Sequence record: NC_052654.1
Reading direction: 5' to 3' (one strand)
From: Escherichia phage vB_EcoM-Ro121c4YLVW
DNA: 64,000 nt
In this document: positions 1-64,000 of the stretch, one piece after another
Numbering within the stretch: the first letter of the stretch is position 1
How the letters are laid out: each line of letters begins with the position of its first letter
Made by a program: the position numbers and the translations under genes
Notes under the pieces: generated by a model
What the model was told of the DNA's origin: nothing
Seen by the model: only the letters and a program-made list of their open reading frames with translations
Databases searched by the model: none

Positions 1-1
1 A

Positions 2-904
2 GAAAAATATGATGGACGATTCAACCTTGGAGTAGTTTCTATCAATTTACCTCTGATTGCTGCGGAAGCGAGAAGTAAAGGAGAATCTTTCACCGACCTC
101 CTTAATAAACATATGGAGATAGCCTACGATGCTCACATGTTACGTGTAAACCGTATTAGGCATACCAAAGCATCTGAAAACCCTATTCTTTTCATGGAAG
201 GGGCTTTAGCGCGTTTAAATGCCAATGATGAAATTGGTGTTTTGTTTGAAGGTGGCTATGCTTCTATTAGTATTGGTTATGTAGGTCTTGCCGAAGCTTT
301 GGAAATCCTTTATCCAGAGGAAAAAGATAAAAAGGAACTAGGTAAAAACATTCTGCAACATATGAAAGATGTGTGTGCTGTGTTTAAAGAACGATCTAAG
401 TTGGCATTTAGTCTTTATGGAACTCCAGCAGAATCCTTGTGCTATAAATTTGCAACAGCTTTAAATGAAAAATATCCAGGTCTGGTAGAAAGAGACTATC
501 TTACTAATTCTTTTCATCAACCTGTATGGTTGGTAACAAATCCTTTTGAAAAATGGGATTATGAAGCAGGTTTTGCACAGATTAGCAATGGTGGTAACAT
601 AAGTTATGTCGAAACACCAAACTTAAAGAATAACTTAGAAGCTTTGGAGACTTTAGTAGACTACGCTTATGAACATATTCACTATTTTGGTATTAATCAG
701 CCCGTGGATCAATGCTTTAAGTGTGGTTTTCATGGAGAATTTAAGGCAACGGCTAAAGGGTTTGAGTGTCCTAATTGTGGCAACCATGAAGAAGAAACTA
801 TTTCTGTAGTTAGACGTGTATCAGGGTATCTTTCTGCCCCTAATTCACGGCCTTATAACAAAGGTAAAATGCAGGAAGTTTTGCAAAGGGAGAAACATCT
901 TTGA
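2..904 (+). CDS. nrdD: anaerobic ribonucleoside-triphosphate reductase NrdD, C-terminal part (5' end lies outside the window)
   Basis: Frame is open from the window edge (GRFNLGVVSINLP...). C-terminal Cys cluster CFKCG...CPNCG followed by glycyl-radical loop VRRVSGYL; nrdG follows immediately. Confidence 0.9.
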   Translation, partial: EKYDGRFNLGVVSINLPLIAAEARSKGESFTDLLNKHMEIAYDAHMLRVNRIRHTKASENPILFMEGALARLNANDEIGVLFEGGYASISIGYVGLAEALEILYPEEKDKKELGKNILQHMKDVCAVFKERSKLAFSLYGTPAESLCYKFATALNEKYPGLVERDYLTNSFHQPVWLVTNPFEKWDYEAGFAQISNGGNISYVETPNLKNNLEALETLVDYAYEHIHYFGINQPVDQCFKCGFHGEFKATAKGFECPNCGNHEEETISVVRRVSGYLSAPNSRPYNKGKMQEVLQREKHL

Positions 905-1371
905 ATTTTGCAGGATATGAACCTGTAGATCTTATTAATGGTGAGGGAGTTAGGTGCTCCCTCTGGGTTAGTGGTTGTAGCCACGGTTGTCGTGGCTGTT
1001 TTAACCAGAAAGCCTGGTCTTATTCTTATGGGAAACCGTTCACTAACGAAAATGTAGAGCAAGTTTTAAAAGATTTGTCAAGACCGTTTGTAAAAGGTTT
1101 AACAATTTTAGGAGGAGAACCATTAGATCCGCAGAATATTTACAATGTTAAAAACCTTATAGAAAAGGTTAGAGACGTTTATGGGTCAAGCAAAGATATA
1201 ATGGTGTATACAGGATATACTTTTGAGGAAGTGCCTTTGTATATTAAAAATCTTGTTGACATTATTGTAGACGGAAAGTATGAAATAAACAATCCAACCA
1301 CAAAACCTTTCAGAGGGTCAGATAATCAAAGATTATGGACCAAAACGGCGAGTGGTTGGCAATCAGATTAG
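901..1371 (+). CDS. nrdG: anaerobic ribonucleotide reductase activating protein (radical SAM)
   Basis: N-terminus MNFAGYEPVDLINGEGVRCSLWVSGCSHGCRGCFN matches the NrdG pattern with a CxxxCxxC radical-SAM cluster; TTG start overlaps the nrdD stop. Confidence 0.9.
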   Translation: MNFAGYEPVDLINGEGVRCSLWVSGCSHGCRGCFNQKAWSYSYGKPFTNENVEQVLKDLSRPFVKGLTILGGEPLDPQNIYNVKNLIEKVRDVYGSSKDIMVYTGYTFEEVPLYIKNLVDIIVDGKYEINNPTTKPFRGSDNQRLWTKTASGWQSD

Positions 1372-1384
1372 CGTAGGAGGTTTT

Positions 1385-1576
1385 ATGGTTACATATTTTG
1401 CTGTAGGAGATAGGGTAGGGACGGCAGGAGAACTTTTGAAGAACAGTGATCGGGACGTTAAGGACATTCTTGCAACCCTTGTGGATATTTTACAAAGAAA
1501 AGAGTTGCTTTCTGATCGAGATGTTGCTAAATTACTTGATATCGGAGGAGATGAACTTCAAAGACTTCCATTTTAA
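1385..1576 (+). CDS. hypothetical small protein (63 aa)
   Basis: ATG at 1385 preceded by TAGGAGG; the ORF track shows a longer GTG-initiated version from 1352. No recognisable motif. Confidence 0.4.
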   Translation: MVTYFAVGDRVGTAGELLKNSDRDVKDILATLVDILQRKELLSDRDVAKLLDIGGDELQRLPF

Positions 1577-1591
1577 GTGAGGAGATAAGTA

Positions 1592-2197
1592 ATGCAACAT
1601 AGTGTAGTAGTCAACATGCCGAATAGTGGGGATAAATCTTTTGGTGTCCCTGCTAAAAAAGTGTGGAAAGCCCATTTTCATCTTACTTTATCTAACGTTA
1701 GTTCTGAAGAGTTGATGAAAGCAGCTAAGATTATTGGTGCCAAATGCACAACAATTGATTTACATCGGGATACAAAGTCTCAACGTGATCGTATGTTAAC
1801 AAAGTATCAAAGCGATCTCGACACTACTTTAATGTTGCAGTGTGTAGAAAAACTTGAGAATGCAGGTTTCAATGTTGTTCGTTACAAACTGGAACGAATG
1901 TTTAAACATGTTGCCTGTGTTCTTTTCATGGATCTAAGTAAAGAAAATTACGGAGAAGTTCACATTAAGACTTCAGCAAGTGATCCCGAAGTAGAAACAA
2001 ACTTCTTCCGTATTTCTTCTAATGCTGAAGAAATTGATTACCGATTTTATAATGCTCGCTTATATTCCGCAGAAGATAAGTTGCGTTTCAATGAAGCGTA
2101 TGATATGCTCTTGAACAGTGGGATACAGATAAAAGGCTACCACATAGAACAAGTGGTAGTGGACAGTAATCTTAACTTAGACGCATGGTGGGCTTAA
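1592..2197 (+). CDS. hypothetical protein; weak hint of a 2H-phosphoesterase-like H-x-T motif
   Basis: ORF with RBS GAGGAG. Contains HFHLTL (H-x-T-x) and a degenerate second motif VHIKT; assignment is speculative. Confidence 0.5.
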   Translation: MQHSVVVNMPNSGDKSFGVPAKKVWKAHFHLTLSNVSSEELMKAAKIIGAKCTTIDLHRDTKSQRDRMLTKYQSDLDTTLMLQCVEKLENAGFNVVRYKLERMFKHVACVLFMDLSKENYGEVHIKTSASDPEVETNFFRISSNAEEIDYRFYNARLYSAEDKLRFNEAYDMLLNSGIQIKGYHIEQVVVDSNLNLDAWWA

Positions 2198-2198
2198 T

Positions 2199-2855
2199 AT
2201 GACTATTAAACATATCTCTTTTGATGTATGGAACACACTGATCACAGCAAACTCCAATTACGCAGACATGCGAGCCTGGACTATCGCAAAATATGGAGAT
2301 ATTACGGAAGTGGAAGCAAGAGCAGCTTATAAAAAGATCAAAAAGGAACTGGATAATGCAGCACTTCAAGGCAAAGCCGAGTGTGCAGCATACGCTTGGG
2401 AAAGACTTGGTTCTGAACTTGGGATAACGCCTTGGAAGTCTGCAAAGCTTCGTTTCGAGTGTGAACAGTGGTTCCTTAAGTTTCCACCACACGTAGCCGT
2501 GGATCTGCCGATGTACTTGCTGTATCTTTCGGGGCGTTATGATTTGAGTATTAAGAGCAATACCAACTTCATATCAGGGGATATCCTGCGTCGTGCTTGT
2601 AAGTTTGATAGTTGGAATTGTTTTGAGTTCACCCATTTCTCGGATGAAGCTTTACTTTGTAAACCAGATCCGCGATTCTTTGCTCGCACGCTCACGTATT
2701 CTCCGGTCCCTCTGTTAGGGCACGAAGTATTGCACGTAGGCGATAGTGAAGAATATGATGGAAAATGTGTTGACTTAGGATTTAACTTCTGTCATATTAA
2801 GAACCCTAACGACTTACTAGAGAAACTTAAAAGAGGAGAAATTGTAAATGCGTAA
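2199..2855 (+). CDS. HAD-superfamily hydrolase (family IA-like phosphatase)
   Basis: Motif I-like FDVWNTL near the N-terminus, motif III LCKPDPRFF, motif IV HVGDSEEYD. Confidence 0.65.
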   Translation: MTIKHISFDVWNTLITANSNYADMRAWTIAKYGDITEVEARAAYKKIKKELDNAALQGKAECAAYAWERLGSELGITPWKSAKLRFECEQWFLKFPPHVAVDLPMYLLYLSGRYDLSIKSNTNFISGDILRRACKFDSWNCFEFTHFSDEALLCKPDPRFFARTLTYSPVPLLGHEVLHVGDSEEYDGKCVDLGFNFCHIKNPNDLLEKLKRGEIVNA

Positions 2856-3675
2856 TCAAACTCAAATTTTTGCAAATAAATTTGATGACCTGGAAACTGC
2901 TACTTTTGATATCAAAGATTATTCAAAATTGAAATTTGGTAGTAACCAAGCTGCGCGTCGTATGGGTAAAGAATTGGCACTTCAGTTTTTTGCTCAAGTG
3001 GCAATGAAACATATTGGGGAACAATTTGTTATCATCCCTTCTCCTTATAACCATGTGCATAATGCTGCAACAATGATGACAGATCATTTTATTAATTACT
3101 TTAATATGTTGCAAGCACAATATGATCAAGGTCGTTCAGCAGAACTGGATATTATTCATCGTAAAGTTAGCTATATCAACGATTATGGTTTCTTGGATAA
3201 AGCTAGTCGTAAGAAACTTATTGATGGGGATACATTCTACTGCAACAAAGAATTCTGGGGTGATAAGAAGCTTGTGTTCATTGATGATGTAAATATCACC
3301 GGAACTCATGAAGACAAACTGATTGAGATTCTTGATGAAAATCAAGTTAAAAATGATGTTTACTTCTTGTATTTTGCAAAATATGAAGGTAATCAAGCAG
3401 ATACTGAAGCTAAACTGAATTTTAACTACATCAATACACCAGAAGCGTTTGTTAAAATGATTAATGAAGAACGTGATGCACAGTGCCTTGTTCGTCCTAT
3501 TAAGTATCTTATGGGCCAAAATCACGAAGACTTCAAAATCATTCTTAGCCAATTGCCACACTACTATGTAGAGCAACTTTTCTTTGGATGTTTGGGAGAA
3601 GGTTACAACCGAATTTCAAAGTATGCTGAAAACTTTGAATTCTTGGATCGTTACACAAAACAACATATTCTGTAA
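2848..3675 (+). CDS. phosphoribosyltransferase (PRTase) domain protein
   Basis: PRPP-binding signature KKLVFIDDVNITGTHEDK (hydrophobic-DD-x-TGxT); start overlaps the HAD gene stop, suggesting co-translation. Confidence 0.65.
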   Translation: MRNQTQIFANKFDDLETATFDIKDYSKLKFGSNQAARRMGKELALQFFAQVAMKHIGEQFVIIPSPYNHVHNAATMMTDHFINYFNMLQAQYDQGRSAELDIIHRKVSYINDYGFLDKASRKKLIDGDTFYCNKEFWGDKKLVFIDDVNITGTHEDKLIEILDENQVKNDVYFLYFAKYEGNQADTEAKLNFNYINTPEAFVKMINEERDAQCLVRPIKYLMGQNHEDFKIILSQLPHYYVEQLFFGCLGEGYNRISKYAENFEFLDRYTKQHIL

Positions 3676-3688
3676 TAAGGAGCTAAAA

Positions 3689-4162
3689 ATGCTTAAAATG
3701 AAAACAGGTAATCTTATTGATGCCGCTAAAGCAGGAGAAGTAACTGTTATTGCTCATTGTTGCAATTGTATGTGTAATATGGGAGCAGGAATTGCTCCGC
3801 AAATTAAACGAGCATTCCCTTATGCATATGCGGCAGATTTAGACACAATGGCTGGTGATCAAAGTAAGTTAGGTTCTTTTAGTTTAGGGGTGCCAGACGA
3901 ACAATCAGACCCTTTGGTATATAATCTATACGGACAATACCGTTACGGATACAATGCTAAAGGTCGTCAGTTGGACTATGATGCACTTTACGATGCACTA
4001 ATAGCTATGGCTAATGATTTGCTTCTCCGTGACCAAAAATGTAAGATCGGCTTACCTATGATTGGCGCTGGATATGCTGGAGGTAATTGGGCTATCATCC
4101 AAGTGATGATTGAAGAAACTTTAGTAAAAACAGGTCACGATGTGACTATTTATAAACTTTAA
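3689..4162 (+). CDS. macro domain protein, TARG1/OARD1-like (ADP-ribose or O-acetyl-ADP-ribose hydrolase family)
   Basis: VIAHCCNCMCNMGAGIAPQIKRAFP and C-terminal IGLPMIGAGYAGGNWAIIQVMIEETL...VTIYKL parallel the TARG1 pattern (HCISEDCRMGAGIA...PRIGCGLDRLQWENV...ITVYTL) as recalled from memory. ATG 3689 with AAGGAG RBS; the track ORF starts earlier at 3584. Confidence 0.75.
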   Translation: MLKMKTGNLIDAAKAGEVTVIAHCCNCMCNMGAGIAPQIKRAFPYAYAADLDTMAGDQSKLGSFSLGVPDEQSDPLVYNLYGQYRYGYNAKGRQLDYDALYDALIAMANDLLLRDQKCKIGLPMIGAGYAGGNWAIIQVMIEETLVKTGHDVTIYKL

Positions 4163-4174
4163 GAGGAGATTAGT

Positions 4175-4396
4175 ATGGGTGTTTTTGCAGGTATTGTTGC
4201 AGTGGTAAGCTTTTTTGTTATTGCTTTTATGCTTAGTTTGATTCCAGCTTGGTTACTGTTGCTGGCTTACAACTATGTTGCTGAAGTTATGGGTCATGCA
4301 GATATCACTGTCCCAGTAACCTTCTGGACCGTGGTTTGTGTTTCGTTTATTCTGGCGGTATTACGAGGAATCTTTTCCTCTCATTCAACAAAATAA
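4175..4396 (+). CDS. small hydrophobic membrane protein (2-3 TM segments)
   Basis: RBS AGAGGAG; sequence dominated by hydrophobic helices; sits directly upstream of the TerC gene. Confidence 0.5.
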   Translation: MGVFAGIVAVVSFFVIAFMLSLIPAWLLLLAYNYVAEVMGHADITVPVTFWTVVCVSFILAVLRGIFSSHSTK

Positions 4397-4399
4397 GTG

Positions 4400-4428
4400 T
4401 TGACATAGTTCTTAAAAAGAGTAAGATA
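4400..4428 (+). promoter_or_regulatory. sigma70-like promoter candidate (TTGACA, 16-17 nt spacer, TAAGAT/AAGATA)
   Basis: TTGACA at 4400-4405 with a -10-like hexamer at the right spacing, in the intergenic gap upstream of the TerC gene. Confidence 0.45.
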
Positions 4429-4475
4429 TATCACATGAAGCGGGGAATAGTTCCCCGCAAAGAGAGGAGAAAAGA

Positions 4476-5447
4476 ATGCAACTCGGTTTCCCAATTATTG
4501 ATGTAGTTGTTTTAGTTGGTATTTTGGCATTGTCTATTGGTATCGATTTCTTTGGTCATAAAGAGAATAAAGAAATTGGAATTAAATCTGCTTTGCTTTG
4601 GTCTGTTTTTTGGATTGCTTTAGCTTTAGGATATTACGCATTCATTTGGGTAGAGCATGGTAAAGAGTTTGCCGCACTTTTCCTAAGTGGATATGTGTTG
4701 GAAAAGAGTCTTTCTGTAGATAACCTAATGGTGTTCATGGCAATTTTTGCAAGCTTTGGAATTAAGAGCACACATCTCCAACATAAGATTTTACTTTGGG
4801 GTATTGCAGGTGCCATTGTCTTCCGAGGTGTTTTTGTTGCAGCAGGGACAGCTTTGTTTAACCTGCATTGGTCGGTCCAAGTGTTGTTCGGTCTGATTGT
4901 AGCTTGGTCTGCCGTTGCTATTATCAAAGGTGGTGACGAAGAAGATATTGATTACTCTAAACATTGGGCTGTTCGTTTAGTAGGTAAAGTTCTGCCTGTG
5001 CACAACGCACTGGATGGTGAAAAGTTCATTACCATTAAGAATGGTATTAAATATGCAACTCCTGCTCTTCTTTGTGTGTTTGTTATTGAGCTTACAGATA
5101 TTGTGTTCTCTTTTGATTCAGTTCCGGCTGTTATTGGTGTGACACAAGAACCTCTGCTAGTTTATTCTGCAATGCTGATGGCTGTTCTTGGTTTACGTGC
5201 ACTTTTCTTTGTGTTAAGTGTAGCTGTGAAATATCTGGTTCACTTAGAGAAAGCTGTTGCTGTGGTTCTGGTGTTTGTTGGTGCTAAACTTATGTATCAC
5301 CCGTTCGGTGAAACACTTCATGCCAAGTGGTCATTCCTCCCGCATGATATTTCCCCTAACGTAAGTCTGATGATTGTTCTAGGCACATTAGCTCTTGGTG
5401 TTATTGCAAGCTTTATCTTCCCTGAAAAAGAAGAAGCTGCTGTTTAA
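4476..5447 (+). CDS. terC: TerC/Alx-family integral membrane protein
   Basis: Strong resemblance to TerC/Alx signatures: LSGYVLEKSLSVDNLMVF and IKNGIKYATPALLCVFVIELTDIVFSFDSVPAVIGVTQEP; multiple TM helices; RBS GAGAGGAG. Confidence 0.9.
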   Translation: MQLGFPIIDVVVLVGILALSIGIDFFGHKENKEIGIKSALLWSVFWIALALGYYAFIWVEHGKEFAALFLSGYVLEKSLSVDNLMVFMAIFASFGIKSTHLQHKILLWGIAGAIVFRGVFVAAGTALFNLHWSVQVLFGLIVAWSAVAIIKGGDEEDIDYSKHWAVRLVGKVLPVHNALDGEKFITIKNGIKYATPALLCVFVIELTDIVFSFDSVPAVIGVTQEPLLVYSAMLMAVLGLRALFFVLSVAVKYLVHLEKAVAVVLVFVGAKLMYHPFGETLHAKWSFLPHDISPNVSLMIVLGTLALGVIASFIFPEKEEAAV

Positions 5448-5453
5448 TAGATG

Positions 5454-5478
5454 AGCCTCCTTCGGGAGGCTATTTTAT
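5454..5478 (+). terminator. rho-independent terminator after the TerC gene
   Basis: Hairpin AGCCTCC-TTCG-GGAGGCT followed by ATTTTAT. Confidence 0.7.
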
Positions 5479-5489
5479 AGGAGAGACTT

Positions 5490-5840
5490 ATGAGTAATTT
5501 TGATGAAATTCAAAAACTTGTTTGGGATTTACCTGATGATGTTGATTACGTTTCAGATTATCTTTCAAAAGTTTACCCTGGGGTAAGCGTTATGATTGTG
5601 ACCAAAGATCCAATTAATTTGCCTCCTAATGTGGTAGCTTGTTGTGGGAGTGGTTCAGGGGAAGTGGAGCCTGTATCCCGTTGGGAATTAACTAAAGCTG
5701 TTTCAAAACGAAACGGTGAAGTTTTGAATATTGATATCGAGCAAATATGGACTTCTCCAGCAGCTAAATGGAATGATCCGAATGGTTGGGACTTGTTCTT
5801 CTGGGATAATGAAACTGATGATGAGGTATTTTTAAAATGA
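5490..5840 (+). CDS. hypothetical protein
   Basis: ORF with RBS AGGAGAG; no recognisable motif. Confidence 0.5.
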   Translation: MSNFDEIQKLVWDLPDDVDYVSDYLSKVYPGVSVMIVTKDPINLPPNVVACCGSGSGEVEPVSRWELTKAVSKRNGEVLNIDIEQIWTSPAAKWNDPNGWDLFFWDNETDDEVFLK

Positions 5841-6082
5841 AATACTTGTTGGTTGTGTTTGAAAATATTTGTTTTGCAATAGGGTTGTTTGTTGTAATTT
5901 TTGTATTGACAAGCGTAATCAACGGCAGTAAAGTGAGTTTATACCGAGATGGAGAGCAACTTTATTGCTTCTCTGGAGATTTCAAACACAGATGTATTAA
6001 TAGCCAAAACGAGGAAAGCAAATATGAAAAAACTAGCCCTGATTTTAATTGGTTGTATCTTTTTAACAGCTTGCGAGGATGA
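5837..6082 (+). CDS. hypothetical small membrane protein (doubtful)
   Basis: ATG overlaps the previous stop; N-terminal TM helix. It overlaps the better-supported lipoprotein gene by about 59 nt and contains a promoter-like site, so it may be spurious. Confidence 0.3.
   Translation: MKYLLVVFENICFAIGLFVVIFVLTSVINGSKVSLYRDGEQLYCFSGDFKHRCINSQNEESKYEKTSPDFNWLYLFNSLRG
5906..5934 (+). promoter_or_regulatory. possible sigma70-like promoter upstream of the lipoprotein gene
   Basis: TTGACA, 17 nt spacer, TAAAGT; located about 90 nt upstream of the ATG at 6024. Could be a chance match. Confidence 0.3.
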
Positions 6083-6461
6083 AACAAATCCTGCACAATA
6101 CCAACAACCTCCTCAACAATACGCTCAACAAGGATCTGACGGAGATACAACTATTATCAACAATGGTGGCGGTTCTAGTAGTAGCGGTGTTGGTGAGTTT
6201 GCTACAGGTATGTTGTTAGGGCATATGATGAGTGGCGGTAGTAATCGTAGCAGTGGGGATTATAACGATAACAGAACGATTATTAATAAGCATTATAATA
6301 CACCTAAACCGAAAACTAATTTTTATAGTAAGCCTAAACAAGAGATAAAAACTTATGAAAAGCCGAGACAAACTTTTAAAACAAATAGTAGCTATACAAC
6401 TCGTAAATCTTACAATAGCCCTTTAAGTAAAAAGAGTTCATCTCGTAGCAAGCGACGTTAA
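6024..6461 (+). CDS. predicted lipoprotein with low-complexity Gly/Ser-rich and basic C-terminal region
   Basis: MKKLALILIGCIFLTAC: basic N-terminus, hydrophobic core and lipobox L-T-A-C; RBS GAGGAAAG. The track ORF starts further upstream at 5949. Confidence 0.65.
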   Translation: MKKLALILIGCIFLTACEDETNPAQYQQPPQQYAQQGSDGDTTIINNGGGSSSSGVGEFATGMLLGHMMSGGSNRSSGDYNDNRTIINKHYNTPKPKTNFYSKPKQEIKTYEKPRQTFKTNSSYTTRKSYNSPLSKKSSSRSKRR

Positions 6462-6475
6462 TAAGGAGAAAAACA

Positions 6476-7069
6476 ATGACAATTTCTATTCGTACTTCCA
6501 TCGTAGGTGTTAAAAGGTTGCCTAATGCTTTGCAAATCACACGCGCTTTGAGGGATACATTCTCTGCTGTGGACGAGCATAAGATGCTTGATAATCTTTC
6601 AAATTGGCCCTATTTCCATTATTTTAAAAATGAAGATGACGAGTTTATAGACGCTGTTTCTTATGGTTATGATTTCGGTAAGGAGGTTTCTGCTGAAGAA
6701 TTTGTAGCTATGGTGTTCCCAAACGGTTTGCCTACTCGCAGTAAACGTAAAAAAGGACCAAAAAACAAGAAACGTGCTACTAATAAAGCTACCATTTTCT
6801 TTACTGATGGCACACAATATACGATTAAAGATTTTGAAGAGGTATCTTATACAGCAGGTGGGAATCTTTCTTTCTACACCATCAAAAAACAAAACTCTAC
6901 GTTCAGCCATGTTTCTAACATGATTGAAATGTTAGTAGAAGATATTGAAAGCGTAGCTGTGTTAGGTATGCATAAAAGCTTTTTAATTACAAATATTTCA
7001 GATTTCAGTGCACGTTTATCTGGTCCTGATTTTGAAACCACGACCACGCATTTCACTTTTAAGGTGTAA
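6476..7069 (+). CDS. hypothetical protein
   Basis: ORF with strong RBS TAAGGAGA; no recognisable motif. Confidence 0.55.
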   Translation: MTISIRTSIVGVKRLPNALQITRALRDTFSAVDEHKMLDNLSNWPYFHYFKNEDDEFIDAVSYGYDFGKEVSAEEFVAMVFPNGLPTRSKRKKGPKNKKRATNKATIFFTDGTQYTIKDFEEVSYTAGGNLSFYTIKKQNSTFSHVSNMIEMLVEDIESVAVLGMHKSFLITNISDFSARLSGPDFETTTTHFTFKV

Positions 7070-7072
7070 GTT

Positions 7073-7663
7073 ATGTATACCGAGAGAGACTTGCAACTCT
7101 TGTGGTGGGAAGTGATGCAGGAAATAAAAGAAGATTTTCCTGTTTACTACAACATGTTACGTGAAGCAGGATATAAAGCTTGTGTTAGAAACAAAGTGAA
7201 TAACTCTTTCGGTTGGTGCAACTACCGAGATAAAATTGTTGTTGTAAATTGGCACTTGCATAAGAACTCTACAAGAGATATGATCGTGGATACAATGAAG
7301 CACGAAATTGCTCATGCTATTGATGGTTGTATGGGTAAGTTTAGTAGACACGGTGCTCATTGGCAAAAACTGGCAGCAGAGTTAGGGGCTAATCCTAAAG
7401 CCACTTCCAAAGAGCCGTTGAACCACGAATATAAATATGTTCTTGTTCTGGTAGATAGGTTTGCGACAAGATGTGTTAGAGGTTATAATCGTAAACCTAA
7501 TCGCATGTACCCAGGTAAGCAACCTAATATGTGGTTGAAATCAGATAAAGAAGGGACCGAAGGAAAATTATGGTTGTATAAATGGGACGATTGGGTTAAA
7601 GTAGCTAAAGAGTACGGTGTTTCACCATATATAAGAGATGCAGAAGAGGAGAATGAAGAATGA
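7073..7663 (+). CDS. SprT-like zinc metallopeptidase domain protein
   Basis: HExxH motif in MIVDTMKHEIAHAIDGCMGKFSRHGAHW, as in SprT/Spartan-type proteins. Confidence 0.55.
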   Translation: MYTERDLQLLWWEVMQEIKEDFPVYYNMLREAGYKACVRNKVNNSFGWCNYRDKIVVVNWHLHKNSTRDMIVDTMKHEIAHAIDGCMGKFSRHGAHWQKLAAELGANPKATSKEPLNHEYKYVLVLVDRFATRCVRGYNRKPNRMYPGKQPNMWLKSDKEGTEGKLWLYKWDDWVKVAKEYGVSPYIRDAEEENEE

Positions 7664-8772
7664 CAAGTCCATTTTTAAAAGCAGCTACTGGCGGTCAGAA
7701 GAAGCCTGAAATGAGCGTATTTGCTGCAACAACAGATGCAAGTAAATCTGTATTCGCTCCAAGCGTGTTAGATGCCAGTCCTGTTTATGCACCAGCGGCA
7801 CCGCAAGAAGTTCCAGTTTTGCCTTCTATGACCCGACAAGAGATCGAAGAGATTGGGGCAGAGGCAGGAACAACCTTGCGTTCCTTGAATGCCGAGGTAT
7901 TAAAACATCAACGTAGTAATCAAGGCGATCAGATGAGTGAACGACTCACAGCTTTGATTAAACAGGCAAAACAACTTGATCCAAACTCTATTAAACAAAG
8001 CAAGGGTATTACTAAACTCATTAAAAAAGTTATGGGTATGAAAGAAGATCTGTTTGGGGAGTTTGATAATGTTAATAACCGTATTGAAGAGTTGGTAAAA
8101 AACCTTCAAATGGATATTCGCAAAGAAGAAGATTCCTTGGTATATCTTGAAAAGCTACATCAAGCTATTGGACAATATGCTGCAAGTTTGAACCGAGATA
8201 TGCAGCTTCTAACAGCAACCTATGAAAAAGAAGAACAAGCTTTGGCTGCTCTTCCAGAAGATGCAGTAGAACAGCGACAAGTGATCCGAGATACTTTGGA
8301 TCTTCTGGAGATTCGTATTGCAGATTTAAAAGCATTGCGCCTACTGTGTGTCCAAATGGGACCGCGTGTACAAGGTATGCAAAAAGTTTCTGCAAGCTTA
8401 ATGCGATCTGCGCGTAACATAGTAAATAATGTTATTCCTGCTTACTCTGCTAACTTCTCAATGTATATCGAGAGCTTACGTCAAATGAAAGCAGCAGAGA
8501 CGCAGAATAACGTTCTTGATGAATTTAACCTGGCAATTAAACTGGGTAGCGATCTTGCCACACAGAATCAGATAGAAGCAGCAGCACTGGCTAACCGTCA
8601 AGTGTTGGATATTGAAACTCTGCGTCACGATCAGGAAAACTTGGTTAAGATGTTGGAAGAAACTAACCGCATCAATACGGAAGCCCGTGCTGCTCGTGTT
8701 GATTATATTAATGAAGTTCAATCTTTGGAAGACGGGATGGTAGCTGCTGTGAAACGAGGGCTTGGTAAATGA
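7660..8772 (+). CDS. alpha-helical coiled-coil protein; possibly TelA-like (unverified)
   Basis: ATG overlaps the SprT stop (ATGA). 370 aa, Ala/Gln/Leu/Glu-rich helical sequence with a disordered N-terminus. TelA-like call rests only on size, composition and Ter-gene context. Confidence 0.6.
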   Translation: MTSPFLKAATGGQKKPEMSVFAATTDASKSVFAPSVLDASPVYAPAAPQEVPVLPSMTRQEIEEIGAEAGTTLRSLNAEVLKHQRSNQGDQMSERLTALIKQAKQLDPNSIKQSKGITKLIKKVMGMKEDLFGEFDNVNNRIEELVKNLQMDIRKEEDSLVYLEKLHQAIGQYAASLNRDMQLLTATYEKEEQALAALPEDAVEQRQVIRDTLDLLEIRIADLKALRLLCVQMGPRVQGMQKVSASLMRSARNIVNNVIPAYSANFSMYIESLRQMKAAETQNNVLDEFNLAIKLGSDLATQNQIEAAALANRQVLDIETLRHDQENLVKMLEETNRINTEARAARVDYINEVQSLEDGMVAAVKRGLGK

Positions 8773-8966
8773 GAATCCGTATCTATATAATTGATGAGGA
8801 CATTGGTGTCCGTTATGATGACGAAAAACGATTCGCACCAATGGGAGGCATATATCCCCCAAGTGTTCTAGCAGTTTGTCGTGATTGTTATATTTATGAA
8901 GGTTGTCGTAACTTCCGTAAATTCCAACTCCTTGCAGATATTGACTTCAATGAGGAGGAGGAGTAA
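8769..8966 (+). CDS. hypothetical small protein
   Basis: ATG overlaps the previous stop; acidic C-terminus (NEEEE). Confidence 0.35.
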   Translation: MRIRIYIIDEDIGVRYDDEKRFAPMGGIYPPSVLAVCRDCYIYEGCRNFRKFQLLADIDFNEEEE

Positions 8967-9139
8967 TGAAAATATTACGAGTGAATATTGAAACTGCTTG
9001 GTGTGGATGCAATGAGGTTGTGGATATCGAAATTGAAGATGATATGTCTCAAGAGGATATAGAAGATCTTGCCCACGAAACCTTTCAGGACTATTGTAAT
9101 TACGGGTTTCATATTTTAGAGGAGGAAGAAGATGTTTAA
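8966..9139 (+). CDS. hypothetical small acidic protein (57 aa, not in ORF track)
   Basis: ATG preceded by GAGGAGGAGGAG; hand translation MKILRVNIETAWCGCNEVVDIEIEDD...ILEEEEDV. Confidence 0.4.
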   Translation: MKILRVNIETAWCGCNEVVDIEIEDDMSQEDIEDLAHETFQDYCNYGFHILEEEEDV

Positions 9140-9335
9140 CTACGATAACGATCCTAATATTATCCAGTTAACCCGACAAGAACTGATCACAATCATTGAA
9201 GATGCTTTTATTGATGGTTGGAATACACAAGATAATGACTGGGGTGGACCCGAAGCTTTTCTGGAACATCATAAAGCTTATGGAGAATTTTGTGAAACCA
9301 CTGTAGCTCTTGATAATCTGAAGGAGGGTTTGTAA
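9132..9335 (+). CDS. hypothetical small protein
   Basis: ATG with GAGGAGG RBS. Confidence 0.45.
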   Translation: MFNYDNDPNIIQLTRQELITIIEDAFIDGWNTQDNDWGGPEAFLEHHKAYGEFCETTVALDNLKEGL

Positions 9336-9898
9336 TGGGTTGTTTTAGTTTTTTGTGCAAAGAATCGGGCAAAGCTGCCCTTTCTACTTCTTTCGACGGA
9401 TCACCTTGCTACCTCTTTCTTTTGAAAGACGGTGTTGTTATTGAAGAGATGTATGGCAACTATGATAGTTATGGTTGTGTTTTCTCTGGAAAAGAGGATG
9501 AAAATGGCGTTCGTGAACGGTTCGAATGGGCTATGGATTGGGGTAAGGTTTGTGATTTAATGCATTCCTCAAATCCAAGGGACGGTATTGCTATGGTGCT
9601 GGAAGAGTACTTTACAGGTGAAATCCCTACAGAACAATCTGACGGAGATCCTAATCAAGGTTGGGGTGATGGTGAAGAAGATCCAGATTGTTTTTTCAGC
9701 ACAGAAAAGAATAAGTTTAAACGTGTTGACAACCCTTATCACAAAGTGCATAATACTCTCATTGAAACAGAAGATGACAAGATGGAAATTGAAGAAGATG
9801 ATCCTCTTGTAACACTTCCTATAAGTGAGTTACAAAAGATCACTAAGGAAGCTTACGATTTGGGCTTCAAAATTGGTAGAGGAGGTATGCGTGTTTAG
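9335..9898 (+). CDS. hypothetical protein
   Basis: ATG with AAGGAGGG RBS; acidic, no recognisable motif. Confidence 0.55.
   Translation: MGCFSFLCKESGKAALSTSFDGSPCYLFLLKDGVVIEEMYGNYDSYGCVFSGKEDENGVRERFEWAMDWGKVCDLMHSSNPRDGIAMVLEEYFTGEIPTEQSDGDPNQGWGDGEEDPDCFFSTEKNKFKRVDNPYHKVHNTLIETEDDKMEIEEDDPLVTLPISELQKITKEAYDLGFKIGRGGMRV
9726..9754 (+). promoter_or_regulatory. sigma70-like promoter candidate (TTGACA, 17 nt, CATAAT)
   Basis: Located inside the 3' end of the preceding ORF, about 140 nt upstream of the small-protein/vWA gene pair. Confidence 0.4.
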
Positions 9899-10169
9899 AT
9901 TCAATATTCAAGAAGAAAAAAGTCAGGATTTACCTATTGCTTTCGAAGATCTTGACGTAGGGGCCACATTCATGTATTATGATGCCTATGAAGACGCAGG
10001 GTTGGATACCTACCGTAACTTGGTGTTCATTAAAAATTCCACAAACAGTGCGATTTGTATTAATGGATCACTAGCACAACGAGGCTATACTCATTGCATC
10101 CCACCAGATACAAATATGGTGGAAGTAGATTTAGAAGTTACCAATATTACACTTAAGAAGGAGAAATAA
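9891..10169 (+). CDS. small conserved protein, paralog A (pairs with 11191..11460)
   Basis: GTG start after GGAGG. Shares the pattern ...DLDVG(A/D)TF.Y...(F/Y)(E/D)(D/E)(A/N)GLD...LEV.LTVT.ITLKK with the ORF at 11191. Confidence 0.55.
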   Translation: MFRFNIQEEKSQDLPIAFEDLDVGATFMYYDAYEDAGLDTYRNLVFIKNSTNSAICINGSLAQRGYTHCIPPDTNMVEVDLEVTNITLKKEK

Positions 10170-10170
10170 T

Positions 10171-10965
10171 ATGTCCGAGAAAATCAGCCTGAAAAAACGT
10201 CAAGAAAACCTTGCTTTCTCTCTGAAAAAGAATAAGAACCTGAATGAAGGTAAGATTGTTCTTCGTGTAGCATGTGCTCTAGATATTTCTGGTAGTATGC
10301 ATGGTCTATATTCTAGTGGGGTAGTGAGTGATTTTGTAGGTAAACTGCTTCCTTTTGGTATGCTGTTCGACGATAATCAACAAATTGATATGTGGGCCTT
10401 CAATACGAGTTCCCAAGAGCTTACTCCAGCAACAGCAGACGTTTACGATGACTATGTTGGTAAATGTATGCGTAATGTTCGTATCGGAGGTGGAACAAAT
10501 TACGCCCCTGTAATGGCAGATATCTACGATGAGTATTTTGGCACTGTTACCAAATATATTACCACTAAACAAGTGGTACAAGAGGAGGCTCCAAAGAAAG
10601 GCTTCTTTAATCGTCTGCTTGGTAAAACTGAAACAGTGTCTGTAGAGCGTGAAAAAGTTGTAGCTGTATCTGAACCAGGTGCTGACGTTACCCCTGGTGT
10701 TGTATTCTTCCAGACGGATGGTGAGAATGGTGATCCTAGTGCTGTTCGTCGTCTTATTGAAGAGAATAAGAATAAACCTATTTATTGGTTCATGGTTGGC
10801 GTTGGTAATGAGAAGTTTGGCTTCCTGAAAGAACTGGCAAATGCTTATGATAATGTTGGTTTTATTGGCATTAAAGATTTAGACTTGACAGATTCAGAGC
10901 TTTATGACAAACTCTTATCTGAAGAGTTCGGAGAGTGGGTTGTTAAAGTAGGTGCTAAAAAATGA
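10171..10965 (+). CDS. vWA domain protein, TerF/TerY-like
   Basis: MIDAS motif DISGSM, then GGTNY and TDGENGD; N-terminus MSEKISLKK resembles the TerD-family N-terminal motif. Confidence 0.8.
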   Translation: MSEKISLKKRQENLAFSLKKNKNLNEGKIVLRVACALDISGSMHGLYSSGVVSDFVGKLLPFGMLFDDNQQIDMWAFNTSSQELTPATADVYDDYVGKCMRNVRIGGGTNYAPVMADIYDEYFGTVTKYITTKQVVQEEAPKKGFFNRLLGKTETVSVEREKVVAVSEPGADVTPGVVFFQTDGENGDPSAVRRLIEENKNKPIYWFMVGVGNEKFGFLKELANAYDNVGFIGIKDLDLTDSELYDKLLSEEFGEWVVKVGAKK

Positions 10966-11210
10966 TCGACGAGCTTGCCTCTCAAGTCGTAGAAAATTAT
11001 TGGCGCGAGAGAGAAGCTTTCATTATGCGCAGTCTCAAAGAGTATTTCATTGGGACTGTGCGAATGGAAGATATTGTAAGTAGAGTAGAGATTCATGTAT
11101 GGCCCGATTATGAAGAATGGGTTGACAAAGAAAATGAAAATGCTATAATTCTTCGTATATACAAACCGGAGATAACATTAGGAGGAAGAAGTGTTAAACT
11201 TCGAAATTGA
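10962..11210 (+). CDS. hypothetical small protein
   Basis: ATG overlaps the vWA stop; contains an internal promoter-like site. Confidence 0.4.
   Translation: MIDELASQVVENYWREREAFIMRSLKEYFIGTVRMEDIVSRVEIHVWPDYEEWVDKENENAIILRIYKPEITLGGRSVKLRN
11122..11149 (+). promoter_or_regulatory. sigma70-like promoter candidate (TTGACA, 16 nt, TATAAT)
   Basis: Consensus -35 and perfect -10 hexamer, upstream of the paralog B and TerD genes. Confidence 0.5.
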
Positions 11211-11460
11211 TGAGCAAAAAGTAAATAAACGATGCCTTACCATTAAAGATTTGGATGTAGGAGATACTTTCGTCTATGAAAATGCATTTGACGAAAATGG
11301 TTTAGACCTTAGTGAAATCATTGTTTATTTAAAAGTAGATGATGGGGAAAATGATTATTCTGCTGTAGAACTAAACCATCATGCACAATTAGTATCAATC
11401 CAAAACACATCTAAGCTTTTGGAAGTAGAATTGACTGTAACTGGTATTACACTTAAATAA
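11191..11460 (+). CDS. small conserved protein, paralog B (pairs with 9891..10169)
   Basis: GTG start after GGAGGAAG; sequence parallels paralog A. Confidence 0.55.
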   Translation: MLNFEIDEQKVNKRCLTIKDLDVGDTFVYENAFDENGLDLSEIIVYLKVDDGENDYSAVELNHHAQLVSIQNTSKLLEVELTVTGITLK

Positions 11461-11475
11461 TAGAGGAGACAAAAG

Positions 11476-12078
11476 ATGACTGATAAAATTTCCCTGAAAA
11501 AAGGCTCTAGCGAAAAAATTTCCCTGAAGAAAGTTGCTCCGGCTCTGAAAGAACTGCGCCTGGAATTCTCTTGGAAATCTGATTCTAAACTGGATCTGGA
11601 TGTAAGTGCACTGGTTTGTCGTCATAATGCCGCTGGCAATCCTGAAATGCTGTCCGCACGTCATCTGGTTTGCTATGCTAACAAGTTTGATCCTGAACGT
11701 TCTACCTTCGCTGGTGACGATGTTCGTGATGGGACTGGCAGCATGGAGCAGATTGATATTACTCTGGCTAAAATCTCTCCTGATGCACAAGAGATTGCCT
11801 TTGTTCTGACCATTGATGATGATACAGGTCTGAAACGTTTTGGTCATGCTTCTGAAGGTATGCTTAAAATCTTCGACTCCGAGCGTAATGTGGAAATTCT
11901 GGATTTTGACTTCCTGGCTCCTGAAGTAGCTGGCAACACAATCTGCCACGTGGCTTCCCTGGTTCGTGAAGATGGAGAATGGAAGCTGAAAGCATATGGT
12001 GTAGGTAAAGCTGGTCTGGATATTTGCGATGTGGTGATGGCCTTCGGTGGTAAAAAAGAATGGTATGAATGTCCATAA
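11476..12078 (+). CDS. terD: TerD-domain protein
   Basis: Matches recalled TerD signatures: N-terminal ISLKK repeats, DLDVSALVC, GDDVRDGTGSMEQIDITL, IAFVLTIDDD, DGEWKLKAYGVGKAGL. Codon usage is strongly E. coli-optimal (CTG, CGT, GGT). Confidence 0.9.
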   Translation: MTDKISLKKGSSEKISLKKVAPALKELRLEFSWKSDSKLDLDVSALVCRHNAAGNPEMLSARHLVCYANKFDPERSTFAGDDVRDGTGSMEQIDITLAKISPDAQEIAFVLTIDDDTGLKRFGHASEGMLKIFDSERNVEILDFDFLAPEVAGNTICHVASLVREDGEWKLKAYGVGKAGLDICDVVMAFGGKKEWYECP

Positions 12079-12096
12079 TAATTAACAAATGATTTT

Positions 12097-12116
12097 GAGG
12101 GGGAGAAATCCCCCTC
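12097..12116 (+). other. GC-rich stem-loop (GAGGGGGAGAAATCCCCCTC) without a clear U-tract
   Basis: Perfect inverted repeat between the TerD and endolysin genes. Confidence 0.5.
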
Positions 12117-12145
12117 TTGCAATAAAGCCTCTATCGTGTTATACT
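12117..12145 (+). promoter_or_regulatory. sigma70-like promoter candidate (TTGCAA, 17 nt, TATACT)
   Basis: Immediately downstream of the stem-loop and about 30 nt upstream of the endolysin RBS. Confidence 0.5.
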
Positions 12146-12177
12146 AGAAGTTCGTTAACTTAAAAAGGAGGCAAAAT

Positions 12178-12699
12178 TTGCTGATAAAAAACTTTGTAAC
12201 AGTTGCGTTACTATCCTTAACTGCTTTTACATTTACACCTGTTGTGGCGAAAGCCGAAGCTGCAAACGTAAAAACCGCTAAAGTAGTTCACAAATGTACA
12301 AAGCAATATAATGATAAAATTCTATTAGCTTGTGCAATTTACGCAGAAGGTCGCGGTCTGGGTAAAAAAGGAATGAATGCCGTTGGGAATGTGGTAATCA
12401 ACAGAAGAAATGATGCCTACTTCCCTAACACAGTCAAGGGAGTCTTGTTCCAGAAAGGGCAATTCTCATATGCGAAAACTTTTAACGTGACAGAGAAAGA
12501 TAAGTGGCAGGAAGCAAAAGCAATAGCGGAGCGTTTACTTTATTTAGAGAAACATTTTCCTGAATTGCGGTCTGTTTTAGATGTTACTAAAGGTGCTCTA
12601 TACTTCAAGAAACGGAATATAAGGACACACTGGGAGCGTGATATGCGTCTTGTTTATCGAGATAAAGTGCATGGTTTCTATCTACCAAAGGGGAGTTAA
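12178..12699 (+). CDS. cell-wall hydrolase (SleB/Hydrolase_2-like) with N-terminal signal peptide; candidate secreted endolysin
   Basis: TTG start after AAAGGAGG; signal peptide with AKA-EA cleavage-like site; CAIYAEGRGLG...GNVVINRR...FQKGQFSYAKTF resembles SleB-type hydrolases. Confidence 0.7.
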   Translation: MLIKNFVTVALLSLTAFTFTPVVAKAEAANVKTAKVVHKCTKQYNDKILLACAIYAEGRGLGKKGMNAVGNVVINRRNDAYFPNTVKGVLFQKGQFSYAKTFNVTEKDKWQEAKAIAERLLYLEKHFPELRSVLDVTKGALYFKKRNIRTHWERDMRLVYRDKVHGFYLPKGS

Positions 12700-12700
12700 A

Positions 12701-12985
12701 ATGCAAGAAGATAATACTGTTGTTGTAGCAAGTTACCTGGTTGTCGGTCTTACCGAAGAGGACGTATACTACACCCGTAAACATTTGGAAGCATACACTA
12801 CTTTGTTTATGGAAGATGAAAAAGATGTAGATAAATATAGCATTGATATGATCAACGACAGTATTTATCCTTGTATGGTTCTTAAAGTAGATGCTGTGCT
12901 GTGGGAGCGTTTTGCAAGGACTCATGATGCTGTAGAATGCTCCGCAGTAATGTCTCAAAACAACATTTTAGGGGAGATTCACTGA
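12701..12985 (+). CDS. hypothetical protein
   Basis: ATG at 12701 just after the endolysin stop; the track version starts at 12638. Confidence 0.45.
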   Translation: MQEDNTVVVASYLVVGLTEEDVYYTRKHLEAYTTLFMEDEKDVDKYSIDMINDSIYPCMVLKVDAVLWERFARTHDAVECSAVMSQNNILGEIH

Positions 12986-13215
12986 TGGGAGAAGTCATTG
13001 AAGTAAATTTTCGCACTAAACAAAAAGTGCAAAAATATGTTGTTATTAAAAACATTTGCGTTGTCTGCTTCAATACTGTAATATACGATTCACGACGCGG
13101 AGAAAACGAAAATGAACCTTACATTGAAATTTCTAAGAACAAAGGTCAATGTATTTGTAAGAACTGTGCAGTAGCTATTAAGGAGGTTGTAAATGAAAAC
13201 GCTTGGGACCAATGA
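12985..13215 (+). CDS. small zinc-ribbon-like protein
   Basis: CxxC...CxxC spacing (CVVCF...CICKNC); ATG overlaps the previous stop. Confidence 0.45.
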   Translation: MGEVIEVNFRTKQKVQKYVVIKNICVVCFNTVIYDSRRGENENEPYIEISKNKGQCICKNCAVAIKEVVNENAWDQ

Positions 13216-13384
13216 AACTGGCGAGATCTCTCTTCAAGAAGTGACAAACGACAAGCTGATTAAACTACGGGATGTAGCTCGTGACCATCTCCAAGAATCT
13301 TTTAAAGAATATATGGAAGCACGAGATCGTGTCATCCAAATCCAACAAGAAATGATTAAACGTGGGATTGTAGCTGACAGTTAA
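13193..13384 (+). CDS. hypothetical small protein
   Basis: ATG with GGAGG RBS. Confidence 0.4.
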   Translation: MKTLGTNETGEISLQEVTNDKLIKLRDVARDHLQESFKEYMEARDRVIQIQQEMIKRGIVADS

Positions 13385-13400
13385 TATAACGGAGGGGAGA

Positions 13401-13964
13401 ATGATTTATTATATTACTCCCTATCTGACAGGAAATATCGGCAAGGCTATCAATGAAGCTATTGCCGTTCTTCCAGATGATAGTTGGGTGTGCTTAAGAG
13501 ATACCGATACAATGTTCCTCCTGCCTGATCAACCATCTATGCTTGAAGAGCTTGTTATGTCAAACCCGCCTTTTGATGTAATAGGTGCAACTTGTAACAG
13601 GTTAGGTAGTGGTTATCAGCTTTTCTCTAACCAAATTAACGATGATCCAGATATTCTAAACCATATAGAATATGCTAAGATTGCAAGAGAATATCATAAA
13701 GTGAGTGTTGAAGAAGTTCCTTTCGGAACACCTCTGGCAGGTTTCTTTTTGCTTTTTAGAAAATCATTGTGGAATGAAATTCCTTTCGAAGAAAAATCTA
13801 TCCAATTCGACCTAATTTTCTCTCGCACTTTACATGAAAAAGGAAAGAGGTTAGGATTGATGCGGGGAATGTATCTGTTTCACATTTACAGATTAGGTCA
13901 AACAAATCCTCAACGGTCTATACATCATTTATTACACTGTCACGATCACAGTAAAACTATCTAG
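13401..13964 (+). CDS. putative GT-A fold glycosyltransferase
   Basis: N-terminal beta-strand YYITPY followed by D-x-D-like LRDTDTMF; weak. Confidence 0.45.
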   Translation: MIYYITPYLTGNIGKAINEAIAVLPDDSWVCLRDTDTMFLLPDQPSMLEELVMSNPPFDVIGATCNRLGSGYQLFSNQINDDPDILNHIEYAKIAREYHKVSVEEVPFGTPLAGFFLLFRKSLWNEIPFEEKSIQFDLIFSRTLHEKGKRLGLMRGMYLFHIYRLGQTNPQRSIHHLLHCHDHSKTI

Positions 13965-13972
13965 GAGAGAAA

Positions 13973-14656
13973 ATGGAAAATATTAAAATCGGAGTGGGTG
14001 TTATCACTGTAGGTGTCCGTCCACTTAAAGACTATCTTGTAACAGATCCACATGCAGATTTTCGAGTATTCAACGATCCAGATCGTAAAGGTGTAGCTTA
14101 CGCCAGGAATGAACTTATGCACCAGTTTTATGAAGAAGGTTATGATTATTGGTTTATTTTTGACGACGATTGCTACCCAATCATGGAGGGATGGGAAACA
14201 TATTTTGTAGATCAAGCTGTCTCTGGAAGATGGGATTTCTTTGGTATGCCGGAGTATTTCAAAGATAAAGTTGTTGGGAGTAAAGGAGAAGTTATTCTCT
14301 GGGAACTTGCAATGTGTCAATTTGCAATGTATTCTCGTGCCGTTGTTGAGAAGATGGGTTATTTCCGCCCTTACACTCACGGCTATGGTTTTGAAGATGC
14401 TGAATGGGTACACCGTTTGAAAGCTGCTGGTTTGAATCAGGGTATTCAGGCAATACCTTGTCCACTTCGTATCATGGCTTATATCCACCCAGACGATGTT
14501 TTTGGAAACAATCCTATGCCTTTTGCTAATCTGACAAAAGAAGAGAAAGAAGCTGCTATTGGCATTAACTGGGAAGAATATAAAGCGTCTTTAGAAGATA
14601 TTAAAAATGGGAAAATCCGAATTTCTTATGAGGAGGCACTGGCACATGTCAAATAA
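13973..14656 (+). CDS. glycosyltransferase, GT-A fold (family 2-like)
   Basis: DxD motif FIFDDDCYP and downstream GFEDAEW; RBS AGGAGAG. Confidence 0.65.
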   Translation: MENIKIGVGVITVGVRPLKDYLVTDPHADFRVFNDPDRKGVAYARNELMHQFYEEGYDYWFIFDDDCYPIMEGWETYFVDQAVSGRWDFFGMPEYFKDKVVGSKGEVILWELAMCQFAMYSRAVVEKMGYFRPYTHGYGFEDAEWVHRLKAAGLNQGIQAIPCPLRIMAYIHPDDVFGNNPMPFANLTKEEKEAAIGINWEEYKASLEDIKNGKIRISYEEALAHVK

Positions 14657-15593
14657 AAAATGGACTAAACTGAAAATTGATGCAAAACCTCACAGTGGTT
14701 GTGATTATCATCGTATTGTTATACCATTTAACAACAATAATTTTCAGCCTAAGAAAGATGTTGTCGTGTTTAACCGTATTCATTCTAAAGGTGCAGAATA
14801 CGTTTTATCTTTGAAACGTCAAGGTGTTAAGATTGTTGTAGATTTAGATGATTTCTACCAACTTAATCCAGAACATTATTTAGCAAGTCTATACGAGTCA
14901 AACACTCATGCTATTGTAGCTATGGTTAAGCTTGCTGATGTGGTTATTGTGACTACGGAATATTTAGCATATAAGATCCGTCACTTAAATAGGAATGTTG
15001 TTGTGATCCGAAATGCACTTCCTTTTGATAGCGGACAATTCACTTTGTCAAATGATCGTTCATCCGGTACCCCTGTTGTATGGGCTGGCGGTGCTAGTCA
15101 CGAACCAGACTTACGACTAGTCTCTAATACTTTCGATGATGAACTTCTTACTATTGCGGGATATGAAGCATCACAAAGCATCACGGGACAAGAGTGGATT
15201 AAGATTCGCAGAAATTTACCAAATGCCAAATATAAAGCCGCCGTAAAAGATTTAGATAATTACATGAGTGTTTACGAAAGTCATGCTATTGCTATAGCTC
15301 CTTTGGTAGATAATGATTTTAATAATTGTAAAAGTAATCTCAAAATCCTGGAAGCTGGAGCAAAAGGTATTCCGATTGTTTGTTCTAAGGTATTACCTTA
15401 TTTTAACCCTGTAGATGCTCGCGCTGTTGCTTACGCAGAGAATAAAGCAGAATGGCATTACGAAATTGTTAAGCTTCTTCGCAATCCAAACTATCGGGAA
15501 GATCGTGGCTTGTTCTTGGCTGAACATGTTCGAACACATTATAATCTGGCAGATGCAAACGAGTTGCGACGCCAGGTTATTGAAAGTTTGTAG
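14646..15593 (+). CDS. glycosyltransferase, GT-B fold (GT4-like), paralog 1
   Basis: C-terminal KSNLKILEAGAKGIPIVCS resembles the GT-B E-x7-E region; ATG 14646 follows AGGAGG; paralogous to the next gene. Confidence 0.65.
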   Translation: MSNKKWTKLKIDAKPHSGCDYHRIVIPFNNNNFQPKKDVVVFNRIHSKGAEYVLSLKRQGVKIVVDLDDFYQLNPEHYLASLYESNTHAIVAMVKLADVVIVTTEYLAYKIRHLNRNVVVIRNALPFDSGQFTLSNDRSSGTPVVWAGGASHEPDLRLVSNTFDDELLTIAGYEASQSITGQEWIKIRRNLPNAKYKAAVKDLDNYMSVYESHAIAIAPLVDNDFNNCKSNLKILEAGAKGIPIVCSKVLPYFNPVDARAVAYAENKAEWHYEIVKLLRNPNYREDRGLFLAEHVRTHYNLADANELRRQVIESL

Positions 15594-15600
15594 GTGAAGT

Positions 15601-16545
15601 ATGGGACAAATAATTCTTGACAATCGTAACGGAATCAATTATAGTGTCTGCGATTTCCATAGGGTAGTGCTGCCTTACTCAAGGCAGTTCTCTTCACAAC
15701 CTAAACACAACGTTTTCGTTTTTAACGGAGTGCCAACAAAAGGTAAAGAGGGCTTTTTAGCCCTTAAAAACCTGGGCTTTAAAATGGTTATGGATTTGGA
15801 TGACTCTTTAGTTATTCCAAAAGGACACATGTTAGAAGGTATTTTTGAATCAGGTATTCGTGAACATTTAAAATGGTTTTTAGAGCACAGTGATCTTGTT
15901 ACAACTACGACACCTGCCTTGCAAGTTGAACTTTCACAATACAATGATAATGTGCACATAATCCCTAATGGACTTCCTTATGATGAAGGTCAATTTGTGT
16001 TGACCCGTGATCGCTACTCCAAAACTCCATTAGTCTGGGCTGGAAGTGAAACACATAAACAAGATTTGGCTATCTTGCCCGATTTTGGTAAAGATCTTAC
16101 AATATGTGGTTTTCGTAGGGATTCTGAAGTTTTAAGTAGTCGTGAATGGTCTGTAATTAGAGAAAATGTAGCACCAACTAGTGTTTATGAAGGTGTAAGA
16201 CCATATGCCAACTACATGGAATCTTACGATGGTCATCAAATCAGTCTTGCACCATTGGTCGATAACGTGTTTAATAATGCAAAAAGCAATCTTAAAATTC
16301 TTGAGGCAGGTGCTAAGGGTTTACCTTTAATCTGCTCTCCTCGTGAGAATTATCATACGCAAGAGTTTAAAGATTTGTTATTCTTTGCTGAAACACTTTC
16401 CGAGTGGAAAGATATTACGGAATACTTATTAAGTGCTCCCGATGTTTGCATGGAGAAAGGATTAGCATTAGCTAAGTATGTCAGGACTCATTATCACATT
16501 GATGTGTTGAATGAGCGTCGTAGACTTTTATTTGAGGAGCTATAA
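15601..16545 (+). CDS. glycosyltransferase, GT-B fold (GT4-like), paralog 2
   Basis: KSNLKILEAGAKGLPLICS and overall co-linear similarity to 14646..15593. Confidence 0.65.
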   Translation: MGQIILDNRNGINYSVCDFHRVVLPYSRQFSSQPKHNVFVFNGVPTKGKEGFLALKNLGFKMVMDLDDSLVIPKGHMLEGIFESGIREHLKWFLEHSDLVTTTTPALQVELSQYNDNVHIIPNGLPYDEGQFVLTRDRYSKTPLVWAGSETHKQDLAILPDFGKDLTICGFRRDSEVLSSREWSVIRENVAPTSVYEGVRPYANYMESYDGHQISLAPLVDNVFNNAKSNLKILEAGAKGLPLICSPRENYHTQEFKDLLFFAETLSEWKDITEYLLSAPDVCMEKGLALAKYVRTHYHIDVLNERRRLLFEEL

Positions 16546-16823
16546 TGATTAACACTTTTGATTTTGAATACACCACTCGTAACGGGAAAGCCTTGGTTGT
16601 GGAGGTGGATTACTATTATGAAGAACCTAATCCACTTTCTCGTGAAAGCGATTGGGATTACCACGGAGGGCTTTTAATTGACGGTATTCGTTTTTATGAA
16701 GGATCTACAGAAGTTTTTGAAAAAGATTTAAATGTAACTGTAGCAGAAATTGCTTTCCAATTTAGAAAGCACATGGAAGAACTAGAAGCAGAATATATGA
16801 TGGAGACTAACGAACCATTTTAA
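16545..16823 (+). CDS. hypothetical protein
   Basis: ATG overlaps the previous stop; RBS GAGGAG. Confidence 0.45.
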   Translation: MINTFDFEYTTRNGKALVVEVDYYYEEPNPLSRESDWDYHGGLLIDGIRFYEGSTEVFEKDLNVTVAEIAFQFRKHMEELEAEYMMETNEPF

Positions 16824-16835
16824 CAGGAGAACAAA

Positions 16836-18614
16836 GTGTCGCACATTATAACTAAATATGGATTTGATGTTGATCTTAGCAAGGAAGGGCATACAGGTTG
16901 TCCGCGCTGCATGAAAAATGGCAAGGATCGCTCTCGTAATAACCTGATGGTTTATGGATTAGATTCTAATGGAGAGCATAAAGGTGCTAAGTGCTTTGCG
17001 TGTGAATACACTATTCCTAGCGTAGAATGGTTACGAGAAAATGGTGAAGTTTTAGAAGAAGAGGAGGAGATTGTGGGTTCGGAATTTAATAAACAGATTC
17101 ATCGTAAAATTGTTCAAGAAACATCAACCAACCCACGTGGTTATCGAGGCATTAAAGAAAAAGTTTCATCTTTCTATGGTGTTCGTTATGAATACCGTCA
17201 GGAAGGGGATCAGATGGTAGTAGAAAGTTGTTTATATCCGACTACCATCGGTAAAGAATTGGTTGGTTTTAAGCGTCGTATTCATCCTAAAGATTTCAGT
17301 AAACCTATTGGTCAAGTAGGTAAAGATGTAGATCTTTTTGGACAAATTCGTTTTGCAGACCGTTCTCATACTGTGGTAATTACAGGTGGTGAACACGATG
17401 CTCTGGCAGCTTATCAAATGCTGTCTGAAAACTTGGACAACAAATATGAACTTCCAGCAGTAGTTAGTGGCACAACTGGTGAAACCAGTATGTATAAACA
17501 AGTTCAGGCACAATATCCTTTCTTTGAAAAATTTAAGAAGATTATTGTTTGCATGGATAATGACAAAGCAGGTAATGAGGCATTTGAAAATATTGTTAAG
17601 GTGCTACCTCGTAACAAAGTCTACCGTATGCAGATGGATCTTAAGGATGCCAATCAGTATCTGGAAGAAGGTCGTGCAAAGGATTTCGTAAAGGCTTTTT
17701 GGAGTGCTCGTCTATACACCCCAGCAGGTGTTTATGCTTCTAATGTCTTGTATGAAGCTGCATTAGAATGCTTGGAATCCAAGATGATTACCTTGCCTCC
17801 TTTTATGCGTGTTGCTGCAAATATGCTGGGTGGTGGTTTAGTAGAGGAAGAGATTACAGTCATCCTAGCAAAGACCAGTATCGGTAAAACTTTGATGGTG
17901 AACGAGATCACCAAACATATTATTGTTGCGCACCCAGAACATACCCTAGGTATTCTGTCATTGGAAGCAACTTATAAGAAATATTCTCGTAACCTGTTGT
18001 CCTCGTTCCTGCATATTCCTCTACATAGGAAAACACCGGAAGAGAAATTTCAAATCTTGGAAGAGAATAAAGAAAAAATCCTAGATTTTTACGAAAGAGA
18101 AGATGGATCACCACGTTTTTATGTGTGTGATGATCGTGGAGCAGATGTGGAGTCTATCAAAGAAAAAGTTTTGGAGATGATCATCTATTTTGGAGTAACA
18201 ATTCTTGTTATCGACCCTTATTCTGATTTGCTTTCTGGTATGGATGTTCAAGCCCAAGAAGAGTTAGCAACATGGTTGAAGCGTATCATGAAAGAGTATG
18301 CTATAACTATTATCGTCATCTCACACGTTAAGAAATCGGCTAATGGTGGCAATGAACACTTAACAGAGGACGATGCAATGGGTAGTAGTTTCTTGGCTAA
18401 AGGTGCTGGTATTACCTTGGCTTTGGAACGAGATAAAGCCGCTGAAGACCCTGTAGAACGCAATACGACTCATTGCTTTATCCTAAAAAACCGTGAGTTC
18501 TCGGAGACTGGTCCGGCAGGGCAGTTTTACTATGACATTAGAACTGCAACTCTGCATGACAAAGAGCAGTATTTCAACAACCCTGCTAATTTGCCTACGG
18601 ATAGCAACTATTAA
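16836..18614 (+). CDS. bifunctional DNA primase-helicase (T7 gp4-like)
   Basis: N-terminal Zn ribbon CPRC...CFAC; TOPRIM-like VVITGGEHDA...CMDNDKAGNEA; helicase Walker A AKTSIGKT and Walker B-like VLVIDPYSD. Confidence 0.9.
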   Translation: MSHIITKYGFDVDLSKEGHTGCPRCMKNGKDRSRNNLMVYGLDSNGEHKGAKCFACEYTIPSVEWLRENGEVLEEEEEIVGSEFNKQIHRKIVQETSTNPRGYRGIKEKVSSFYGVRYEYRQEGDQMVVESCLYPTTIGKELVGFKRRIHPKDFSKPIGQVGKDVDLFGQIRFADRSHTVVITGGEHDALAAYQMLSENLDNKYELPAVVSGTTGETSMYKQVQAQYPFFEKFKKIIVCMDNDKAGNEAFENIVKVLPRNKVYRMQMDLKDANQYLEEGRAKDFVKAFWSARLYTPAGVYASNVLYEAALECLESKMITLPPFMRVAANMLGGGLVEEEITVILAKTSIGKTLMVNEITKHIIVAHPEHTLGILSLEATYKKYSRNLLSSFLHIPLHRKTPEEKFQILEENKEKILDFYEREDGSPRFYVCDDRGADVESIKEKVLEMIIYFGVTILVIDPYSDLLSGMDVQAQEELATWLKRIMKEYAITIIVISHVKKSANGGNEHLTEDDAMGSSFLAKGAGITLALERDKAAEDPVERNTTHCFILKNREFSETGPAGQFYYDIRTATLHDKEQYFNNPANLPTDSNY

Positions 18615-18634
18615 GGGCTTCGGCCCTTTTATTA
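18613..18634 (+). terminator. rho-independent terminator after the primase-helicase gene
   Basis: AAGGGC-TTCG-GCCCTT followed by TTATT. Confidence 0.75.
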
Positions 18635-18644
18635 AAAATACCTG

Positions 18645-18673
18645 TTGACAACTTTGCGGAAGGGACTTATACT
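18645..18673 (+). promoter_or_regulatory. strong sigma70-like promoter candidate (TTGACA, 17 nt, TATACT)
   Basis: Near-consensus -35 and -10 hexamers in intergenic DNA just upstream of the gene at 18707. Confidence 0.6.
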
Positions 18674-18706
18674 TGTCTCATCAACCAAACAAGAGGAGAA
18701 GTAAAA

Positions 18707-19138
18707 ATGCGTATGACAATCGATTTGAATGCAAAAGTTAAAGCTGCTGGTGCTCTGGGTGCTGGTGTTATTAAACACAAACAAGCGTTGGCATTTGCCA
18801 TCCCACATATGATTGTTGAGGATCATCCTGAAGAGTTTGCTGTAAAAGTTGTTGAGAACAATGTTTCTGTTATTGAACATATCCCAACTGGACGTTCTTA
18901 CCGTGTTGTTTCTTCTAAAGGTTTCCGTTTCGATGTAAGCCCTTCTTTCACAAAAGGTGCTGGTCGTAGTAAAGTGGGTATTCTTTCTTACAAATATTAT
19001 ATCGATAAAGTTGCAGATGGTGTTGCATTCTGTCGTGTAAGTGAAGGTAAAGTAGATATCATCTTTAAAAATACTAAAAACATGGTTATTTCTGATGATG
19101 GTAAAGTTGACCTCACTATTGAGTTCGCTAACAACTAA
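18707..19138 (+). CDS. hypothetical protein, probably highly expressed
   Basis: Strong RBS AGAGGAGAAG; codon usage biased to GGT, CGT, GTT, CTG like the capsid and SSB genes; no recognisable domain. Confidence 0.6.
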   Translation: MRMTIDLNAKVKAAGALGAGVIKHKQALAFAIPHMIVEDHPEEFAVKVVENNVSVIEHIPTGRSYRVVSSKGFRFDVSPSFTKGAGRSKVGILSYKYYIDKVADGVAFCRVSEGKVDIIFKNTKNMVISDDGKVDLTIEFANN

Positions 19139-19147
19139 GGAGGACTA

Positions 19148-19942
19148 TTGAGCAAGTTGAACACACTTGATCAATATTACACTAACCCCGCTTATGCGGG
19201 GTTCTTATGTGATAAGATCAAAGAAATTTTTGGAGAGGAAGCTAACTACGTAGAACCATCTGCGGGAGAAGGAGCTTTCTCTTCTTGTTTTAAAAACATA
19301 ACTTCTTTTGATATTGACCCTAAGTTTGAAGATTGTATTGAGGCAGATTTTTTAGCTCAATCTGTTGAGTCTGTTGGTAGCGTAACTGCTTTTGTCGGTA
19401 ATCCTCCATTTGGAAAAAATGCTAGTCTTGCCATTAAATTCTTTAACCATTGTGCTGAAATGCTGGATAACGAAGGTGGTATTTGTTTTATCTTGCCTCG
19501 CACATTTCAAAAAATCTTTTTTGCACACAAACTAAATCCCCATATGCATCTTCTTTACGAAGAAGAATGTCCAAAAGGATCTTTTATTCTTCATGGAGAA
19601 CCTTGGGATGTTCCTTGTGTATTCCAGGTATGGATTAAACGCAACGAGAAGCGTTCTCCCGTTGTTTTAGGAGAGAATCGACTATTCGTATTAGGTAACA
19701 GTAAAGACTACGATATAGCTGTTAGGAGAGCGGGAGCAAGTGCAGGTAGAGTGTTATCAGAAGAAGATTCTTTATCTGAAGCATCTACCTATTTTTTAAA
19801 AGCCTTGACTTCTGATCTTAAAACGCGTATCATTGAGGCTTACCCGTTACTTAAAGCTGAAGCTAGTAAAACTGCGGGAGTAAGAAGTTTAAGTTTAAAA
19901 GAACTTCAGTGGGTTCTGGAGAACATTAGAAAGGAGGAATAG
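19148..19942 (+). CDS. N6-adenine DNA methyltransferase (orphan; gamma-class motif order)
   Basis: Motif I EPSAGEGAF precedes motif IV GNPPFG; TTG start after AAGGAGG. No restriction endonuclease gene is adjacent. Confidence 0.75.
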   Translation: MSKLNTLDQYYTNPAYAGFLCDKIKEIFGEEANYVEPSAGEGAFSSCFKNITSFDIDPKFEDCIEADFLAQSVESVGSVTAFVGNPPFGKNASLAIKFFNHCAEMLDNEGGICFILPRTFQKIFFAHKLNPHMHLLYEEECPKGSFILHGEPWDVPCVFQVWIKRNEKRSPVVLGENRLFVLGNSKDYDIAVRRAGASAGRVLSEEDSLSEASTYFLKALTSDLKTRIIEAYPLLKAEASKTAGVRSLSLKELQWVLENIRKEE

Positions 19943-22900
19943 TGAGTAAGTTTACATGGGATATTGAAGCAAACGGATTGTTGAATAATGACACTATTGA
20001 TTATTTAGCTAGTCCTTATCGTCTCAAAGACACATTTCAAATGCACTGTATTGTCTTAGAGAACCATGAAACAGGAGAAATAGTAGCTTTCCACGATGGC
20101 CCTAAATACATCTTTGATGGGCGTCCTTATGAAGAGTCAGATGGTAAATACACATATGTTCTTAAAGAGTATGTGGCGCAAGATTACACACATTTTCAAC
20201 TAAAAGATTTCCCAGACTTTATTAATCATGAAGGTTATTTTAAAGATAAGCCTGAATATCTGGTTGAAATGGCTGTGGCTCACAACGGTATCAACTACGA
20301 CTGGTTGGCTACAAAACTGTTTTATGGATTAGATTACAGTGTTAAATATAATACGTGGGGCAAAAATAAGGTAAAACTTATTGACTCCTTGATTTTGAGT
20401 AAAGTGTTAAACCCAGATCGAAAGATTGAGGGCAAATCAGGACATAGCTTGGCAGCACTTTCTCGAAAAGCAGGTGGTGATGTAAAAATAGATTTCCGTA
20501 AAGAGATTCCAGAAGAAGATCGATTTAAGACTTTTGCTGCGGATATGCTTTATTACTGTATCTATGACAACAAAGCCAATACGAGCGTATATAATTACCT
20601 TATGGAAGAATGGGGCGATTATGATAAATGGGAAGGTCCATTTGAACTTGAACAACGTGTAGCAGACATTATTACACGCCAGGAACACCGTGGGTTTGCT
20701 TTTAACATGAAGCAAGCAGAAGAGAACCTTGCTTTTTTGGATGCAGAAATGGAGCGTCTTCGTTTACTCGTTGAGCCTATTTTGCCACCTAAACCAGCAA
20801 CAAAAGGTTATCTTAAGGCTTTTATTCCACCTAAGTTGCAAATTAAAAAGAACTTAGAGCCAACTAACCATATGATCAATTTTGCTAAGAAACATGATGG
20901 TCATTTGGAAGAGAGGGATGGCGATTGGTGGTTAGTTATGTTGGGGAAAGAGTGGAAACTGCCAGTTGCAGCAGATGAGCCTCTATGTGATCCTAACATC
21001 CCTGCAACATTGAACGATACAACCCATATTAAAAACTGGCTCGTAGGATTAGGTTGGGTACCGTCTGAATATAAAGATAAAGACTTGACGCTTAAATCTG
21101 GCACCAAAATTAAAAAGAGCGAGGAAGAACTTCAGAAAGGTATTAGAGCTTACGTTGAGCAAACTCTATCTTCTAATTTTTGTCAGGATCGTTGTGATCA
21201 TCTGGAGTGCACACCGGAAACTTTGGAAAGGAAGATTCAAGAGCGTATAGCAAAAGGTAAAGGTCGCGGTCTTAAAGTATTGACTAACCCATGTTTTACC
21301 AAAGGTCAGGAAAAAGAAATTTGTCCTAACCTGCAAGCTTTGGGTGAGAAATTTCCTTATGCTACACAGATTGTAGAATACTTAACGTATAAGCATCGTA
21401 GGAACTCTATTTTAGGTGGCGGTGCTGATTGGGAAGAAGATGAAGAAGATCAAGAATACGATAAAGGTTTCTTAGCCGCAGTAAGGGCGGATGGGCGTAT
21501 TCCTACACCAGCCGCTACATGTGATGCTGCAACCTCTCGTATGAAACATAGATCTGTAGCTAATATTCCTCGTGTCACATCTTTGTTTGGATGGGAGATG
21601 CGTAACTTGTTTGGTGTAGAAGTTCCTAAATACTTCCAGATCGGTTATGACTTCGACTCTTTGGAAGCAAAGATTGAGTCGCATTACTGTGTGCCGATGG
21701 ATGCTCAAGCTTTGACTCGTAAAGGTTGGGTAGGATATCACGACCTGAAGGAAGGGGATGAGATTTTAGGGTACAATGCTGAAACAGGTATGAAAGAATG
21801 GACTAAAGTAAAAGGTAAGGTCTTCTATAAAAATAGTAAGACGTTTGAGATTAAAGGGAAATCACACACTTACCGTGCAACAGCAGATCACCGTTGGTAT
21901 GTTAATACCCGTAGTAAAGGGAATACTTATGTGCCTAAAGTCAGAACAACTGCCGAGCTTTGCACAGGAGATAATATTATTTGTAATGCTCCATTTAACA
22001 TGGAACAAGATCAGGTAAATAGTTTAACTTCTGTTCAACAAGGTAAATGGGATGTTCCGTGGGTAGAGCGTGTAGTTAATATGTCTCATGCCGAGCGTGT
22101 AGCTTTCTTGGAAGGTTTCTTGATTGCAGATGGTTACTGGCATGAACATAAACAAAAACCTGTTTGGCGTTGGGCGCAGAACCCAGGTGAACTTTTTGAA
22201 GCAGCTTTAACTGCCTCGTACCTGGTGCATGGAGGCAATATCTCTGTAGCTTTCAATACAAAAGAGCAGAAAGTAAAAGTGGCAACATTGACTAACCGCT
22301 CTCACATTCCTGTTCAAAGTTTGACTATTGAAGAGTGGGGTGTAGAGGATGTTTGGTGTCCACAAACAGAACTTGGTACGTGGGTCATGCGTCAGAAAGA
22401 CTGCATTACCATCACAGGAAACTGTTGGCGCTACGAACCGGAGCCTCATGAATACTGTAACGCTCTCTTGTTAGAGAAGCCTAACGATGTTCATACCATG
22501 ATGGCAAAACGTATTACAGATACTATTGGGCGTAAATTTGAACGTAGTCCGGCGAAATCTGTTAAATACGGGATCACTTATGGTGCACAAGCAGACAAGG
22601 TTGCTAAAACAATTGGTAGCGATAAATACACAGGGCAACTGGTGTTCGATGCTTTCTGGGAAGCTGCATTCCCACTGGCGCGTCTTAAAGAACGTTTAAA
22701 CGATTTCTGGGTTAAGACTGGTAAACAGTATGTTTTGGGTATTGACGGTCGTAAGGTTCCTACTCGTTCTGCTCACGCGATTCTTAACTCTCTGTTCCAA
22801 AGTGGTGGGGTTATCTGTGCTAAACGTGCAATGGTTATTTATGACGACATGATCGAAGAAGAAGGGCTAAGTGTTGACTTCTTTAAAGATGACTGGAAGA

Positions 22901-23274
22901 ATAAAGACTTCGTGCAACAAATGATTGCATATCACGATGAAGCCCAGCTTGAAGTTTCTCGTAACCTTGTAGAATTTAAATGGTTTTCACCTGAATCATT
23001 AGGTTGGAAGAAAGTAGACGATCCTGAAGAACAAAAGAAAATTGATAAAGAATGCCTTGCTAAAGTTGAAGAATGGAAACATAATAAGGAAAAAGAGACA
23101 GGGCAAATTTGGGCTAACATTCATGAATCTCCCAAAGGTGGATGGTTTACAGCCTATAGTCGGGCAGGTGAACTTGCTGCTTTAGCTGTTACTAAGGCTG
23201 GAGAATTTTACAATCTTAATGTTCAGCTTACTGCCGGATATGATGTGGGTAACTCCTGGGCGTCCTGTCACTAG
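19942..23274 (+). CDS. family A DNA polymerase with 3'-5' exonuclease domain, interrupted by an intein
   Basis: Exo I motif WDIEANGL; motif A region GYDFDSLEAKIESHY; motif B RSPAKSVKYGITYGA; about 245 extra residues lie between motifs A and B. Confidence 0.9.
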   Translation: MSKFTWDIEANGLLNNDTIDYLASPYRLKDTFQMHCIVLENHETGEIVAFHDGPKYIFDGRPYEESDGKYTYVLKEYVAQDYTHFQLKDFPDFINHEGYFKDKPEYLVEMAVAHNGINYDWLATKLFYGLDYSVKYNTWGKNKVKLIDSLILSKVLNPDRKIEGKSGHSLAALSRKAGGDVKIDFRKEIPEEDRFKTFAADMLYYCIYDNKANTSVYNYLMEEWGDYDKWEGPFELEQRVADIITRQEHRGFAFNMKQAEENLAFLDAEMERLRLLVEPILPPKPATKGYLKAFIPPKLQIKKNLEPTNHMINFAKKHDGHLEERDGDWWLVMLGKEWKLPVAADEPLCDPNIPATLNDTTHIKNWLVGLGWVPSEYKDKDLTLKSGTKIKKSEEELQKGIRAYVEQTLSSNFCQDRCDHLECTPETLERKIQERIAKGKGRGLKVLTNPCFTKGQEKEICPNLQALGEKFPYATQIVEYLTYKHRRNSILGGGADWEEDEEDQEYDKGFLAAVRADGRIPTPAATCDAATSRMKHRSVANIPRVTSLFGWEMRNLFGVEVPKYFQIGYDFDSLEAKIESHYCVPMDAQALTRKGWVGYHDLKEGDEILGYNAETGMKEWTKVKGKVFYKNSKTFEIKGKSHTYRATADHRWYVNTRSKGNTYVPKVRTTAELCTGDNIICNAPFNMEQDQVNSLTSVQQGKWDVPWVERVVNMSHAERVAFLEGFLIADGYWHEHKQKPVWRWAQNPGELFEAALTASYLVHGGNISVAFNTKEQKVKVATLTNRSHIPVQSLTIEEWGVEDVWCPQTELGTWVMRQKDCITITGNCWRYEPEPHEYCNALLLEKPNDVHTMMAKRITDTIGRKFERSPAKSVKYGITYGAQADKVAKTIGSDKYTGQLVFDAFWEAAFPLARLKERLNDFWVKTGKQYVLGIDGRKVPTRSAHAILNSLFQSGGVICAKRAMVIYDDMIEEEGLSVDFFKDDWKNKDFVQQMIAYHDEAQLEVSRNLVEFKWFSPESLGWKKVDDPEEQKKIDKECLAKVEEWKHNKEKETGQIWANIHESPKGGWFTAYSRAGELAALAVTKAGEFYNLNVQLTAGYDVGNSWASCH
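21688..22422 (+). mobile_element. intein (Hint domain with LAGLIDADG-like segment) inside the DNA polymerase gene
   Basis: Starts with Cys (CVPMDA, block A-like), TADH block B-like, LEGFLIADGYW endonuclease-like motif, ends ...ITITGN followed by +1 Cys. Flanking extein resumes in the T7-like GDIHT-equivalent region (NDVHT). Confidence 0.7.
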
Positions 23275-23292
23275 TTAACTCATTGTTTTATA

Positions 23293-23310
23293 AGGGGCTT
23301 CTGCCCCTTT
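23293..23310 (+). terminator. terminator-like hairpin after the DNA polymerase gene
   Basis: AGGGGC-TTCT-GCCCCT followed by a short T run, directly before the next RBS. Confidence 0.45.
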
Positions 23311-23322
23311 ATAGGAGGAGAT

Positions 23323-23514
23323 ATGCATTACGATTTAGATTGTCTTGGTATGCCTTATCTACCAGATGAATTTGAAGGTGAAGAAGAACGTGAATGGGAC
23401 GATGGGGATATCCGTTGTTGGTCTTGTGGTAAAGATATGTCCTATGAACAACATATGCACAATGATGGTTTCTGCATACATTGTTATAATGAAATTGATC
23501 TGGAGGAAGATTAA
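23323..23514 (+). CDS. small acidic Cys-rich (zinc-binding?) protein
   Basis: RBS AGGAGGAG; CWSCGK...CIHCYN; acidic termini. Confidence 0.45.
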   Translation: MHYDLDCLGMPYLPDEFEGEEEREWDDGDIRCWSCGKDMSYEQHMHNDGFCIHCYNEIDLEED

Positions 23515-23681
23515 TGGGAAATGGTATCATGATTTGCTATAAAATTGTGCGTATTGTCGGAGACGAAGTTATCACTCGGTATTTTATGATAGAGTCTCAA
23601 GCCGATGAGGTTTACAATGACTGGCTTGAAAAAGGTGGATACGATTTTGTATCTAAAGAAACTTTCCGTTTAGAAGTATAA
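23514..23681 (+). CDS. hypothetical small protein (55 aa, not in ORF track)
   Basis: ATG overlaps the previous stop (TAATG) after GGAGGAAG; hand translation MGNGIMICYKIVRIVGDEVITRYFMIESQADEVYNDWLEKGGYDFVSKETFRLEV. Confidence 0.35.
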   Translation: MGNGIMICYKIVRIVGDEVITRYFMIESQADEVYNDWLEKGGYDFVSKETFRLEV

Positions 23682-23691
23682 GGAGAAAACA

Positions 23692-23910
23692 ATGCGTAAA
23701 TTAGTGAGCTTTAATGTTTCAATTCTTGTTGATGAACAAAATGAAGATGTTATTAAAGGTCTTGCAAATAAGATTGCAGGTGGAATGACGGAAGCTGAAG
23801 TGTGGGAAGAATGTGCTCGACTTTATGAGGAAGGTGTTATTGAGGTCTTGGGGGATGAGATTAATATGGACGATGTTGTAAAAGTAACTGTGGAGCGTAT
23901 CCATGACTAA
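23692..23910 (+). CDS. hypothetical small protein
   Basis: RBS TAAGGAGAA. Confidence 0.45.
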   Translation: MRKLVSFNVSILVDEQNEDVIKGLANKIAGGMTEAEVWEECARLYEEGVIEVLGDEINMDDVVKVTVERIHD

Positions 23911-24496
23911 ATCAAAACAAATCAATATTGCCAAAGAAATTCTTACCGTATTAAAGATTGCTGATCCTAATTCTGTCTTGGCTGGCGGCGCTGTTCGTGA
24001 TTGGCGTATTCTTGATATTGCTGGACGTGATCTGGATTTTTACACGTCTCTTCCTGCACATCGATCAGAAGAGCAAATACAAGAATTGATTGCATCTGCT
24101 TTGATGGGAACTAATGTTCGTAAATTAGGAAACAAAGAGGCTTCTGACAATTATGAAGGTGTTACTGGTCTTAAACACGTTTTTGAGTTTGAACGTGATG
24201 GTCAGCTTTGCAACCTTATGATTATGGAACCAAGCGTAATGACAACCTTTCTAAATGAGTTTGATCTGTCCATCTGCCAGGCTGCATTTGATGGGAAGGA
24301 TTGTTATTACTCTAAAGATTTTGAAACAACTTTGGAAACAGGGATCTGCTTCTTGCACAAAGATGTTAGAGAAGATGCCAAACACGTTATTAAAATTGCT
24401 ACACGTTTCCCATATCTTCGTTTTGTGAAAGAGGTTAAGGTTCCACGTCCACCTCAAGTAGATACCAGATTGGAAGAAGATGATATTCCTTGGTAA
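23903..24496 (+). CDS. minimal Pol-beta-type nucleotidyltransferase (tRNA-NT/CCA-adding head-domain-like) with acidic SSB-tail-like C-terminus
   Basis: LAGGAVRDWRILDIAGRDLDFYT matches the GGxVRD...DxD NTase signature of CCA-adding enzymes; only 197 aa; C-terminus ...RLEEDDIPW resembles the SSB tail DDDIPF. Confidence 0.65.
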   Translation: MTKSKQINIAKEILTVLKIADPNSVLAGGAVRDWRILDIAGRDLDFYTSLPAHRSEEQIQELIASALMGTNVRKLGNKEASDNYEGVTGLKHVFEFERDGQLCNLMIMEPSVMTTFLNEFDLSICQAAFDGKDCYYSKDFETTLETGICFLHKDVREDAKHVIKIATRFPYLRFVKEVKVPRPPQVDTRLEEDDIPW

Positions 24497-24502
24497 TTAA
24501 AG

Positions 24503-24532
24503 CTTGACAATATTAAACATTTTATGATAGGA
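24503..24532 (+). promoter_or_regulatory. sigma70-like promoter candidate (TTGACA, 18 nt, TAGGAT)
   Basis: Intergenic TTGACA with a weak -10, upstream of the ORF at 24542. Confidence 0.35.
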
Positions 24533-24541
24533 TAGCATTCA

Positions 24542-24934
24542 ATGACTGAACGTTCTAAGATAGCTGTTGAAACTGTTTATGGAAACTACACCAGTTTGAC
24601 ACTAGTTGAGAAAAATGTTGTAGGTCTTGACAACTCTTTTTATTTTCAAATTTTGGTTATTCAAGGTGGAAACAAGAAGCTAACTGCTCGTGTCGAAACA
24701 TCTGAAATAATTGAAACCACTGTTACAAACAAAGAATTCATTTCACTGCAAGATACAATCCGAAACGTTATAGACGAAGAAGGCAAAGCTGCCACAATTA
24801 AACTCGGAGGTTTCCCAGTGCAAATAGTTCATTTTCCTAATGGTGAAATTGGAGTTGGAATAGGTAAAGGTAAATACCTGTTAGAGCAAGATGATATGGA
24901 AAGACTCCGCTCTTTCTGTGCAAAATTAATGTAA
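24542..24934 (+). CDS. hypothetical protein
   Basis: ORF between replication genes; no recognisable motif. Confidence 0.5.
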   Translation: MTERSKIAVETVYGNYTSLTLVEKNVVGLDNSFYFQILVIQGGNKKLTARVETSEIIETTVTNKEFISLQDTIRNVIDEEGKAATIKLGGFPVQIVHFPNGEIGVGIGKGKYLLEQDDMERLRSFCAKLM

Positions 24935-24950
24935 TGTAGAGGAGATAATA

Positions 24951-25838
24951 ATGTCCGTAATTAATACTGAAACTGATCGTAAAGGCAAAACCGTAACTTA
25001 TGCAACTGGTATCGTAGACTACGTTAAACTGGATAAATTCGCTGAACCTAAAACTTTTCATTGGGAAGGAAAAACGATTGTTTCAACTCACCGAGCCTCT
25101 CTTGTTCTGAAAGAGAAAGGTGCTAAACCAGATGAGAAAGGTGTTTGGATTTCTCTTGGTGACATTGAACTGAAAGAAGGTTATGAAAACCTGCAAGTCA
25201 AAGAAGGTGATAATTGGATCACTATTGAAAAAGGTGTAGAAGTAAGTATTGATATTGATCGCGTTGATAATAAAGGCGGTAAAACTTACTACAATACTAA
25301 AAAATCTCGTATTACAGTATTGTCTACCGATGGTGTTCAGAAGTCTAACAAATCTTCTGGTAATAAAGGTTCCAACGATGCTGCTCCTAAGCAGTCCTAT
25401 AAAAAACGTGATACTGTAGGTCTGGAAACTGGTCACGCAGTAAATGGTGCACTGGAACTGATTCGTAATGGTGTTAAAGGCGATGCTTTCGATATCGCTG
25501 GGGTTGTTCAATCTGCAACTGTCACGCTGAAATCTGAAATTGCTGAATCTCGTGGCGTTGATATTAATGATTATGATCTTGGGGCATCTGTTGGTCACGC
25601 TATTCTCAATGCTTGTAAAGACCATACCATTAAGACTGTCTCTGTAGAAGATCTGATTGATTCTGCTCGTAAAGTTCTGGCTCTGTCTGATAAAGTTGCT
25701 GCTGCCATTCGTGGTTCCGCAGAACAGCCTAAGAAAGAAGAGAAGAAAGAAGTTAAGAAACCTGAACCACAACCAGAACCAACTCCAAGTAATCAAGAAG
25801 AACCTCCAATGGACTTCGACGATGATATTCCATTCTGA
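24951..25838 (+). CDS. single-stranded DNA-binding protein
   Basis: Canonical acidic C-terminal tail PPMDFDDDIPF; strong RBS; highly biased (optimal) codon usage. Confidence 0.8.
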   Translation: MSVINTETDRKGKTVTYATGIVDYVKLDKFAEPKTFHWEGKTIVSTHRASLVLKEKGAKPDEKGVWISLGDIELKEGYENLQVKEGDNWITIEKGVEVSIDIDRVDNKGGKTYYNTKKSRITVLSTDGVQKSNKSSGNKGSNDAAPKQSYKKRDTVGLETGHAVNGALELIRNGVKGDAFDIAGVVQSATVTLKSEIAESRGVDINDYDLGASVGHAILNACKDHTIKTVSVEDLIDSARKVLALSDKVAAAIRGSAEQPKKEEKKEVKKPEPQPEPTPSNQEEPPMDFDDDIPF

Positions 25839-25870
25839 TCTTATTGATTTATAAAGAGTTTTTATAAAAG

Positions 25871-25900
25871 AAAAGGGAACCTTTGCGGGTTCCCTTTTTT
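25871..25900. terminator. bidirectional rho-independent terminator between convergent plus-strand and minus-strand modules
   Basis: AAAAGGGAACC-TTTGC-GGGTTCCCTTTTTT with A-tract upstream and T-tract downstream. Confidence 0.8.
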
Positions 25901-25901
25901 A

Positions 25902-28577
25902 TTAGTCGTAATATTTCAAACCTGTAATGAACTTCGATCCCCAATCCGCACTTGCGGCGGTGAACGTCAACATCCAAGTTGTAGCTGTACCAGTGAAGAC
26001 CTCTCGTTGCACAGTACCATCAGTGTGGTAAATGTCCACGCCAGTATGTCCATTCTTAGGAATAGTGAAGGTAACAGCACTGGTAGTGTCTCGTGCATAA
26101 GAACAAACAAATGGTGTCCCCGCCCAAACTGGATTTGTCATATCACCCATCTCAAGCTGTGGAACCCAAGCAATAAGACCTGCCGTACCATCTCCTGCGA
26201 AAGTGTCTGATCCACTTGCATTCAAAGCTATAATCTCATAGGTTATAGATGCTTGTTTGGCAACTGTCACTTTGTGTAGAATTACACGATACCAACCATT
26301 CCCCATATCGATTATGTTTGCATCTGCACCTGTAAATGTTCCAGCTACAAGATCATAAGTCCCTTCGTTAATCTCATCTCCTGAAGTCAATTTGAGTTTC
26401 ACTTTAGTGATCCCATCTGGCTTCAAGAATACGGATGCCGCCCAGTGCTTACCTGCTGTAATATCAGAAGCTGTATTCACTGCTGATAAAATATGTTGTC
26501 CTGAAGTTGTAGAAGGTGTTAACTTGTAAGTGTTAGCCGTAGTTCCAACCGGAGAGTTGATTGTTGATGCTGTGACTGTCAAGTTCGTCTTCAACCACGG
26601 GGAAGCTGTTGTCAAGTTATTGTTGATAAAGATATGTGTACGGTTGGCTGCTACAACACGTCTACCTTGTGGAGTTGTACCAACATATTCTAAAGGTGCT
26701 ACGGGAGCAGAACTCTCTGTAGGTACAAGGATATCTCCAGAAGCCCTGGCATAACGGTTACTCCTATTGACCTTTACATCCGTTGGAATAGTTTCTTGCG
26801 TCAAATCATAGTCCATCACAATCACCACAGCATTCACTGCGAGATAAGAACTATCTTCGGCAGTTACCACACCTTGATAAGTTGCTCTACAACCGATACG
26901 ACAATCACCATCAGCAACCGCTGTAATAACGCCTGTAACGGGGTCAACTGTTGCTACCGTAGGGTCATTAGAGAAATACTCAACAACCATACCAGGTAAG
27001 CTTGCTGCCCCTGTTGGCGTTATTTCTGCTACCATTGTTTGTGTTGTTCCTACTTCCATCGCAGATAAGCTAGGAGTGTAAACGCTCAATGTTGAAGCAT
27101 ATCCTCCAGAGGTATCTGATAAAGTTGTTCCTTCAGCGTTTAAGGCTGTCATACCTGCATCAAAACCACCTTCTGCATGGAAAGTCATTAAACCAGTAGA
27201 TGATATTGTCATGTTTGCAGGGGCAGAAGAAGTGTATTTAATATTGAAAAGTTTACCTCCTTCTGGGCTAACAGAATGTGTCAACTGTTTAGTTCCGCCT
27301 ACAATACAAATTCCTAAAGAATCTGTAGTTAAGCCAGTTGCCAGAATATCACCCGTAATCACGGAGCTTGCTATTGGTGTGAATTTATTATAGTTTAGAC
27401 CACTATTGAACAGATACGAGGCTTTCCCATCTTTCCAAATACCGGAATAATACATATCTCCATTATAAACGAAAAAGGTTCCTTGATAACCTAATTGGTT
27501 AGTAACATCCATATTCAGCGTATGAACGCTTGTGAGCTTGTTTATATCCCAAGAACCCACTCCTTCAGGTTTAACTGGTTTTCCCACCTGGAGTGGATCT
27601 CCGCTCGCAGAATCATACCCCAAACCTAAGTTTGCAGTGTAGTTCTTACCAATAGCCCACAAGGAATTATTGATCCCAACGAAAAAAGAGTGGCGGCTTG
27701 GTGGAAATTTCCATGTTGAAAAACCTGCTGCAAAGGTGTCCAGTTTAGTGTAGGTTGTTTCTGTATTAGACCTAACATACAAGTAGTTTACCGTACCCGT
27801 ACCACCGGAGGTATCTCCTACAACTATTGTCTGGGAAACTGTATTGATGTAATCTTTGACATACACTGTTTCAGTAGCGGATATCTTGGCATTGACAAAA
27901 GCTGTTGTTGTGTTATTATTACCTGCTAAACCTTTACTGGCTCCACAAACACGCAAGGTTCCCACATTGTTGACATAAGAACATTGGTTGTAACCTGCAT
28001 CAAAAGCAACTGCTGCGCTTGTTATCTGACGAGGAGTAGAAACTTCGTTAGTAGTGCTTGCACCTAAACTGCCTACTGTATTTTGACCCGATCCATAAAG
28101 AACACCACTATTCATTAACCAGAGAGTATTGTTATACCCTCCTTTAACCTCTTTAAGATTGGCTAAAGAAATAGTCCCTGTTATTACAGATGGAAAGCTG
28201 GTCCAAGTAGTTACACATGCATCCGTACCACCTGCTGCTATAGATCCTACCAACCCTGCTGTCAATCCTGAATATTGCCATCCCCCACTGTTAGTTTTAA
28301 TAACAAAACAACGATCTGCGGTAAACACATCTGCTACTACAGTAGAAGCTAAGTGGAAATTATTGAATCGTGCACTACGAGTTCCATCTGCAATCTCACC
28401 AAAAAGGTTTGCGCCTTGAGTAAACAATCTACCATCATTAAGCAAAATTGCTAAACTGCTATTAGAATTACCAGCATTATCTGGGTAATCTAAAGTGATT
28501 ACTTTTTTAACAATACCTGCTGGCAGAGGAACGACACCAGTGCTGGTCATAATAGTAAATATTGGAATTGGAAACAT
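25902..28577 (-). CDS. tail fibre / receptor-binding protein (large, Gly/Ser/Thr/Asn-rich)
   Basis: 891 aa, beta-rich low-complexity composition typical of fibres; last gene of the minus-strand tail module; RBS GGAGGG. Confidence 0.65.
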   Translation of the reverse strand: MFPIPIFTIMTSTGVVPLPAGIVKKVITLDYPDNAGNSNSSLAILLNDGRLFTQGANLFGEIADGTRSARFNNFHLASTVVADVFTADRCFVIKTNSGGWQYSGLTAGLVGSIAAGGTDACVTTWTSFPSVITGTISLANLKEVKGGYNNTLWLMNSGVLYGSGQNTVGSLGASTTNEVSTPRQITSAAVAFDAGYNQCSYVNNVGTLRVCGASKGLAGNNNTTTAFVNAKISATETVYVKDYINTVSQTIVVGDTSGGTGTVNYLYVRSNTETTYTKLDTFAAGFSTWKFPPSRHSFFVGINNSLWAIGKNYTANLGLGYDSASGDPLQVGKPVKPEGVGSWDINKLTSVHTLNMDVTNQLGYQGTFFVYNGDMYYSGIWKDGKASYLFNSGLNYNKFTPIASSVITGDILATGLTTDSLGICIVGGTKQLTHSVSPEGGKLFNIKYTSSAPANMTISSTGLMTFHAEGGFDAGMTALNAEGTTLSDTSGGYASTLSVYTPSLSAMEVGTTQTMVAEITPTGAASLPGMVVEYFSNDPTVATVDPVTGVITAVADGDCRIGCRATYQGVVTAEDSSYLAVNAVVIVMDYDLTQETIPTDVKVNRSNRYARASGDILVPTESSAPVAPLEYVGTTPQGRRVVAANRTHIFINNNLTTASPWLKTNLTVTASTINSPVGTTANTYKLTPSTTSGQHILSAVNTASDITAGKHWAASVFLKPDGITKVKLKLTSGDEINEGTYDLVAGTFTGADANIIDMGNGWYRVILHKVTVAKQASITYEIIALNASGSDTFAGDGTAGLIAWVPQLEMGDMTNPVWAGTPFVCSYARDTTSAVTFTIPKNGHTGVDIYHTDGTVQREVFTGTATTWMLTFTAASADWGSKFITGLKYYD

Positions 28578-28589
28578 TTAAACCCTCCA

Positions 28590-28616
28590 TAAAAAGAAAG
28601 CCCCTTTCGGGGCTTC
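28590..28616 (-). terminator. rho-independent terminator (minus strand) after the collagen-like fibre gene
   Basis: Hairpin AGCCCC-TTTC-GGGGCT with a U-tract on the minus strand. Confidence 0.65.
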
Positions 28617-28618
28617 TG

Positions 28619-30643
28619 TTATCGTGTTACAACAACCATGTCCACGATATCACCCACACCAGGATACGTTAATTGCAAAATTGTTACTGCGTTAGCAGTA
28701 GTTGCTATTTCTGTATCATTTAGTGCTCCATAAGACGCATCTAGTGTAACCGTGTGTCCCGTTGTATCTTGAATCAAATAAATCATTGCTGAAAACGCTT
28801 TAGGTTTTGTAGAGCCAGTGACACCAGGCCATGCTCCAACTGTCAGAGCGTCAGTTACTGTAACAACATACATATTGGAAGTTCCAGAAGGAGTCCAAGA
28901 TGCTCCAGAGTTGGCAGTAGTTGTTTCAAGTTCCATGAAACCTGCTGTAACTTTAGTTGGTGTTATAGCTTCCGTAGGATCTGATCCTGATATTTCGATC
29001 CAGTTTCCATCAGACCGACCATACGTCAAGCCGTCTTGAGGGGCTTCTGGTATACTAGGAAGAGTGCCTATAAGCGTCCACGTAGAAGAATCTGTTTTCT
29101 TAAACACTGCTCCAGTGGTAGTATTGAAGGCGTAATCATTGATAACACCGTCTCCTGTGACTGGATTAGTTGTTGCTACAAACCACTGTGCGCCATCCTT
29201 ACCGTTGGTCCCATCAGTACCGTTGGTTCCGTTTGTTCCAGGATCACCCTTATCTCCTTTATCCCCTTTTTCACCTTTGTCGCCTTTAATACTTCCCATG
29301 TCAACAAAAGATGCGGAATTGGTGTCTTGATCGTAGGTATAGATGTAAAGATTACTAGTGTCTTCAGTTAAGTAAGCATCACCATAGTTATTGTAAACAG
29401 GGAGAGCTTCACTGTTCGGAACATGACCTTTAGCTGTAATTGATGTTCCTCCAAGACTGCCAACATTCATCCATTCCGTAGCATCTTGGACCCAAACATA
29501 TAAATCATTATTAATTTTATATGCGTCACCTACTTCTCCAGTAGGAGGAAGTTCAGCTTCACTGTTCAGAACCCCGATAATCTCTAAGCCTGATCCTGTT
29601 GCACCCACTGGTCCTTGTGGACCTAGTTCACCTTGTGGACCTCGCTCTCCTTGATCACCCTTGTCTCCTTTTGGACCTTTAAGTGAGGCAATAAAATCTA
29701 CTTCTGTCCCTTCATTACCAGCATCCAGCCAACTTTGATATGCAGATTTCCCTTCATCTCCATCTGTTCCATCAAGACCGTCTTTACCTGCCTCACCTTG
29801 TGGACCTTGAGGACCAACAATATTACCCATGTTGACCCAAGCTGTCCCATTAGAGACATAAAGATTACCATTGATAGAATAAGCTTGGCTTACGTTTTCA
29901 GAGTTAGGTTGTGGTAAGTTACTTGTAGAAGGTAAATCCCCACGATAATCAAAACCGTTGGCGTTAACACCAGGTGCTCCCTGTGGCCCTGTAGGACCAA
30001 CATCACCTTTATCACCTTTTATAGAGGTAAGAAAGTCATAAACAGATCCTGTATTACCATCTGCCAACCATACCTCATAAGCTGATTTCCCTTCTGGTCC
30101 AAGAGAAGAAATAAGTTTCCAAACAGAACCATCCCAAGCGTAAATCACATCACCTACGATATAACCATCTCCTGCGATGTTACCTGTAGATGGTAGTTCA
30201 CTAGTGCTTGCTAATGATCCCTTAATATTAAGTTGAGCACCAGTATCTCCTTTCAAAGAAGCAAGCCACTGGGCTTCTGTTCCAACAAAACCATTATCAA
30301 GTGCGATCTGATAAGCCGATTTACCAGCTTCAGGTATTGCTTCTGACAAATCATTAATCTGTTGTTGCACTGCCGTAAACTTGGCATTGATAATTGCTAT
30401 ATCATCAGCGGTCCCAACATTTTGCCATGCAAGGGAAGAAATACCACCTGTGGTGGCTGGCGTAGAGTTTGCTGGAACTACTTTAGGAAAAGTTCCTTTC
30501 CATTGGTAATAATTCCCTTCTGCTGCTAACAGCAAAACTTCACGGGAATTACGTAATGTAAAACCTGCCTCAAAGCTGCGACGTTTTCGATAAGTAGCTT
30601 CTACCAGATCGGCTATCGCACTATTAGGTCTTGTTAAATTCAT
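28619..30643 (-). CDS. tail fibre protein with collagen-like G-X-Y repeats
   Basis: Several GXY runs, e.g. GDKGEKGDKGDKGDPGTNGTNGTDGTNGKDG and GPKGDKGDQGERGPQGELGPQGPVGATG. Confidence 0.75.
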   Translation of the reverse strand: MNLTRPNSAIADLVEATYRKRRSFEAGFTLRNSREVLLLAAEGNYYQWKGTFPKVVPANSTPATTGGISSLAWQNVGTADDIAIINAKFTAVQQQINDLSEAIPEAGKSAYQIALDNGFVGTEAQWLASLKGDTGAQLNIKGSLASTSELPSTGNIAGDGYIVGDVIYAWDGSVWKLISSLGPEGKSAYEVWLADGNTGSVYDFLTSIKGDKGDVGPTGPQGAPGVNANGFDYRGDLPSTSNLPQPNSENVSQAYSINGNLYVSNGTAWVNMGNIVGPQGPQGEAGKDGLDGTDGDEGKSAYQSWLDAGNEGTEVDFIASLKGPKGDKGDQGERGPQGELGPQGPVGATGSGLEIIGVLNSEAELPPTGEVGDAYKINNDLYVWVQDATEWMNVGSLGGTSITAKGHVPNSEALPVYNNYGDAYLTEDTSNLYIYTYDQDTNSASFVDMGSIKGDKGEKGDKGDKGDPGTNGTNGTDGTNGKDGAQWFVATTNPVTGDGVINDYAFNTTTGAVFKKTDSSTWTLIGTLPSIPEAPQDGLTYGRSDGNWIEISGSDPTEAITPTKVTAGFMELETTTANSGASWTPSGTSNMYVVTVTDALTVGAWPGVTGSTKPKAFSAMIYLIQDTTGHTVTLDASYGALNDTEIATTANAVTILQLTYPGVGDIVDMVVVTR
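29200..30020 (-). repeat. collagen-like triplet-repeat coding region (interrupted Gly-X-Y blocks)
   Basis: Four GXY blocks in the fibre protein; the nucleotide sequence shows short imperfect triplet periodicity. Confidence 0.6.
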
Positions 30644-30704
30644 TTATCTCTCCTATCATTAGACCATTCTATTGGAAGAAGAGGGGGAATCCCCCTCTAT
30701 TCCA

Positions 30705-33700
30705 TTAGGTTGTTGGCACATCTACTACTGGCGTTGGGCGAATAACCGCAGTATTACCTACAGAAACATTACTGGAATCATTAGGTATGGTTTTAATTCT
30801 AACTCCAGCACTTGTAGGCGTTACAATTGGATCTGCAATGTCTATTTTAACTGGGTTAGTCCACGTATCATTATCTTGATAAGGTGCACGAGTAATAACT
30901 GTGTCCAAATCTGCTCCACCTACGCCAGCACCAGGAATACGGATACGTGTCCCTGCTGACAGAGGGTAATGATACAACCAAGAAGCATTTGTTGCTGTCC
31001 CGTTAGGAGTCAAGTTCTGTGTCAGGAAGGTATCTCCTGCCTGTGTAGCTCGAATACCGAAAGCTGGGATATCTGGAATATATGCCCCACTTGTTGTTAC
31101 AAGGAAGAACGTATTATCCGCCTTGACTATCATATCACCTTTGTCAAACTCTTTCCCTGTTGGGAAATGCATTCCATCAATGTTTCGACTAGGATTAGGT
31201 TCTAAGTAATAAACTTTGCCCGTTGTCCCTACAATAGCTCCAATACCACCTGCGATATTGGTATACATATTAGCTTCAACATTACAGTTGACACGATGAA
31301 TATCCGAGTAACGGCAACGGCTCCACTGTGGACGACCAGTAACCATCGTCTTGCCATCTGGGTAACAGTTCACGTTAACCATTTCAAGAACAGATTTTTC
31401 TCTACGGAAGAATCCATCATAAAATGTCCCTGGACCAGATTCAGGTTGACCAACACAATCGAAGATATTACAGGTGATGTTAGACATTGAAAGCCAAGAA
31501 GCTATACCGAACAACTGCAATGCAGCGCAACGAATATTTTCAAAGCTAACTCTGTTTTCATAACCTGGCCCAGCGGAAACTCCTGCAAAAACACGCCCAG
31601 TTTTGGTGTGAATATTACGAACAGAATAGTTAAAGCATGGGTTTGAAGGTCTACCCTGTGCCGGAACTACCGGATTACCCTCTTCGTCCAGAACTGCGTT
31701 AGTTCCCCACTCCAAATAAATCATACGGATATTACTTGCAAGTGTGCTACCGTCTGTTTTAGGCTCTCCGTAAACACCGTCAATCGTAAAATCTTTACTT
31801 CCATACATTACAACTGCGCCAGTTGCCAAACCTGTCCCAACAGATACAGTCTGGTCTGGATCGCCATGAATGTTTTCGATAGAGATATTACGACCAACTT
31901 CTACGTGGACAATCTGACGACAACGTTTTGCAAAAACGTTACGAATTGTAATATTCTTGCAATATTGATCATCAGGGATTCCGTAACCATATGGTCCTTT
32001 ACCAGCTACACCGATACCGATACCCCAGTTGGACAGAGGAATAGGAGCGTTAGTCCCATCGATATTAGACAGGTAAATATTCTCAATCACACAACCATCG
32101 TCATAATGTTTATTGATGACGTTCAGTTCTATTGCATCACCTTGCATATCCATGAAGGTAAGGTTACGGAAGACACCACGTGTTACTGGTTCCCCTGTTC
32201 CTTGTTGAAGGATGCCATACAACCCGTTTTTAAAAGTACAATTATCAATTTCAAAAGTACCTGATATTGGGTTGCCTTGGAATACCAAGCTACCAACTTG
32301 ACCTGCGCGAGGAGCACCGTCCCACAAACAATCGAACATGCGCACAGCACCACCCCAATACATAACACGAGAGTTACGGAAAGTTGTGCCTTCTACTGTA
32401 GCATTTTGCACACGATAGTCGCGTTGACCACGGAACACACCCCCACGCAAAGTGATACCTTGAATATCAAAAGAGCTTGTCGTGAAAGTCATATCGCAAC
32501 CGTAAGCATCGAGAATCTTGCTTTTCGAAGCTTTTGCTGCTAACAGTGCCGCTTGGAAAGCTGCTTCTGGTGTGGTATATGTTGTTGTGTTGTTAGCAAA
32601 TTCTGACAAGTAGACAACATCGAATAAATCGTTGTATGTTCCACCACGAGGGGTTAACAGTCCTTCTGTATTGGTCAGAACCCATGCATTTGGACCTAAT
32701 CCACCGCTTGTCTCCAATGTATCGGAGGCCAAAATACTTTTTGGTAAACTTCCAGCCCAACGATAACGACCAGCACCACGTCCAATCGTCTGATTTTTAG
32801 CTGTCAGAGTTACGTTATTACCAAAGCTTGTAGGCAAATGAACAAACTGTCCACGTTCAACAGCTAGTGCAGAAAGATCTACAGACCCCCCAGAATAAGT
32901 CATTACTCCAGAAACAGACAAGGATGTTAAAGTTCCTGTGATGTTAGGAGGTAATGTGTAGGAAGACTGTGCTACTGGATCATACAGAGCTTTAATCCCT
33001 GTTAATGATTGACCTGCTGTTGCGTAAGCCACCTCATCATCTAACAAACCATATTTACGAGCAATAGTTTGCAGAGGGACTTTATCCATGCTTTCTGTTA
33101 GTTCTTCCGTTTTTGTTTCTAAACTAACAAGACGGTTCTCTAGATTAGGATCTGTATCTGCTGAAGCTACGATTTTACCAATATAAGCAAAAAGCTTGTT
33201 TGGTAGTCCTGTTGCAGGATCGTGTCCCAAAGGTTCAGATAAGATGATCTTACTATCTTCTATACGGAAAGCTTCCCCCAGAACCTGAATAACACCATTG
33301 ATCGTAACAATAGCACTATCAAAGATGTAAGGAGGACTAATTACTGTTTCATAACCCGTTGCACCAGAGTATACCCACGGGGTGACTTCTGTTGCTAATT
33401 GTTCTGTTTTCAGTCCCCACAATACCCAGTTGTTATCTCCTACTGGAGTCCCTTGCATAGGGATTGGGTTAACCAATGTAGCGTTAGGGGCATAGTAATA
33501 ACCGCTCAATACTCCATTCTGGAAATAACGAAGTTGGTTAAAAACTGTTTCGTTTGTGCCTTGCGCCCAATCCAATGGGCTTTTAAAGAAAAAGTTGTCA
33601 ACAAGGGCTTTTCTCAGGGTTGGTATCAACCCTGATTCTGTTTCAATACTCTCTGTAGCACTTCCATTAATAACATCATGGAGTTGGTTAGATGAGAAAA

Positions 33701-33758
33701 TAACCAGGTCTACGCCCTGTTCGAGAGACGTTGCTGGATATGTTGGGAATGTTGCCAT
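30705..33758 (-). CDS. tailspike protein with predicted right-handed beta-helix (pectate-lyase-like; candidate polysaccharide depolymerase)
   Basis: 1017 aa; repetitive N/G/T/V-rich beta-strand segments (e.g. NCTFKNGLYGILQQG...FRNLTFMDMQGDAIELNVI) typical of parallel beta-helix spikes. Confidence 0.7.
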   Translation of the reverse strand: MATFPTYPATSLEQGVDLVIFSSNQLHDVINGSATESIETESGLIPTLRKALVDNFFFKSPLDWAQGTNETVFNQLRYFQNGVLSGYYYAPNATLVNPIPMQGTPVGDNNWVLWGLKTEQLATEVTPWVYSGATGYETVISPPYIFDSAIVTINGVIQVLGEAFRIEDSKIILSEPLGHDPATGLPNKLFAYIGKIVASADTDPNLENRLVSLETKTEELTESMDKVPLQTIARKYGLLDDEVAYATAGQSLTGIKALYDPVAQSSYTLPPNITGTLTSLSVSGVMTYSGGSVDLSALAVERGQFVHLPTSFGNNVTLTAKNQTIGRGAGRYRWAGSLPKSILASDTLETSGGLGPNAWVLTNTEGLLTPRGGTYNDLFDVVYLSEFANNTTTYTTPEAAFQAALLAAKASKSKILDAYGCDMTFTTSSFDIQGITLRGGVFRGQRDYRVQNATVEGTTFRNSRVMYWGGAVRMFDCLWDGAPRAGQVGSLVFQGNPISGTFEIDNCTFKNGLYGILQQGTGEPVTRGVFRNLTFMDMQGDAIELNVINKHYDDGCVIENIYLSNIDGTNAPIPLSNWGIGIGVAGKGPYGYGIPDDQYCKNITIRNVFAKRCRQIVHVEVGRNISIENIHGDPDQTVSVGTGLATGAVVMYGSKDFTIDGVYGEPKTDGSTLASNIRMIYLEWGTNAVLDEEGNPVVPAQGRPSNPCFNYSVRNIHTKTGRVFAGVSAGPGYENRVSFENIRCAALQLFGIASWLSMSNITCNIFDCVGQPESGPGTFYDGFFRREKSVLEMVNVNCYPDGKTMVTGRPQWSRCRYSDIHRVNCNVEANMYTNIAGGIGAIVGTTGKVYYLEPNPSRNIDGMHFPTGKEFDKGDMIVKADNTFFLVTTSGAYIPDIPAFGIRATQAGDTFLTQNLTPNGTATNASWLYHYPLSAGTRIRIPGAGVGGADLDTVITRAPYQDNDTWTNPVKIDIADPIVTPTSAGVRIKTIPNDSSNVSVGNTAVIRPTPVVDVPTT

Positions 33759-33761
33759 TAA

Positions 33762-34097
33762 TTACCCCTTATTCTGTGTACGTTTAACTATGTCATCTAG
33801 CATCATTTGGATAGTCGCATTCTTGAGGTCCATAATCTTTTCAATTTTTTGCTCAAGGGTGTTATTATTTGCCATTAATGTAGAGTTAATTTGATTTAGC
33901 ATCTGGGTAAGTTCGGCTTTAGTTGCATAAGTTGATTCAACAAAGACCAACTTCTTCTCTAGCTCTCGACTTTTCTCCTCCATTTCCTCAAGATCAGAGC
34001 CGAATTTATCCATTTTTTGTTTGAAAAAGAACCAGATGACTCCGATTAAAGGGATTATTGCATCCTTTGCAAGTCCCCATGCTTCTTGAAATTCCAT
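33762..34097 (-). CDS. membrane-anchored coiled-coil protein
   Basis: N-terminal hydrophobic helix AIIPLIGVIWFFF followed by heptad-like charged sequence. Confidence 0.45.
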   Translation of the reverse strand: MEFQEAWGLAKDAIIPLIGVIWFFFKQKMDKFGSDLEEMEEKSRELEKKLVFVESTYATKAELTQMLNQINSTLMANNNTLEQKIEKIMDLKNATIQMMLDDIVKRTQNKG

Positions 34098-34106
34098 AGT
34101 GATCCC

Positions 34107-34652
34107 TTATTCTGTCGGTAATGTAGGCCAATCTATAGCGTAAGGATAGTCTTTTTGGAGCGGAACACGATTTAGTTTAACTACATAAACTTGAAGATTT
34201 TTAAGATAAGCTAATTCGTCTTCAGTAGCCATTTCTAAATCTTTAGCATACTGTAAAGGTGTTATAAGTGCTACCGCTGTTTCTTGTAAAGAGCGAATTT
34301 TTGCACTAGCTTGTGTCATCAACTCTTCACGGGAATACTCTTTATCCTTAAGAGTTAAGGTTTCTAAATCCAGAACCTTGTTCCTAATATCCTCAAAAGT
34401 ATCTATATTAAAGTCTACTTGTGCTATAGAAAGATCTTCAGGGCAAAGTAGTGTAGGATCAGTATTCCAAAACACAATACGATTTTGATCATCAAAAACG
34501 ACTTTCATTTTATCGTTATTGAATTCTGTGCTACGTAAATCATACCAATCGTAACCTTGATCGCAACGAAGAAAAAGAATGTTCTCTGCTTCTACCAATT
34601 CTTTTAGTTCAGGGTCTTCAGGAATATATTTTTTAAAGTTTGTAAATATCAT
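34107..34652 (-). CDS. tail fibre assembly chaperone (Tfa-like), putative
   Basis: 181 aa gene immediately downstream of a tail fibre gene, the typical Tfa position; call is by position and size. Confidence 0.5.
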   Translation of the reverse strand: MIFTNFKKYIPEDPELKELVEAENILFLRCDQGYDWYDLRSTEFNNDKMKVVFDDQNRIVFWNTDPTLLCPEDLSIAQVDFNIDTFEDIRNKVLDLETLTLKDKEYSREELMTQASAKIRSLQETAVALITPLQYAKDLEMATEDELAYLKNLQVYVVKLNRVPLQKDYPYAIDWPTLPTE

Positions 34653-35714
34653 TTAGCCTCCAATATCGTACCAGTTTCCGTTAACGTTGCGCTGGAGGCG
34701 TTTGAAGTAAACCCCACCGATGTTATCCGCAGAGCTACGTCCTGTTTCCTGTACGATAATACCAGAAAGAACATAACCAGAAGAACAGATATAAGTCCAA
34801 GAAACCTCGTTCCCTGGTGGATAATACACACCTTGGCTAGTATAACGAATATCTCTTACAAAGGTTCCGTTAGCATAGTTGTAGTTATTTGTAATCTGAC
34901 TTTGATGATTACTTTCTACATTGTTTATACGAGAAGAGAGGTTGTTGTTAACATTATTCAAGTTGTTTTGAACACTGTTAATATTCGTCTGCAATGTGTT
35001 CTGAAGGGAAGTCAAACGAGAGTTCAGATAATCTAAACGAACTAAAGCATTTCCGTTAGAAGTATCTTGTCCACTGTTCGATCTTGGATTATCTATTAGA
35101 ACATAACCTGCATCATATAAACGAACACCTGCCGATATACTACCTGTGCTAGGATTTCTACGATAGATGTAAAGCTGACCTCCGCTTTGATACTCGGCAG
35201 AAATCTCACCATTTGTTTGTCCTGCAAAGTTTTTGAAGAACAGTGTTGCAGGATCTGTTGTGGAAGTACCGTTAACATAAACATCGCCACCATAAATAGC
35301 ACCACCCGCATCACGTTTTACCAACACGTTTGGTGTTACTGTTGAACTAGTGGCATCTGTAATGTTTGCCGACAAGTGATTATGACTGTTATCTTGAACC
35401 TGGATAGATAAAGTAACTTCTTTGTTACCGTTCCAAGTAGCCTCACCCGTAGCATCACCTGCCATTGTAATCTTAGTTCCCACTAAAGGCAAGTAGGTAT
35501 TAGGTAAAGTTGGAAGAAAGTCATCCACCAAATAGCGAATCCATAAACCGATATTATTAAGAATCCAGTTCATTTCTTCGCAAGTCATGATTTGACCATA
35601 ATCCATACCAACTGTGCGGATGGTTTCTTTAGGTCTAATTTTGTTTGTGTTTAAAGTTCCTGGGAGCGTTACAGTTTGTGTAGCCCAGTCAGGATAATAT
35701 ATTGGCTTCGCCAT
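34653..35714 (-). CDS. tail fibre protein (gpH-like position)
   Basis: 353 aa, N/S/T/G-rich with a short heptad region (LNSRLTSLQNTLQTNINSVQNNLNNVNNNLSSRINNVE); follows baseplate-like genes. Confidence 0.6.
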   Translation of the reverse strand: MAKPIYYPDWATQTVTLPGTLNTNKIRPKETIRTVGMDYGQIMTCEEMNWILNNIGLWIRYLVDDFLPTLPNTYLPLVGTKITMAGDATGEATWNGNKEVTLSIQVQDNSHNHLSANITDATSSTVTPNVLVKRDAGGAIYGGDVYVNGTSTTDPATLFFKNFAGQTNGEISAEYQSGGQLYIYRRNPSTGSISAGVRLYDAGYVLIDNPRSNSGQDTSNGNALVRLDYLNSRLTSLQNTLQTNINSVQNNLNNVNNNLSSRINNVESNHQSQITNNYNYANGTFVRDIRYTSQGVYYPPGNEVSWTYICSSGYVLSGIIVQETGRSSADNIGGVYFKRLQRNVNGNWYDIGG

Positions 35715-35723
35715 TTAAACTCC

Positions 35724-36353
35724 TTAATCTATTTGCTTGAGAAGCGTACACATGCGTCCTGTTTCATCCCCAGTAGATTCCATGTACAGGGAACCTAAAC
35801 CACCAATACCATGAGGCGGTTTGGTAGCATAATAAGAACTAAAACCAAAAGCTGATCCTGCTTTTGCTCCAAGACGGTAGCTACTAATAATAGGGAAAAC
35901 ACTTAGCAACTGCTCTAAAGCTTGATCAGATTGAAGACACAGGTTGTAGAAAAACACATCAAAGGTTTTATTCAAACCTACGTAAGTATTAAGCGTTTCA
36001 CGCTCTGTTCCTGTGAAACGGGCGAAGATATCAATTATGTCACCACGAGTCCCCGATGAGGCTACGCGGTAAGCCCTGATTTTTAATATTGTTCTATACT
36101 CTTCATCATCAGAGCCATTACGTTCGATCCCCATTTCTTCCCCTAGAATATCTAAGTATTTGCCTGTGGCTGTAGAGATCAAGCGGTGTTTAGCAAGATA
36201 GATCATTGCCTGATCTATCTTTTGCTTTTCACTGGATACGATGTAGAGGAGCTTGACAATGTTAGGAGAAGATTTAAAATCTTCAATCAGAAGGTTTTTA
36301 ACATCTTCATTGATACTGGCCCAAGTTGTTACATGGTCAACACTCACTGCCAT
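35724..36353 (-). CDS. baseplate protein (P2 gpI-like position), putative
   Basis: Directly downstream of the baseplate J-like gene; call by position. Confidence 0.45.
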   Translation of the reverse strand: MAVSVDHVTTWASINEDVKNLLIEDFKSSPNIVKLLYIVSSEKQKIDQAMIYLAKHRLISTATGKYLDILGEEMGIERNGSDDEEYRTILKIRAYRVASSGTRGDIIDIFARFTGTERETLNTYVGLNKTFDVFFYNLCLQSDQALEQLLSVFPIISSYRLGAKAGSAFGFSSYYATKPPHGIGGLGSLYMESTGDETGRMCTLLKQID

Positions 36354-36355
36354 TT

Positions 36356-37843
36356 TTACACTCCATACTCGTAAGAAATGTTATCAAGGTCAAAAGAAGG
36401 GACAACATTATAAGCAGGAACTATATTATTCTCTGTATATTTACTGTCATCCTCAGTATTAAGTTTAACATAAACACGAAGAGAAGTCAAGCGTCCAAAA
36501 GCAAGTGCTGCATAAATAACACCTTTGATTTGATCGTTCGTTACTGAAGAACCTAATTCAAAGTAAGCTTGCAGGTTTTGTAAAGCTTCTACAATGTTTT
36601 GTTTTTCTGTTCCACTTAAAGTTGTTCCGTTGACAGTTTGATAAACAAGTTTTACGGAATACATAGCAGAAGCACCAGGAGAGAAGCGAATAATTTCTTG
36701 TCCTCCATCTTCTGTTGTAACTGTTATGTTAGTTGTTCCGTGTGTCAAAGTGTTGATTGGTTTGGTTTTATAGATAACATTTGCAATTTCTTCTGCACTG
36801 CCACCATAAACTATAGTCTGGAAAGTCATAGCTGGAGCGTGTTCTTGATCATGTAACGTAGGGTTATCATAAATCTTCACCTTAGTGACACCATCTGTAA
36901 GTAACAGAGCTTTCACAATAGCTGCTCGTGTCCCTGCGTTAGCTTCGTCAACGTTGTCATTGAAACGAGAGCGGAATTCTGCATCTGTCTCAACATCTCG
37001 ACCAGGAGAAAATGAATAGAAGTTACCACTGTCAAGATAACCTGTAAAGGTAGAAGATATCCCTGTAATAGACTCCACACCAACAGGATTGTATCCTTTC
37101 TCTGCTGCAACTACCGGAATCTCACTCCATTTGGTTCCAACCGGAACACTAGCATAAAATTTAATAGGAGTTACCAGCCCCACTGGAGTATCACTGGTTA
37201 AAGAAGTAAAACCAATTGATAAGTTACCTGAATCAGAAAATACAAGACTACGATCAGCTTCTGTTAAATTTGCCTTGATAAAAGTTTCAAGATCGGTTAT
37301 AAATGTAGAAGAACCAGGTGCAAGTGTTTTACTGTTTAGTCCTCCATCGACCGCACTTTGTGCATAAAAAGTAATATTCGGAACACCTGTAGCAGTTGCA
37401 TTAGCACGAGAGATTTGATAAGCTGCAATCTTAGCATTCAACATAGTTGGTGTGCTAACATAGTAGTTCATATCACTATCAGAGTTGAAGTAAATATCCG
37501 TGCCTAGCTCATAAGTCCAAGCTGCTTTGTTATTACTCTTAACATATGCATAACCTGTACTTGCTGCTGCACCTGCTCGATAGAAACCGCGTTTAGAAAA
37601 GATTTCATCAAGATAAATACCTTCTGCACCATCCAGTGTTTGAGTATTATAAACACCTTGCATACCTTCCCACAATGTGTAATCTGTGTATGCAATTATT
37701 CTAAACAGTTGTCCGATCACAGTATCTTCCGAAGTGGCTGCATCTGCACCAAATGTGTTTTTTACTGCTGTCATGTAGTTGTTTAAAACATCGTCAAAAG
37801 TCGGGATTACAAATCCCGCATCTGTCAAACCATATTCGTCCAT
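36356..37843 (-). CDS. baseplate wedge protein (gpJ/gp6-like), putative
   Basis: 495 aa; size and gene order (J-like, I-like, fibre, chaperone) resemble the P2-type baseplate-fibre module. Confidence 0.55.
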   Translation of the reverse strand: MDEYGLTDAGFVIPTFDDVLNNYMTAVKNTFGADAATSEDTVIGQLFRIIAYTDYTLWEGMQGVYNTQTLDGAEGIYLDEIFSKRGFYRAGAAASTGYAYVKSNNKAAWTYELGTDIYFNSDSDMNYYVSTPTMLNAKIAAYQISRANATATGVPNITFYAQSAVDGGLNSKTLAPGSSTFITDLETFIKANLTEADRSLVFSDSGNLSIGFTSLTSDTPVGLVTPIKFYASVPVGTKWSEIPVVAAEKGYNPVGVESITGISSTFTGYLDSGNFYSFSPGRDVETDAEFRSRFNDNVDEANAGTRAAIVKALLLTDGVTKVKIYDNPTLHDQEHAPAMTFQTIVYGGSAEEIANVIYKTKPINTLTHGTTNITVTTEDGGQEIIRFSPGASAMYSVKLVYQTVNGTTLSGTEKQNIVEALQNLQAYFELGSSVTNDQIKGVIYAALAFGRLTSLRVYVKLNTEDDSKYTENNIVPAYNVVPSFDLDNISYEYGV

Positions 37844-38085
37844 TAGTCATCCTCTTTGGTAGATTGTGATCTGCCCCAGCGTAAATCAATAAGATTTTTC
37901 ATGAGGCGAGAAGGAGTTATCATGAAAACAAAAGCCCAACCCATCCATTCAGGAATTTCTTTTTCTATTCCTAAAAAGATAAACATGCCTGTCATAACCG
38001 ACATGCCTACAGCGTTCCAGACTTTCGTAGAACTGACTTTATTATCAGGATATGTACAGAACATACCTATTAAAAATTTTCTCAT
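37843..38085 (-). CDS. small membrane protein (2 TM; holin-like)
   Basis: Two hydrophobic segments with a charged C-terminus (KEDD). Confidence 0.4.
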   Translation of the reverse strand: MRKFLIGMFCTYPDNKVSSTKVWNAVGMSVMTGMFIFLGIEKEIPEWMGWAFVFMITPSRLMKNLIDLRWGRSQSTKEDD

Positions 38086-38390
38086 AGTGCGTTCTCATTA
38101 CTTTTTAAATCACAAGATATAGCTAATTCCCCAAGGTCTACAGAACCCGCTGAATGCACAAGTACAGCAGCACTAAGACTAATGGCAGTAGTACCTGGGG
38201 CAATATCAGCAGGTAGGGAATACGCCCTTTGCGTCTCCTTATCATAGATAACCTTATACCCACCCAAATCCACACCAACTGAGAAGTAAACAACCTCAGA
38301 TTGTTTAACTCCAAAGTGACGGGCTACTGCTTGTTTATTGGTTAAGATTCCGGTTGAACCTTTACCACCTTGGGAGAACATTTCGTTCAT
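38082..38390 (-). CDS. hypothetical protein
   Basis: ATG with AAGAGG RBS. Confidence 0.45.
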   Translation of the reverse strand: MNEMFSQGGKGSTGILTNKQAVARHFGVKQSEVVYFSVGVDLGGYKVIYDKETQRAYSLPADIAPGTTAISLSAAVLVHSAGSVDLGELAISCDLKSNENAL

Positions 38391-38414
38391 AACAACCTCT
38401 TTGTTTTTCTAAGT

Positions 38415-38436
38415 AAGCCCCTCTTTGGAGGGGCTT
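38415..38436. other. GC-rich stem-loop in the 250-bp noncoding region
   Basis: AAGCCCCTC-TTTG-GAGGGGCTT; sits just upstream of the RBS of the gene at 38390 on the minus strand; no canonical U-tract. Confidence 0.45.
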
Positions 38437-38615
38437 GCAGTGGTAGTGACAACACTTTGAGTTAGTACGATAGTAACTAAAGACAAGATTAACCCTGCTA
38501 CGATATGTTTTCATCATTTTATCACATGGCGATGACATGCACTTGCAGGACATAGCTTGTGTGGATTGTGCTGAATGCAATTTTGGCCTATTGTCATCAG
38601 TAAGAAAGCATTCAT

Positions 38616-38640
38616 TCCCCCGCCGAAGCGGGGTTTTTGT
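38616..38640. other. GC-rich hairpin (CCCCGCCGAAGCGGGG) with plus-strand T-tract; terminator-like, orientation ambiguous
   Basis: Hairpin followed by TTTTTGTT on the plus strand, directly downstream of a minus-strand spike gene; core resembles the hairpin at 50051-50066. Confidence 0.4.
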
Positions 38641-40928
38641 TATATAACTGAAGTAACAACACCATTGATTGTTGCTTTTATCTGTGCAGTTGGATGAGGT
38701 CTAACATTAATGGTTCCTCTATTGCTTGATGCCCCAATGAATACATCATACCCTGAAGTTGCGTTGAAATCCGAGAACAGGCTAACCGGGCTTGCATTCT
38801 GAGTGGCAGGCACAGCAGATGATGTTCCATAACGCTTCAGGATACCTGGTGTTGCTAAGGATGATGCAGCATCGCGACGGCAAGTAACGTCAAGATCAAA
38901 TGTGTATCCATCAAACCCGTATTGTGTTGAATCCTGATAAAGTTTCATTACTTCTACTGTTGAACCTCCGACAGAAGAGTTATGGTTAAGTCCTGTGAAC
39001 TTCATTCTGGTAAATCGATTGTCCTGCGCAACTGTATCGAATGTCTTTTCAATTTTAAGGCTGCTTAAACCATATACACCGTTCAGAAGTATAGGGTTCT
39101 GAACACGCGTACTCATGCTTATATCAATAGTCGGCGCGTTATACAGGTCAATCCTGTCACCAATGGAACCTGAACGATCTTTGATATTTACGGCAATAGA
39201 AAATGTAGCATCATTATTATCAATTTTTATTGTCGATCTCTTATCTACCTCTATTGTCATAGATGGAGATGACTCTGCTACTGAAGTTCCTGTTATTGTC
39301 AAAGAACGTGGATATTTAGTTACATATATTTTTGCTTCTTCGCTATAGTTTCCCGCCACAAAGGTTGCCTGGCTGTCTCCTATGCGTATTTCACCAGTTT
39401 CAACAGTTGCAGCAATAACAGACGTTCCAATAATCGGAACCTCTACTTTAGTTCCGGAAGGGAAATCAGATGTCATTGCTCGATCAAGAGTAATGACGTT
39501 TCCCGATATTGCTGTAATTCTTCGAGTCTCAACACCGCCAGTCGAGTTTGTAAAAGCAATCTCAAACCAGGTATCAAAACCAGAGGCATCTGCAACAGTA
39601 ACAGTGTTGTCATTGATAGATGCTGGCGATGTTAGTGTGGTGCTCATACCCTCAATAGACAAAGTACATTGGGCTTTGTCACTACTACCAATGTAACCCA
39701 TCAACTTGATGGAGTTATTACGAACTCGAACACCGTATTTAGTAGCCGTCGAGCCGTTTTTTGTTCCCTGTGAGTGTCCATACCAATACATAACAAGATG
39801 TAAAAGATCGTAGTTGCTGATACGGTGATCAATTGATTTATTACGAACAGTAGCATAAGGCGCAGTATAGATAGCTCTGGCTGCTGCGCTGGCACCATTA
39901 TTAGAAATGTTGCCATTTACGGTGAACCCTTCGACGGTTTGGTGCCAGTGGAAACGGTCACGGTTCCTGTCACGCGGATCAATTCCGACATGGTGCAGTG
40001 AAATGTCAGATGACGTTGACATGATTATTGTTGCGTCATTTCCGGCACCGGAAAAAGTAAATCCTCGACGATCAACATCAAGGTTGATTGTATTTGATAG
40101 ATAACTTCCGGAAGGGAATGATAACTTAGATATTATACTGTTAGCCCTTGCAACCCTGTTTGCTTCATCTATAGCAACTGAGTTTTCATCTGCGTCTGCA
40201 CCGCCAAAACCGAATTCATCATACCCCATGCTCTCTCTTACAATTAAGTTGGCATTAAACCCGCCCGCTATTGGGATTGAGTATGTATCATCATTTTGTG
40301 TTGTTGATATTAACCATTCTGACTCAGATCTTATTCCATGTTTGTTTTTATATGTTTTTACAGTCATCCCTTCGCTGAATGTGGCACCATCCCCTGATGG
40401 CAGAATTCCAGATATTAACTCTGAAACGCTATTAAATATTATAGTTGTGTTTTTATTAACCCACAATCTCAAAGAAGCATCGCCAACACTAACCCACGCA
40501 CTAGGACCAACGCCACCAGTTGATGTAGGGGTTGATTTAGGTGGTACATCTTTAGGGAAACCAGACCCCCATGTGTAGCACTGAGCACCCGCTATGTACC
40601 AGACAGCATCAGTTACACTGCCCACTGTAGCCCCTTCTTCAAAACTACCATCAACAAGAGTTAACCCAGCCTCGGCAAGACTACGACGCCACTGTTCACG
40701 ATCATTAAGAAGATTGTTATTCAACTCTTCCTGAACAGTATTACCATTTGAGGATTGTATTAAATCTGCTCCATCTGTATCTTTCAACTGGGTGGCTAAA
40801 ACCACCCCAGTGTCAGTAAGAAAGTTGGAAACTGTGCTTTTAACAGTCTTATCAGGTTGGTCTAAAACCAGGTAATCAGAACCATTAACTTTTGATGTTT
40901 CGGGTAAATTAGTAATTGTAGTTGACAT
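38640..40928 (-). CDS. tailspike / receptor-binding protein
   Basis: 762 aa, beta-rich with N/G/S/T repeats. Confidence 0.6.
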   Translation of the reverse strand: MSTTITNLPETSKVNGSDYLVLDQPDKTVKSTVSNFLTDTGVVLATQLKDTDGADLIQSSNGNTVQEELNNNLLNDREQWRRSLAEAGLTLVDGSFEEGATVGSVTDAVWYIAGAQCYTWGSGFPKDVPPKSTPTSTGGVGPSAWVSVGDASLRLWVNKNTTIIFNSVSELISGILPSGDGATFSEGMTVKTYKNKHGIRSESEWLISTTQNDDTYSIPIAGGFNANLIVRESMGYDEFGFGGADADENSVAIDEANRVARANSIISKLSFPSGSYLSNTINLDVDRRGFTFSGAGNDATIIMSTSSDISLHHVGIDPRDRNRDRFHWHQTVEGFTVNGNISNNGASAAARAIYTAPYATVRNKSIDHRISNYDLLHLVMYWYGHSQGTKNGSTATKYGVRVRNNSIKLMGYIGSSDKAQCTLSIEGMSTTLTSPASINDNTVTVADASGFDTWFEIAFTNSTGGVETRRITAISGNVITLDRAMTSDFPSGTKVEVPIIGTSVIAATVETGEIRIGDSQATFVAGNYSEEAKIYVTKYPRSLTITGTSVAESSPSMTIEVDKRSTIKIDNNDATFSIAVNIKDRSGSIGDRIDLYNAPTIDISMSTRVQNPILLNGVYGLSSLKIEKTFDTVAQDNRFTRMKFTGLNHNSSVGGSTVEVMKLYQDSTQYGFDGYTFDLDVTCRRDAASSLATPGILKRYGTSSAVPATQNASPVSLFSDFNATSGYDVFIGASSNRGTINVRPHPTAQIKATINGVVTSVI

Positions 40929-40936
40929 TTTTACTC

Positions 40937-43090
40937 CTATATATAAAATTTTTGTGTTGTTACTAAATCTTCTCCAGATTTAGTAGCTAATGTAATTCCA
41001 CTTATGGTAGCAATCTCAACATTTGCTTGTTTAAGAGTGATATCTTGCAAATAACAATTCAAAGGCACATTACCCATATAGAAAACTTGGGATTGAGAAT
41101 TAACTACCGTGATGGAATCATGCATTATTTGAGGATAGGCCCATATATATTGTGTAAGCCCATTGAACTTATTGGCGTTCAACACTATATTACCTATAAT
41201 CATTTTCCAAAGATACGTGCGGTAGTTTGATTCAGGATCGAAGCCATACAAAGGTGCAAGAGTAGCATCTGGAACAAAACCCGAAAGATAGTGAATATCA
41301 GAATATTCAAAACCTAATTTTTCATGTGGTATGGTAATTGCATCGAATGCTTTCATCATTTTACCTTCCAGAAGCCAGTCGTAACACTCTGAACAGTAAA
41401 AATCAAAAGTTTCAGGAATGTAGTAATCAGACGGAAAGTTAACTTTCTCCATCAAACCGTTGCCAATAATTGACGGTAAGAACGGAAGCAATGTTACTTT
41501 AGCCCCTGGATAAGTTGCTCTGGTGTCTGTTGCAAACTTTGTAACTCTTAACCCTAGTTTACGAGACAAAAATGCATAGTATTCGTCAAATGGTGTTCCT
41601 GTTTTATAATTATCTATTGTTCCTGCATCTTGTGCAAATAAGCCTGTTTCTGTATTGAATGCCAGTTTGGTAGTGTAATCATATATACAAGGCATTTTAC
41701 TTGCTGTATTATACCACCACCAAGGTTCACCAATTTGAATGACGACTGGAATATTGTTAGCTTGAGAAATAGATGCTATTTTGTTAATAACATTTTGCAA
41801 ATATTCCATGCCTTCGTCAATAGTTGGAGACAACACGTAACTAGGAGGCTTATACCCTGTTGCTGCAAGAGCATCGTTCCAATCATGCTGGACCCATTCA
41901 ACAGGACAAACTGTGCTCATCAACTCAAAACTTAAAGAGTTCATTATTGTGTAACCCTTCTCGTTCGCTATAGAATGGAAACTATTTAGCCAAGCTTCTG
42001 TAGCTGGATTCAGGAAGACAGATCTATTTAAAGCCCAAGATGTTCCGTTCCATGAGAACTCATAATAGTGAGACATTCCGTTGTAATGGTTAATCATTCC
42101 ACGATAACCTAGTGCATATGTATTATAAATAACTCTCTCTGGAGTCAGGTTATACATATCATCATAAGATGTGCACATGCGAATATCATGTTCAGGCTGG
42201 ACAAGGTTGCTGACTTTCATCATACTGTAACCAGAAGTAGGTTCAAGAAGAGTGAAAGTAAACCAAGCCTCTTGACTGGCAATAGGTACAATCTCTTCTA
42301 TTTCTTCATACCTTGCTGTAATCAAAGAGAAGAAAATATTATCTACAGCACTCATATCCAAAGGAATATCATTATTAGGGCCAGAAAAGATATTACCAAA
42401 ATCTAACTTTATTGTGGCTGTTTTACCATCTTCTGAAATATCTGAAGCGTAGAATCCTAAACTGACATAATGAACACTTTTATCCAGGAGAGTTACAGTC
42501 AAAGTCGGCACCAAAGGTTCTTCTTTAAAACCTGGCATGTTTTGACTAATTTCCATTTTAAACCAAAGTTTCTCTGAACTTAAATCTGTGTGAGGCAAAT
42601 ACCCAACACCTTTATGGTCATATTTGTCAACTGTGCTCCAAATAACCCCTGCCAAACCTGCTGTTGTTCTGTTTACAAATCTTGCAGTAAAAGAGTCTCC
42701 ATGAGATACAATAGAACAACTTTCCGTTGCTTGAGAATCTATTGTCCAATACATAGGAGAGAACATTTTAACGTCTTTTGTAGTCCAAGTTATTGGAGTA
42801 GTATTTTCTTGGATAGTAGTTATAATACAATTGATGGTTGTTTCAACCATCATGTTATTTTGACTAATCCCTGAAACTTGGAGGGAGAAGTTAAGATCTA
42901 TTGAGTTCTTTGGTCGTTCAAATACTTCAACCACAATAGTAGCAGAATCAGCATCATCAGGGAACACAAGTGTTCCCGATTTTGCAATATAATCTCTACC
43001 AGCGACTGCTGTTCCGTCAACAGTCGTGTAGTTAAATGAACTCGCATTTACTCTCTTGTCTCGCGTGACAGTAAATATAGCTTGTTTCAT
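40937..43090 (-). CDS. tailspike / receptor-binding protein with N-terminal Calx-beta-like segment
   Basis: 717 aa; N-terminal DGTAVAGRDYIAKSGTLVF...TIVVEV resembles Calx-beta-type beta-sandwich motifs. Confidence 0.55.
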   Translation of the reverse strand: MKQAIFTVTRDKRVNASSFNYTTVDGTAVAGRDYIAKSGTLVFPDDADSATIVVEVFERPKNSIDLNFSLQVSGISQNNMMVETTINCIITTIQENTTPITWTTKDVKMFSPMYWTIDSQATESCSIVSHGDSFTARFVNRTTAGLAGVIWSTVDKYDHKGVGYLPHTDLSSEKLWFKMEISQNMPGFKEEPLVPTLTVTLLDKSVHYVSLGFYASDISEDGKTATIKLDFGNIFSGPNNDIPLDMSAVDNIFFSLITARYEEIEEIVPIASQEAWFTFTLLEPTSGYSMMKVSNLVQPEHDIRMCTSYDDMYNLTPERVIYNTYALGYRGMINHYNGMSHYYEFSWNGTSWALNRSVFLNPATEAWLNSFHSIANEKGYTIMNSLSFELMSTVCPVEWVQHDWNDALAATGYKPPSYVLSPTIDEGMEYLQNVINKIASISQANNIPVVIQIGEPWWWYNTASKMPCIYDYTTKLAFNTETGLFAQDAGTIDNYKTGTPFDEYYAFLSRKLGLRVTKFATDTRATYPGAKVTLLPFLPSIIGNGLMEKVNFPSDYYIPETFDFYCSECYDWLLEGKMMKAFDAITIPHEKLGFEYSDIHYLSGFVPDATLAPLYGFDPESNYRTYLWKMIIGNIVLNANKFNGLTQYIWAYPQIMHDSITVVNSQSQVFYMGNVPLNCYLQDITLKQANVEIATISGITLATKSGEDLVTTQKFYI

Positions 43091-43098
43091 TTTACCCC

Positions 43099-45975
43099 TT
43101 ACTCGGTAACGTCCACACTAATGTTTGCCATTGTCAAAACAGTAAGTGCAGGAATATTGCTCGAATCCAAAACAGGTAATGCATTTTGGGGATTAAGTTT
43201 TTTGTATAAAGCATACAACCCAAAACCACGTAACAACTCTCCAGCGTGGAAGCCAAAGAAGACTCCGTTATCACTGTCTGGTCTAGGAGCAGCACTCCAA
43301 CAACCATTCATAACGTGATTAGGACCAAGAACAATATAGTTTTCCTGAATAAGTTCAAAACAGCGGTCTGCTACTATTTTAATGTTAGGAATTTCTGAAT
43401 CATATCCAGCCATCCCCATTATAGCACATCCCGCCATAAAGAGCGCAGACATGTGACTTGTAAAATCATCTACAGGCGCAGCCACTTCTCCATTGGGATA
43501 AAATATTGTTGGTGTTCTTCCTTCGTTGTTATCTTGGAACCACTTCAGATAGTTGATCCAGTTTTTACAAACTGTTAAAAGTTTTTCAGGAACTTCTGCT
43601 CCTCGTTGTTTCAGTTCGTATACTGTATGACACGCACAGAAGAATGCTCGTGCTTCATAACCATCCCAAGCTTTATCGTTCCAATGATACATTGTGAACT
43701 CATTCTTGTTTCCGTATTTATGAGCATCCCAACGATCCCAAACATAAGCTTGTGCCATTGGCCCAGGCATCACAGGGGCAAACTTATTATAAAACCACAT
43801 TTGTGAATCATATAAAAAGTCTATACTGTTGTTCATACGAACCCAGTCAATATCTCTCCCTTTAAAACAATATAAGGATGGGTATTGATAACCTGGGTAA
43901 GGAATACCACGCCAACCGTCATATAATGCTGTGTTAGGATCACTAATATTGGAAAATGGAATGATTCCTGGAGTATAATTCAAACTGTCAAGTTTATAGT
44001 CCAGTATTGTACAATCTCCAAGTTTTGCTGTATAAGGATTTTCAGATGAAACTGTAACCCTGAAATACATTGTGTAATCATCGCCAGCGGCTGAAGAATA
44101 CAAAGATGGGATATCGTTAACGCAATAAAAGTCGATTGCCCCTGTCAAGCCATTTGCAGGTTCAGAATCCAATGCAATGTTGATCTGATCAACAGTAGTC
44201 AGGTTTATTGACGAAGGTTTTGTCTCTGTGTCATTGTGATTAGGTTGCCAAGTGCTTAATTTGAAATCAGCAGGACTTAAAGCTTTAGTAACCCATGCAG
44301 AATTTGTTTTTTCTAACATGGCCCACCATCTCCAACCTGCGGAATCCGTAATAGTGATGTTAAAATCATCTGCGTATGAACGATATGTAATAGATTTTAA
44401 ATTGGCTGTTTTAGTTGGTGTTAACCAAAACCCAACAGTAAAACCACCATCTGAATCCATATTAGCAGAAACTATCTGATCACTATTTGTCCCAGCAATA
44501 CCAGTTGCATATTTATATTGTATCACAGTATTGCTTCCCCAGTCAACAATAATTCTGGGTTCAGCAATAATATATACACCACCTCCAGGAGGTTCGGTGC
44601 GCATAAAACTAGATAAAGGTATATCCATCTTAGTCATATTAGCTGCACCAAGAGGTAAGCCACAACGATATGTCACTGTGTCTGTTTCACTCTTAGTTTT
44701 GCTTAATTCTAGCTCTGGACGGAAAAGAACACCTTCCCCTGCATCATCTACACCTTGAAACTCAATACGCAGTTTTGAATTCTGATCTACTCTGAACCAA
44801 ACTGCCTGTTGTTCTAGAGTTGTTTGTGCTGAAACATCTTGGCGAATTACTGTGTATCCTAATTCGTCACGAGAATATTTAGGTATTGCTGTAGATGGGT
44901 ATGAGTAATCATACGAGATACCATCTGTAAAAGGAATTATTGCTGTCGTAGATCTACGGAAGAATTTATCAAACATATCGATGTTTGAGTAGTCTTGACA
45001 CAACAATAAAGAAGATTGCCAGCAAAGCCAGTATTTTCTCTCTCCTGTGATCTGATACATCAAGTAGTTTGCATCACACCACCACGTTTCAGCATCGGAA
45101 GCATTATCTTGATAGCCTAACTCTACCGGAACGTTTACAGGACGGTTATGCCACATCTCATTACGCTTAAGCAGATATCCACCGTGTTCTACAGGATTGC
45201 ATGTAGCGTAGTTGAATTTATAGTCCCCGTTCACAGAAGCATTTTTAAGTTGCACTGTTCCATATTCTGCAAAGCTATGACCAGTAGATAAAATGTTACC
45301 ATCCCAATCAACTTTACGTCCTAGACGGTCTATAATCCATTCAACGTCCCACTGATCTCCATATTCTTTCCAGTTGGTTGAACCATCTGGGTTAGTTGCA
45401 TAAACTGTTGCGTTAACGGAGTTCCAACCAAGATTGCCATTGAAAGCAAACCAAGCTTTATCTAAGTATTCCCCCCAATGCGGTGCACCTTTAGGAATAA
45501 CAGTCCTTCCGTTAATCCAAGTCATCATGCTACCTTTGAACCCGCCGTGCGTAGGATACCCATCATCTGTGAGAGGGTAATGTGCTAAACGTGGTTCTTT
45601 ACCATTGATGATCCAGTTGGGACGATATTTAGCTGGAGGATCAGGAATAGGTTGGCCCCCGAAGAAGTGATCTATGTAGGCTTGCCAATACTTCTCGGCA
45701 GATTCAAGATATTTTTTATCCCCTGTAGCCAAATATGTATAAGCAAAACCAGTGATAAGCACAGATTGACCTTCGGTAGTAGCGTCACCGTTTGGTTGCC
45801 CTTCCTGCGCTGTCCAGTTAATAAAGTGTCTGTTGTTCGCCAATACGTTTTGTGGGTTGATAATGTAATGCTGAACCGTAGGATCTATGGTAAGCCCAGT
45901 ATTTCTTTCCAAAAACTGAACCAACCCTTCAATCAACTGAAACGTGTTGTCAATATTGTGCTTAACTTTTGACAT
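43099..45975 (-). CDS. tailspike-like protein with possible glycoside hydrolase domain
   Basis: 958 aa; aromatic-rich N-terminal half (many W/Y/H) suggesting a carbohydrate-active domain; no firm family assignment. Confidence 0.55.
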   Translation of the reverse strand: MSKVKHNIDNTFQLIEGLVQFLERNTGLTIDPTVQHYIINPQNVLANNRHFINWTAQEGQPNGDATTEGQSVLITGFAYTYLATGDKKYLESAEKYWQAYIDHFFGGQPIPDPPAKYRPNWIINGKEPRLAHYPLTDDGYPTHGGFKGSMMTWINGRTVIPKGAPHWGEYLDKAWFAFNGNLGWNSVNATVYATNPDGSTNWKEYGDQWDVEWIIDRLGRKVDWDGNILSTGHSFAEYGTVQLKNASVNGDYKFNYATCNPVEHGGYLLKRNEMWHNRPVNVPVELGYQDNASDAETWWCDANYLMYQITGERKYWLCWQSSLLLCQDYSNIDMFDKFFRRSTTAIIPFTDGISYDYSYPSTAIPKYSRDELGYTVIRQDVSAQTTLEQQAVWFRVDQNSKLRIEFQGVDDAGEGVLFRPELELSKTKSETDTVTYRCGLPLGAANMTKMDIPLSSFMRTEPPGGGVYIIAEPRIIVDWGSNTVIQYKYATGIAGTNSDQIVSANMDSDGGFTVGFWLTPTKTANLKSITYRSYADDFNITITDSAGWRWWAMLEKTNSAWVTKALSPADFKLSTWQPNHNDTETKPSSINLTTVDQINIALDSEPANGLTGAIDFYCVNDIPSLYSSAAGDDYTMYFRVTVSSENPYTAKLGDCTILDYKLDSLNYTPGIIPFSNISDPNTALYDGWRGIPYPGYQYPSLYCFKGRDIDWVRMNNSIDFLYDSQMWFYNKFAPVMPGPMAQAYVWDRWDAHKYGNKNEFTMYHWNDKAWDGYEARAFFCACHTVYELKQRGAEVPEKLLTVCKNWINYLKWFQDNNEGRTPTIFYPNGEVAAPVDDFTSHMSALFMAGCAIMGMAGYDSEIPNIKIVADRCFELIQENYIVLGPNHVMNGCWSAAPRPDSDNGVFFGFHAGELLRGFGLYALYKKLNPQNALPVLDSSNIPALTVLTMANISVDVTE

Positions 45976-46448
45976 TAAATAACTCCTGCTAAAACTAAGC
46001 TACCTGTCCAAGTTGCTCCATTATCATAACTGATAAACTCAAAAGTGTCTGTTGCACCTTGACGATAACTCAAAACTGGGGAACGACCAAAACTCCATTT
46101 TACAGAAGAAGGCCATACGACTTTATTTGCACCACTTCCTTGACGCAAAGCTAAAGTAAAGTTTAAAACTGCATTTGTTGCTACTGGAATATTAGTAAAA
46201 CTAATTGTGCACGTTGCAGAAGATAAAGTTGCTGAAAAATATTCTGCCGAACTAATATCTAATGCCAGGGTGCTAGTTACTGTTCCCCGTGCATTCAGAC
46301 GGTTTCTAGTTACCCCTGCACCACTCAACAACACTTTCAAAGAAGTTTTCTTTGTTATTCCAGCCTGATCTGTTACAAAGAAATCTGTATCAGACACAGA
46401 GGTTGTTTGTGTAAGATCAGAAATTTTGATCGTAGTTAAATCTGCCAT
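45975..46448 (-). CDS. tail/baseplate structural protein, putative
   Basis: ATG overlaps neighbouring gene; position within tail module. Confidence 0.45.
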   Translation of the reverse strand: MADLTTIKISDLTQTTSVSDTDFFVTDQAGITKKTSLKVLLSGAGVTRNRLNARGTVTSTLALDISSAEYFSATLSSATCTISFTNIPVATNAVLNFTLALRQGSGANKVVWPSSVKWSFGRSPVLSYRQGATDTFEFISYDNGATWTGSLVLAGVI

Positions 46449-47074
46449 TACTCTTCTACTCCTGTCATAGCTGTTATACCGAAATTATTGTTTGTAGCTA
46501 ATGCATCACCTTTTTCGTTAACCATGATTCTTTCCACTGCTGACTCTGTAGACCATTCATTCCACCAAGTAGAGTAGGTATCACGTGGCAAACCAACAAA
46601 GTTGATAAAGCGATAAAGTCTATTCGAATTCTCAACAATACTGTAAGCTTCACAAATGATCGCTGCATTGTCTTCACCAGCTTCAGGGTAAATAAACTCT
46701 TCAGAAGGTTGAGTATTGAATATAGATGTTACTGTATCTGCTCCTACTGTTACCATAACTGTCATTGAGTAATAACGTTGATCCATATCATAAGCAGATT
46801 TATAACTGTTTATTGTATCTATGTAAACGTTTTTGGCAATCTCTGCTAAAAATATTCTGTCTACAATATCTTTCTTTCTAGCAACACCAATAATCTCTTG
46901 TAAGTAAGGAACACCGAAGTTAGTATTTAAAAACCACTCCCCACGATACGTGTTCAGAGTTATCCCAAGAGTTTGTGCTGCAATTTCTGTTCTGGTTGTA
47001 GTGAGGACCAAATCCCCATCATCCATGATGAGGTCGTTGTTTGGCCCAAGTTTTAAGTCAAAAGGGATTCCCAT
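46448..47074 (-). CDS. baseplate protein, putative
   Basis: Translationally coupled within the baseplate block. Confidence 0.45.
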   Translation of the reverse strand: MGIPFDLKLGPNNDLIMDDGDLVLTTTRTEIAAQTLGITLNTYRGEWFLNTNFGVPYLQEIIGVARKKDIVDRIFLAEIAKNVYIDTINSYKSAYDMDQRYYSMTVMVTVGADTVTSIFNTQPSEEFIYPEAGEDNAAIICEAYSIVENSNRLYRFINFVGLPRDTYSTWWNEWSTESAVERIMVNEKGDALATNNNFGITAMTGVEE

Positions 47075-47075
47075 G

Positions 47076-47810
47076 TTAGGCTCCTGTTGGTTTTAAGGAC
47101 TCGGCACTTGAGTTACCGCTCTGAATGTTACGAACCGTGTGCGTGTGAGTATGGAATCCGATGCCATTACCATCTGTCATCAAACCGTTCTGATCTATTT
47201 TAAGACCATTGATATCTGCCACGCCGCCTTTGAAAGTTAAATTACCACCTTTTAGATCCAAAGTCCCTATGCCATCTGTAATAGTAATACCGGAGGTAGT
47301 AATATCTATTTTCATCCCTTGACTATTCCATATTGAAATATTACCTGTAGGGTCGAAAGAAGCGTACGTGTTTTTGTTATTAGAAATAACTACCTTTTCA
47401 GAATCTACAGCTTCTGTTGAATCTGTTCCTGTAGCTATTTTGGGAATAAAACAAATAGGGTATAATCCACAAGGCTGCATAAAAGTGGATGATGAAGAGG
47501 TTTCTCCACTAGTTTGCAGTGCATTAGAAGGATCTCTTTCAGAAAATATAACAGTTCCTAAATCGCCAGCTTTAATAGGGAATGAGATTCTTCCTGTCCC
47601 ACCCCCATTAACCATAAAAGGAACATCTTCAAAAGTAGGATAATCTATTTCATCTTCACTAGATCGTGTGTTTTTAACAATAGATTCTAAAGTGACAGTT
47701 TTAGCACCATAATTAACGCCAGTCACACGGACTGGCAGGGCTGTATGGACTTCTGCTAATTGTTCTGTCATTAAGCCACGCATTGCTGTGACAAAATTCA
47801 ATGCATCCAT
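47076..47810 (-). CDS. baseplate central spike protein (gpV/gp5-like) with His-rich apex motif
   Basis: C-terminal GIGFHTHTHTV resembles the HxH metal-binding apex of contractile-tail spikes; repetitive beta-strand sequence. Confidence 0.5.
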   Translation of the reverse strand: MDALNFVTAMRGLMTEQLAEVHTALPVRVTGVNYGAKTVTLESIVKNTRSSEDEIDYPTFEDVPFMVNGGGTGRISFPIKAGDLGTVIFSERDPSNALQTSGETSSSSTFMQPCGLYPICFIPKIATGTDSTEAVDSEKVVISNNKNTYASFDPTGNISIWNSQGMKIDITTSGITITDGIGTLDLKGGNLTFKGGVADINGLKIDQNGLMTDGNGIGFHTHTHTVRNIQSGNSSAESLKPTGA

Positions 47811-48820
47811 TATTTCTCCTTAGTCATTATTTCAGACACGGATACACATTCCACTTCAGTAACCCACTCTTTACCTTCTTTATCTCCGTTGTGAGAAACA
47901 GAAACTACTTTAAATGGACCATCATAATCTCGGCTTTTTAACCAGATTGTTTTTTCTGGTAATATTGCACCATTCATTTGGCATTTGAATTTAACACCAT
48001 CTGTAGGTTTCTTTGCCTTCTTAGAGGACTTGGTAACTTTTTTAGTAGGTTTTATATCGTTGTGGAATGGTTCTGGACTTCCTATCAGACCAGTTTCAGG
48101 GCTAATATAGGCGCTACGTGCACTAGACATTTGTGAACGAGGAGTGACATAAACAGATCCATCTTGTATTGACACATTGTGATCAATACTTTTACAAATA
48201 TGTTCTAGGTAATGTGAAGTGTTTCCACACATAGCTGTTGCTGAGGATAAGGTTTGATCATTATCTACGTGTATATTACCTTCTGTAGTTCCTAAATCCT
48301 TTACCAAATCTGTCACAACACGTTTGATTTTAGTTCCTTTTGGATAACTGCGGCTTGTTCTTGCTTCTGCAATGTTAATACCGCCATCCAAACAGTGTAA
48401 AGTGGTTTTCCTGTCTACCGAGTCAAAAGTGTCACTAACCCACTGGATAGTTCCTTTGAAGACCATAACCAACTCTTCACCTTCGTATCCTACCGCTAAA
48501 GCAACAGCCAAGTTATTTCGGATACCACGGTTTATATAGTTAACAGTATCATCCGAAAGGTTATAAACTACAATCTCTGCTTGGTTAGGATCTTTGTTAT
48601 TATCTTTCTTAATACTGAAGGTTATTTGATGGTCTTGCAACAAATACAAATTAGAAGAGGATTTTTCTGTTGTTCCTAACTTGGTATCCAAATCTACTGT
48701 AGATTTAAATGCCGAGTTCTTAGTTCTCTTCTGTATTGTGTTTGTGGCAGAACCAATTAATAATTTGTATGCCCTGTTTAAATTAGGGGCAGGAGCTTTT
48801 GTATACTCTCTTTCTGCCAT
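47810..48820 (-). CDS. baseplate hub / tail protein, putative
   Basis: 336 aa ORF coupled to the spike gene. Confidence 0.45.
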   Translation of the reverse strand: MAEREYTKAPAPNLNRAYKLLIGSATNTIQKRTKNSAFKSTVDLDTKLGTTEKSSSNLYLLQDHQITFSIKKDNNKDPNQAEIVVYNLSDDTVNYINRGIRNNLAVALAVGYEGEELVMVFKGTIQWVSDTFDSVDRKTTLHCLDGGINIAEARTSRSYPKGTKIKRVVTDLVKDLGTTEGNIHVDNDQTLSSATAMCGNTSHYLEHICKSIDHNVSIQDGSVYVTPRSQMSSARSAYISPETGLIGSPEPFHNDIKPTKKVTKSSKKAKKPTDGVKFKCQMNGAILPEKTIWLKSRDYDGPFKVVSVSHNGDKEGKEWVTEVECVSVSEIMTKEK

Positions 48821-48829
48821 ATTATCTCC

Positions 48830-49243
48830 TTACGCCTGATTAGGTTTGTTATCAATATAAACCAATACAAAACGTTTATCTCGACCTGTAGTTGTATACC
48901 CAGGACGACCATTAATCTTAACTGTATCTACTATATACAATTGACCATCTGGCACACTTTCAAGATATTTATAAGGTTTAAGAAGATCTAAACCATTTGT
49001 AACTTTGAAACTTATACTTGGATCATCTCCAGATAATCCTATCTGACATTGCCAAGACTCGTCCCTCGTGTTCCACCTTAAACGAATGTCATAATCAACT
49101 CCATCCAATGTAACTGTATATGTTTGATCAGGGTACTCTTCAGTTTTCAGATACCATGCAAAATAAGTAGAATGGTCCTCCAGATAAACTGCACTGTAGC
49201 CAGTATTACTTGTAGACCTTGTTGTTTTAGAATAAGTTGTCAC
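48830..49243 (-). CDS. tail structural protein, putative
   Basis: ORF in the tail module. Confidence 0.45.
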   Translation of the reverse strand: MTTYSKTTRSTSNTGYSAVYLEDHSTYFAWYLKTEEYPDQTYTVTLDGVDYDIRLRWNTRDESWQCQIGLSGDDPSISFKVTNGLDLLKPYKYLESVPDGQLYIVDTVKINGRPGYTTTGRDKRFVLVYIDNKPNQA

Positions 49244-49245
49244 TA

Positions 49246-49947
49246 TTAACCTCCGTTGTTTGTTGGGGTATTAGTAGCTTCAGCAGTTCTTACTGTAATA
49301 TCTGACTTAGGACCATTAGAAGCGACTTGACCTTTCACATCACCACCAGTTGACTTATTTGGTGCTGTTTTTACAGCAATAGCATTAGTAGTGGCCTTAG
49401 AGACTAGACGAATTTGTTCGAACTCTAAATCAAATTGCATAGCAAATTCAGATTTATAATCATAAGAGTAGCCTTTCAGAATAACATTTTCAAAAGTCCT
49501 GTGTTCTGTCAAAAGAACTATTGGTTGTCTTGACTCAAATATTTGATCTAGATATTCTATTGCTTGAGAAATCCTTGCCCCATTTACACCTGCACTGTAT
49601 AATTGATCTCGCATAAGCCGAATTGGTGTTTCGGTAATTATACCTGAAAGTTTAAATCTGTTGTTTTTTATTTGAACGTGGTCACTTACATCCGATCCTG
49701 ATTCTACTGGAAAACTTGTAACATCTGCCTCACGAGTTACACCTACTTCAGGGACCGAATCGAAAGTAATTGCTTTAAAGTTTTGAATGTATTGATCACT
49801 TGAACTATTATAAACACTTGCTAAAATGCAGAAACCATTATCACCCTTTACAGTAGATGCCGAGGTATTTTTATTCTCGGTAGAGTTGATTTCCTGTTCT
49901 GCCTTATAGACGGCTCTCACCGACTGTTGTGGAGTCATTGCTGCCAT
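49246..49947 (-). CDS. tail structural protein, putative
   Basis: ORF downstream of the tape measure gene; preceded by its own promoter-like site. Confidence 0.45.
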   Translation of the reverse strand: MAAMTPQQSVRAVYKAEQEINSTENKNTSASTVKGDNGFCILASVYNSSSDQYIQNFKAITFDSVPEVGVTREADVTSFPVESGSDVSDHVQIKNNRFKLSGIITETPIRLMRDQLYSAGVNGARISQAIEYLDQIFESRQPIVLLTEHRTFENVILKGYSYDYKSEFAMQFDLEFEQIRLVSKATTNAIAVKTAPNKSTGGDVKGQVASNGPKSDITVRTAEATNTPTNNGG

Positions 49948-49977
49948 GATAACCTCGTAGTAATGATAATGCCAAAA

Positions 49978-49996
49978 GGAAGATGCAAGATCTTCC
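49978..49996 (-). other. 5'-UTR stem-loop (GGAAGAT-loop-ATCTTCC) followed by UUUU
   Basis: Perfect 7-bp inverted repeat between the promoter-like site at 50007-50036 and the start codon at 49947. Confidence 0.4.
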
Positions 49997-50006
49997 CATA
50001 TTGATT

Positions 50007-50036
50007 ATTGTAACACATATAGAAACTTCGTGTCAA
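50007..50036 (-). promoter_or_regulatory. sigma70-like promoter candidate on minus strand (TTGACA, 18 nt, TACAAT)
   Basis: Reverse complement of 50031-50036 is TTGACA; reverse complement of 50007-50012 is TACAAT. Confidence 0.45.
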
Positions 50037-50042
50037 GGGAAA

Positions 50043-50066
50043 CGAAAAAACCCCGCCGAAGCGAGG
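50043..50066 (-). terminator. terminator hairpin after the tape measure gene
   Basis: Minus strand reads CCTCGCTTCGGCGGGG then TTTTTTCG; A/T runs on both sides, so it may act bidirectionally. Confidence 0.55.
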
Positions 50067-50073
50067 TATTTTA

Positions 50074-52062
50074 TTAACCACCAGTGTTAGATTGTCCACT
50101 TAGAGTTGAAAGAGACAAACGTTGGAAAATGCTATTTCCGCTATTTTGAATTCTTGCATCAAGAATATTTCCAAACTCTGAAGAAGGGCTGATCGTAACT
50201 TTGATAAGATCACTTGGTATTGCTACCGTATTCTCAACAACAGGTTGATTACGAGCCAAACTTACGTTAGGTGTATAGGCTGATTCACGTAAATCTTCAA
50301 GAGGATTACCAAATCCAAAAGCACGTGTCCTTGTTTGTTCTCCTCTCCACATACGACCAATGTCTTGTGTATCAATACCTGTTAAATTGTACAACCAATC
50401 TGCTACAGGATTGCTGTCTCCACTTTGCGTTGCCTCGTATGCTTTTTGTGCCATAGATTTATTAGGATCTGTGTTGTCTCCGAATGTATCTGGGAATGTT
50501 TCTTTAAGCCAATTGGTAAAAGATCCGAAACCATCTCCCAACTCTTTAGCAAAACCTCCTAATTGAACTGTTGTCTTACCGAGTTCTTCACCTAAATCTT
50601 TGGCAAACTGATCTAGCACTTTAACGTTATCCAACCAAGAATCATCTTTAGGTAAGGCTTTCACAAAACCCTCTAAGAAGTGGTTCTGCATACCTTGACC
50701 TACAAGCTGAACTGTTGCAGCAAAACGAGTAAACTCTTTAGAAGCATCTATTTGTTCTTGAGTTAATGTTGCACCTGTTCTTTGAAGCATTTTCAATACT
50801 TCATTATACCCTTCGCCGTTTTTACTAAACATACGTTGGTAGTGCATAAGGTCATCACCAAGGTTTTCAAGAAGTCGCCCGATTTGAGCAGAGTTCATAC
50901 CTCGACGCTCACCTTCATTAACAGTAGCCTGAATAAAAGCTAAAGGATCGTTCTGTAAAGGTTTAAGCTGTTCTGGATTCCATCCAAACAAGTTCATAAT
51001 GTCATTTATGCCATTATCACCGCCTTTCCACTTCCCTTCTTTTTCATTCCACTTTGCAGCTAAAACGGTATTACCAAGACGTTCACGAACGTCTTTAATA
51101 TTATCTATTGATTTAATAATATTTGCAGAGTCTACACCGTTCTGTTCACCCCAAGCCGTCATTGCCAAAATAGCGTTGGCGTTTGTCTGAACGTTTTCAG
51201 CACCACGGCTTACAAGTTTAATTCTTTCGTTAGTATTCATCAACGTGTTACCAACTACAGAACCACCTGCAAACAGACCAGCACCTATCAAAGAGGATGC
51301 AATCATACGTGGATTAAGACCTGCTGCACCTTCTTTTAATTGTCCGTATCTACGATCACGATCACGTTTCTGTTGAGCTAATTCACGCTTACGGTTGCGT
51401 TCTATATCTCTAAGTTCACGATTTCGCATACGTATACGCATTTTAGCTTCTGCTTCTAGCTCTCTACGAATACGGCGACGACCGCGAACCTCGTCTTCTA
51501 TTTCAGCATTCTTTTCACGATGAGATCTGCGTAAAGCATCCAACTGGTGAGCAAGAGCTTGGTTCATACGTTGAAGAGTTATTTCACCCTTTTTGTATTG
51601 CTCTACAGCTTTACCCATAACGTCCCTAGCTTCTTGCATAGCGCCAGGACTGGCTTTACTAAATGCTCTTGCTCTGTAGTTAAAGTTCTGCAAACGAAGA
51701 TTACCTAAATCTTCCCTACGTGCTGCTGCTTTAGCTTCGCGTTCAGCAGCTTTACGAGCTTTTTCTTCTTCTCTTCCTTGCGGGGTTTTAGGAGTTCTAG
51801 GTCTACCAGATCCTCCTACAGGAGCACCCGCTCCAGCGGGAGTAGGTGCTCGCATAGGTTTTTGACTTTGAGTTTGAGCTTTCTTAAGTTCACGCTCAAT
51901 CTCTTTCATTTGTTGTCTAAACTTGGTCATGTTCATAGTGGGTTGCATTTTATTTGCAAACTTCTGAACACTCAACACGGCATCTTTTGCTTCCTTGAGA
52001 CTGTTCTTGTCCACCTTAAACGTAACCACGTTACTAATTTTGGAGGCGTTAATTTCTAACAA
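50074..52062 (-). CDS. tail tape measure protein
   Basis: 662 aa, long Arg/Glu/Lys/Ala-rich coiled-coil region, Gly-rich hydrophobic segment (IASSLIGAGLFAGG); downstream of tube and chaperone genes. Confidence 0.8.
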   Translation of the reverse strand: MLEINASKISNVVTFKVDKNSLKEAKDAVLSVQKFANKMQPTMNMTKFRQQMKEIERELKKAQTQSQKPMRAPTPAGAGAPVGGSGRPRTPKTPQGREEEKARKAAEREAKAAARREDLGNLRLQNFNYRARAFSKASPGAMQEARDVMGKAVEQYKKGEITLQRMNQALAHQLDALRRSHREKNAEIEDEVRGRRRIRRELEAEAKMRIRMRNRELRDIERNRKRELAQQKRDRDRRYGQLKEGAAGLNPRMIASSLIGAGLFAGGSVVGNTLMNTNERIKLVSRGAENVQTNANAILAMTAWGEQNGVDSANIIKSIDNIKDVRERLGNTVLAAKWNEKEGKWKGGDNGINDIMNLFGWNPEQLKPLQNDPLAFIQATVNEGERRGMNSAQIGRLLENLGDDLMHYQRMFSKNGEGYNEVLKMLQRTGATLTQEQIDASKEFTRFAATVQLVGQGMQNHFLEGFVKALPKDDSWLDNVKVLDQFAKDLGEELGKTTVQLGGFAKELGDGFGSFTNWLKETFPDTFGDNTDPNKSMAQKAYEATQSGDSNPVADWLYNLTGIDTQDIGRMWRGEQTRTRAFGFGNPLEDLRESAYTPNVSLARNQPVVENTVAIPSDLIKVTISPSSEFGNILDARIQNSGNSIFQRLSLSTLSGQSNTGG

Positions 52063-52082
52063 AGTATGTTCCTCGTGTTGGA

Positions 52083-52442
52083 TTAAACAAGTTTCTTAAA
52101 CAAATCTGACATTTTATTTGTCTGGTTTTGATGTTTTCTCTTTATTGAAGTGTCTTTAACATACATGGCTTCAACATACTCTTCGTATGTTAAATACTCA
52201 TATAGTTTTAAAAGATAATCTACACCGTAGTTATCCAATGTTTTCAGTGTTTCCGAGGTATCTTTAACGACTTTGCAAAGAATAACCTCATACCACTTCA
52301 AAGTAAGGGTTTTCGTTGCTGTGTCGATAGCATGTTCAATCGCAGGTGTTAATTTGCTGCTAAACTCGTCATCGCCTGAAGCTGTGTGAACAGTTTTCCG
52401 AAACCTCGTTTGAAAAAAGGGCCGTAGTTTACCTCCAGAACT
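52083..52442 (-). other. -1 frame extension ORF of the tail assembly chaperone (programmed frameshift product, C-terminal part)
   Basis: The -1 frame is open from 52442 to the stop at 52083 and overlaps the 3' end of the chaperone ORF; slippery heptamer U UUU UUC at 52418..52412 on the minus strand. Confidence 0.6.
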
Positions 52443-52831
52443 TTAGCAGTAAGATCTAACACTAGTTCTGGGTGAGCCATAAATAATTCATCAAAATTTT
52501 CTGCAACGTTATAACCGTCTTGCGTATAAACCTCATCTAAAATTTTACGCAAAAAGACAGTTAAATTCTTTTCTTCCAAACCTGCAAAAAGTTGGATCAG
52601 TGCCATAGCAATACGTGACTCAAGGTCTTCGTCTGCCGACATTGTTGCTGTGCTATACATAGTCATAGGAACAACCAGAACACTACCCAATTCTGGAATC
52701 CTGTCAAACACTTTAGATGGACTCCACTTCATAATACGGAAAGTAACAGATCTGTTTCCATCTAACGGAATCTCAACTACTTCTTCTGGTCGAGCATATT
52801 TTTGAATTGTGTTATCTTGTTCTTGTGACAT
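52349..52831 (-). CDS. tail assembly chaperone (gpG-like), zero-frame product
   Basis: 160 aa acidic protein between tube and tape measure genes; contains the slippery site about 25 codons before its stop. Confidence 0.6.
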   Translation of the reverse strand: MSQEQDNTIQKYARPEEVVEIPLDGNRSVTFRIMKWSPSKVFDRIPELGSVLVVPMTMYSTATMSADEDLESRIAMALIQLFAGLEEKNLTVFLRKILDEVYTQDGYNVAENFDELFMAHPELVLDLTAKVLEVNYGPFFKRGFGKLFTQLQAMTSLAAN

Positions 52832-52845
52832 ATTTTCCTCTCTAA

Positions 52846-52870
52846 TGATAAAAAGGGCATTTCTGCCCTT
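52846..52870 (-). terminator. rho-independent terminator (minus strand) after the tail tube gene
   Basis: GGGCA-TTTC-TGCCC hairpin with a U-tract on the minus strand. Confidence 0.6.
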
Positions 52871-52876
52871 TATTTA

Positions 52877-53356
52877 TTATTGAATTGTCAGAGCAGAGAT
52901 TGAGTTAAGGGTGCTCAAACCTACACCAACTTCATTACGCAGAAGGCTTGCATCTTTAAGACCAATAACCCATTGGTTCTCTGTAATCATTTCGCCAATA
53001 GTATCTTCAGGCTGACTTTGAATCCATCCAATCGTGCTAATGTAATAGCCACGTGGGTCTTCCAAGTAAACACTGAATGCTACTTGACGAGTAGAATACA
53101 TTGTTTGTGCATATGTTGCAAGTACTTCGTTAGCTGGAGATGTGCGTTGCAAAGACATTGTGAGTGTTCCCAAACGGTTACGACTCAAAGCTAGTGAAAC
53201 GTCGCCATCAGTCCCTGAATAAGGGTTGATAATATCGTTAGATTTAGCAATAACGATTTTAGTATCAGCCGCAAAACCCCACGGTTCCCAACCACCTAAT
53301 GAAAGGATAACTTGAGATGGGTCGTAGGCCATTACGCCAGTAAGCATTTTATCCAT
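52877..53356 (-). CDS. tail tube protein, putative
   Basis: 159 aa gene immediately downstream of the sheath gene; strong RBS. Confidence 0.6.
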   Translation of the reverse strand: MDKMLTGVMAYDPSQVILSLGGWEPWGFAADTKIVIAKSNDIINPYSGTDGDVSLALSRNRLGTLTMSLQRTSPANEVLATYAQTMYSTRQVAFSVYLEDPRGYYISTIGWIQSQPEDTIGEMITENQWVIGLKDASLLRNEVGVGLSTLNSISALTIQ

Positions 53357-53381
53357 TATAGATCCTCTTTATTTTGATAAC

Positions 53382-53397
53382 GGGGGCTTAACCCCCG
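53382..53397. other. GC hairpin (GGGGGCTTAACCCCC) between sheath and tube genes
   Basis: Perfect inverted repeat; no clear U-tract in either orientation. Confidence 0.35.
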
Positions 53398-53402
53398 CCG
53401 TA

Positions 53403-54776
53403 TTAGTTTGCAGTACGGTTAGTCAGGACGTTGACCTGAACTTTAACGTAATGGAAGAAGCCAGCGTAAACATATTCAATCTTCATCCCATCAACCAGAC
53501 GAGCATTGATTTGCGCATCAGTCATATCGGCACGAGAAGGAATATAAACAATAGGTTTCAGATCGACACGCAAACCAGTCTCTTCAGAAGTAACAACTTC
53601 ATTAGCGATGGAACCGTTGAGGATACCTACTTGGATCGGGTTAGCCAGAACAGCTTGTCGAATCAAAGCCAGACCGTTTGAAGTAGCACGAACACCACCA
53701 CCCAGCATAGACTGTTGTTTAAACAGTGTAAACAGTGATTCTTCTGTGCGAGCTTTAAACCACAAAGCATGAACAACATAGTCAACAAAGAAACCGCTAA
53801 CCATCAATCCGTCACGATAGAACAGAGTTCCATGCTCTTTACGATAGATGTTACCGTTCTGTTGAACAATATTGTTTTCCGAAGTCTGATCCAGTTTCTC
53901 GATCTCTACACCTACCAGTGTTTTACCGTGAAGAGTAGTCAAACCAGGTTGACGAGAACAGATTGCACCAACAACTGCTGCTTCTGGGAATACAGAATCT
54001 GCATCGGTCATCCACAAAGCAAAGCAAGTGTTATTATAACCGAGGTCATTCAGTCGTTCCAGAACGTTGTCTTCTGCTTTCGTTTTAATTCCAGGTTCAG
54101 AGCTAGAGAAGAAGTAAACTTTATCATTCTCTTCTACCCATGCAGCCAAAGCTAGAACATCTTCTGTTTCATGGGAATCTGAAAGGGTCCAGAACCAGCT
54201 ACTATCAATATCATGCAGAGCAGCAATATCTTCCGTAATAGCATTAGCATAGACAGTTTCTTGAGTGAAACCTGTGCTGTCAATAGAACCAAACTTACCT
54301 TCTACTGGAGTGAAAGTCATTGCAGCGCCGTTGTTAGCTACTGTAAACAGTGGGCCATAAACAAGATCTGCATTGATCATTTCAGTCAGACCAACTACAA
54401 TCTCTTGTGCAGTTGCAGTGTCATCAGCAATGAATTTAAATTCTTTTTTCTTGGTACCATTTTTGATGGTAATTGTGTAAGTTGCACTATCTTCTACGAT
54501 TGGAGTTAGAGTAAAGTTTGTAACTTCACGCTTACCAACCATGACTTGATCTGGTGGGAACAAACCGTTAAACAGTTTGACTGCCATAATATACGCTGGA
54601 TCATTTAATCCATAACCTGCTTCCAAAAGTGCATCGGAAGAAGAGTAATATTGAATCGCTTCGCCAGTTACGTTCTGACCTGTAAGGATCAGAGGAATAT
54701 CGAACTGGGTTTCACGAATTGATGTAGCACCATACAGTAAAGTTACGGTTGCTACCTTTTCACGAAAAGTTGCCAT
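53403..54776 (-). CDS. tail sheath protein
   Basis: 457 aa; position upstream of tube, chaperone and tape measure; optimal-codon bias; sheath call by size and order. Confidence 0.7.
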   Translation of the reverse strand: MATFREKVATVTLLYGATSIRETQFDIPLILTGQNVTGEAIQYYSSSDALLEAGYGLNDPAYIMAVKLFNGLFPPDQVMVGKREVTNFTLTPIVEDSATYTITIKNGTKKKEFKFIADDTATAQEIVVGLTEMINADLVYGPLFTVANNGAAMTFTPVEGKFGSIDSTGFTQETVYANAITEDIAALHDIDSSWFWTLSDSHETEDVLALAAWVEENDKVYFFSSSEPGIKTKAEDNVLERLNDLGYNNTCFALWMTDADSVFPEAAVVGAICSRQPGLTTLHGKTLVGVEIEKLDQTSENNIVQQNGNIYRKEHGTLFYRDGLMVSGFFVDYVVHALWFKARTEESLFTLFKQQSMLGGGVRATSNGLALIRQAVLANPIQVGILNGSIANEVVTSEETGLRVDLKPIVYIPSRADMTDAQINARLVDGMKIEYVYAGFFHYVKVQVNVLTNRTAN

Positions 54777-54810
54777 TTATGCTCCTGTTAGAAACTTAAT
54801 TCCAATGAGT

Positions 54811-55470
54811 TTATTCGGTAGGGTTGTTAAATAATGATCCATTTTGATTAACTGACGAGTATTCGCCTGGAACCAAAGTAATTGCATAAACCCTGTTTAG
54901 AATTAAATCTAAAGGGATAGGATCATTGTAACTATCTCTGAATGAACGGATGTGCATGTTGATTGCTTCTATTGGTGTAGTAGCAATATCTTCAATACTC
55001 ATACGAGTGTTGAACGTCATAACCATACGCGCTCTTAATTCAGTCTTATCTCCGTCTACAATCGTATTGGCTTGAGCTATATTAGAGGCTCCTAAAAAAC
55101 CAAGACCTTTAGAATAGAGATGTTTGTATTTTAATTCCTCTGCACCACGGAGAGCAGCCAGAACATAGCTCATCAAAGTGGTAGGTCTTCCACGATAGGC
55201 TACAAGTTCAATCTCGTAGGTATTATCCATCTCGTAGGAATACATATCATTTTGAATAGAGCTTCGGTAAGACCAACCTCCAGAATCGCTGGAAGTGATA
55301 ATACGTAGTGCTAGGTAAGGAGTATCCGGTTTAATGAATGGCTTATCCATAACATAGACTGGCAACCCCACTAATTCTTGAAGGAAGCCACCTATATTTA
55401 AGTAGATGGCATTTTCGTATGCTTCTATTTGTTGGTAAATATTAGCCAAAGTTTCCTCCTTCTGTTCCAT
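54811..55470 (-). CDS. head-tail joining / tail completion protein, putative
   Basis: ATG with AGGAGGAA RBS; sits between capsid and sheath genes. Confidence 0.45.
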   Translation of the reverse strand: MEQKEETLANIYQQIEAYENAIYLNIGGFLQELVGLPVYVMDKPFIKPDTPYLALRIITSSDSGGWSYRSSIQNDMYSYEMDNTYEIELVAYRGRPTTLMSYVLAALRGAEELKYKHLYSKGLGFLGASNIAQANTIVDGDKTELRARMVMTFNTRMSIEDIATTPIEAINMHIRSFRDSYNDPIPLDLILNRVYAITLVPGEYSSVNQNGSLFNNPTE

Positions 55471-55891
55471 AAGACCAGGAGTTGTTTTGATCGTCTAATA
55501 TTGCAACACAGTGATGATGGACTAAGAAAGATGTTCTGGTCCAATCTTTAAGGGAATAAACAGAATACCATTTACCATCTATCAATATCTGATCTGATAA
55601 CTGTTCTGTTCCTTGTTGTAACCCCTTCATTTCTGTTTTAGTCCAGAAACTATATTGAGCCTTAGATCTGTAACCTTCAGGTAGTGCATTCAGTGTTTTA
55701 CCAGATATCGGTTGTAAGCTTGCCGCTTCAATAGTAAATGGTTCATATTCTACACTACTGTCTAAGTTAGCAATAACTGAATCAACTGCCTCTTTGTAGA
55801 TTCGTCTACGACCTTGGTATTCAGTTAGATCAAGGAGAGTAAATTGATCTAGTAACACTTGTATCTCCTTTTTAGTATACATCAAAAACAA
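55442..55891 (-). CDS. head-tail connector protein, putative
   Basis: ORF in the neck module. Confidence 0.45.
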   Translation of the reverse strand: MFLMYTKKEIQVLLDQFTLLDLTEYQGRRRIYKEAVDSVIANLDSSVEYEPFTIEAASLQPISGKTLNALPEGYRSKAQYSFWTKTEMKGLQQGTEQLSDQILIDGKWYSVYSLKDWTRTSFLVHHHCVAILDDQNNSWSYGTEGGNFG

Positions 55892-55903
55892 AGTTTATGC
55901 AAG

Positions 55904-56392
55904 TTATTTTTTAGACTTGCTTTTTGTGATTTTTGTTTCGATTGCATTTATCATGTGTGCCGTATCTATTAAGATATGATTAGAATAGTTGCCTTTATCT
56001 TGTCGTATCTTAATTGTCACAGGAGATAAAGGACGATAACGTTGCATTGCAATCGCTTGAGCTATTCCTTCTCTAGAGGCTCTCGCTATAGGCTCAAAAA
56101 CAGCTAACCCGACATTATTCATTAAGTAATTTGCAAACACCTGCTTCATCTTTTTAGCGATATTGTTCTGTGAGATAACAGCGCCATCTGTTATAAAAGG
56201 GCGAGCAGGTATGTTATTTGTTTCATTACCATATTGTTGAATAGCTGCTATTGCAGGAATAGTGAGATCTGATTCAGGATGCCTTTTGTTTGTTAAAAAA
56301 CCAGCTTCGATTTGAACTTGTTCAAGGTCCATCATCTTTTTGATAATGGTTTCCCAATCCGTATCATCACCTGGTAAGATCTCACTTTCCAT
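55904..56392 (-). CDS. head-tail connector protein, putative
   Basis: ORF in the neck module. Confidence 0.45.
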   Translation of the reverse strand: MESEILPGDDTDWETIIKKMMDLEQVQIEAGFLTNKRHPESDLTIPAIAAIQQYGNETNNIPARPFITDGAVISQNNIAKKMKQVFANYLMNNVGLAVFEPIARASREGIAQAIAMQRYRPLSPVTIKIRQDKGNYSNHILIDTAHMINAIETKITKSKSKK

Positions 56393-56940
56393 TATTTGTC
56401 CCTACGATAAAAAGAAACAGGTCCATAATTTCGCAAATAATTAACGTTGCGTGTATTACGATCAACACTTGCAACATTACCAAGACCATTTACAGAGTTA
56501 GGATCACTGTTTACTCGATCAATCTCACGAGCATCAACACCACCAATAAGAACTTTACTGGTTGCTCCTCGTCCTGCCGTGCACCCAGGAATGACCATAA
56601 GACCATTTAAATAGTTATGATAGATATCTTCCCACGGAGATTTATAAGTGACTTGACCGTTGTTAAATTTAACTTCAACTTCGACTTCACCCATCTTTTC
56701 TCTGCGGGACATAGCTCCTCCTGTTTGAGTACTGTTGTTAAGAACATCGTTGTTCCATAAATACTCTAAAACAGAAATCAAGCTGTTCCACAATACTGCA
56801 CACTTATCCTTATCTTCATTCCCTATAATATCAATCCAAGTTTGGATGATCTGAATCAGCATCGCATCTGGCAATACTTCTTGAGAAGGGTTATAAACAA
56901 GAATTCGGATCAGTGGTGCCAACTCTACCGCATTCAGCAT
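56392..56940 (-). CDS. head-tail connector / head completion protein, putative
   Basis: ORF in the neck module, coupled to the downstream gene. Confidence 0.45.
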   Translation of the reverse strand: MLNAVELAPLIRILVYNPSQEVLPDAMLIQIIQTWIDIIGNEDKDKCAVLWNSLISVLEYLWNNDVLNNSTQTGGAMSRREKMGEVEVEVKFNNGQVTYKSPWEDIYHNYLNGLMVIPGCTAGRGATSKVLIGGVDAREIDRVNSDPNSVNGLGNVASVDRNTRNVNYLRNYGPVSFYRRDK

Positions 56941-56949
56941 AAGCCCACC

Positions 56950-57294
56950 TTATTTTTTACGAAGGGAACGTTTTTTAGCTGGAGTGTCTACCGCTTCTAC
57001 TTTTAAAACTTCTTCTTTGATTTTTACAGGTGCATAGTCTTCGTAACTTACAAGATAGTAACCCATGTGTTCTTCACTTGCAAAAGGATGCACAAGAATA
57101 CCTGTTTCTTCTCTCAAACGCGTGAGGAAGTGAATGAAGTTTCCACCTAATGCAATACGACCATCTTTCAGATAGAAAGACATTGGTGGCGCAGATACTA
57201 ATGTTTTATCAGCATCAATCAGTGGTGAAAGCGATTCGAAATCACGAATCATTTCGTGATAACTAAAGTAACGTTTCAATTCTGGGTTTGACAT
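56950..57294 (-). CDS. hypothetical neck/head protein
   Basis: ATG at 57294 with GAGGAG RBS; the track ORF begins at a GTG at 57348 that would overlap the terminator hairpin. Confidence 0.45.
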   Translation of the reverse strand: MSNPELKRYFSYHEMIRDFESLSPLIDADKTLVSAPPMSFYLKDGRIALGGNFIHFLTRLREETGILVHPFASEEHMGYYLVSYEDYAPVKIKEEVLKVEAVDTPAKKRSLRKK

Positions 57295-57325
57295 ATCAAT
57301 CTCCTCGTTGTAAACTCTTATTGTA

Positions 57326-57358
57326 AACAGAAAAGGCTCGCCCATCACGGACGAGCCT
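57326..57358 (-). terminator. terminator-like hairpin (minus strand) after the major capsid gene
   Basis: Minus strand reads AGGCTCG-loop-CGAGCCT followed by TTTTCTGTTTAC. Confidence 0.5.
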
Positions 57359-57378
57359 CTAATCTTAACAGAGTTCTA

Positions 57379-58380
57379 TTAAGCCGTAGTCAGTTTAACT
57401 ACCAGTTCTGGACGGGTGTTAACTGCGAGCAGCGAGAATTCAGACTGAAGCTGAATAGTGCGGTGCTGGCTGATCATGAAGGTATACAGTTCACGAGCCT
57501 GGGTGTTAGCCAGTTCTGGAGTATCCGCAGGAGCGTAGTGCGCCTGGAACATACCTTCGATACCCATAGGCAGAACATATGCTTCACCAGCAGGGATGTT
57601 ACCGTGGATATCTTCAATGTAAGTTACACCATTCCATTCAAACACCTGAACATCCATGTTACCGCTAAGGCGGTCACGCAGAAGGTTAGGAGTTCCCTGG
57701 AAATACTGATATGCCTGGCGAACAAATGGAGAGTTAACCAGAGATGCGAAAAATTCACGAGAACACAGAGCTACGATACGAGTAGCGGTAGAGCCATCTT
57801 GTTTAGTATCGATGATGTAAGCACGAGCTTCTTGCTCGATAGTGGCTGCTGGAGAAACAGTGGTAGAAGCAAAGTCTACAGCAACAGATTTCTGGGTAGC
57901 ATTCCACTCGGTATACCAGTTGTATGCAGAGTTAGCTGCACCACCTACGCCGTTATAGGCACGACCCATAACTGCTTCTGCAAAGATTTTCTCTTTGGTT
58001 TTTGCTACGTCACGCAGAATCTGGGACATATAGCGGTTAACAACTTCAGCGTCTGTGCGCAGAGAGTCATTGATTCCTGCCATTGCAAAGCTACGGAAAG
58101 ATTGAATATCTTGAGCTTTGATGTTTTTATCCAGAGGGAAGAACGGAATGCGGAACGCTTTCAGTTCTGGATTTTTCATGGTCAGGAAGTTACGCTCACC
58201 ACCACGCTCACGAGCGGAGATCAGAGCATCTTCAGCTTTTTCTTTACCGATTTCAATAGCGGTAGTTGAATGATAGTCAACACTGAACAGATTCAGGCTG
58301 GCAATCAGTGTATCAGGGGAATCCTGAAGTTCGATCATAGGGCTGAAATCTACAACCTGATCTAAAATTACTGCTGGCAT
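57379..58380 (-). CDS. major capsid protein (lambda gpE-like family suggested)
   Basis: 333 aa; strongest optimal-codon bias in the window; ANTQARELYTF resembles a lambda E-type motif from memory; flanked by decoration and scaffold-like genes. Confidence 0.7.
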   Translation of the reverse strand: MPAVILDQVVDFSPMIELQDSPDTLIASLNLFSVDYHSTTAIEIGKEKAEDALISARERGGERNFLTMKNPELKAFRIPFFPLDKNIKAQDIQSFRSFAMAGINDSLRTDAEVVNRYMSQILRDVAKTKEKIFAEAVMGRAYNGVGGAANSAYNWYTEWNATQKSVAVDFASTTVSPAATIEQEARAYIIDTKQDGSTATRIVALCSREFFASLVNSPFVRQAYQYFQGTPNLLRDRLSGNMDVQVFEWNGVTYIEDIHGNIPAGEAYVLPMGIEGMFQAHYAPADTPELANTQARELYTFMISQHRTIQLQSEFSLLAVNTRPELVVKLTTA

Positions 58381-58401
58381 TATATTAATCTCCTATTAAA
58401 A

Positions 58402-58800
58402 TTAAGAAGTGAAAACGACTTTTTCGGTCAGTTTCAGATCATGTGTTTCCAGTGCTGCTACGCCAGCGTCATCTACCAGGGAGCCATCTTTGTAGTATAC
58501 TGCAAAGCGGTTCAGAGTAAGATCACGTACGCCAACAACTGCGGTGAAAGTGTCACCTACTGCTACATCGTCAATACCGAACAGAGCATCAGTCCAAATC
58601 AGAACTTTAGCAGCATCGGCAGCTTCAGCTTTAGCAGCTTCAGTGTTGTCAGCTTTCAGGATAGAACCAATTTTCATGGTTGCTGTTTTAACCAGGTTAA
58701 CTTCACGTACACAGTGTCCAAGGTCAGAGCTAAACACTCCACCCAGAACCAGGTGTCCGAATTCCTGGCGAGAGTTAGATAAAGTAATTCCTTTAGCCAT
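58402..58800 (-). CDS. head decoration protein (gpD-like), putative
   Basis: 132 aa gene immediately upstream of the capsid gene; high-expression codon usage; RBS AGGAGAT. Confidence 0.55.
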   Translation of the reverse strand: MAKGITLSNSRQEFGHLVLGGVFSSDLGHCVREVNLVKTATMKIGSILKADNTEAAKAEAADAAKVLIWTDALFGIDDVAVGDTFTAVVGVRDLTLNRFAVYYKDGSLVDDAGVAALETHDLKLTEKVVFTS

Positions 58801-58819
58801 TTAATTTAATCTCCTAAGA

Positions 58820-59935
58820 TTATTGTTTCTGGGCTTTTTTAAGTTCAGCAGCTTTCTGACTAATCAGTTCAGAAGAAGATTTAGCTACAGGTTGAGTATT
58901 GATCACATCAACACCACGTTCTGTTCCAAATTCTTTCTTAACTGCGTCCACTTCTGCACGTGCTTTTTCGAATGCTTTGACGATAGTTTCAGCGATATCT
59001 TTATTGTCTACCAGATATTTAACGAGAGCTTCAACTTTGTCTTCTTCTACGAAAGAATAGGATTTAACAACAGTTGTATATTCTTCTTCGATACGAGCTT
59101 GTTCAGCTTTACGAAGTTCTTCTGCTTCCTGTTCTGCCTTAGCGATTTTTTCCTGTGCTTCAAGTTCTGCGGCTGCACGTGCATCTGCGGCTGCTTTTTC
59201 TACAGCTTCAGCGATCTGTGCTTTCATCAGTTCTTGGAATTCAGCAGATTTCAGGAATTCTTCTTTGTTGATATTTTCCAAAGGGGTTTCTCCTTTATTG
59301 ATTCCAGTTGTGTTTGCAGATTTATCACCTGCGGGGTTAGCCTCTGCATCCACAGAGTTTGTATTAGCTTTAGCGTGAGCTTTCACTAAATAATCTTTAA
59401 CTTGACTTTGTTTCAAGGAACTCTTAACGAGATTACTCAAAGCATCGTCTAAAACGTCCTCAAAGAAATCAATGGAGATCATTACATCACCATCAACAAC
59501 TTGATAATCAGTAACACGAACAACAGGTTTAGCAACCTCTTCAACTTCAACATTCAGTCCGTCAACTTTAAAGCCAACAGAGAACATACCGTTATCTGAA
59601 CAGAAAATTGCAACGTTCGCATCGAAGTCAGCATCAATAACGTAAACCCAATCCCAACCAGCTTCAAATTTTTCACGCACTTTTTCAGAAATGCGATCCA
59701 TCACTTGTTGAATATAGCTTTTACGTAACTCTGTAACATCTTCTCCCATTTTAGTGAGAGCTTCTAACTTTTCAAAAGTTATGTCTGGAGATCCGTCTGA
59801 CTTAAATAAAAGGGGGGTATTGTAACCAGATGCCGCTCCACCTTGAAAATCAAAAGTGTAAGCAATATGAGCACCTAGTGACTCTTCCGTAGCTTTTCCA
59901 GAAAAGTCTACGTTAGTTAAATATGTATTTGCCAC
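58820..59935 (-). CDS. scaffolding protein, putative
   Basis: 371 aa with long Ala/Glu/Lys-rich coiled-coil C-terminal half; between portal and capsid genes. Confidence 0.55.
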   Translation of the reverse strand: MANTYLTNVDFSGKATEESLGAHIAYTFDFQGGAASGYNTPLLFKSDGSPDITFEKLEALTKMGEDVTELRKSYIQQVMDRISEKVREKFEAGWDWVYVIDADFDANVAIFCSDNGMFSVGFKVDGLNVEVEEVAKPVVRVTDYQVVDGDVMISIDFFEDVLDDALSNLVKSSLKQSQVKDYLVKAHAKANTNSVDAEANPAGDKSANTTGINKGETPLENINKEEFLKSAEFQELMKAQIAEAVEKAAADARAAAELEAQEKIAKAEQEAEELRKAEQARIEEEYTTVVKSYSFVEEDKVEALVKYLVDNKDIAETIVKAFEKARAEVDAVKKEFGTERGVDVINTQPVAKSSSELISQKAAELKKAQKQ

Positions 59936-59937
59936 GA

Positions 59938-60417
59938 TTAGTCCTTCTTGACTTTAACGCCCATTGCGCCTATACTCAAACCTTTAAGAACGCCGTCTTT
60001 ACGAGCTTGATATAATTCAGGGTCGTTGAATTGGATTTTAACGAGGGGAGTTCCTTCCACAACGAGTTCGTCACCAATGTAACAATCGACTTCATTTACC
60101 CAAGCTTTAATTGGAGAAAACTTATCGGTGTTCTTCATGTGACCAAGATTACCACTAATATTGGTAATATTCTCATTGAAGTTGTCAACCATCTTCCTGA
60201 TTTCCAAATCAGACATGCGCTCTCCGTGGAGATCGTCTTCTTCAGGTGGACAATACAAGACCTCAATAACCTGCATCTTTTCTTCATCAAATTTATTTTG
60301 TTTGACTAGAGTTTCAGGTTTTTGAGATGGTATAGAATCTTGTTGGGATTCAGAATTCTCTTTAAAACCAGCGAAGGTTTTGAAGAGTTCCCACAGTGTA
60401 TCTTTATTGAGTTCCAT
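59938..60417 (-). CDS. head morphogenesis protein (possibly prohead protease), putative
   Basis: 159 aa ORF between portal and scaffold; RBS AAGAGG. Confidence 0.4.
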   Translation of the reverse strand: MELNKDTLWELFKTFAGFKENSESQQDSIPSQKPETLVKQNKFDEEKMQVIEVLYCPPEEDDLHGERMSDLEIRKMVDNFNENITNISGNLGHMKNTDKFSPIKAWVNEVDCYIGDELVVEGTPLVKIQFNDPELYQARKDGVLKGLSIGAMGVKVKKD

Positions 60418-60453
60418 TTGAAACCTCTTAAAAACAGATATCCCATAAATCTT

Positions 60454-60482
60454 AGTCTACAGGATATTTGTTGTTTTGTCAA
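60454..60482 (-). promoter_or_regulatory. sigma70-like promoter candidate on minus strand (TTGACA, 17 nt, TAGACT) with A/T-rich upstream element
   Basis: Intergenic, between the portal stop and the downstream head gene. Confidence 0.45.
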
Positions 60483-60510
60483 TAGAAAAATTAAAAAATA
60501 TTAAATATTT

Positions 60511-62076
60511 TTAATTCGACAGGTTTTGTGCTGAAGGATCTAAAGCAGAAACAGTATCAGATGTTCCAGTTCCCGCTGTAGCTAAACCATCTCCTGATCG
60601 TGAAGTTTTATCAGGCATATAGTTATCCATGAATTCAAAGAATTTCTCTTTATTGGCAACAATATCGTCAGGGATGCGATATTCAAAACCAATTTTTTCA
60701 AGGAACTCGTTAATAACTTCTGGGGTTAAAGGTATTGCACCAGAGGCTACCAACTGCTGAATAGCTTTAGCATTTACTTCAATATCAGGATCACCCATTT
60801 CACCACTGACAAACTTAGGCATATCTTCATCAGAAAGGAAGATATTGTTTAGTCGTAGTGTTTGAGGGATCAGTTGAGAGTTTATAGCTTCTACAACAAT
60901 ATCTACATCTCGCTCAATAAAATGAGACAATAGTGTTTGTTTGTTGTCAGAAAGCGCAAAACTTCCTGCATCACCATCACCCATAATCAACACACCCGCA
61001 CCAAAGCGGTTATAAATATCTAGCTTGCGTTGTTTGATTAGTGCTTGAGTGTCAAACTGTTTACCCGTGCCATCAACACCTTGGAATACAAGATCGTATT
61101 GACGCATCACTGTGCCTTCATAAACGTCTGAAGGCAATACCATGTAGGCTTGCTCACCAGAGTGCAGGTTAGCGATGTTGGCTTGGAGAACTCGAAGAGA
61201 TTGTGCTTCATCCCCAGCAGGATCTAAAGATGCCCTGTTTAGAATGTCACTTGGAACCTTAAGAACTGGCATACCGCCTAAATCTTTAGATACCCCAATA
61301 ACCTCAAATTCCTGAATAAGAGATTTTTCACGCCAGCTACGATATACAGCTAAAAGCGGACTAACTCCTAGTGGGTTATTCTCTGTAATGTTACTACCAA
61401 CAAATAAAACTTTACTGAAAGGAATTTCTTTAATACCAGTTTCTAAAGTTGTATTACCTGGAGCTAACATCGTATTGGTGATATTCTGGTTAACAGATAG
61501 AATAGAACGTCCGTCTGCCGAATATGTAAAAGGTTGAGCCATGTGAAGAGTGTCTTGTGGTCTAAAAGCCAGTTTGGTCAATCGCCAATACCCAAAGTAA
61601 GGACTTTTAGGATCTTCATCCAACTCATAAACTTTCTCTGCGAATGCAAAACCATATTGCTTATATGTCAAAAGTGATCTAACATATTGACGTAGAGGGG
61701 CTTGCATATTGCGTAACATGTAATCAATAAACTTAGCAGCTTTTCTTGACTTTGCCGAGTTTACATTGTATTTTATCTTGAAATCAAAGAATGCTCTATC
61801 TACAAAGATATATGTAGCGTCAAGAGCAGTAGCTACATCAGGGTCTTCACCCATCTCTTTAAAAGTGCGAATACATTCTGGGAAACGAGTCTCATAAGGT
61901 TGCATGAAATTCGTAAATGCTTTGATTGAGTTTAATCCGATCGTTCCTATTTCAGGTGACAGGAGTAACGTTTTCTCTTTCTCTGCCTCTTTTGTTGGAG
62001 AGAGAGCAGCTTTATTTGCAGCACCTTTGTCCCAGTATTCTGACTTTTTAGTGTACGTTCTTTTTCCTGTTGACAC
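60511..62076 (-). CDS. portal protein
   Basis: 521 aa gene immediately downstream of the terminase large subunit; GTG start with GGAGG RBS. Confidence 0.7.
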   Translation of the reverse strand: MSTGKRTYTKKSEYWDKGAANKAALSPTKEAEKEKTLLLSPEIGTIGLNSIKAFTNFMQPYETRFPECIRTFKEMGEDPDVATALDATYIFVDRAFFDFKIKYNVNSAKSRKAAKFIDYMLRNMQAPLRQYVRSLLTYKQYGFAFAEKVYELDEDPKSPYFGYWRLTKLAFRPQDTLHMAQPFTYSADGRSILSVNQNITNTMLAPGNTTLETGIKEIPFSKVLFVGSNITENNPLGVSPLLAVYRSWREKSLIQEFEVIGVSKDLGGMPVLKVPSDILNRASLDPAGDEAQSLRVLQANIANLHSGEQAYMVLPSDVYEGTVMRQYDLVFQGVDGTGKQFDTQALIKQRKLDIYNRFGAGVLIMGDGDAGSFALSDNKQTLLSHFIERDVDIVVEAINSQLIPQTLRLNNIFLSDEDMPKFVSGEMGDPDIEVNAKAIQQLVASGAIPLTPEVINEFLEKIGFEYRIPDDIVANKEKFFEFMDNYMPDKTSRSGDGLATAGTGTSDTVSALDPSAQNLSN

Positions 62077-62145
62077 TTGTTCCTCCAGTCAGGTATAAAA
62101 TCGTTAAGGCAAGGCTGTATTATATACAACCTCACCTATCTAGTT

Positions 62146-62174
62146 ATAATACACTTTAAAGTGACTTTTGTCAA
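62146..62174 (-). promoter_or_regulatory. sigma70-like promoter candidate on minus strand (TTGACA, 17 nt, TATTAT)
   Basis: In the terminase-portal intergenic region. Confidence 0.45.
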
Positions 62175-62177
62175 CAA

Positions 62178-63947
62178 TTATCTTTTACGGACACTATACG
62201 GTTGGTGAAATCCGCTGTTCATTCTACTGTATCCTGTAGGAGCATTTGTTGTTGCAGGGATAGCTACTGCTTTGAAAGTATTCTCTTTTGACAGAGTATT
62301 GAAACAAGAAGCAGCAGCATCGGGAATGTCATCTTTAATAGTGGCTGTAGATCTTTCACCATTGAAAGATTCCAATTCTTTATAAAAGTGGGTTAAAGTT
62401 TCCACATTAGGGAAAGAATCTTCAACAATATAAACAAAACCGTTTTGACACGCACTACTAAAAGGCATAAAACGCTGAAGCTTTTTCTTGTTGCCTGGCA
62501 TAGCATCTGGTTTAACAACAAAACCCTCTAGAATAAGTTTCTTTGCAGACTCTGTATATTCTATTGTCCCAGCACCAGATGGGTCTTTAGGAAGAACTAC
62601 TGTAACTTCTGGTCCATCAATCTTACATTGATTTAGAATCAGGTTATCCCTTTCCCCAGGTAATCTTCGAAACCTTCCGAAAATTTTACTTTTCTCATCC
62701 ACAGCATCATAATCATAGTCACCAAAGATGTAGATATTACCATCTTGGTCTTTACCCATTTTGACAGATGTTGTATAGTCTGGATAACGATAAGTTTCTG
62801 TAGGAACTGAAACAGCTTTATCCCATGCTCGCATTAGTTTAAGATTATTAGGAACATCTTTATAAGATATCTTATGCAACCATTCACGTTGGAAGAAAGA
62901 CTCTTTCTGTATACGTGCAAACCAACAGCCGTCCAAGAGTTGTGCTCTTTTGATTGCTGTTTGTGATTTAAGCTGTGCTAAATAATTAGGGTTAAGCCTA
63001 ATCAATTCTGGGTTATCAAATATTGTCCCACCGATAAATACGAAAGTTTGTGGTTCAATAACAACTGTCTCCCCTGTATTAGGGTTTTCCATGAAACAGT
63101 TTTCTGGATATTTTTCTTTCAGTTCTTCAGGTGTGTCAGCAAAAACAGGTTCATCGTTAACAATGATGAAATATTTTTGTTTACCACACATATCTTCTCT
63201 AGGATAACCGCCCTCATCGAGATAAGGTAGTACCCAATTCAAAACCCAACTATCTGCATCGGGGTTACATGTGCACAACATGAAGCTTGTTTCTGATTCT
63301 GAACGCATACGTCCCAGAAGATAGAGCATTTCATACTGTGTGAAGTGGGTTAACTCGTCAAAACCTACCATTGAATACTGTGTACCCTGATGGTTTGTTT
63401 CTGCGGTTACGTTATCGTTTTCCAAATGGTCAAATTTGAGGGTTCCGCCGCCAGTGGCTTCAAAAATGATATCCATTGTACTTTCTTTTACGTGTGGTTG
63501 TAAAGGAAGATACAAACGTTTTGCTTCTGTAAACAGACCACCTGGTTTACGGTGAGCAGTGGTGTTCTTACGGAAAAGTATTCCACCAAACAAAGGGTCT
63601 TTGTAGGCGTATTTTAAAGCTTTCAGCAATAGCAGACGAGACTTGCCGCTATTCCCAGTAACGAAGCAGTGATCGCCACGTCTAAAGACAATATAGCTGC
63701 TTGGAGTCTCAAAACAATATTTCTTATCATCTGTTGAAATAACCTCGTGTATTTTTAAGTAAGTGCTCTTTTTACCAGGTATGTTAAAAGGAACACGTTT
63801 ACCGAATGGATTTTCTACATAACCTTGCAGGGGTTTTCCTATTTGCTGTAATGCAATAAGATCTCCTACAAGAATCTCGAAATGTTTCTTTGATTTCTTT
63901 TTCTTATAGAATACAAAACGGTGTTCCATACTAAGTTCTTGGAACAA
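62178..63947 (-). CDS. terminase large subunit
   Basis: Walker A-like VTGNSGKSR, Walker B MVGFDELTH, CTCNP motif, C-terminal nuclease motif LPKDPSGAG. Start uncertain (TTG 63947 or ATG 63929); upstream in-frame stop at 63963-63965. Confidence 0.85.
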   Translation of the reverse strand: MFQELSMEHRFVFYKKKKSKKHFEILVGDLIALQQIGKPLQGYVENPFGKRVPFNIPGKKSTYLKIHEVISTDDKKYCFETPSSYIVFRRGDHCFVTGNSGKSRLLLLKALKYAYKDPLFGGILFRKNTTAHRKPGGLFTEAKRLYLPLQPHVKESTMDIIFEATGGGTLKFDHLENDNVTAETNHQGTQYSMVGFDELTHFTQYEMLYLLGRMRSESETSFMLCTCNPDADSWVLNWVLPYLDEGGYPREDMCGKQKYFIIVNDEPVFADTPEELKEKYPENCFMENPNTGETVVIEPQTFVFIGGTIFDNPELIRLNPNYLAQLKSQTAIKRAQLLDGCWFARIQKESFFQREWLHKISYKDVPNNLKLMRAWDKAVSVPTETYRYPDYTTSVKMGKDQDGNIYIFGDYDYDAVDEKSKIFGRFRRLPGERDNLILNQCKIDGPEVTVVLPKDPSGAGTIEYTESAKKLILEGFVVKPDAMPGNKKKLQRFMPFSSACQNGFVYIVEDSFPNVETLTHFYKELESFNGERSTATIKDDIPDAAASCFNTLSKENTFKAVAIPATTNAPTGYSRMNSGFHQPYSVRKR

Positions 63948-64000
63948 TCCTACACCATTTGTTATTCTGTATAGATTATCTCCATTTAAATCGTATTCTA

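What the first reader, a model, noticed from the sequence alone, without database searches (positions are those of the whole stretch)
1592..4162. TARG1-like macro domain adjacent to PRTase and HAD genes: candidate ADP-ribose / NAD-linked counter-defence module
ORF 3689..4162 has a TARG1/OARD1-type macro domain pattern. TARG1-like macro domains, including the DarG antitoxin macro domain, remove ADP-ribose from protein or DNA. Upstream are a PRTase with a canonical PRPP loop and an HAD phosphatase, and the ORF at 1592..2197 has a weak 2H-phosphoesterase-like H-x-T motif. Together these suggest ADP-ribose or nucleotide processing, for example reversing DarT-type DNA ADP-ribosylation or countering NAD-depleting immunity. 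Alternatively they are the metabolite-synthesis arm of the Ter cluster.
Basis: partly seen in the sequence, partly recalled or inferred. Interest (0 to 1): 0.7.

Follow-up and report, generated by a model that had tools for sequence, protein, structure and literature searches.

The report
Three separate phage accessory units, not one
The flagged stretch of this E. coli phage holds three separable units (an ADP-ribose-removing enzyme of a family phages use against bacterial immunity, a two-enzyme pair belonging to the phage's tellurite-resistance-type gene set, and an orphan relative of a bacterial antitoxin-position protein) rather than one cooperating module.

Summary
The four ORFs are real, conserved genes of a Phapecoctavirus (99.6% identical to phage ukendt). 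The macro domain (3689-4162) has the TARG1/ALC1-class fold, but TARG1's catalytic Lys84 and Asp125 are Gln83 and Ala. That is the SCO6735 type, shared with T4 Tk.4 (AdfM, anti-DarTG2) and with macro genes inside Vibrio-phage NARP1 operons. The PRTase (PF15610, canonical PRPP loop) and the HAD gene form a strictly conserved pair, found in every context examined. Two Bacteroidetes loci embed the pair in classical Ter operons. No macro gene accompanies it outside the Phapecoctavirus/Justusliebigvirus-type phages. One related phage keeps the macro and ORF201 genes but lacks the pair in the 16 kb held. ORF 1592-2197 is not a 2H phosphoesterase by fold. It belongs to an uncharacterised family that sits just upstream of AbiEii/AbiGii nucleotidyltransferase toxin genes in bacteria, and is fused elsewhere to NUDIX, HD or Ham1 domains. 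Verdict: three separable units sit side by side. "ADP-ribose counter-defence" is plausible for the macro alone. The single-module idea is not supported.

The parts
1592..2197 (+). ORF201: a protein with a tandem ferredoxin-like fold. It is an orphan member of the family that occupies the antitoxin position upstream of AbiEii/AbiGii nucleotidyltransferase toxin genes.
   Evidence: PADLOC 'AbiEi' models PDLC02277/02279 match at E=5e-13 over the full length. hhalign against the bacterial AbiEii partners gives 98.7% probability, E=3.6e-16. Three of three plasmid loci have the homologue overlapping an AbiEii gene by 4 nt. AF2 model pLDDT is 82. No solved fold is close.
1673..1687 (+). The H28-x-H30-x-T32 motif on the first beta-strand of ORF201.
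   Evidence: Invariant in 18 homologues. H30 and T32 are also kept in the bacterial AbiEii partners.
2199..2855 (+). A HAD-superfamily hydrolase (REG-2/HDHD3/PH0253-like), the first gene of the conserved HAD-PRTase pair.
   Evidence: The family profile matches PDB 2om6 at E=1.7e-18 and HDHD3 (3k1z) at 1.7e-10. NCBIfam DREG-2 matches at 2.5e-8. The gene sits directly upstream of the PRTase in every context examined.
2223..2237 (+). HAD motif I, D9-V-W-N-T13. The nucleophile Asp is present; the Asp+2 position is Trp.
   Evidence: Invariant in the 8 phage and rhizobial homologues aligned. The same FDVWNTL motif is in PDB 2om6.
2848..3675 (+). A ComF-like type I phosphoribosyltransferase (Pfam PRTase_3), the second gene of the pair. 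It overlaps the HAD gene by 8 nt.
   Evidence: PF15610 matches at E=6e-42, 144 bits against a cutoff of 28.7. Homologues lie in Ter operons of two Bacteroidetes MAGs.
3271..3309 (+). The PRPP-binding loop, L142-VFIDDVNITGT-H154.
   Evidence: D146, D147, I150, T151, G152 and H154 are invariant in 10 homologues.
3689..4162 (+). A stand-alone macro domain of the ALC1/TARG1 class, Gln type (SCO6735-like), in the Tk.4/AdfM-Adpp phage family (phrog_335).
   Evidence: Sequence and profile matches. Predicted structure and fold search. It is 33-37% identical (by method) to T4-type Tk.4 and 36-41% identical to macro genes inside NARP1 operons.
3764..3766 (+). Asn26, equivalent to SCO6735 Asn27 and DarG Asn22.
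   Evidence: Invariant in the 18- and 21-sequence phage-family alignments and nearly invariant in the wider 11-sequence set. Its role in SCO6735 is described.
3935..3937 (+). Gln83, at the position of TARG1 Lys84, DarG Lys80 and SCO6735 Gln85.
   Evidence: Shown by the alignments. Invariant in the family, including T4 Tk.4. The SCO6735 Q85A mutant is inactive.
4064..4090 (+). The diphosphate-binding loop G126-A-G128-Y-A-G-G132-N-W134. Ala130 lies at the position of TARG1 Asp125.
   Evidence: G126, G128, G132 and W134 are invariant.
4175..4396 (+). A small two-TM protein that follows the macro gene in related phages. Its role is unknown and its membership of any unit is uncertain.
   Evidence: A tblastn hit lies directly after the macro gene in L001-L005, L008 and L009. 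The only Pfam hit is a weak DUF6755 match.
4476..5447 (+). TerC membrane protein.
   Evidence: PF03741, E=7.5e-40.
7660..8772 (+). TelA.
   Evidence: PF05816, E=3e-33.
10171..10965 (+). vWA domain protein, TerF-like.
   Evidence: PF10138, E=1.6e-37.
11476..12078 (+). TerD.
   Evidence: PF02342, E=3e-28.

Best explanation
Three functionally separable accessory units lie side by side in the early/middle gene row of a Phapecoctavirus.

(1) The macro protein is a stand-alone ADP-ribose hydrolase of the ALC1/TARG1 class. It uses the Gln-type active site of SCO6735 (Asn26 positions Gln83; there is no catalytic Lys/Asp). Inferred function: like its relative T4 Tk.4/AdfM, it strips ADP-ribose that DarT2-type toxins attach to thymidine in phage ssDNA, so replication can go on. 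It may also hydrolyse ADPR-1''-phosphate.

(2) The HAD and PRTase_3 genes are an obligate pair forming the 'nucleoside-like metabolite' arm of the Ter system. Inferred mechanism: the PRTase joins an unknown base-like acceptor to PRPP. The HAD enzyme then processes the 5'-phosphoribosyl product. The product acts with the phage's TerC, TelA, vWA-TerF and TerD proteins.

(3) ORF201 is an orphan copy of the protein that sits in the antitoxin position next to AbiEii/AbiGii nucleotidyltransferase toxins. Inferred function: an antitoxin-like counter-defence factor or nucleotide-processing enzyme.

Shown: the homologies, the folds, the residue states and the gene-neighbourhood patterns. Inferred: all substrates and phenotypes.
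For: Macro.
- Fold and class.
- Gln83 and Asn26 are invariant and shared with SCO6735 and T4 Tk.4.
- SCO6735 removes thymidine-linked ADPr and rescues cells from DarT toxicity; its Q85A and N27S mutants lose activity.
- A T4 tk.4 knockout is sensitised to DarTG2.
- A chimallivirus macro protein, also named AdfM, counters DarTG2.

Independence of the units.
- The macro family is in 2936 phage records and the PRTase in 155.
- L006 has macro and ORF201 genes without HAD/PRTase.
- HAD+PRTase occurs without a macro gene in L010, L011, L013, L014, L025, L026 and 12 of 12 bacterial loci.

Ter link.
- The window holds TerC, TelA, vWA-TerF and TerD.
- Locus L041 reads TerD x3, vWA x3 (one with TerY_C), PP2C, kinase, HAD, PRTase.
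- Locus L040 reads TerD x2, OmpA-family protein, HAD, PRTase, OmpA-family protein, TerC.
- Iyer et al. 2021 already assign PRTase+HAD to the Ter signal-synthesis arm in phages.

ORF201. In a distant phage its homologue is directly followed by Acb1, with a NADAR gene 4 kb away.
Against: - No experiment exists for any of these four proteins.
- The macro protein scores somewhat closer to macro genes inside Vibrio-phage NARP1 operons (110 and 83 bits) than to T4 Tk.4 (72 bits). Its main substrate could therefore be ADPR-1''-phosphate rather than ADPr-DNA.
- It lacks SCO6735 Lys34, which matters for that enzyme's DNA activity. The position is Ala33 here, though T4 Tk.4 has Ser there.
- Adjacency of ORF201, HAD, PRTase and macro is kept across phages down to 52-65% identity (L004, L008). 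A lineage-specific cooperation cannot be excluded.
- In Rhizobiaceae the pair has no Ter genes within 10 kb.
- The HAD enzyme lacks the Asp+2 general acid/base, so a simple phosphatase step is uncertain.
- The 'antitoxin' status of the ORF201 family rests on gene position and a PADLOC label only.
Confidence: 0.55

Rival explanations
1. The macro, PRTase, HAD and possibly ORF201 proteins cooperate as one ADP-ribose/NAD-linked counter-defence pathway. For example, the macro enzyme would free or dephosphorylate ADP-ribose, and the PRTase would rebuild a nicotinamide nucleotide, analogous to NARP1-AP.
For: - The gene order ORF201-HAD-PRTase-macro, with gaps or overlaps of 1 to 13 nt, is kept in Phapecoctavirus- and Justusliebigvirus-type phages at 52-100% protein identity.
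- Relatives of this macro lie between Adps-like and Namat-like genes in Vibrio phages. A NARP1-associated macro protein from Vibrio phage Gary is an ADPR-1''P phosphatase that enables NAD+ rebuilding.
- A Rhizobium phage has a NUDIX gene two genes downstream of the PRTase.
Against: - Dissociation runs both ways. The pair occurs without a macro gene in 18 other loci, and the macro gene occurs without the pair in L006 and in most of the 2936 phage records that hold the family.
- No Adps or Namat homologue exists anywhere in the genome (tblastn over the window plus ukendt 1-100 kb).
- PRTase_3 is a ComF-like type I PRTase found in Ter operons. It is not a Nampt-type enzyme.
- All co-occurrence comes from one phage lineage, so it can be explained by descent.
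Confidence: 0.1
2. The macro protein is mainly a small-molecule enzyme, an ADPR-1''-phosphate phosphatase (Adpp/Poa1p-like). It would act against RES-type NAD+ phosphorylase defence, or clear by-products of the phage's own Sir2 and RNA-repair enzymes. It would not be a DNA de-ADP-ribosylase.
For: - The family profile matches Poa1p at E=7e-12, and the fold search lists Poa1p among the top hits.
- The protein is 36-41% identical, over its full length, to macro genes in the Adpp position of Vibrio-phage NARP1 operons. That is slightly better than its match to T4 Tk.4.
- Adpp activity has been shown for Vibrio phage Gary.
- Phage ukendt encodes Sir2, an RNA ligase and a phosphoesterase elsewhere in its genome. 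Iyer et al. propose macro domains in such RNA-repair and NAD by-product pathways.
Against: - Without Adps and Namat, converting ADPR-1P to ADPR would not restore NAD+.
- The only in vivo phenotype known for a coliphage member of this family is anti-DarTG2.
- The closest solved relative, SCO6735, is a DNA and protein de-ADP-ribosylase.
- Macro domains are often promiscuous, so the two activities need not exclude each other (my own knowledge).
Confidence: 0.25
3. ORF201 is a third enzyme of the HAD-PRTase (Ter) metabolite pathway. It would make or trim the nucleotide-like substrate, rather than act as an independent antitoxin-like factor.
For: - It ends 1 nt before the HAD start codon, and this arrangement is kept in L001-L003, L008 and L009; in L004 and L005 it lies 240 nt upstream.
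- Its domain is fused to NUDIX, HD_4 and Ham1p-like nucleotide hydrolase domains in other proteins. That points to nucleotide chemistry.
Against: - It is present without HAD/PRTase in L006, L015, L017, L018 and L019.
- It is absent from every HAD-PRTase context outside this phage lineage, including both bacterial Ter operons.
- Its bacterial homologues pair with AbiEii toxin genes instead.
Confidence: 0.12

Closest known systems
T4 Tk.4 / AdfM (anti-DarT factor, macrodomain; bioRxiv 10.1101/2025.11.20.689424)
   Same: Both are stand-alone phage macro proteins of about 155 aa. They share the broad family of T4-type Tk.4 macros (2936 phage records), are 33-37% identical by method, and carry the same N-L-Y-x-Q motif with Gln at the TARG1 Lys84 position. 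Both are orphan genes with no DarT partner.
   Different: The identity is low, and the window protein sits in a different subclade. No DarTG2 phenotype has been tested for any Stephanstirmvirinae phage.
Streptomyces coelicolor SCO6735 (PDB 5e3b) and Bacteroides BT1257 (2fg1/2afc)
   Same: These are the closest solved sequences (E=5e-13 for the single sequence; 2e-22 and 2e-18 by profile). They share the Gln85 and Asn27 equivalents, the longer mobile loop with basic residues, and the GxGxAGGxW loop.
   Different: SCO6735 Lys34, important for its DNA activity, is Ala33 here, and Val25 is Cys24. SCO6735 is a bacterial chromosomal gene under a DNA-damage promoter, not a phage gene.
Human TARG1/OARD1 and the DarG antitoxin macro domain
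   Same: Same fold class. TARG1 is the best structural match (TM 0.80/0.89), and DarG is also among the top hits.
   Different: The catalytic Lys (TARG1 K84, DarG K80) is Gln, and TARG1 Asp125 is Ala. There is no DarT-binding C-terminal domain. The NCBIfam DarG model scores 34 bits against a cutoff of 250.
Adpp, the macro ADPR-1''P phosphatase of NARP1-AP operons (bioRxiv 10.64898/2026.01.28.702374)
   Same: The window protein is homologous to macro genes lying between Adps-like and Namat-like genes in Vibrio phages F88 and 166E36-1 (36-41% identity, same Gln motif).
   Different: The window phage has no Adps or Namat, and its macro gene is not in a NARP1 operon. I did not compare it with the tested Gary protein itself.
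The Ter-system 'nucleoside-like metabolite' arm (PRTase + HAD; Anantharaman, Iyer and Aravind 2012; Iyer et al. 2021, PMC7824862)
   Same: It is a PRTase_3 plus HAD pair next to TerC, TelA, vWA-TerF and TerD. The same pair lies inside TerD/TerY-P and TerD/TerC operons of Bacteroidetes. The 2021 paper notes complete Ter systems with PRTase and HAD in some phages.
   Different: The ATP-grasp component named in the literature search terms was not seen here. Product, acceptor base and role in a lytic phage are all unknown. The HAD enzyme has Trp at Asp+2.
AbiEi antitoxins of AbiE type IV toxin-antitoxin/abortive-infection systems
   Same: Bacterial homologues of ORF201 sit directly upstream of AbiEii/AbiGii genes and overlap them. 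PADLOC labels the family AbiEi.
   Different: ORF201 has no Pfam AbiEi domain. The model shows no N-terminal helical domain such as the winged helix I recall for canonical AbiEi; its fold is tandem ferredoxin-like. In the phage it is an orphan with no AbiEii gene.

Membership tests
ALC1/TARG1-like macro domain class | Macro fold with closest similarity to TARG1, DarG and SCO6735 | tested here: met
   The AF2 model has pLDDT 90. The Foldseek top hits are TARG1 4j5s (TM 0.80/0.89), BT1257, Poa1p, DarG and SCO6735. The family profile matches them at E from 2e-22 to 3.5e-9.
TARG1/OARD1 proper | Catalytic Lys84-Asp125 dyad | tested here: not met
   Lys84 aligns with Gln83 and Asp125 with Ala130.
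SCO6735-type (Gln-type) ALC1-like hydrolases | Gln at the Lys84 position, positioned by a conserved Asn (SCO6735 Gln85 and Asn27) | tested here: met
   Q83 and N26 are invariant in the 18- and 21-sequence family alignments. Their roles in SCO6735 are described.
SCO6735-type (Gln-type) ALC1-like hydrolases | Lys34, which contributes to DNA-substrate activity | tested here: not met
   The aligned residue is Ala33, and Ser in T4 Tk.4.
DarG antitoxin | Full-length DarG: macro domain plus DarT-binding domain, encoded next to darT, with catalytic Lys80 | tested here: not met
   The protein is 157 aa and consists of the macro domain only. NCBIfam NF048014 scores 34 bits against a cutoff of 250. The neighbours are the PRTase and a small TM protein. 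The Lys80 position is Gln.
AdfM (T4 Tk.4) | Homology to Tk.4 | tested here: met
   BLASTP gives 37% identity over 124 aa, E=1e-21. Records annotating the match as tk.4 are among the tblastn hits (CC31, Cba120).
AdfM (T4 Tk.4) | Protects the phage from DarTG2 | not testable with these tools
   This needs a knockout phage plated on DarTG2 hosts. No paper links Stephanstirmvirinae to DarTG.
Adpp of NARP1-AP | Encoded within or next to an Adps-Namat operon | tested here: not met
   tblastn with the Adps-like and Namat-like proteins of Vibrio phages F88 and 166E36-1 found no homologue in the window or in ukendt 1-100 kb, which together cover the genome.
Pfam PRTase_3 (PF15610) | Score above the gathering threshold, and a PRPP-binding loop | tested here: met
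   144.2 bits against a cutoff of 28.7. The DDVxITGxH loop is invariant.
Ter-system metabolite arm (PRTase + HAD) | PRTase paired with a HAD gene and linked to TerD, TerC, TelA or vWA genes | tested here: met
   The pair is present in every context examined. Ter genes lie in the window, in L025, and in L040 and L041. The link is not met in Rhizobiaceae loci within 10 kb.
HAD phosphatase | Motif I DxDxT, with Asp+2 as general acid/base | tested here: not met
   Motif I is D-V-W-N-T, invariant in 8 homologues. Motifs II (Ser), III (Lys155) and IV (G181-D182...D187) are present. Pfam PF00702 scores 21.4 bits, below the cutoff of 26.4.
2H phosphoesterase (ORF201) | Two H-x-T/S motifs on a bilobed 2H fold | tested here: not met
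AbiEii-partner family (PADLOC 'AbiEi' PDLC02277/02279) | Sequence homology across the full length | tested here: met
   PADLOC E=4.7e-13, residues 29-200 against model positions 4-192 of 195. hhalign gives 98.7% probability, E=3.6e-16.
AbiEii-partner family (PADLOC 'AbiEi' PDLC02277/02279) | Encoded directly upstream of an AbiEii/AbiGii nucleotidyltransferase gene | tested here: not met
   This holds for the bacterial homologues. In the phage, the flanking genes are a small ORF and the HAD gene, so the phage copy is an orphan.
Canonical AbiEi (Pfam AbiEi families) | A Pfam AbiEi domain | tested here: not met
   No Pfam family matches at E up to 0.1, and none matches the Deinococcus or Streptomyces partners. 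The model is all beta-alpha-beta repeats.

The most novel reading that the evidence does not exclude
ORF201 could be the first phage-encoded orphan 'antitoxin' directed against AbiEii/MenT-type nucleotidyltransferase abortive-infection toxins. On this reading it defines an uncharacterised, enzyme-like domain with a tandem ferredoxin-like fold and invariant HxT, RxKxE and ExHxK strands. Phages deploy the domain alone or fused to NUDIX, HD or Ham1 nucleotide hydrolases. Together with the macro protein, the locus would then hold two independent orphan-antitoxin counter-defence genes flanking the Ter pair.
Probability: 0.25. Interest if true: 0.7.

Novelty: new member of a known kind. Interest (0 to 1): 0.45.

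Why it matters
The macro gene would give Phapecoctavirus therapeutic-candidate phages a built-in answer to DarTG2-type (or NAD-phosphorylase-type) immunity. This is directly testable, because T4 and chimallivirus precedents now exist.

The analysis also sharpens what is actually unknown. The HAD-PRTase pair is a strictly conserved two-gene unit shared by phages, rhizobial replicons and Bacteroidetes Ter operons, and its product has never been identified.

The side observation on ORF201 gives a concrete handle on an uncharacterised partner of AbiEii toxins. About 1000 cluster representatives match its profile.

Tried and rejected
Dead ends.
- Anantharaman et al. 2012 (PMC4104200) is not held. 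The Ter-arm definition therefore rests on Iyer et al. 2021 and on my own neighbourhood tests.
- The Foldseek afdb50 library was unavailable.
- phmmer of the PRTase against PDB sequences found nothing, and phmmer of ORF201 found nothing.
- The viral-contig scan for the PRTase returned a single locus.
- Context look-ups for the Ham1 and NUDIX fusion proteins gave only contigs of about 1-2 kb.
- tblastn of the ORF201-family member P0210 against plasmids found no match.
- Literature searches found nothing linking Phapecoctavirus to macro domains, Stephanstirmvirinae to DarTG, or phage factors to anti-AbiE activity.

Considered and rejected.
- ORF201 as a 2H phosphoesterase or Acb1-like enzyme: no fold support.
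- The PRTase as a Nampt- or Namat-like NAD-rebuilding enzyme: it belongs to a different family, and the genome has no Adps or Namat.
- An AAA-ATPase link for ORF201: it is fused in L004 and adjacent in L017, but the window and the other loci searched contain no AAA homologue. The L004 fusion looks like a deletion variant of the separate genes seen in L005.

Full report
**What the window is.** The flagged stretch is 99.6% identical to Escherichia phage ukendt and matches 77 phage records in all, most of them Escherichia phages; the relatives inspected are classified in Phapecoctavirus or Stephanstirmvirinae. The window maps to ukendt 11151 down to 1 and continues across the record start.

The + strand carries a tight gene row:
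- NrdD (cut by the window edge) and NrdG
- orf74 (1352-1576)
- ORF201 (1592-2197)
- HAD (2199-2855)
- PRTase (2848-3675)
- macro (3689-4162)
- a small two-TM protein (4175-4396)
- TerC (4476-5447)
- a SprT-like protein, then TelA (7660-8772)
- vWA-TerF-like (10171-10965)
- TerD (11476-12078)

The four flagged ORFs are annotated CDS in relatives and are conserved down to 50-80% protein identity in metagenomic phages. They are real genes.

**The macro domain.**
- Pfam Macro is just above threshold (23.3 against 22 bits).
- phmmer against PDB sequences ranks SCO6735 (5e3b, 5e-13), BT1257, TARG1 and T. aquaticus DarG.
- A family profile raises these to between 2e-22 and 3.5e-9, and adds yeast Poa1p at 7e-12.
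- An AF2 model built on 21 homologues (pLDDT 90) matches TARG1 best (TM 0.80/0.89), followed by BT1257, Poa1p, DarG and SCO6735.

The TARG1 catalytic dyad is absent: Lys84 aligns with Gln83 and Asp125 with Ala130. This is the SCO6735 state. That enzyme also lacks both residues. Its Gln85 and Asn27 are essential, it removes ADP-ribose from thymidine in ssDNA, and it rescues cells from DarT (PMC9411070). Gln83 and Asn26 are invariant in the phage family. SCO6735 Lys34, which matters for its DNA activity, is Ala33 here.

**Which phage macro family.**
- tblastn finds the family in 2936 phage records, including T4-type phages where the hit is the gene annotated tk.4.
- A Tequatrovirus Tk.4 is 33-37% identical by method and carries the same NLYxQ motif.
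- A 2025 preprint shows that a tk.4 knockout sensitises T4 to DarTG2, and names the gene adfM.
- A chimallivirus macro protein of the Lys type does the same.

A second precedent competes. In Vibrio phages F88 and 166E36-1 the homologous macro gene (36-41% identity, also Gln type) lies between a Prs-like gene and a Nampt-like gene. This is the NARP1-AP layout. In that layout the macro protein Adpp of Vibrio phage Gary was shown to be an ADPR-1''-phosphate phosphatase that defeats RES-type defence.

By bit score the window protein is slightly nearer the Vibrio macros (110 and 83) than Tk.4 (72). In a rough NJ tree both characterised types fall outside its subclade. The phage has no Adps or Namat anywhere in its genome, so a NARP1-AP role is not available to it. 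I favour the AdfM-like role but cannot exclude the phosphatase role or dual activity.

**HAD and PRTase.** The PRTase is a strong PF15610 (PRTase_3, ComF-like) member with an invariant DDVxITGxH PRPP loop. The HAD gene overlaps it by 8 nt.

The HAD-then-PRTase pair recurs in every context I examined:
- divergent Stephanstirmvirinae, including Klebsiella phage KP13-16
- Rhizobium, Brevundimonas and Caulobacter phages
- two rhizobial plasmids
- 12 of 12 bacterial loci from a genome scan

None of those outside the Phapecoctavirus/Justusliebigvirus-type phages has a macro or ORF201 homologue within the 8-10 kb of flank held.

Two Bacteroidetes MAG loci embed the pair in classical Ter operons:
- L041: TerD x3, vWA x3 (one with TerY_C), PP2C, protein kinase, HAD, PRTase, P-type ATPase
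- L040: TerD x2, OmpA-family protein, HAD, PRTase, OmpA-family protein, TerC

Iyer et al. 2021 already describe PRTase and HAD as the signal-synthesis arm of Ter systems, and note Ter systems in some phages.

One caveat concerns the HAD enzyme. Its motif I is DVWNT, with Trp at the Asp+2 general acid/base position, invariant in all eight homologues. The motif is shared with the structural-genomics protein PH0253 (2om6). HDHD3 (3k1z) has DVKDT. 'Phosphatase' is thus an assumption.

Unexpectedly, ORF201 matches two PADLOC 'AbiEi' models over its full length at E=5e-13. A profile search of 1.84 billion representatives finds 1009 relatives. Some of these are fused to NUDIX, HD_4, Ham1p-like or HTH_3 domains, and all ten sampled relatives hit the same PADLOC models.

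In Deinococcus, Streptomyces and Kitasatospora plasmids the homologue sits directly upstream of an AbiEii/AbiGii nucleotidyltransferase gene and overlaps it by 4 nt. The Deinococcus toxin is confirmed as PF08843. hhalign of the phage family against these partners gives 98.7% probability, E=3.6e-16. The HxT, RxKxE, ExHx[K/R], SxN and D...DxW positions are kept.

Distant phage homologues stand alone among small early genes. One is directly followed by Acb1, with a NADAR gene 4 kb downstream. ORF201 is therefore an orphan copy of an uncharacterised family that occupies the antitoxin position. An antitoxin-like counter-defence role is a hypothesis, not a finding.

**Are the units coupled?** Dissociation runs both ways.
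- L006, a related phage of about 150 kb, keeps ORF201, macro, TerC, TelA and vWA genes but has no HAD or PRTase in the 16 kb held.
- KP13-16 keeps HAD, PRTase and Ter genes but has no macro or ORF201 gene within 10 kb.
- All co-occurrence of macro with PRTase comes from one phage lineage and can be explained by descent.

I conclude that three separable units sit side by side. I give about 0.1 to a lineage-specific cooperation.

**Novelty and interest.** The macro protein is a new member of a family whose counter-defence roles were published in 2025-2026. The Ter arm in phages was predicted in 2012 and 2021 and remains without biochemistry. The ORF201-AbiEii link appears not to be described in the literature I could search.

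Noticed in passing
window 1592-2197; L023:5932-7367; L024:5914-8033; L047:2824-4916: ORF201 belongs to a family of about 1000 cluster representatives. In three actinobacterial or Deinococcus plasmids it overlaps the start of an AbiEii/AbiGii toxin gene by 4 nt. PADLOC calls the family 'AbiEi', although it has no Pfam AbiEi domain.
   Followed up: yes
proteins P0183, P0200, P0207, P0252 (NUDIX); P0173 (HD_4); P0301 (Ham1p-like); P0306 (HTH_3): The ORF201 domain is fused to several different nucleotide pyrophosphatase or hydrolase domains and to an HTH domain. This hints that it binds or processes a nucleotide-derived ligand.
   Followed up: partly
L015:8001-9021 and 12545-12976: In a distant phage contig of about 110 kb, the ORF201 homologue (36% identity) overlaps the start of an Acb1 (anti-CBASS) gene, and a NADAR gene lies 4 kb downstream. 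This looks like an anti-defence neighbourhood.
   Followed up: partly
window 2223-2237 (HAD motif I): HAD motif I is DVWNT, with Trp replacing the Asp+2 general acid/base. It is invariant from coliphages to rhizobial plasmids. PDB 2om6 has the same motif, and HDHD3 has DVKDT. The chemistry of this HAD subfamily is unclear.
   Followed up: partly
L041:1996-13489 (Tannerella sp. MAG): One strand carries a complete run: TerD x3, vWA x3 (one with TerY_C), PP2C phosphatase, protein kinase, HAD, PRTase_3 and a P-type cation ATPase. That is a TerY-P-type cluster joined to the metabolite pair.
   Followed up: partly
L004:4765-6228; L017:6001-7671: A 487-aa ORF fuses an AAA ATPase to the ORF201 domain in one metagenomic phage. 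It is probably a deletion variant of the separate genes in L005. A homologous AAA gene follows the ORF201 homologue in an unrelated phage. No AAA homologue lies in the window or in the other loci searched.
   Followed up: partly
phage ukendt (NC_052661.1) 56566-57366 and 87638-89123, outside the window: The same phage genome encodes a Sir2-family protein and an RNA ligase plus phosphoesterase pair. These could generate ADP-ribose derivatives that a macro domain would process.
   Followed up: no
L044:1919-4471 (Vibrio phage 166E36-1): Two different macro 'phosphatase' genes flank the Adps-like gene. An HNH endonuclease gene is inserted between the Adps-like gene and the second macro gene of the NARP1-type operon.
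   Followed up: no
window 4175-4396: A 73-aa two-TM protein follows the macro gene in the Phapecoctavirus/Justusliebigvirus-type loci (L001-L005, L008, L009) but was not detected in L006. Its function is unknown.
   Followed up: no
L008:7457-8011: In one related phage a 184-aa gene with no Pfam hit is inserted between the PRTase and macro genes. The junction therefore tolerates insertions.
   Followed up: partly
L010:6283-6855 (Rhizobium phage RHph_TM2_3B): A NUDIX-domain gene, annotated as NMN adenylyltransferase/NUDIX, lies two genes downstream of the HAD-PRTase pair. No Ter genes were detected within 8 kb.
   Followed up: partly
window about 26000: GC skew changes sign near 26 kb, which suggests a switch of coding strand between the accessory-gene row and the genes that follow.
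   Followed up: no

What the first reader, a model, noticed from the sequence alone, without database searches (positions are those of the whole stretch)
2199..12078. Phage-encoded Ter-like (tellurite-resistance-type) gene cluster: TerC, TerD, vWA-TerF, TelA-like, PRTase, HAD
Within 10 kb of early-region DNA the phage encodes a confident TerC membrane protein (4476..5447), a confident TerD protein (11476..12078) and a vWA protein with a TerD-like N-terminus (10171..10965). Less securely, it also has a 370-aa coiled-coil protein that could be TelA-like (7660..8772) and an HAD phosphatase plus PRTase pair (2199..3675). From comparative genomics of bacterial ter loci (Aravind group, about 2012, as I recall), TerD and TerC are linked to vWA (TerY/TerF), TelA, PRTase and HAD genes, and the classical ter operon gives phage-inhibition and colicin-resistance phenotypes. 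A near-complete Ter-type toolkit on a virulent phage is unexpected and suggests host membrane or stress manipulation, superinfection exclusion or counter-defence. I am not aware of a functional description of such a phage module.
Basis: partly seen in the sequence, partly recalled or inferred. Interest (0 to 1): 0.85.

Follow-up and report, generated by a model that had tools for sequence, protein, structure and literature searches.

The report
Ter-type stress gene cluster on coliphage
A lytic E. coli phage of the phAPEC8 group really does carry a conserved set of bacterial "tellurite-resistance-type" (Ter) membrane and metal stress genes plus a small nucleotide-making enzyme pair, but such phage Ter modules have already been annotated and described, and what they do is still untested.

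Summary
Window 2199-12078 encodes TerC/Alx (4476-5447), TelA (7660-8772), vWA-TerF-like (10171-10965), TerD (11476-12078), PRTase_3 (2848-3675) and a HAD hydrolase (2199-2855). All are supported by profile searches, and the PRTase also by a structure model.

One detail is wrong: the vWA protein has no TerD domain, only a roughly 20-residue TerD-like motif at its N-terminus.

The window is a Phapecoctavirus (99% identical to GenBank records). The gene set is syntenic across both Stephanstirmvirinae genera (about 130 genomes) and under purifying selection (dN/dS 0.08-0.15 for the Ter genes). It is absent from 5,426 E. coli genomes and 72,556 plasmids.

The same TelA/vWA/TerC/TerD set occurs as a compact cassette in unrelated Caulobacter and Pseudomonas phages. 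The HAD-PRTase pair is fused to Ter genes in some phage lineages and stands alone in others.

It is not new. GenBank already names these genes, and Iyer et al. 2021, Warring et al. 2022 and the phiKp34 paper describe phage Ter clusters and propose superinfection exclusion.

It is not a terZABCDEF operon: there is no TerB, only one TerD (with a truncated Ca2+ loop), and the HAD has DxW in place of DxD. Function remains inferred. I rate interest as modest.

The parts
2199..2855 (+). HAD-IA-type hydrolase. Motif I is FDVWNT, with an invariant Trp at the Asp+2 position. Motif II is S120-N121, motif III is K155, and motif IV is G181-D182...D187.
   Evidence: Pfam Hydrolase is sub-threshold. PHROG 14393 'hydrolase'. 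Weak NCBIfam HAD-IA hits. Orthologue profile against PDB 2OM6 gives 9.4e-20. The gene sits immediately upstream of PRTase_3 in 5 of 6 other phage lineages.
2848..3675 (+). ComF-like phosphoribosyltransferase (PRTase_3) with PRPP loop IDDVNITGTH (residues 145-154) and a C-terminal helical domain.
4400..4458 (+). Sigma-70-like promoter (TTGACA-16-TAAGAT, 4400-4427) and a 5'UTR hairpin (4440-4458) upstream of TerC. No riboswitch.
   Evidence: Promoter scan. Sequence read. The phAPEC8 record annotates a 'host dependent promoter' at the same place. Rfam finds nothing at E<=1.
4476..5447 (+). TerC/Alx-subfamily integral membrane protein, a putative divalent-cation exporter.
   Evidence: PF03741, 7.5e-40. 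TIGR03718 scores 318.9 bits, above its cutoff. Nine hydrophobic segments and both conserved motifs. 71% identical in Justusliebigvirus, dN/dS 0.135.
5454..5471 (+). Intrinsic-terminator-like hairpin directly after TerC.
   Evidence: AGCCTCC-TTCG-GGAGGCT followed by a T-rich tail.
7660..8772 (+). TelA-family soluble helical protein with a low-complexity N-terminal tail of 55 residues.
   Evidence: PF05816, 3.2e-33. PHROG 5890 'tellurite resistance'. No predicted TM segment. 78.5% identical in Justusliebigvirus, dN/dS 0.084. 22-28% identical to TelA of Caulobacter, Pseudomonas and jumbo phages.
9891..10169 (+). Small protein (phrog_11278) directly upstream of the vWA gene. It is a paralogue of 11191-11460. 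Its membership of the module is uncertain.
   Evidence: Paralogy at E 2e-12. PHROG. 64% identical orthologue in the same position in Justusliebigvirus. No Pfam hit.
10171..10965 (+). vWA-TerF-like protein with an intact MIDAS site, an insertion of about 45 residues, and a short TerD-like N-terminal motif.
   Evidence: PF10138, 1.6e-37 in two stretches. MIDAS residues. 66.5% identical in Justusliebigvirus, dN/dS 0.147. Found in 218 phage records.
11122..11149 (+). Perfect sigma-70 consensus promoter-like site (TTGACA-16-TATAAT with an extended TG) upstream of 11191-11460 and TerD.
   Evidence: It is the only 12/12 match in 17 kb. Overall promoter counts are not above the shuffled expectation.
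11191..11460 (+). Second copy of the phrog_11278 small protein, directly upstream of TerD. Restricted to Phapecoctavirus.
   Evidence: only two homologue clusters, both close.
11476..12078 (+). The single TerD-domain protein. The DLDVSA motif is kept. The Ca2+-binding loop is shortened and has lost acidic residues (GDDVRDGTGSME).
   Evidence: PF02342, 3.2e-28. PDB 2KXT 1.5e-15 and 3IBZ 2.9e-14, with alignment. The loop is 5 residues shorter than in CcrSC and phiPsa347 TerD. 81% identical in Justusliebigvirus, dN/dS 0.123.

Best explanation
The region is a phage-borne version of the bacterial Ter stress-response hub. It sits in the nucleotide-metabolism and replication arm of a lytic phAPEC8-like (Phapecoctavirus) E. 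coli myophage.

Shown:
- A TerC/Alx-type inner-membrane cation transporter, three soluble partners (TelA, a MIDAS-bearing vWA-TerF-like protein, one TerD) and a HAD-PRTase_3 enzyme pair are all present.
- They are conserved in order across the subfamily and are under purifying selection.

Inferred mechanism:
- After infection, host RNA polymerase transcribes the genes from sigma-70-type promoters. TerC has its own promoter and terminator and lacks the Mn2+ riboswitch that controls host alx-type genes.
- TerC changes divalent-cation flux (Mn2+, Zn2+ or Ca2+) across the inner membrane.
- TelA, vWA and TerD form a metal-dependent assembly close to the membrane.
- The PRTase joins a base-like nucleophile to PRPP, and the HAD enzyme processes the product into a nucleoside-like ligand for that assembly.

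Net effect, following Iyer et al. 2021: the infected cell's envelope and ion state is reset so that rival phages, colicins or envelope stress cannot abort the infection before lysis.
For: - Family identities.
- Phage identity and conservation: 61 records cover at least 80% of the region at 95-99% identity. Justusliebigvirus has the same gene order.
- Selection: dN/dS is 0.08-0.15 for the Ter genes and PRTase, comparable to the endolysin at 0.14. Window versus ESCO13 differences are almost all synonymous.
- A module, not coincidence: TelA-vWA-TerC-TerD is contiguous in Caulobacter CcrSC and Otagovirus phiPsa347. TerC...TerD...vWA-HAD-PRTase_3 is contiguous in metagenomic phage contigs L011 and L016. 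vWA-TerD-TerD-x-TelA lies 3.1 kb upstream of PRTase_3 in L014.
- Transcription signals. No riboswitch.
- Function of bacterial relatives: the ter operon gives phage inhibition and colicin resistance (Whelan 1995/1997, as cited in PMC9796965). K. pneumoniae terC contributes to Zn(II), Mn(II) and phage resistance (PMC12054061). Alx is a Mn2+ exporter (PMC10197570, title).
- The superinfection-exclusion hypothesis for phage Ter systems is in PMC7824862.
Against: - There are no expression, interaction or phenotype data for any phage Ter gene.
- In this phage the four core genes are spread over 7.6 kb with about 14 unrelated ORFs between them and probably several transcription units. Co-regulation is therefore assumed, not shown.
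- The HAD-PRTase pair also occurs without Ter genes: in Rhizobium phages next to DHFR and a PurZ-like gene, and in T4-like contigs next to an RNA ligase and DUF2828.
- TerC occurs alone in Proteus and Pectobacterium phages.
- The TerD Ca2+ loop is degenerate.
- The HAD lacks the Asp+2 general acid of phosphatases, so 'phosphatase' is not secure.
- P1's ter-like tciABC genes are dispensable in the lab (PMC10695390).
Confidence: 0.5

Rival explanations
1. The region is a loose neighbourhood of independent accessory genes rather than one system. TerC acts alone as a metal exporter. HAD-PRTase is a nucleotide-salvage or modification pair. Macro, the AbiEi-like protein and SprT are separate counter-defence or repair genes. 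TelA, vWA and TerD have their own roles.
For: - About 14 unrelated ORFs are interspersed among the core genes. TerC has its own promoter and terminator.
- HAD-PRTase occurs without Ter genes in three lineages.
- TerC occurs alone in other phages.
- The 187-aa protein, as conserved as the Ter genes here, sits in replication modules elsewhere.
- The Macro domain is DarG/TARG1-class and is shared with rV5 and FelixO1 phages that lack Ter genes.
Against: - The same four Ter families recur together, contiguously, in at least five unrelated phage lineages.
- HAD-PRTase_3 is directly fused to that block in two of them.
- The order is conserved between two genera despite saturated synonymous divergence.
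Confidence: 0.2
2. The module is an auxiliary metal-homeostasis function for the phage's own benefit, not for conflict. TerC exports or redistributes Mn2+ or Zn2+, with TerD and vWA as metal buffers, to keep phage enzymes correctly metalated during infection. An alternative purpose is to metalate or time the secreted endolysin encoded next to TerD.
For: - The TerC is of the Alx subfamily. Alx is a Mn2+ exporter (PMC10197570). Bacterial terC confers Zn/Mn resistance (PMC12054061).
- nrdDG lies immediately upstream.
- The endolysin has an N-terminal hydrophobic signal segment and directly follows TerD in both genera. A Hydrolase_2 endolysin follows TelA in L014.
Against: - This does not explain TelA or the PRTase-HAD pair.
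- The TerD metal loop is degenerate.
- Adjacency to the endolysin is not seen in the Caulobacter or Pseudomonas phages.
Confidence: 0.2
3. The module is a counter-defence device. It blocks host abortive-infection effectors that kill by membrane depolarisation or ion leakage, or it makes a nucleoside-like molecule that interferes with nucleotide-based immune signalling.
For: - The region also holds a DarG-like Macro domain and an AbiEi-like protein, suggesting an anti-defence neighbourhood.
Against: - There is no direct evidence, and none of the core proteins matches a PADLOC model.
- The same cassette exists in bacteria as a host-side system (Iyer 2021).
Confidence: 0.1
4. The genes confer genuine tellurite or xenobiotic resistance on the host cell.
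For: The family names, and the remark in Iyer 2021 that Ter genes might help during pseudolysogeny.
Against: - The phage is lytic, and there is no copy in 5,426 complete E. coli genomes or 72,556 plasmids.
- There is no TerB and no set of TerZ/A/E paralogues.
- Tellurite is rare in nature.
Confidence: 0.03

Closest known systems
Phage-borne Ter cassettes described by Iyer, Anantharaman, Krishnan, Burroughs and Aravind 2021 (jumbo phages such as Acinetobacter vB_AbaM_ME3 and the Caulobacter Dolichocephalovirinae), plus Pseudomonas PhiPsa374 (Otagovirus) and Klebsiella phiKp34
   Same: The same four families (TelA, vWA-TerF-like, TerC, TerD) on a lytic phage. A PRTase and a HAD are present, as in ME3. 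The same proposed role in competition with other phages.
   Different: Here the genes are not contiguous: they span 7.6 kb, TerC comes first, and about 14 ORFs are interspersed. The genome is about 150 kb, so not a jumbo phage. The TerD has a shortened Ca2+ loop compared with the Caulobacter and Pseudomonas phage TerDs. Protein identity to those phages is only 21-34%.
Bacterial terZABCDEF operon (IncHI2 R478, E. coli O157 tellurite island, K. pneumoniae virulence plasmids)
   Same: Shares the TerC and TerD families, and the vWA type found at the C-terminus of TerF. The operon's phenotypes include phage inhibition and colicin resistance.
   Different: No TerB. One TerD instead of five or six paralogues. 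The vWA is not fused to a TerD domain. TelA is present, whereas it belongs to a separate telAB/klaABC locus in bacteria. There is only remote similarity to K. pneumoniae TerD (60.7 bits). There is no nucleotide-level match in E. coli genomes or plasmids.
Bacillus subtilis yceCDEFGH-type TerD-TerC-TelA operons (recalled from my own knowledge, not tested here)
   Same: Co-linear TerD, TerC and TelA genes, without TerB, forming an envelope and metal stress operon.
   Different: Three TerD paralogues and no PRTase-HAD pair. It is host-encoded and stress-regulated.
E. coli Alx (TerC family Mn2+ exporter controlled by a riboswitch and a pH-responsive leader)
   Same: The phage TerC scores above the curated cutoff of the TerC/Alx subfamily model.
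   Different: There is no riboswitch or long leader upstream, only a sigma-70-like promoter and a short hairpin. It is accompanied by TelA, vWA and TerD.
ComF/ComFC competence protein PRTase domain (H. pylori, PDB 7P0H)
   Different: 9% sequence identity. No N-terminal zinc-finger region was tested. There is an extra C-terminal helical domain, and it is always paired with a HAD gene.

Membership tests
TerC family (Pfam PF03741; NCBIfam TIGR03718 TerC/Alx) | Profile score above the curated cutoffs | tested here: met
   137 bits against a gathering score of 27.8. 318.9 bits against a cutoff of 246.4.
TerC family (Pfam PF03741; NCBIfam TIGR03718 TerC/Alx) | Polytopic membrane protein with the paired acidic/polar motifs (E..LS.DN and D..F..DS.P) | tested here: met
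   Nine hydrophobic segments. SLSVDN at 78-83 and SFDSVP at 212-217.
TerC family (Pfam PF03741; NCBIfam TIGR03718 TerC/Alx) | Metal (Mn2+/Zn2+) export activity | not testable with these tools
   Needs transport or metal-sensitivity assays.
TerD domain (PF02342) | Profile score above the gathering score, and a full-length match to solved TerD structures | tested here: met
   98.9 bits against 25.3. 2KXT 1.5e-15 and 3IBZ 2.9e-14.
TerD domain (PF02342) | Intact dual Ca2+-binding motif GDN(R/L)TG(E/A)GDGDDE (motif recalled from the 2KXT literature) | tested here: not met
   The window has GDDVRDGTGSME. In the alignment to 2KXT three acidic positions are replaced by T, S and M. The loop is 5 residues shorter than in other phage TerDs. 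Metal binding itself was not tested.
vWA-TerF-like (PF10138) | Profile score above the gathering score, and MIDAS residues | tested here: met
   130.1 bits against 29.4. D38-x-S40-x-S42, T109, D183.
TerF architecture (TerD domain fused to a C-terminal vWA) | N-terminal TerD domain | tested here: not met
   No PF02342 hit on 10171-10965. phmmer against the phage TerD gives E of about 1. The vWA domain starts at about residue 28, which leaves room only for a motif.
TelA (PF05816) | Profile score above the gathering score over nearly the whole model | tested here: met
   115.7 bits against 30, covering model positions 13-327 of 332.
PRTase_3, ComF-like (PF15610) | Profile score, PRTase fold and PRPP-binding loop | tested here: met
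   [not shown]
PRTase_3, ComF-like (PF15610) | Phosphoribosyl transfer activity and identity of the acceptor | not testable with these tools
   Needs an enzymatic assay with PRPP.
HAD superfamily hydrolase | HAD fold with motifs I-IV | tested here: met
   Single-sequence Pfam is below the gathering score, but the orthologue profile hits 2OM6 at 9.4e-20 and 38 other HAD structures. D9, T13, S120, K155, D182 and D187 are invariant.
HAD phosphatase (DxD type) | Asp at nucleophile+2 (general acid/base) | tested here: not met
   Invariant Trp (FDVWNT) in all 7 orthologues, and also in 2OM6.
Classical terZABCDEF tellurite-resistance operon | TerB plus several TerD paralogues (TerZ/A/D/E/F) around TerC | tested here: not met
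   No TerB hit, and only one TerD, among all + strand ORFs from 1592 to 15593. No hidden paralogues by all-against-all phmmer.
Classical terZABCDEF tellurite-resistance operon | Tellurite resistance, phage inhibition and colicin resistance phenotypes | not testable with these tools
   Needs wet-lab assays.
Phage Ter cassette (sensu Iyer et al. 2021) | TelA, vWA-TerF-like, TerC and TerD encoded together on a phage genome and conserved among relatives | tested here: met
   The same set is found in CcrSC and phiPsa347.
Phage Ter cassette (sensu Iyer et al. 2021) | Linkage to PRTase and HAD 'signal biosynthesis' genes | tested here: inconclusive
   The pair lies 0.8 kb from TerC here and in Justusliebigvirus. 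PRTase_3 is linked to Ter genes in L011 and L016, where the HAD-PRTase_3 pair abuts them, and in L014, where it lies 3.1 kb away with no HAD hit on record. The pair is unlinked in L004, L012 and L015.

The most novel reading that the evidence does not exclude
The HAD(DxW)-PRTase_3 pair makes a previously unknown nucleoside-like small molecule. This molecule is sensed by the vWA/TerD/TelA assembly and gates the TerC channel, giving a virus-encoded second-messenger system that switches the infected cell's membrane and ion state to exclude rival phages or to disarm abortive-infection effectors.

Because these phages infect E. coli K-12, this would make the decades-old question of what Ter systems do directly testable.
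Probability: 0.15. Interest if true: 0.7.

Novelty: already known. Interest (0 to 1): 0.3.

Why it matters
The biochemical function of Ter systems has been unclear since the 1990s, in bacteria as well as in phages. Even the link between tellurite resistance, phage inhibition and colicin resistance is unexplained.

This cluster adds no new kind of system. It does show three useful things:
- A minimal hub of one TerC, one TerD, one vWA and one TelA, plus a PRTase-HAD pair, is a conserved core trait of a whole subfamily of easily grown, K-12-infecting lytic coliphages, and it is under purifying selection.
- The hub is not shared with host chromosomes or plasmids.
- The PRTase-HAD pair is modular.

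That makes these phages a practical genetic model for working out what Ter proteins do. If the module excludes competing phages, it also matters for designing phage cocktails, because Phapecoctavirus and Justusliebigvirus isolates are often proposed for therapy.

Tried and rejected
1. Hidden extra Ter components. Pfam at E<=1 on every unassigned ORF and an all-against-all phmmer found no TerB and no second TerD. The only paralogue pairs are 9891-10169/11191-11460 and the two glycosyltransferases.

2. The 187-aa protein (9335-9898) as a Ter partner. It is as conserved as the Ter genes (76% identity, dN/dS 0.155). However, its N-terminal domain belongs to a widespread phage family that sits beside DnaB, PolA and other replication genes in contigs with no Ter genes, so I rejected it. 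The AF2 model (pLDDT 84.8) has no fold match in PDB or BFVD.

3. A Mn2+ (yybP-ykoY) riboswitch upstream of the Alx-type TerC. There is no Rfam hit at E<=1.

4. Recent transfer from host ter operons or prophages. There is no megablast match in E. coli genomes or plasmids.

5. The 388-402-aa proteins between TerC and TerD in L011 and L016 as TelA. BLASTP is not significant, so this is left open.

6. 1592-2197 as a 2H phosphoesterase (it has an HLTL motif). Pfam, NCBIfam and PDB give no support. Instead there is a full-length hit to the PADLOC 'AbiEi' models.

7. PRTase against PDB by sequence or profile found only the PRPP loop. This was resolved by structure prediction.

8. The Anantharaman 2012 paper (PMC4104200) and the supplements of Iyer 2021 were not available.

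9. Loci fetched through protein-mode hits were not visible in the sandbox. I worked around this through DNA alignment.

Full report
**What the window is.** Megablast of 2199-12078 against 50,697 phage records found 101 matching records. Of these, 61 cover at least 80% of the region at 95-99% identity. The best is Escherichia phage MirsaeidiM_Esher1 at 99.2%, and phAPEC8 itself is 97.5% identical. The annotated relatives are classed as Caudoviricetes; Stephanstirmvirinae; Phapecoctavirus. In those records the region lies between the anaerobic ribonucleotide reductase genes nrdD/nrdG upstream and an endolysin, four glycosyltransferases and the primase/helicase gene downstream, all on one strand. 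A 4.4-kb piece of the cluster has no megablast match in 5,426 complete E. coli genomes or in 72,556 plasmids. The genes are thus phage genes, not recently borrowed host ter operons.

**Checking each assignment.**
- TerC (4476-5447) hits PF03741 at 7.5e-40. It scores 318.9 bits on the NCBIfam TerC/Alx subfamily model, whose cutoff is 246.4. It has nine hydrophobic segments and both signature motifs.
- TelA (7660-8772) hits PF05816 at 3.2e-33 over almost the entire model, so it is secure rather than tentative.
- The vWA protein (10171-10965) hits PF10138 vWA-TerF-like at 1.6e-37 and has complete MIDAS residues.
- TerD (11476-12078) hits PF02342 at 3.2e-28 and aligns end to end with the solved TerD of K. 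pneumoniae (2KXT, 1.5e-15).
- The HAD protein (2199-2855) is below Pfam's gathering score on its own. A profile of seven phage orthologues hits the HAD structure 2OM6 at 9.4e-20, and 38 further HAD structures.

- The vWA protein has no TerD domain. Pfam finds none, and phmmer against the phage's TerD gives E of about 1. Only the first roughly 20 residues (KISLKK...FSLKK) resemble the N-terminal hairpin of TerD.
- The TerD Ca2+ loop is degenerate. Klebsiella TerD has GDNRTGEGDGDDE, whereas this protein has GDDVRDGTGSME, with three acidic positions replaced. The loop is five residues shorter than in the TerDs of Caulobacter and Pseudomonas phages.
- The HAD enzyme and all six orthologues have an invariant Trp at the Asp+2 position (FDVWNT). 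Phosphatases of the superfamily have a second Asp there. The solved relative 2OM6 shares this feature. Calling it a phosphatase is therefore an assumption.
- No TerB, no further TerD paralogue and no other Ter-associated enzyme was found in any ORF between 1592 and 15593. The cluster is the TerC/TelA/vWA/TerD hub plus one PRTase-HAD pair. It is neither a near-complete toolkit nor a terZABCDEF operon.

**Synteny and selection.** In Justusliebigvirus alia (phi92-like), the other genus of the subfamily, the order is the same: nrdDG, HAD, PRTase, Macro, small TM protein, TerC, small TM protein, lipoprotein, TelA, 187-aa protein, 92-aa protein, vWA, TerD, endolysin, glycosyltransferases.

| Protein | Identity to alia | dN/dS |
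|---|---|---|
| TerD | 81% | 0.123 |
| TelA | 78.5% | 0.084 |
| TerC | 71% | 0.135 |
| vWA | 66.5% | 0.147 |
| PRTase | 65% | 0.093 |
| HAD | 49% | 0.28 |
| Endolysin (comparison) | 76% | 0.138 |

Synonymous sites are saturated. Against the close relative ESCO13, the differences are almost all synonymous: PRTase 5:0, TerD 7:0, vWA 3:0. By tblastn, TelA, vWA, TerC, PRTase and TerD occur in 221, 218, 175, 155 and 147 of the 50,697 phage records respectively. In each search roughly 60-70 records form the close (Phapecoctavirus-level) band and roughly 60-75 the intermediate (Justusliebigvirus-level) band, consistent with the whole subfamily carrying each gene. The refutation criterion 'scattered and non-syntenic in related phages' is not met.

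**Is it a module?**
- In Caulobacter phage CcrSC the genes TelA, vWA-TerF-like, DUF475/TerC and TerD are contiguous.
- In Pseudomonas phage phiPsa347 the order is TelA, one small ORF, vWA-TerF-like, TerC, TerD.
- Homologues of the PRTase (46-56% identical) from metagenomic phage contigs show TerC-x-TerD-x-vWA-HAD-PRTase_3 in L011 and L016. L014 has vWA-TerD-TerD-x-TelA-endolysin, with PRTase_3 starting 3.1 kb downstream of TelA.
- Recurrence of the same families in unrelated backbones argues for functional coupling.
- The HAD-PRTase pair also occurs without Ter genes. In Rhizobium phage RHph_TM30 it lies among DHFR, a cytidyltransferase and a PurZ-like gene. In two T4-like contigs it lies next to an RNA ligase and a DUF2828/DUF7788 protein. 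Its tie to the Ter hub is therefore frequent but not obligatory.
- In this phage the four core genes are spread over 7.6 kb with about 14 other ORFs between them. Several of those ORFs (the AbiEi-like 201-aa protein, the 116-aa protein, SprT, and the 65-, 57- and 82-aa proteins) are missing from Justusliebigvirus.

**Transcription signals.** TerC is preceded by TTGACA-16-TAAGAT (4400-4427), which the phAPEC8 record annotates independently as a host-dependent promoter. A hairpin lies at 4440-4458, and a strong terminator-like hairpin follows at 5454-5471. No Rfam family matches at E<=1, including the Mn2+ riboswitch typical of Alx-type genes. The only perfect 12/12 sigma-70 match in 17 kb lies at 11122-11149, upstream of the small ORF and TerD. 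Overall promoter counts do not exceed the shuffled expectation, so these are leads, not proof.

**Mechanism.**
- Shown: a TerC/Alx transporter, three soluble partners and an enzyme pair are present, conserved and under selection.
- Known from relatives: Alx exports Mn2+ (PMC10197570). K. pneumoniae terC contributes to Zn(II), Mn(II) and phage resistance (PMC12054061). The plasmid ter operon gives phage inhibition and colicin resistance (Whelan et al., cited in PMC9796965).
- Inferred: the phage expresses the hub from host-type promoters. TerC changes cation flux. TelA, vWA and TerD form a metal-dependent assembly under the membrane. PRTase and HAD make a nucleoside-like ligand. The infected cell then becomes refractory to rival phages, colicins or envelope stress until lysis. 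This is essentially the proposal of Iyer et al. 2021.
- I give about 0.95 to the identity of the parts and about 0.35-0.4 to this mechanism. Rivals are independent accessory genes, metal housekeeping for phage enzymes or lysis control, counter-defence, and true tellurite resistance.

**Comparison with what is known.**
- Iyer et al. [quoted passage not shown] They list the same functional classes (PRTase and HAD; TerB and TerD; TerC; TelA and TerF-vWA) and suggest use against superinfecting phages.
- Warring et al. 2022 list terC, terD, terF and telA in PhiPsa374 and note that ter genes are widespread in phages.
- The phiKp34 paper reports terC, terF-vWA, two terD genes and telA.
- P1's tciABC genes carry similar labels and are dispensable.
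- GenBank and RefSeq records of Phapecoctavirus and Justusliebigvirus already carry the names TerC, TelA/tellurite resistance, TerD/TerE, VWA, phosphoribosyltransferase and HAD.
- I found no paper that discusses the cluster in Stephanstirmvirinae as a system. I found no experimental test of a phage-encoded TerC/TelA/vWA/TerD module; the only phage ter-like genes with functional data that I saw are P1's tciABC.

**Verdict.** The open part is function. Its practical value is that it sits in coliphages that grow on K-12.

Noticed in passing
window 3689-4162 (+): The Macro domain protein directly after the PRTase is of the TARG1/DarG class: PDB 5E3B 5e-13, TARG1 2e-6, DarG macrodomain 5M31 2e-6, NCBIfam DarG 1.5e-8, PADLOC DarG 2.4e-10. 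It is a candidate reverser of DarT-type DNA ADP-ribosylation, that is, an anti-DarTG counter-defence gene. It is shared with rV5, FelixO1 and PVP-SE1 phages that lack Ter genes.
   Followed up: partly
window 1592-2197 (+): This 201-aa protein has no Pfam, NCBIfam or PDB match, but gives a full-length hit to two PADLOC 'AbiEi' models (4.7e-13). It is absent from Justusliebigvirus, where an ATPase gene sits instead. It may be an antitoxin mimic.
   Followed up: partly
[not shown]
   Followed up: yes
window 9891-10169 and 11191-11460 (+): Two paralogous small proteins of about 90 aa (phrog_11278, E 2e-12), one directly upstream of vWA and one directly upstream of TerD. Justusliebigvirus has only the first copy, and no homologues were found outside the subfamily.
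   Followed up: partly
window 4175-4396, 5837-6082, 6024-6461 (+): TerC is flanked by two small membrane proteins and a lipoprotein (MKKLALILIGCIFLTAC, lipobox LTAC) with a low-complexity S/K/N-rich tail. All three are conserved in Justusliebigvirus. Phage lipoproteins are classic superinfection-exclusion factors. Some GenBank records start the lipoprotein gene too far downstream.
   Followed up: no
window 7073-7663 (+): A SprT-like zinc metalloprotease (PF10263, 4e-9) whose stop overlaps the TelA start codon. It is absent from Justusliebigvirus.
   Followed up: no
window 12178-12699 (+): The SleB-type (Hydrolase_2) endolysin directly after TerD has an N-terminal hydrophobic signal or SAR-like segment. 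A Hydrolase_2 gene also follows TelA in the unrelated contig L014.
   Followed up: no
L012 8967-10562, L015 6152-7555, L016 9862-11268: In other phage contigs the HAD-PRTase_3 pair sits next to TROVE or DUF2828/DUF7788 proteins (the L016 TROVE protein also has a weak VWA_2 hit) and to RNA ligases. This hints that the pair may generally work with vWA-type proteins or in RNA repair settings.
   Followed up: no
window 2199-2855 versus L001 (ESCO13) 4775-5431: The HAD gene is mosaic between close relatives. The first 226 nt do not align and the rest is 78% identical, while the flanking genes are 98-100% identical. This suggests a local recombination exchange.
   Followed up: no
GenBank records MG065650, MG065689, MG065656, OP562383, OR584014: Records labelled Campylobacter phage (B15, A110a, C3), Acinetobacter phage ABPW7 and Pseudomonas phage PsgM04F are close matches to these coliphages. 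The region is about 98% identical at nucleotide level in B15 and ABPW7. PsgM04F TelA is 90% identical at protein level. A110a and C3 match at the level of Justusliebigvirus. The host labels look doubtful.
   Followed up: no
window 13401-16545 (+): Four consecutive glycosyltransferase genes. The last two are paralogues (E 1e-72), and 13973-14656 gives a weak hit to TET-associated glycosyltransferase (TAGT, 1.3e-3). Their target (DNA, LPS or protein) is unknown.
   Followed up: no
window 7660-7824 (TelA residues 1-55): TelA has a low-complexity N-terminal tail with repeated F/Y-A-A/P motifs (residues 21, 32, 43). A similar Ala/Pro-rich tail with YAP and FAP motifs is visible in the Caulobacter phage TelA region. 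It may be a docking motif.
   Followed up: no

What the first reader, a model, noticed from the sequence alone, without database searches (positions are those of the whole stretch)
9891..12078. Tandemly duplicated two-gene cassette: small paralogous protein followed by a Ter-domain gene
Two small proteins (9891..10169 and 11191..11460) are clear paralogs. Each is immediately followed by a Ter-type gene: the vWA protein starting MSEKISLKK, and TerD starting MTDKISLKKGSSEKISLKK. The ISLKK N-terminal motif is itself duplicated inside TerD. This points to a duplicated, diverged module in which the small protein may be a dedicated partner or regulator of the Ter-domain protein.
Basis: seen in the sequence. 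Interest (0 to 1): 0.55.

Follow-up and report, generated by a model that had tools for sequence, protein, structure and literature searches.

The report
Small accessory proteins in phage Ter module
Two small related genes of unknown function sit inside the tellurite-resistance-like (Ter) gene cluster of a known E. coli phage and always travel with its vWA and TerD genes in related phages, so they are probably lineage-specific helpers of that cluster rather than evidence of a duplicated two-gene cassette.

Summary
The window is a Phapecoctavirus (phAPEC8-like coliphage, 99.5% identical to phage nieznany). The two small ORFs (9891-10169, 11191-11460) are real genes and real paralogs: 34% identity, E=2e-14, and both match PHROG 11278. 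Each is followed directly by a Ter gene, vWA-TerF-like and then TerD.

The "duplicated two-gene cassette" reading fails. The vWA and TerD genes are not homologous. An extra gene (ORF82) lies between the two units. The shared ISLKK motif is an old N-terminal signature of both Ter families, and it also occurs in phages that lack the small genes.

The family is confined to about 150-kb Stephanstirmvirinae-like phages. In all 15 loci examined it lies beside vWA and/or TerD, in one or two copies and in variable positions. Both paralogs are predicted to form the same acidic small beta-barrel (pLDDT about 85), with only weak SH3-like resemblance. Conserved sigma-70 promoter-like sites precede each small gene.

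Best reading: these are fast-evolving, lineage-specific accessory proteins of the phage Ter module. Direct binding to vWA or TerD is inferred, not shown. Interest is modest.

The parts
9726..9754 (+). P_A: sigma-70 promoter-like site, TTGACA-17-CATAAT with TG before the -10 hexamer, 137 nt upstream of sA and inside the 187-aa ORF
   Evidence: 11/12 match. It is conserved in PsgM04F and VEcB. It is also conserved in phiWec179, where the flanking sequence is unrelated and intergenic. Only 9 sites in the 64-kb window score 11/12 or better.
9891..10169 (+). sA: 92-aa acidic small protein (pI 4.4), PHROG 11278, upstream of vWA
   Evidence: The AF2 model has pLDDT 85 and pTM 0.74. The C-terminal KKEK codons contain the Shine-Dalgarno sequence for vWA, and the stop is followed by 1 nt and then the ATG.
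10171..10965 (+). vWA-TerF-like protein (264 aa) with a DxSxS MIDAS motif (D38, S40, S42) and an N-terminal double KISLKK...FSLKK motif
   Evidence: PF10138 at 130 bits against a cutoff of 29.4. Invariant D38, S40, G41, S42, T109 and D183 in the alignment with distant phage homologs.
10180..10230 (+). N-terminal double-strand motif of vWA (KISLKKRQENLAFSLKK)
   Evidence: Conserved in vWA-TerF-like proteins of all phages examined.
10962..11210 (+). ORF82: 82-aa gene of unknown function (PHROG 22387). It overlaps the vWA stop (ATGA) and the sB start, and it carries P_B.
   Evidence: dN/dS is 0.22-0.31. It is present only where sB is present: the window, L002, L003 and L007. It is absent in VEcB.
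11122..11149 (+). P_B: perfect sigma-70 consensus TTGACA-16-TATAAT, 41 nt upstream of the sB start
   Evidence: 12/12 match. The 12/12 match is conserved in PsgM04F, phiWec179 and metagenomic locus L007.
11191..11460 (+). sB: 89-aa acidic small protein (pI 4.3), PHROG 11278, between vWA and TerD
   Evidence: The AF2 model has pLDDT 85.7 and pTM 0.77 with the same element order as sA. The BFVD model of the phAPEC8 orthologue matches the sA model at TM 0.81-0.83.
11476..12078 (+). TerD-domain protein (200 aa), with strongly host-optimised codons
   Evidence: PF02342 at 98.9 bits. Related to solved TerD 2KXT (E=1.5e-15). CTG is used for 18 of 19 Leu codons.
11485..11532 (+). N-terminal double-strand motif of TerD (KISLKKGSSEKISLKK). 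The two copies are 91% identical at DNA level, 30 nt apart.
12097..12116 (+). GC-rich hairpin GAGGGGGA-GAAA-TCCCCCTC just after the TerD stop. It is a likely transcript end or stabiliser, although it has no clear T-run.
   Evidence: RNAfold gives -17.2 kcal/mol for the segment containing this hairpin. The consensus terminator scan did not flag it.

Best explanation
sA and sB are two old paralogs of a small, acidic beta-barrel protein family (PHROG 11278). The family is confined to Stephanstirmvirinae-like myophages of about 150 kb, where it is a fixed accessory component of the phage-encoded Ter module (TerC, TelA, vWA-TerF-like, TerD).

Only the small gene was duplicated. One copy (sB) keeps the widespread position between vWA and TerD. 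The other (sA) sits in front of vWA and is translationally coupled to it.

Each small gene heads a host-RNA-polymerase (sigma-70) driven unit. P_A drives sA, vWA and probably ORF82. P_B drives sB and TerD and ends at a hairpin.

The most likely mode of action is direct binding to the vWA and/or TerD proteins as an adaptor, assembly factor or regulator. The strongly basic, shared N-terminal ISLKK hairpins of these two proteins are an attractive docking site for the acidic small proteins.

Shown: paralogy, gene reality, family distribution, conserved linkage, conserved promoter-like sites, a shared predicted fold. Inferred: physical interaction and any role in Ter function.
For: - Paralogy: E=2e-14, the same PHROG, and the same predicted fold.
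- Purifying selection on both genes: dN/dS 0.19-0.39. This is faster evolution than vWA (0.08-0.15) and TerD (0.06-0.13).
- Exhaustive profile searches of 1.8 and 5.8 billion proteins find only about 20 clusters of 87-93-aa standalone proteins.
- In all 15 loci examined, the small gene abuts vWA-TerF-like and/or TerD, even where TerD is only 42-53% identical to the window and the small proteins only 20-35%. The other small ORFs of the region differ between lineages.
- Position and copy number vary (s-vWA-TerD, vWA-s-TerD, vWA-s-s-TerD, s-vWA-ORF82-s-TerD) while adjacency is kept.
- Coupling: sA TAA, 1 nt, then the vWA ATG, with the Shine-Dalgarno sequence inside the sA tail.
- P_A and P_B are conserved across diverged genomes.
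- Charge complementarity: the small proteins carry -7 and -11, and the N-terminal 25-28 residues of vWA and TerD carry +4.5.
Against: - No interaction was tested.
- All carriers belong to one syntenic phage clade, so conserved adjacency could partly reflect inherited gene order.
- Phages of other clades run a TelA-vWA-TerC-TerD module without any member of this family, so the Ter core does not need it.
- sB has a GTG start and poor codons next to a codon-optimised TerD, which argues against a 1:1 structural partner.
- The function of phage Ter modules is itself unknown (PMC9796965, PMC7824862).
Confidence: 0.5

Rival explanations
1. A two-gene cassette (small gene plus Ter-domain gene) was duplicated in tandem and diverged, and each small protein is now the dedicated partner of the gene directly downstream.
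For: Each small gene is directly followed by a Ter gene. Each pair has its own conserved promoter-like site. The 3' end of the small gene, the Shine-Dalgarno sequence and the first 9 codons of the downstream gene are about 76% identical between the two junctions (repeats D3 and D4).
Against: - vWA and TerD share nothing beyond the N-terminal motif and belong to different Pfam families.
- The motif predates the small genes and occurs in phages without them.
- The junction similarity is explained by conserved amino acids, and the Ser codons differ (AGC versus TCC).
- ORF82 interrupts the units.
- Single-copy lineages exist, and so does a vWA-s-s-TerD arrangement.
Confidence: 0.08
2. The small proteins are unrelated early phage proteins, for example host-takeover or anti-defence factors. 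Their position next to vWA and TerD reflects inherited synteny and shared early transcription, not a function in the Ter module.
For: All carriers belong to one syntenic clade. The small proteins evolve 2-5 times faster than the Ter genes, as is typical of arms-race proteins. Other clades' Ter modules lack them. They have no detectable domain.
Against: Neighbouring small ORFs turn over between lineages, while this family is always kept and always touches vWA or TerD. The family has moved or duplicated within the module without ever leaving it. sA is translationally coupled to vWA.
Confidence: 0.25
3. The small proteins are nucleic-acid-binding regulators with an SH3/KOW/Sm-like small barrel. 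They control translation or stability of the vWA and TerD messages that they head.
For: The weak structural resemblance is to ribosomal protein L2, EF-P/eIF5A, Spt5-KOW and Tudor barrels. Each small gene is the first cistron behind a strong promoter-like site.
Confidence: 0.07

Closest known systems
Abbreviated phage-encoded Ter operons (TelA, TerF-type vWA, TerC/DUF475, TerD), described in Caulobacter jumbo phages, Acinetobacter phage ME3, Pseudomonas phiPsa374 and Klebsiella phiKp34 (PMC7824862, PMC9796965, PMC8386662; underlying analysis Anantharaman, Iyer and Aravind 2012, cited from memory and via PMC7824862)
   Same: The core genes are the same: TerC, TelA, vWA-TerF-like and TerD, plus PRTase_3, HAD-like and Macro-like genes upstream. 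The N-terminal double motif is the same in vWA and TerD. The suggested role is the same (superinfection exclusion or stress response), and it is unproven.
   Different: In this clade TerC lies 5 kb upstream instead of between vWA and TerD. The vWA-TerD junction is occupied by one or two members of a small-protein family that the other phage Ter operons lack.
PHROG 11278 (phage protein family, unknown function)
   Same: Both sA and sB match it over their full length (E=4e-51 and 7e-45).
   Different: The PHROG entry carries no function or context. The strict linkage to vWA and TerD and the predicted fold are added here.
SH3-like small beta-barrel domains (ribosomal L2 C-terminal domain, DtxR/IdeR C-terminal domain, FeoA, EF-P/KOW, Tudor)
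Bacterial TerD proteins (Klebsiella TerD 2KXT, Streptomyces TerD 3IBZ)
   Same: The window TerD aligns over its full length, including the VSLSKGG-NVSLSK double motif.
   Different: The calcium-binding segment reads GDDVRDGTGSMEQ, whereas Klebsiella has GDNRTGEGDGDDE. Several acidic ligand positions are therefore replaced. The spacer between the two strand motifs is longer.

Membership tests
TerD family (PF02342) | Pfam TerD domain above the gathering score | tested here: met
   98.9 bits against a cutoff of 25.3, covering residues 5-179. phmmer to 2KXT gives E=1.5e-15.
TerD family (PF02342) | Acidic calcium-binding motif GDN(R/L)TG(E/A)GDGDDE (the motif definition is from memory of the Klebsiella TerD structure paper) | tested here: inconclusive
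   The aligned segment is GDDVRDGTGSMEQ. The glycines and some acidic residues are kept, and the GDGDDE part is degenerate. Metal binding cannot be judged from sequence.
vWA-TerF-like (PF10138) | Pfam domain above the gathering score | tested here: met
   130.1 bits against a cutoff of 29.4.
vWA-TerF-like (PF10138) | MIDAS motif DxSxS plus downstream Thr and Asp | tested here: met
   D38-I-S40-G-S42, T109 and D183 are invariant in the alignment with the Justusliebigvirus VEcB, Caulobacter and Bacillus phage homologs.
Phage Ter module (TelA, TerF-vWA, TerC, TerD) | Co-located TerC, TelA, vWA-TerF-like and TerD genes on one strand | tested here: met
   TerC 4476-5447, TelA 7660-8772, vWA 10171-10965 and TerD 11476-12078. 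PRTase_3 lies at 2848-3675.
PHROG 11278 small-protein family | Full-length profile match | tested here: met
   sA E=4.2e-51 and sB E=7e-45, both full length.
Tandem duplication of a two-gene cassette | Both genes of unit 1 have a homolog in the same order in unit 2, and the units are contiguous | tested here: not met
   The small genes are homologous. vWA and TerD are not: only a 9-29-residue N-terminal motif aligns, with E 0.013 or worse. ORF82 lies between the units.
SH3-like small beta-barrel fold | Significant structural match to solved SH3-like domains | tested here: inconclusive
Known anti-phage defence components (PADLOC) and NCBIfam families | Profile match | tested here: not met
   PADLOC gave no hit for sA, sB, vWA, ORF82, TerD or TelA. 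NCBIfam gave no hit for sA, sB, vWA or ORF82, and TelA was not scanned there.

The most novel reading that the evidence does not exclude
The acidic small barrels are dedicated readers of the lysine-rich double-strand hairpin (KISLKK x2) carried at the N-terminus of both the TerF-type vWA protein and TerD. By binding that shared tag they bridge or gate assembly of a vWA-TerD complex during early infection. The within-genome co-variation of this hairpin between the two otherwise unrelated Ter proteins would then mark a previously unrecognised interaction code of Ter systems in general, with this phage clade having added a third player.
Probability: 0.15. Interest if true: 0.55.

Novelty: new variant of a known kind. 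Interest (0 to 1): 0.33.

Why it matters
Ter systems (TerC, TerD, TelA, TerF) are widespread in bacteria and in large phages, yet their mechanism is still unknown. A small protein family that is strictly tied to the vWA-TerD junction in one phage clade offers a handle for pull-downs and genetics on how vWA and TerD work together. The co-varying N-terminal hairpin offers a second handle. This phage genus is also used in therapy-oriented work, so knowing what its early genes do has practical value. The finding as written (a duplicated cassette) is otherwise ordinary gene-family turnover in a well-sequenced phage genus.

Tried and rejected
- Not real genes: rejected. Both have Shine-Dalgarno sequences, are conserved across diverged phages, and have dN/dS below 0.4.
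- Recent DNA-level duplication or gene conversion of the junctions: rejected. The 76-77% identity over about 40 nt follows from conserved residues, and the Ser codons differ.
- Rosetta-stone fusions: none. The long proteins hit by the profile search are repetitive Ig-like surface proteins (DUF11, Big_7, HYR, fn3) matched only in partial stretches.
- ORF82 or the 87-aa CcrColossus ORF as diverged family members: no similarity. The small ORFs next to vWA or TerD in phiPsa374, ME3 and the Rhizobium phage are also not members.
- The 200-aa ORF after TerD in VEcB as a second TerD: it is not one.
- AFDB50 fold search: the library was unavailable.
- The Anantharaman 2012 paper could not be opened.
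- Deep branching order of the family: unresolved. Bootstrap support for sA and sB as sister clades is only 20%.
Full report
**Identity of the window.** The region 9300-12200 is 99.5% identical to Escherichia phage nieznany. It is 97-99% identical to about 60 other Phapecoctavirus genomes, including phAPEC8, ESCO13 and ESCO5. The window is therefore a well-sequenced coliphage genus of the Stephanstirmvirinae. The genes around the finding all lie on the + strand:
- HAD-like, 2199-2855 (weak match)
- PRTase_3, 2848-3675
- Macro-like, 3584-4162 (weak match)
- TerC, 4476-5447
- SprT-like, 7073-7663
- TelA, 7660-8772
- three tiny ORFs and a 187-aa ORF
- sA, 9891-10169
- vWA-TerF-like, 10171-10965
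- ORF82, 10962-11210
- sB, 11191-11460
- TerD, 11476-12078
- a SleB-like endolysin, 12178-12699

**Check of the observation.**
- Both small ORFs start at GTG, 6 nt after an AGGAGG.
- Relatives have ATG at the homologous position, and public records call the same coordinates.
- BLASTP of sA against sB gives 34% identity over the full length, E=2e-14. Both match PHROG 11278 end to end.
- The sA stop is followed by 1 nt and then the vWA ATG. The vWA Shine-Dalgarno sequence (AAGGAG) lies inside the KKEK tail of sA.
- sB is followed after 15 nt by TerD.
- The ISLKK motif is at both N-termini and twice in TerD.

It overlooks ORF82 between the two units, and it overlooks that vWA also carries the motif twice (KISLKK...FSLKK).

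**Is it a duplicated cassette? No.** vWA-TerF-like (PF10138) and TerD (PF02342) are unrelated apart from the first 9-29 residues.

That motif is a family signature:
- The solved TerD structures 2KXT and 3IBZ begin VSLSKGG-NVSLSK.
- The vWA-TerF-like proteins of Caulobacter phage CcrColossus, Bacillus phage Edson, Pseudomonas phiPsa374, a Rhizobium phage and Acinetobacter ME3 all begin with two hydrophobic-x-L-x-K strands.
- None of those five phages has a member of the small family next to its Ter genes.

At DNA level, the 3' end of the small gene plus the Shine-Dalgarno sequence plus the first nine codons is about 76% identical between the two junctions. This follows from conserved amino acids. 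The serine of ISLKK is AGC in vWA and TCC in TerD, and those codons are not linked by a synonymous step. Only the small gene was duplicated.

**Distribution of the small family.** Three searches were run:
- a word-indexed search of 5.8 billion proteins;
- an exhaustive HMM search of 1.8 billion cluster representatives;
- a second indexed search with a broadened profile.

Together they recover only about 20 clusters of standalone 87-93-aa proteins. Most sit on contigs with the same phage backbone. The long proteins are repetitive Ig-like surface proteins matched in fragments and are spurious.

Among isolated phages the family occurs in 125 records. Phapecoctavirus has two copies per genome, and Justusliebigvirus has one. 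By comparison, vWA-TerF-like is found in 218 records.

**Context.** I examined 15 loci whose TerD is 42-100% identical to the window and whose small proteins are 20-100% identical. Every small gene abuts vWA-TerF-like and/or TerD. The arrangements are:

| Arrangement | Loci |
|---|---|
| sA-vWA-ORF82-sB-TerD | window, PsgM04F, phiWec179, L007/L008 |
| s-vWA-TerD | Justusliebigvirus VEcB, L011-L013, Klebsiella 05F01 |
| vWA-s-TerD | L010, L014, L017-L019, L026, L027/L028 |
| vWA-s-s-TerD | L015/L016, L029 |
| s-TerD at a contig end | L009 |

The other small ORFs between TelA and vWA differ from lineage to lineage in these same loci.

A bootstrapped NJ tree gives these supports:
- sA clade: 94%, with VEcB nested inside it (86%);
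- sB clade: 63%;
- deep branches: unresolved.

The nesting suggests that Justusliebigvirus lost the ORF82+sB block. A strict one-small-per-Ter-gene rule is not seen.

**Properties of the small proteins.**
- AF2 models of sA (pLDDT 85, pTM 0.74) and sB (pLDDT 85.7, pTM 0.77) have the same element order: strand, helix, then four strands.
- The sA model superposes on the BFVD model of the phAPEC8 sB orthologue at TM 0.81-0.83.
- Foldseek finds nothing significant in the PDB.
- Pfam, NCBIfam and PADLOC give no significant hit; the only Pfam match, sB to DUF5006 (E=0.046, 13.3 bits), is far below its 34.1-bit cut-off.
- Both proteins are strongly acidic (net -7 and -11). The first 25-28 residues of vWA and TerD carry +4.5.
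- The conserved N-terminal M-x-x-F has low model confidence and no regular secondary structure; the conserved C-terminal V-x-x-I-x-L-K also lacks regular structure in the monomer models, although its confidence is fair. Both termini could be interaction elements. This is inference.

**Selection (dN/dS).** Synonymous sites are near saturation, so these are rough values. The small genes are constrained but evolve several-fold faster than the Ter genes.

| Gene | dN/dS |
|---|---|
| sA | 0.19-0.30 |
| sB | about 0.39 |
| ORF82 | 0.22-0.31 |
| vWA | 0.08-0.15 |
| TerD | 0.06-0.13 |

**Expression signals.** Only nine sites in the 64-kb window match the sigma-70 consensus at 11/12 or better. Two of them precede the small genes.
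- P_A (9726-9754, TTGACA-17-CATAAT with TG) is conserved in PsgM04F and VEcB. It is also conserved in phiWec179, where the surrounding sequence is unrelated.
- P_B (11122-11149) is a perfect TTGACA-16-TATAAT inside ORF82, 41 nt before sB. It is kept at 12/12 in three diverged genomes.

TerD uses CTG for 18 of 19 leucines, against 0 of 12 in sB, and it is followed by a hairpin of -17.2 kcal/mol. TerD is thus probably made in large amounts early in infection. sB has a GTG start and poor codons, so it is probably made in smaller amounts. This fits an adaptor or regulator better than a 1:1 structural partner.

**Mechanism.** The best-supported reading is that sA and sB are lineage-specific accessory proteins of the phage Ter module and act through protein-protein contacts with vWA and/or TerD. 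The linkage, coupling and promoter evidence is shown here. The binding is inferred. The main rival is that they are unrelated fast-evolving early proteins held in place by synteny. The persistence of the family through rearrangements within the module argues against this rival but does not exclude it. An RNA-binding role is unlikely given the net charge. The role of phage Ter modules themselves is still a proposal, either superinfection exclusion or stress tolerance (PMC7824862), and authors working on phiPsa374 state that the function is unknown (PMC9796965).

**Side observation on the ISLKK motif.** Across ten phages, the N-terminal motif of TerD resembles the motif of the vWA protein of the same genome more than that of other genomes. 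Examples are ISLKK/ISLKK, VSLKK/VSLKK, LSLKK/LSLKK, INLTK/INLAK and LDLTK/LDLTK. The summed best 7-mer score is 273, and no permutation out of 20,000 reaches it. Base composition explains part of this, for instance lysine use in AT-rich genomes. It does not explain the I/V/L changes within the clade. This hints at concerted evolution of a shared N-terminal element in two otherwise unrelated Ter proteins. It also gives the most interesting, though unproven, idea for what the small acidic proteins might recognise.

**Verdict.** The small-gene family and its tie to the Ter module are, as far as the searched literature shows, undescribed but modest in scope: a new accessory variant of a known kind of phage module.

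Noticed in passing
window 10180-10230 and 11485-11532; loci L004, L005, L011, L014, L015, L017, L021, L022, L023: The N-terminal double-strand motif shared by TerD and vWA-TerF-like proteins co-varies within each phage genome (ISLKK/ISLKK, VSLKK/VSLKK, LSLKK/LSLKK, INLTK/INLAK, LDLTK/LDLTK). Same-genome similarity exceeds all 20,000 permutations. This suggests concerted evolution of a common interaction element. Base composition may explain part of it.
   Followed up: partly
window 11476-12078: TerD has strikingly host-optimised codons (CTG for 18 of 19 Leu, GC 0.446), while its neighbours use CTG for 0-38% of Leu. It lies between a perfect sigma-70 consensus promoter and a strong hairpin. It is probably one of the most highly expressed early genes.
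   Followed up: partly
window 11482-11533: Inside TerD, the two KISLKK-coding segments are 91% identical at DNA level (20 of 22 nt) with a 30-nt period. The spacer between the two strands is longer than in the solved bacterial TerD proteins. The cause could be a local 30-nt duplication or codon-bias convergence.
   Followed up: partly
window 11686-11724 (TerD residues ~71-83): The segment aligned to the Klebsiella TerD calcium-binding motif GDNRTGEGDGDDE reads GDDVRDGTGSMEQ. Several acidic ligand positions are replaced, so metal binding by the phage TerD may be altered.
   Followed up: no
window 2199-4162: Upstream of TerC lie a HAD-like hydrolase (weak match), a PRTase_3/ComF-like phosphoribosyltransferase (PF15610, E=6e-42) and a Macro-like protein (weak match). 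The phage therefore carries the metabolite-synthesis arm of Ter systems as well as the abbreviated TerC/TelA/vWA/TerD set.
   Followed up: partly
window 14607-16545: Two adjacent glycosyltransferase genes (328 and 314 aa) are tandem paralogs: 42% identity, E=2e-77. This is a true tandem gene duplication 2.5 kb downstream of the finding.
   Followed up: partly
window 10962-11210: ORF82 (PHROG 22387, unknown function) occurs only in genomes that also have sB, and it carries the P_B promoter inside its coding sequence. ORF82 plus sB behave as one insertion/deletion block relative to Justusliebigvirus.
   Followed up: partly
L001 (PQ571289.1) 6674-6871 and 7893-8162: In the record for phage EF1-1, sA is annotated from an internal ATG (65 aa), and sB is labelled 'RNA ligase' without support. 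In vB_Ec-G1, the vWA gene is labelled 'RNA-binding protein'. These look like annotation errors.
   Followed up: no
public records MG065650.1, OP562383.1, OR584014.1: Genomes 99% identical to this coliphage region are deposited as a Campylobacter phage (B15) and an Acinetobacter phage (ABPW7). A record 77% identical is deposited as a Pseudomonas phage (PsgM04F). The host assignments look doubtful.
   Followed up: no
window 19942-23274: A 1110-aa ORF hits the family-A DNA polymerase model only over residues 845-1009. A roughly 300-residue stretch before that looked intein-like by eye, but Pfam gave no intein or Hint match.
   Followed up: partly
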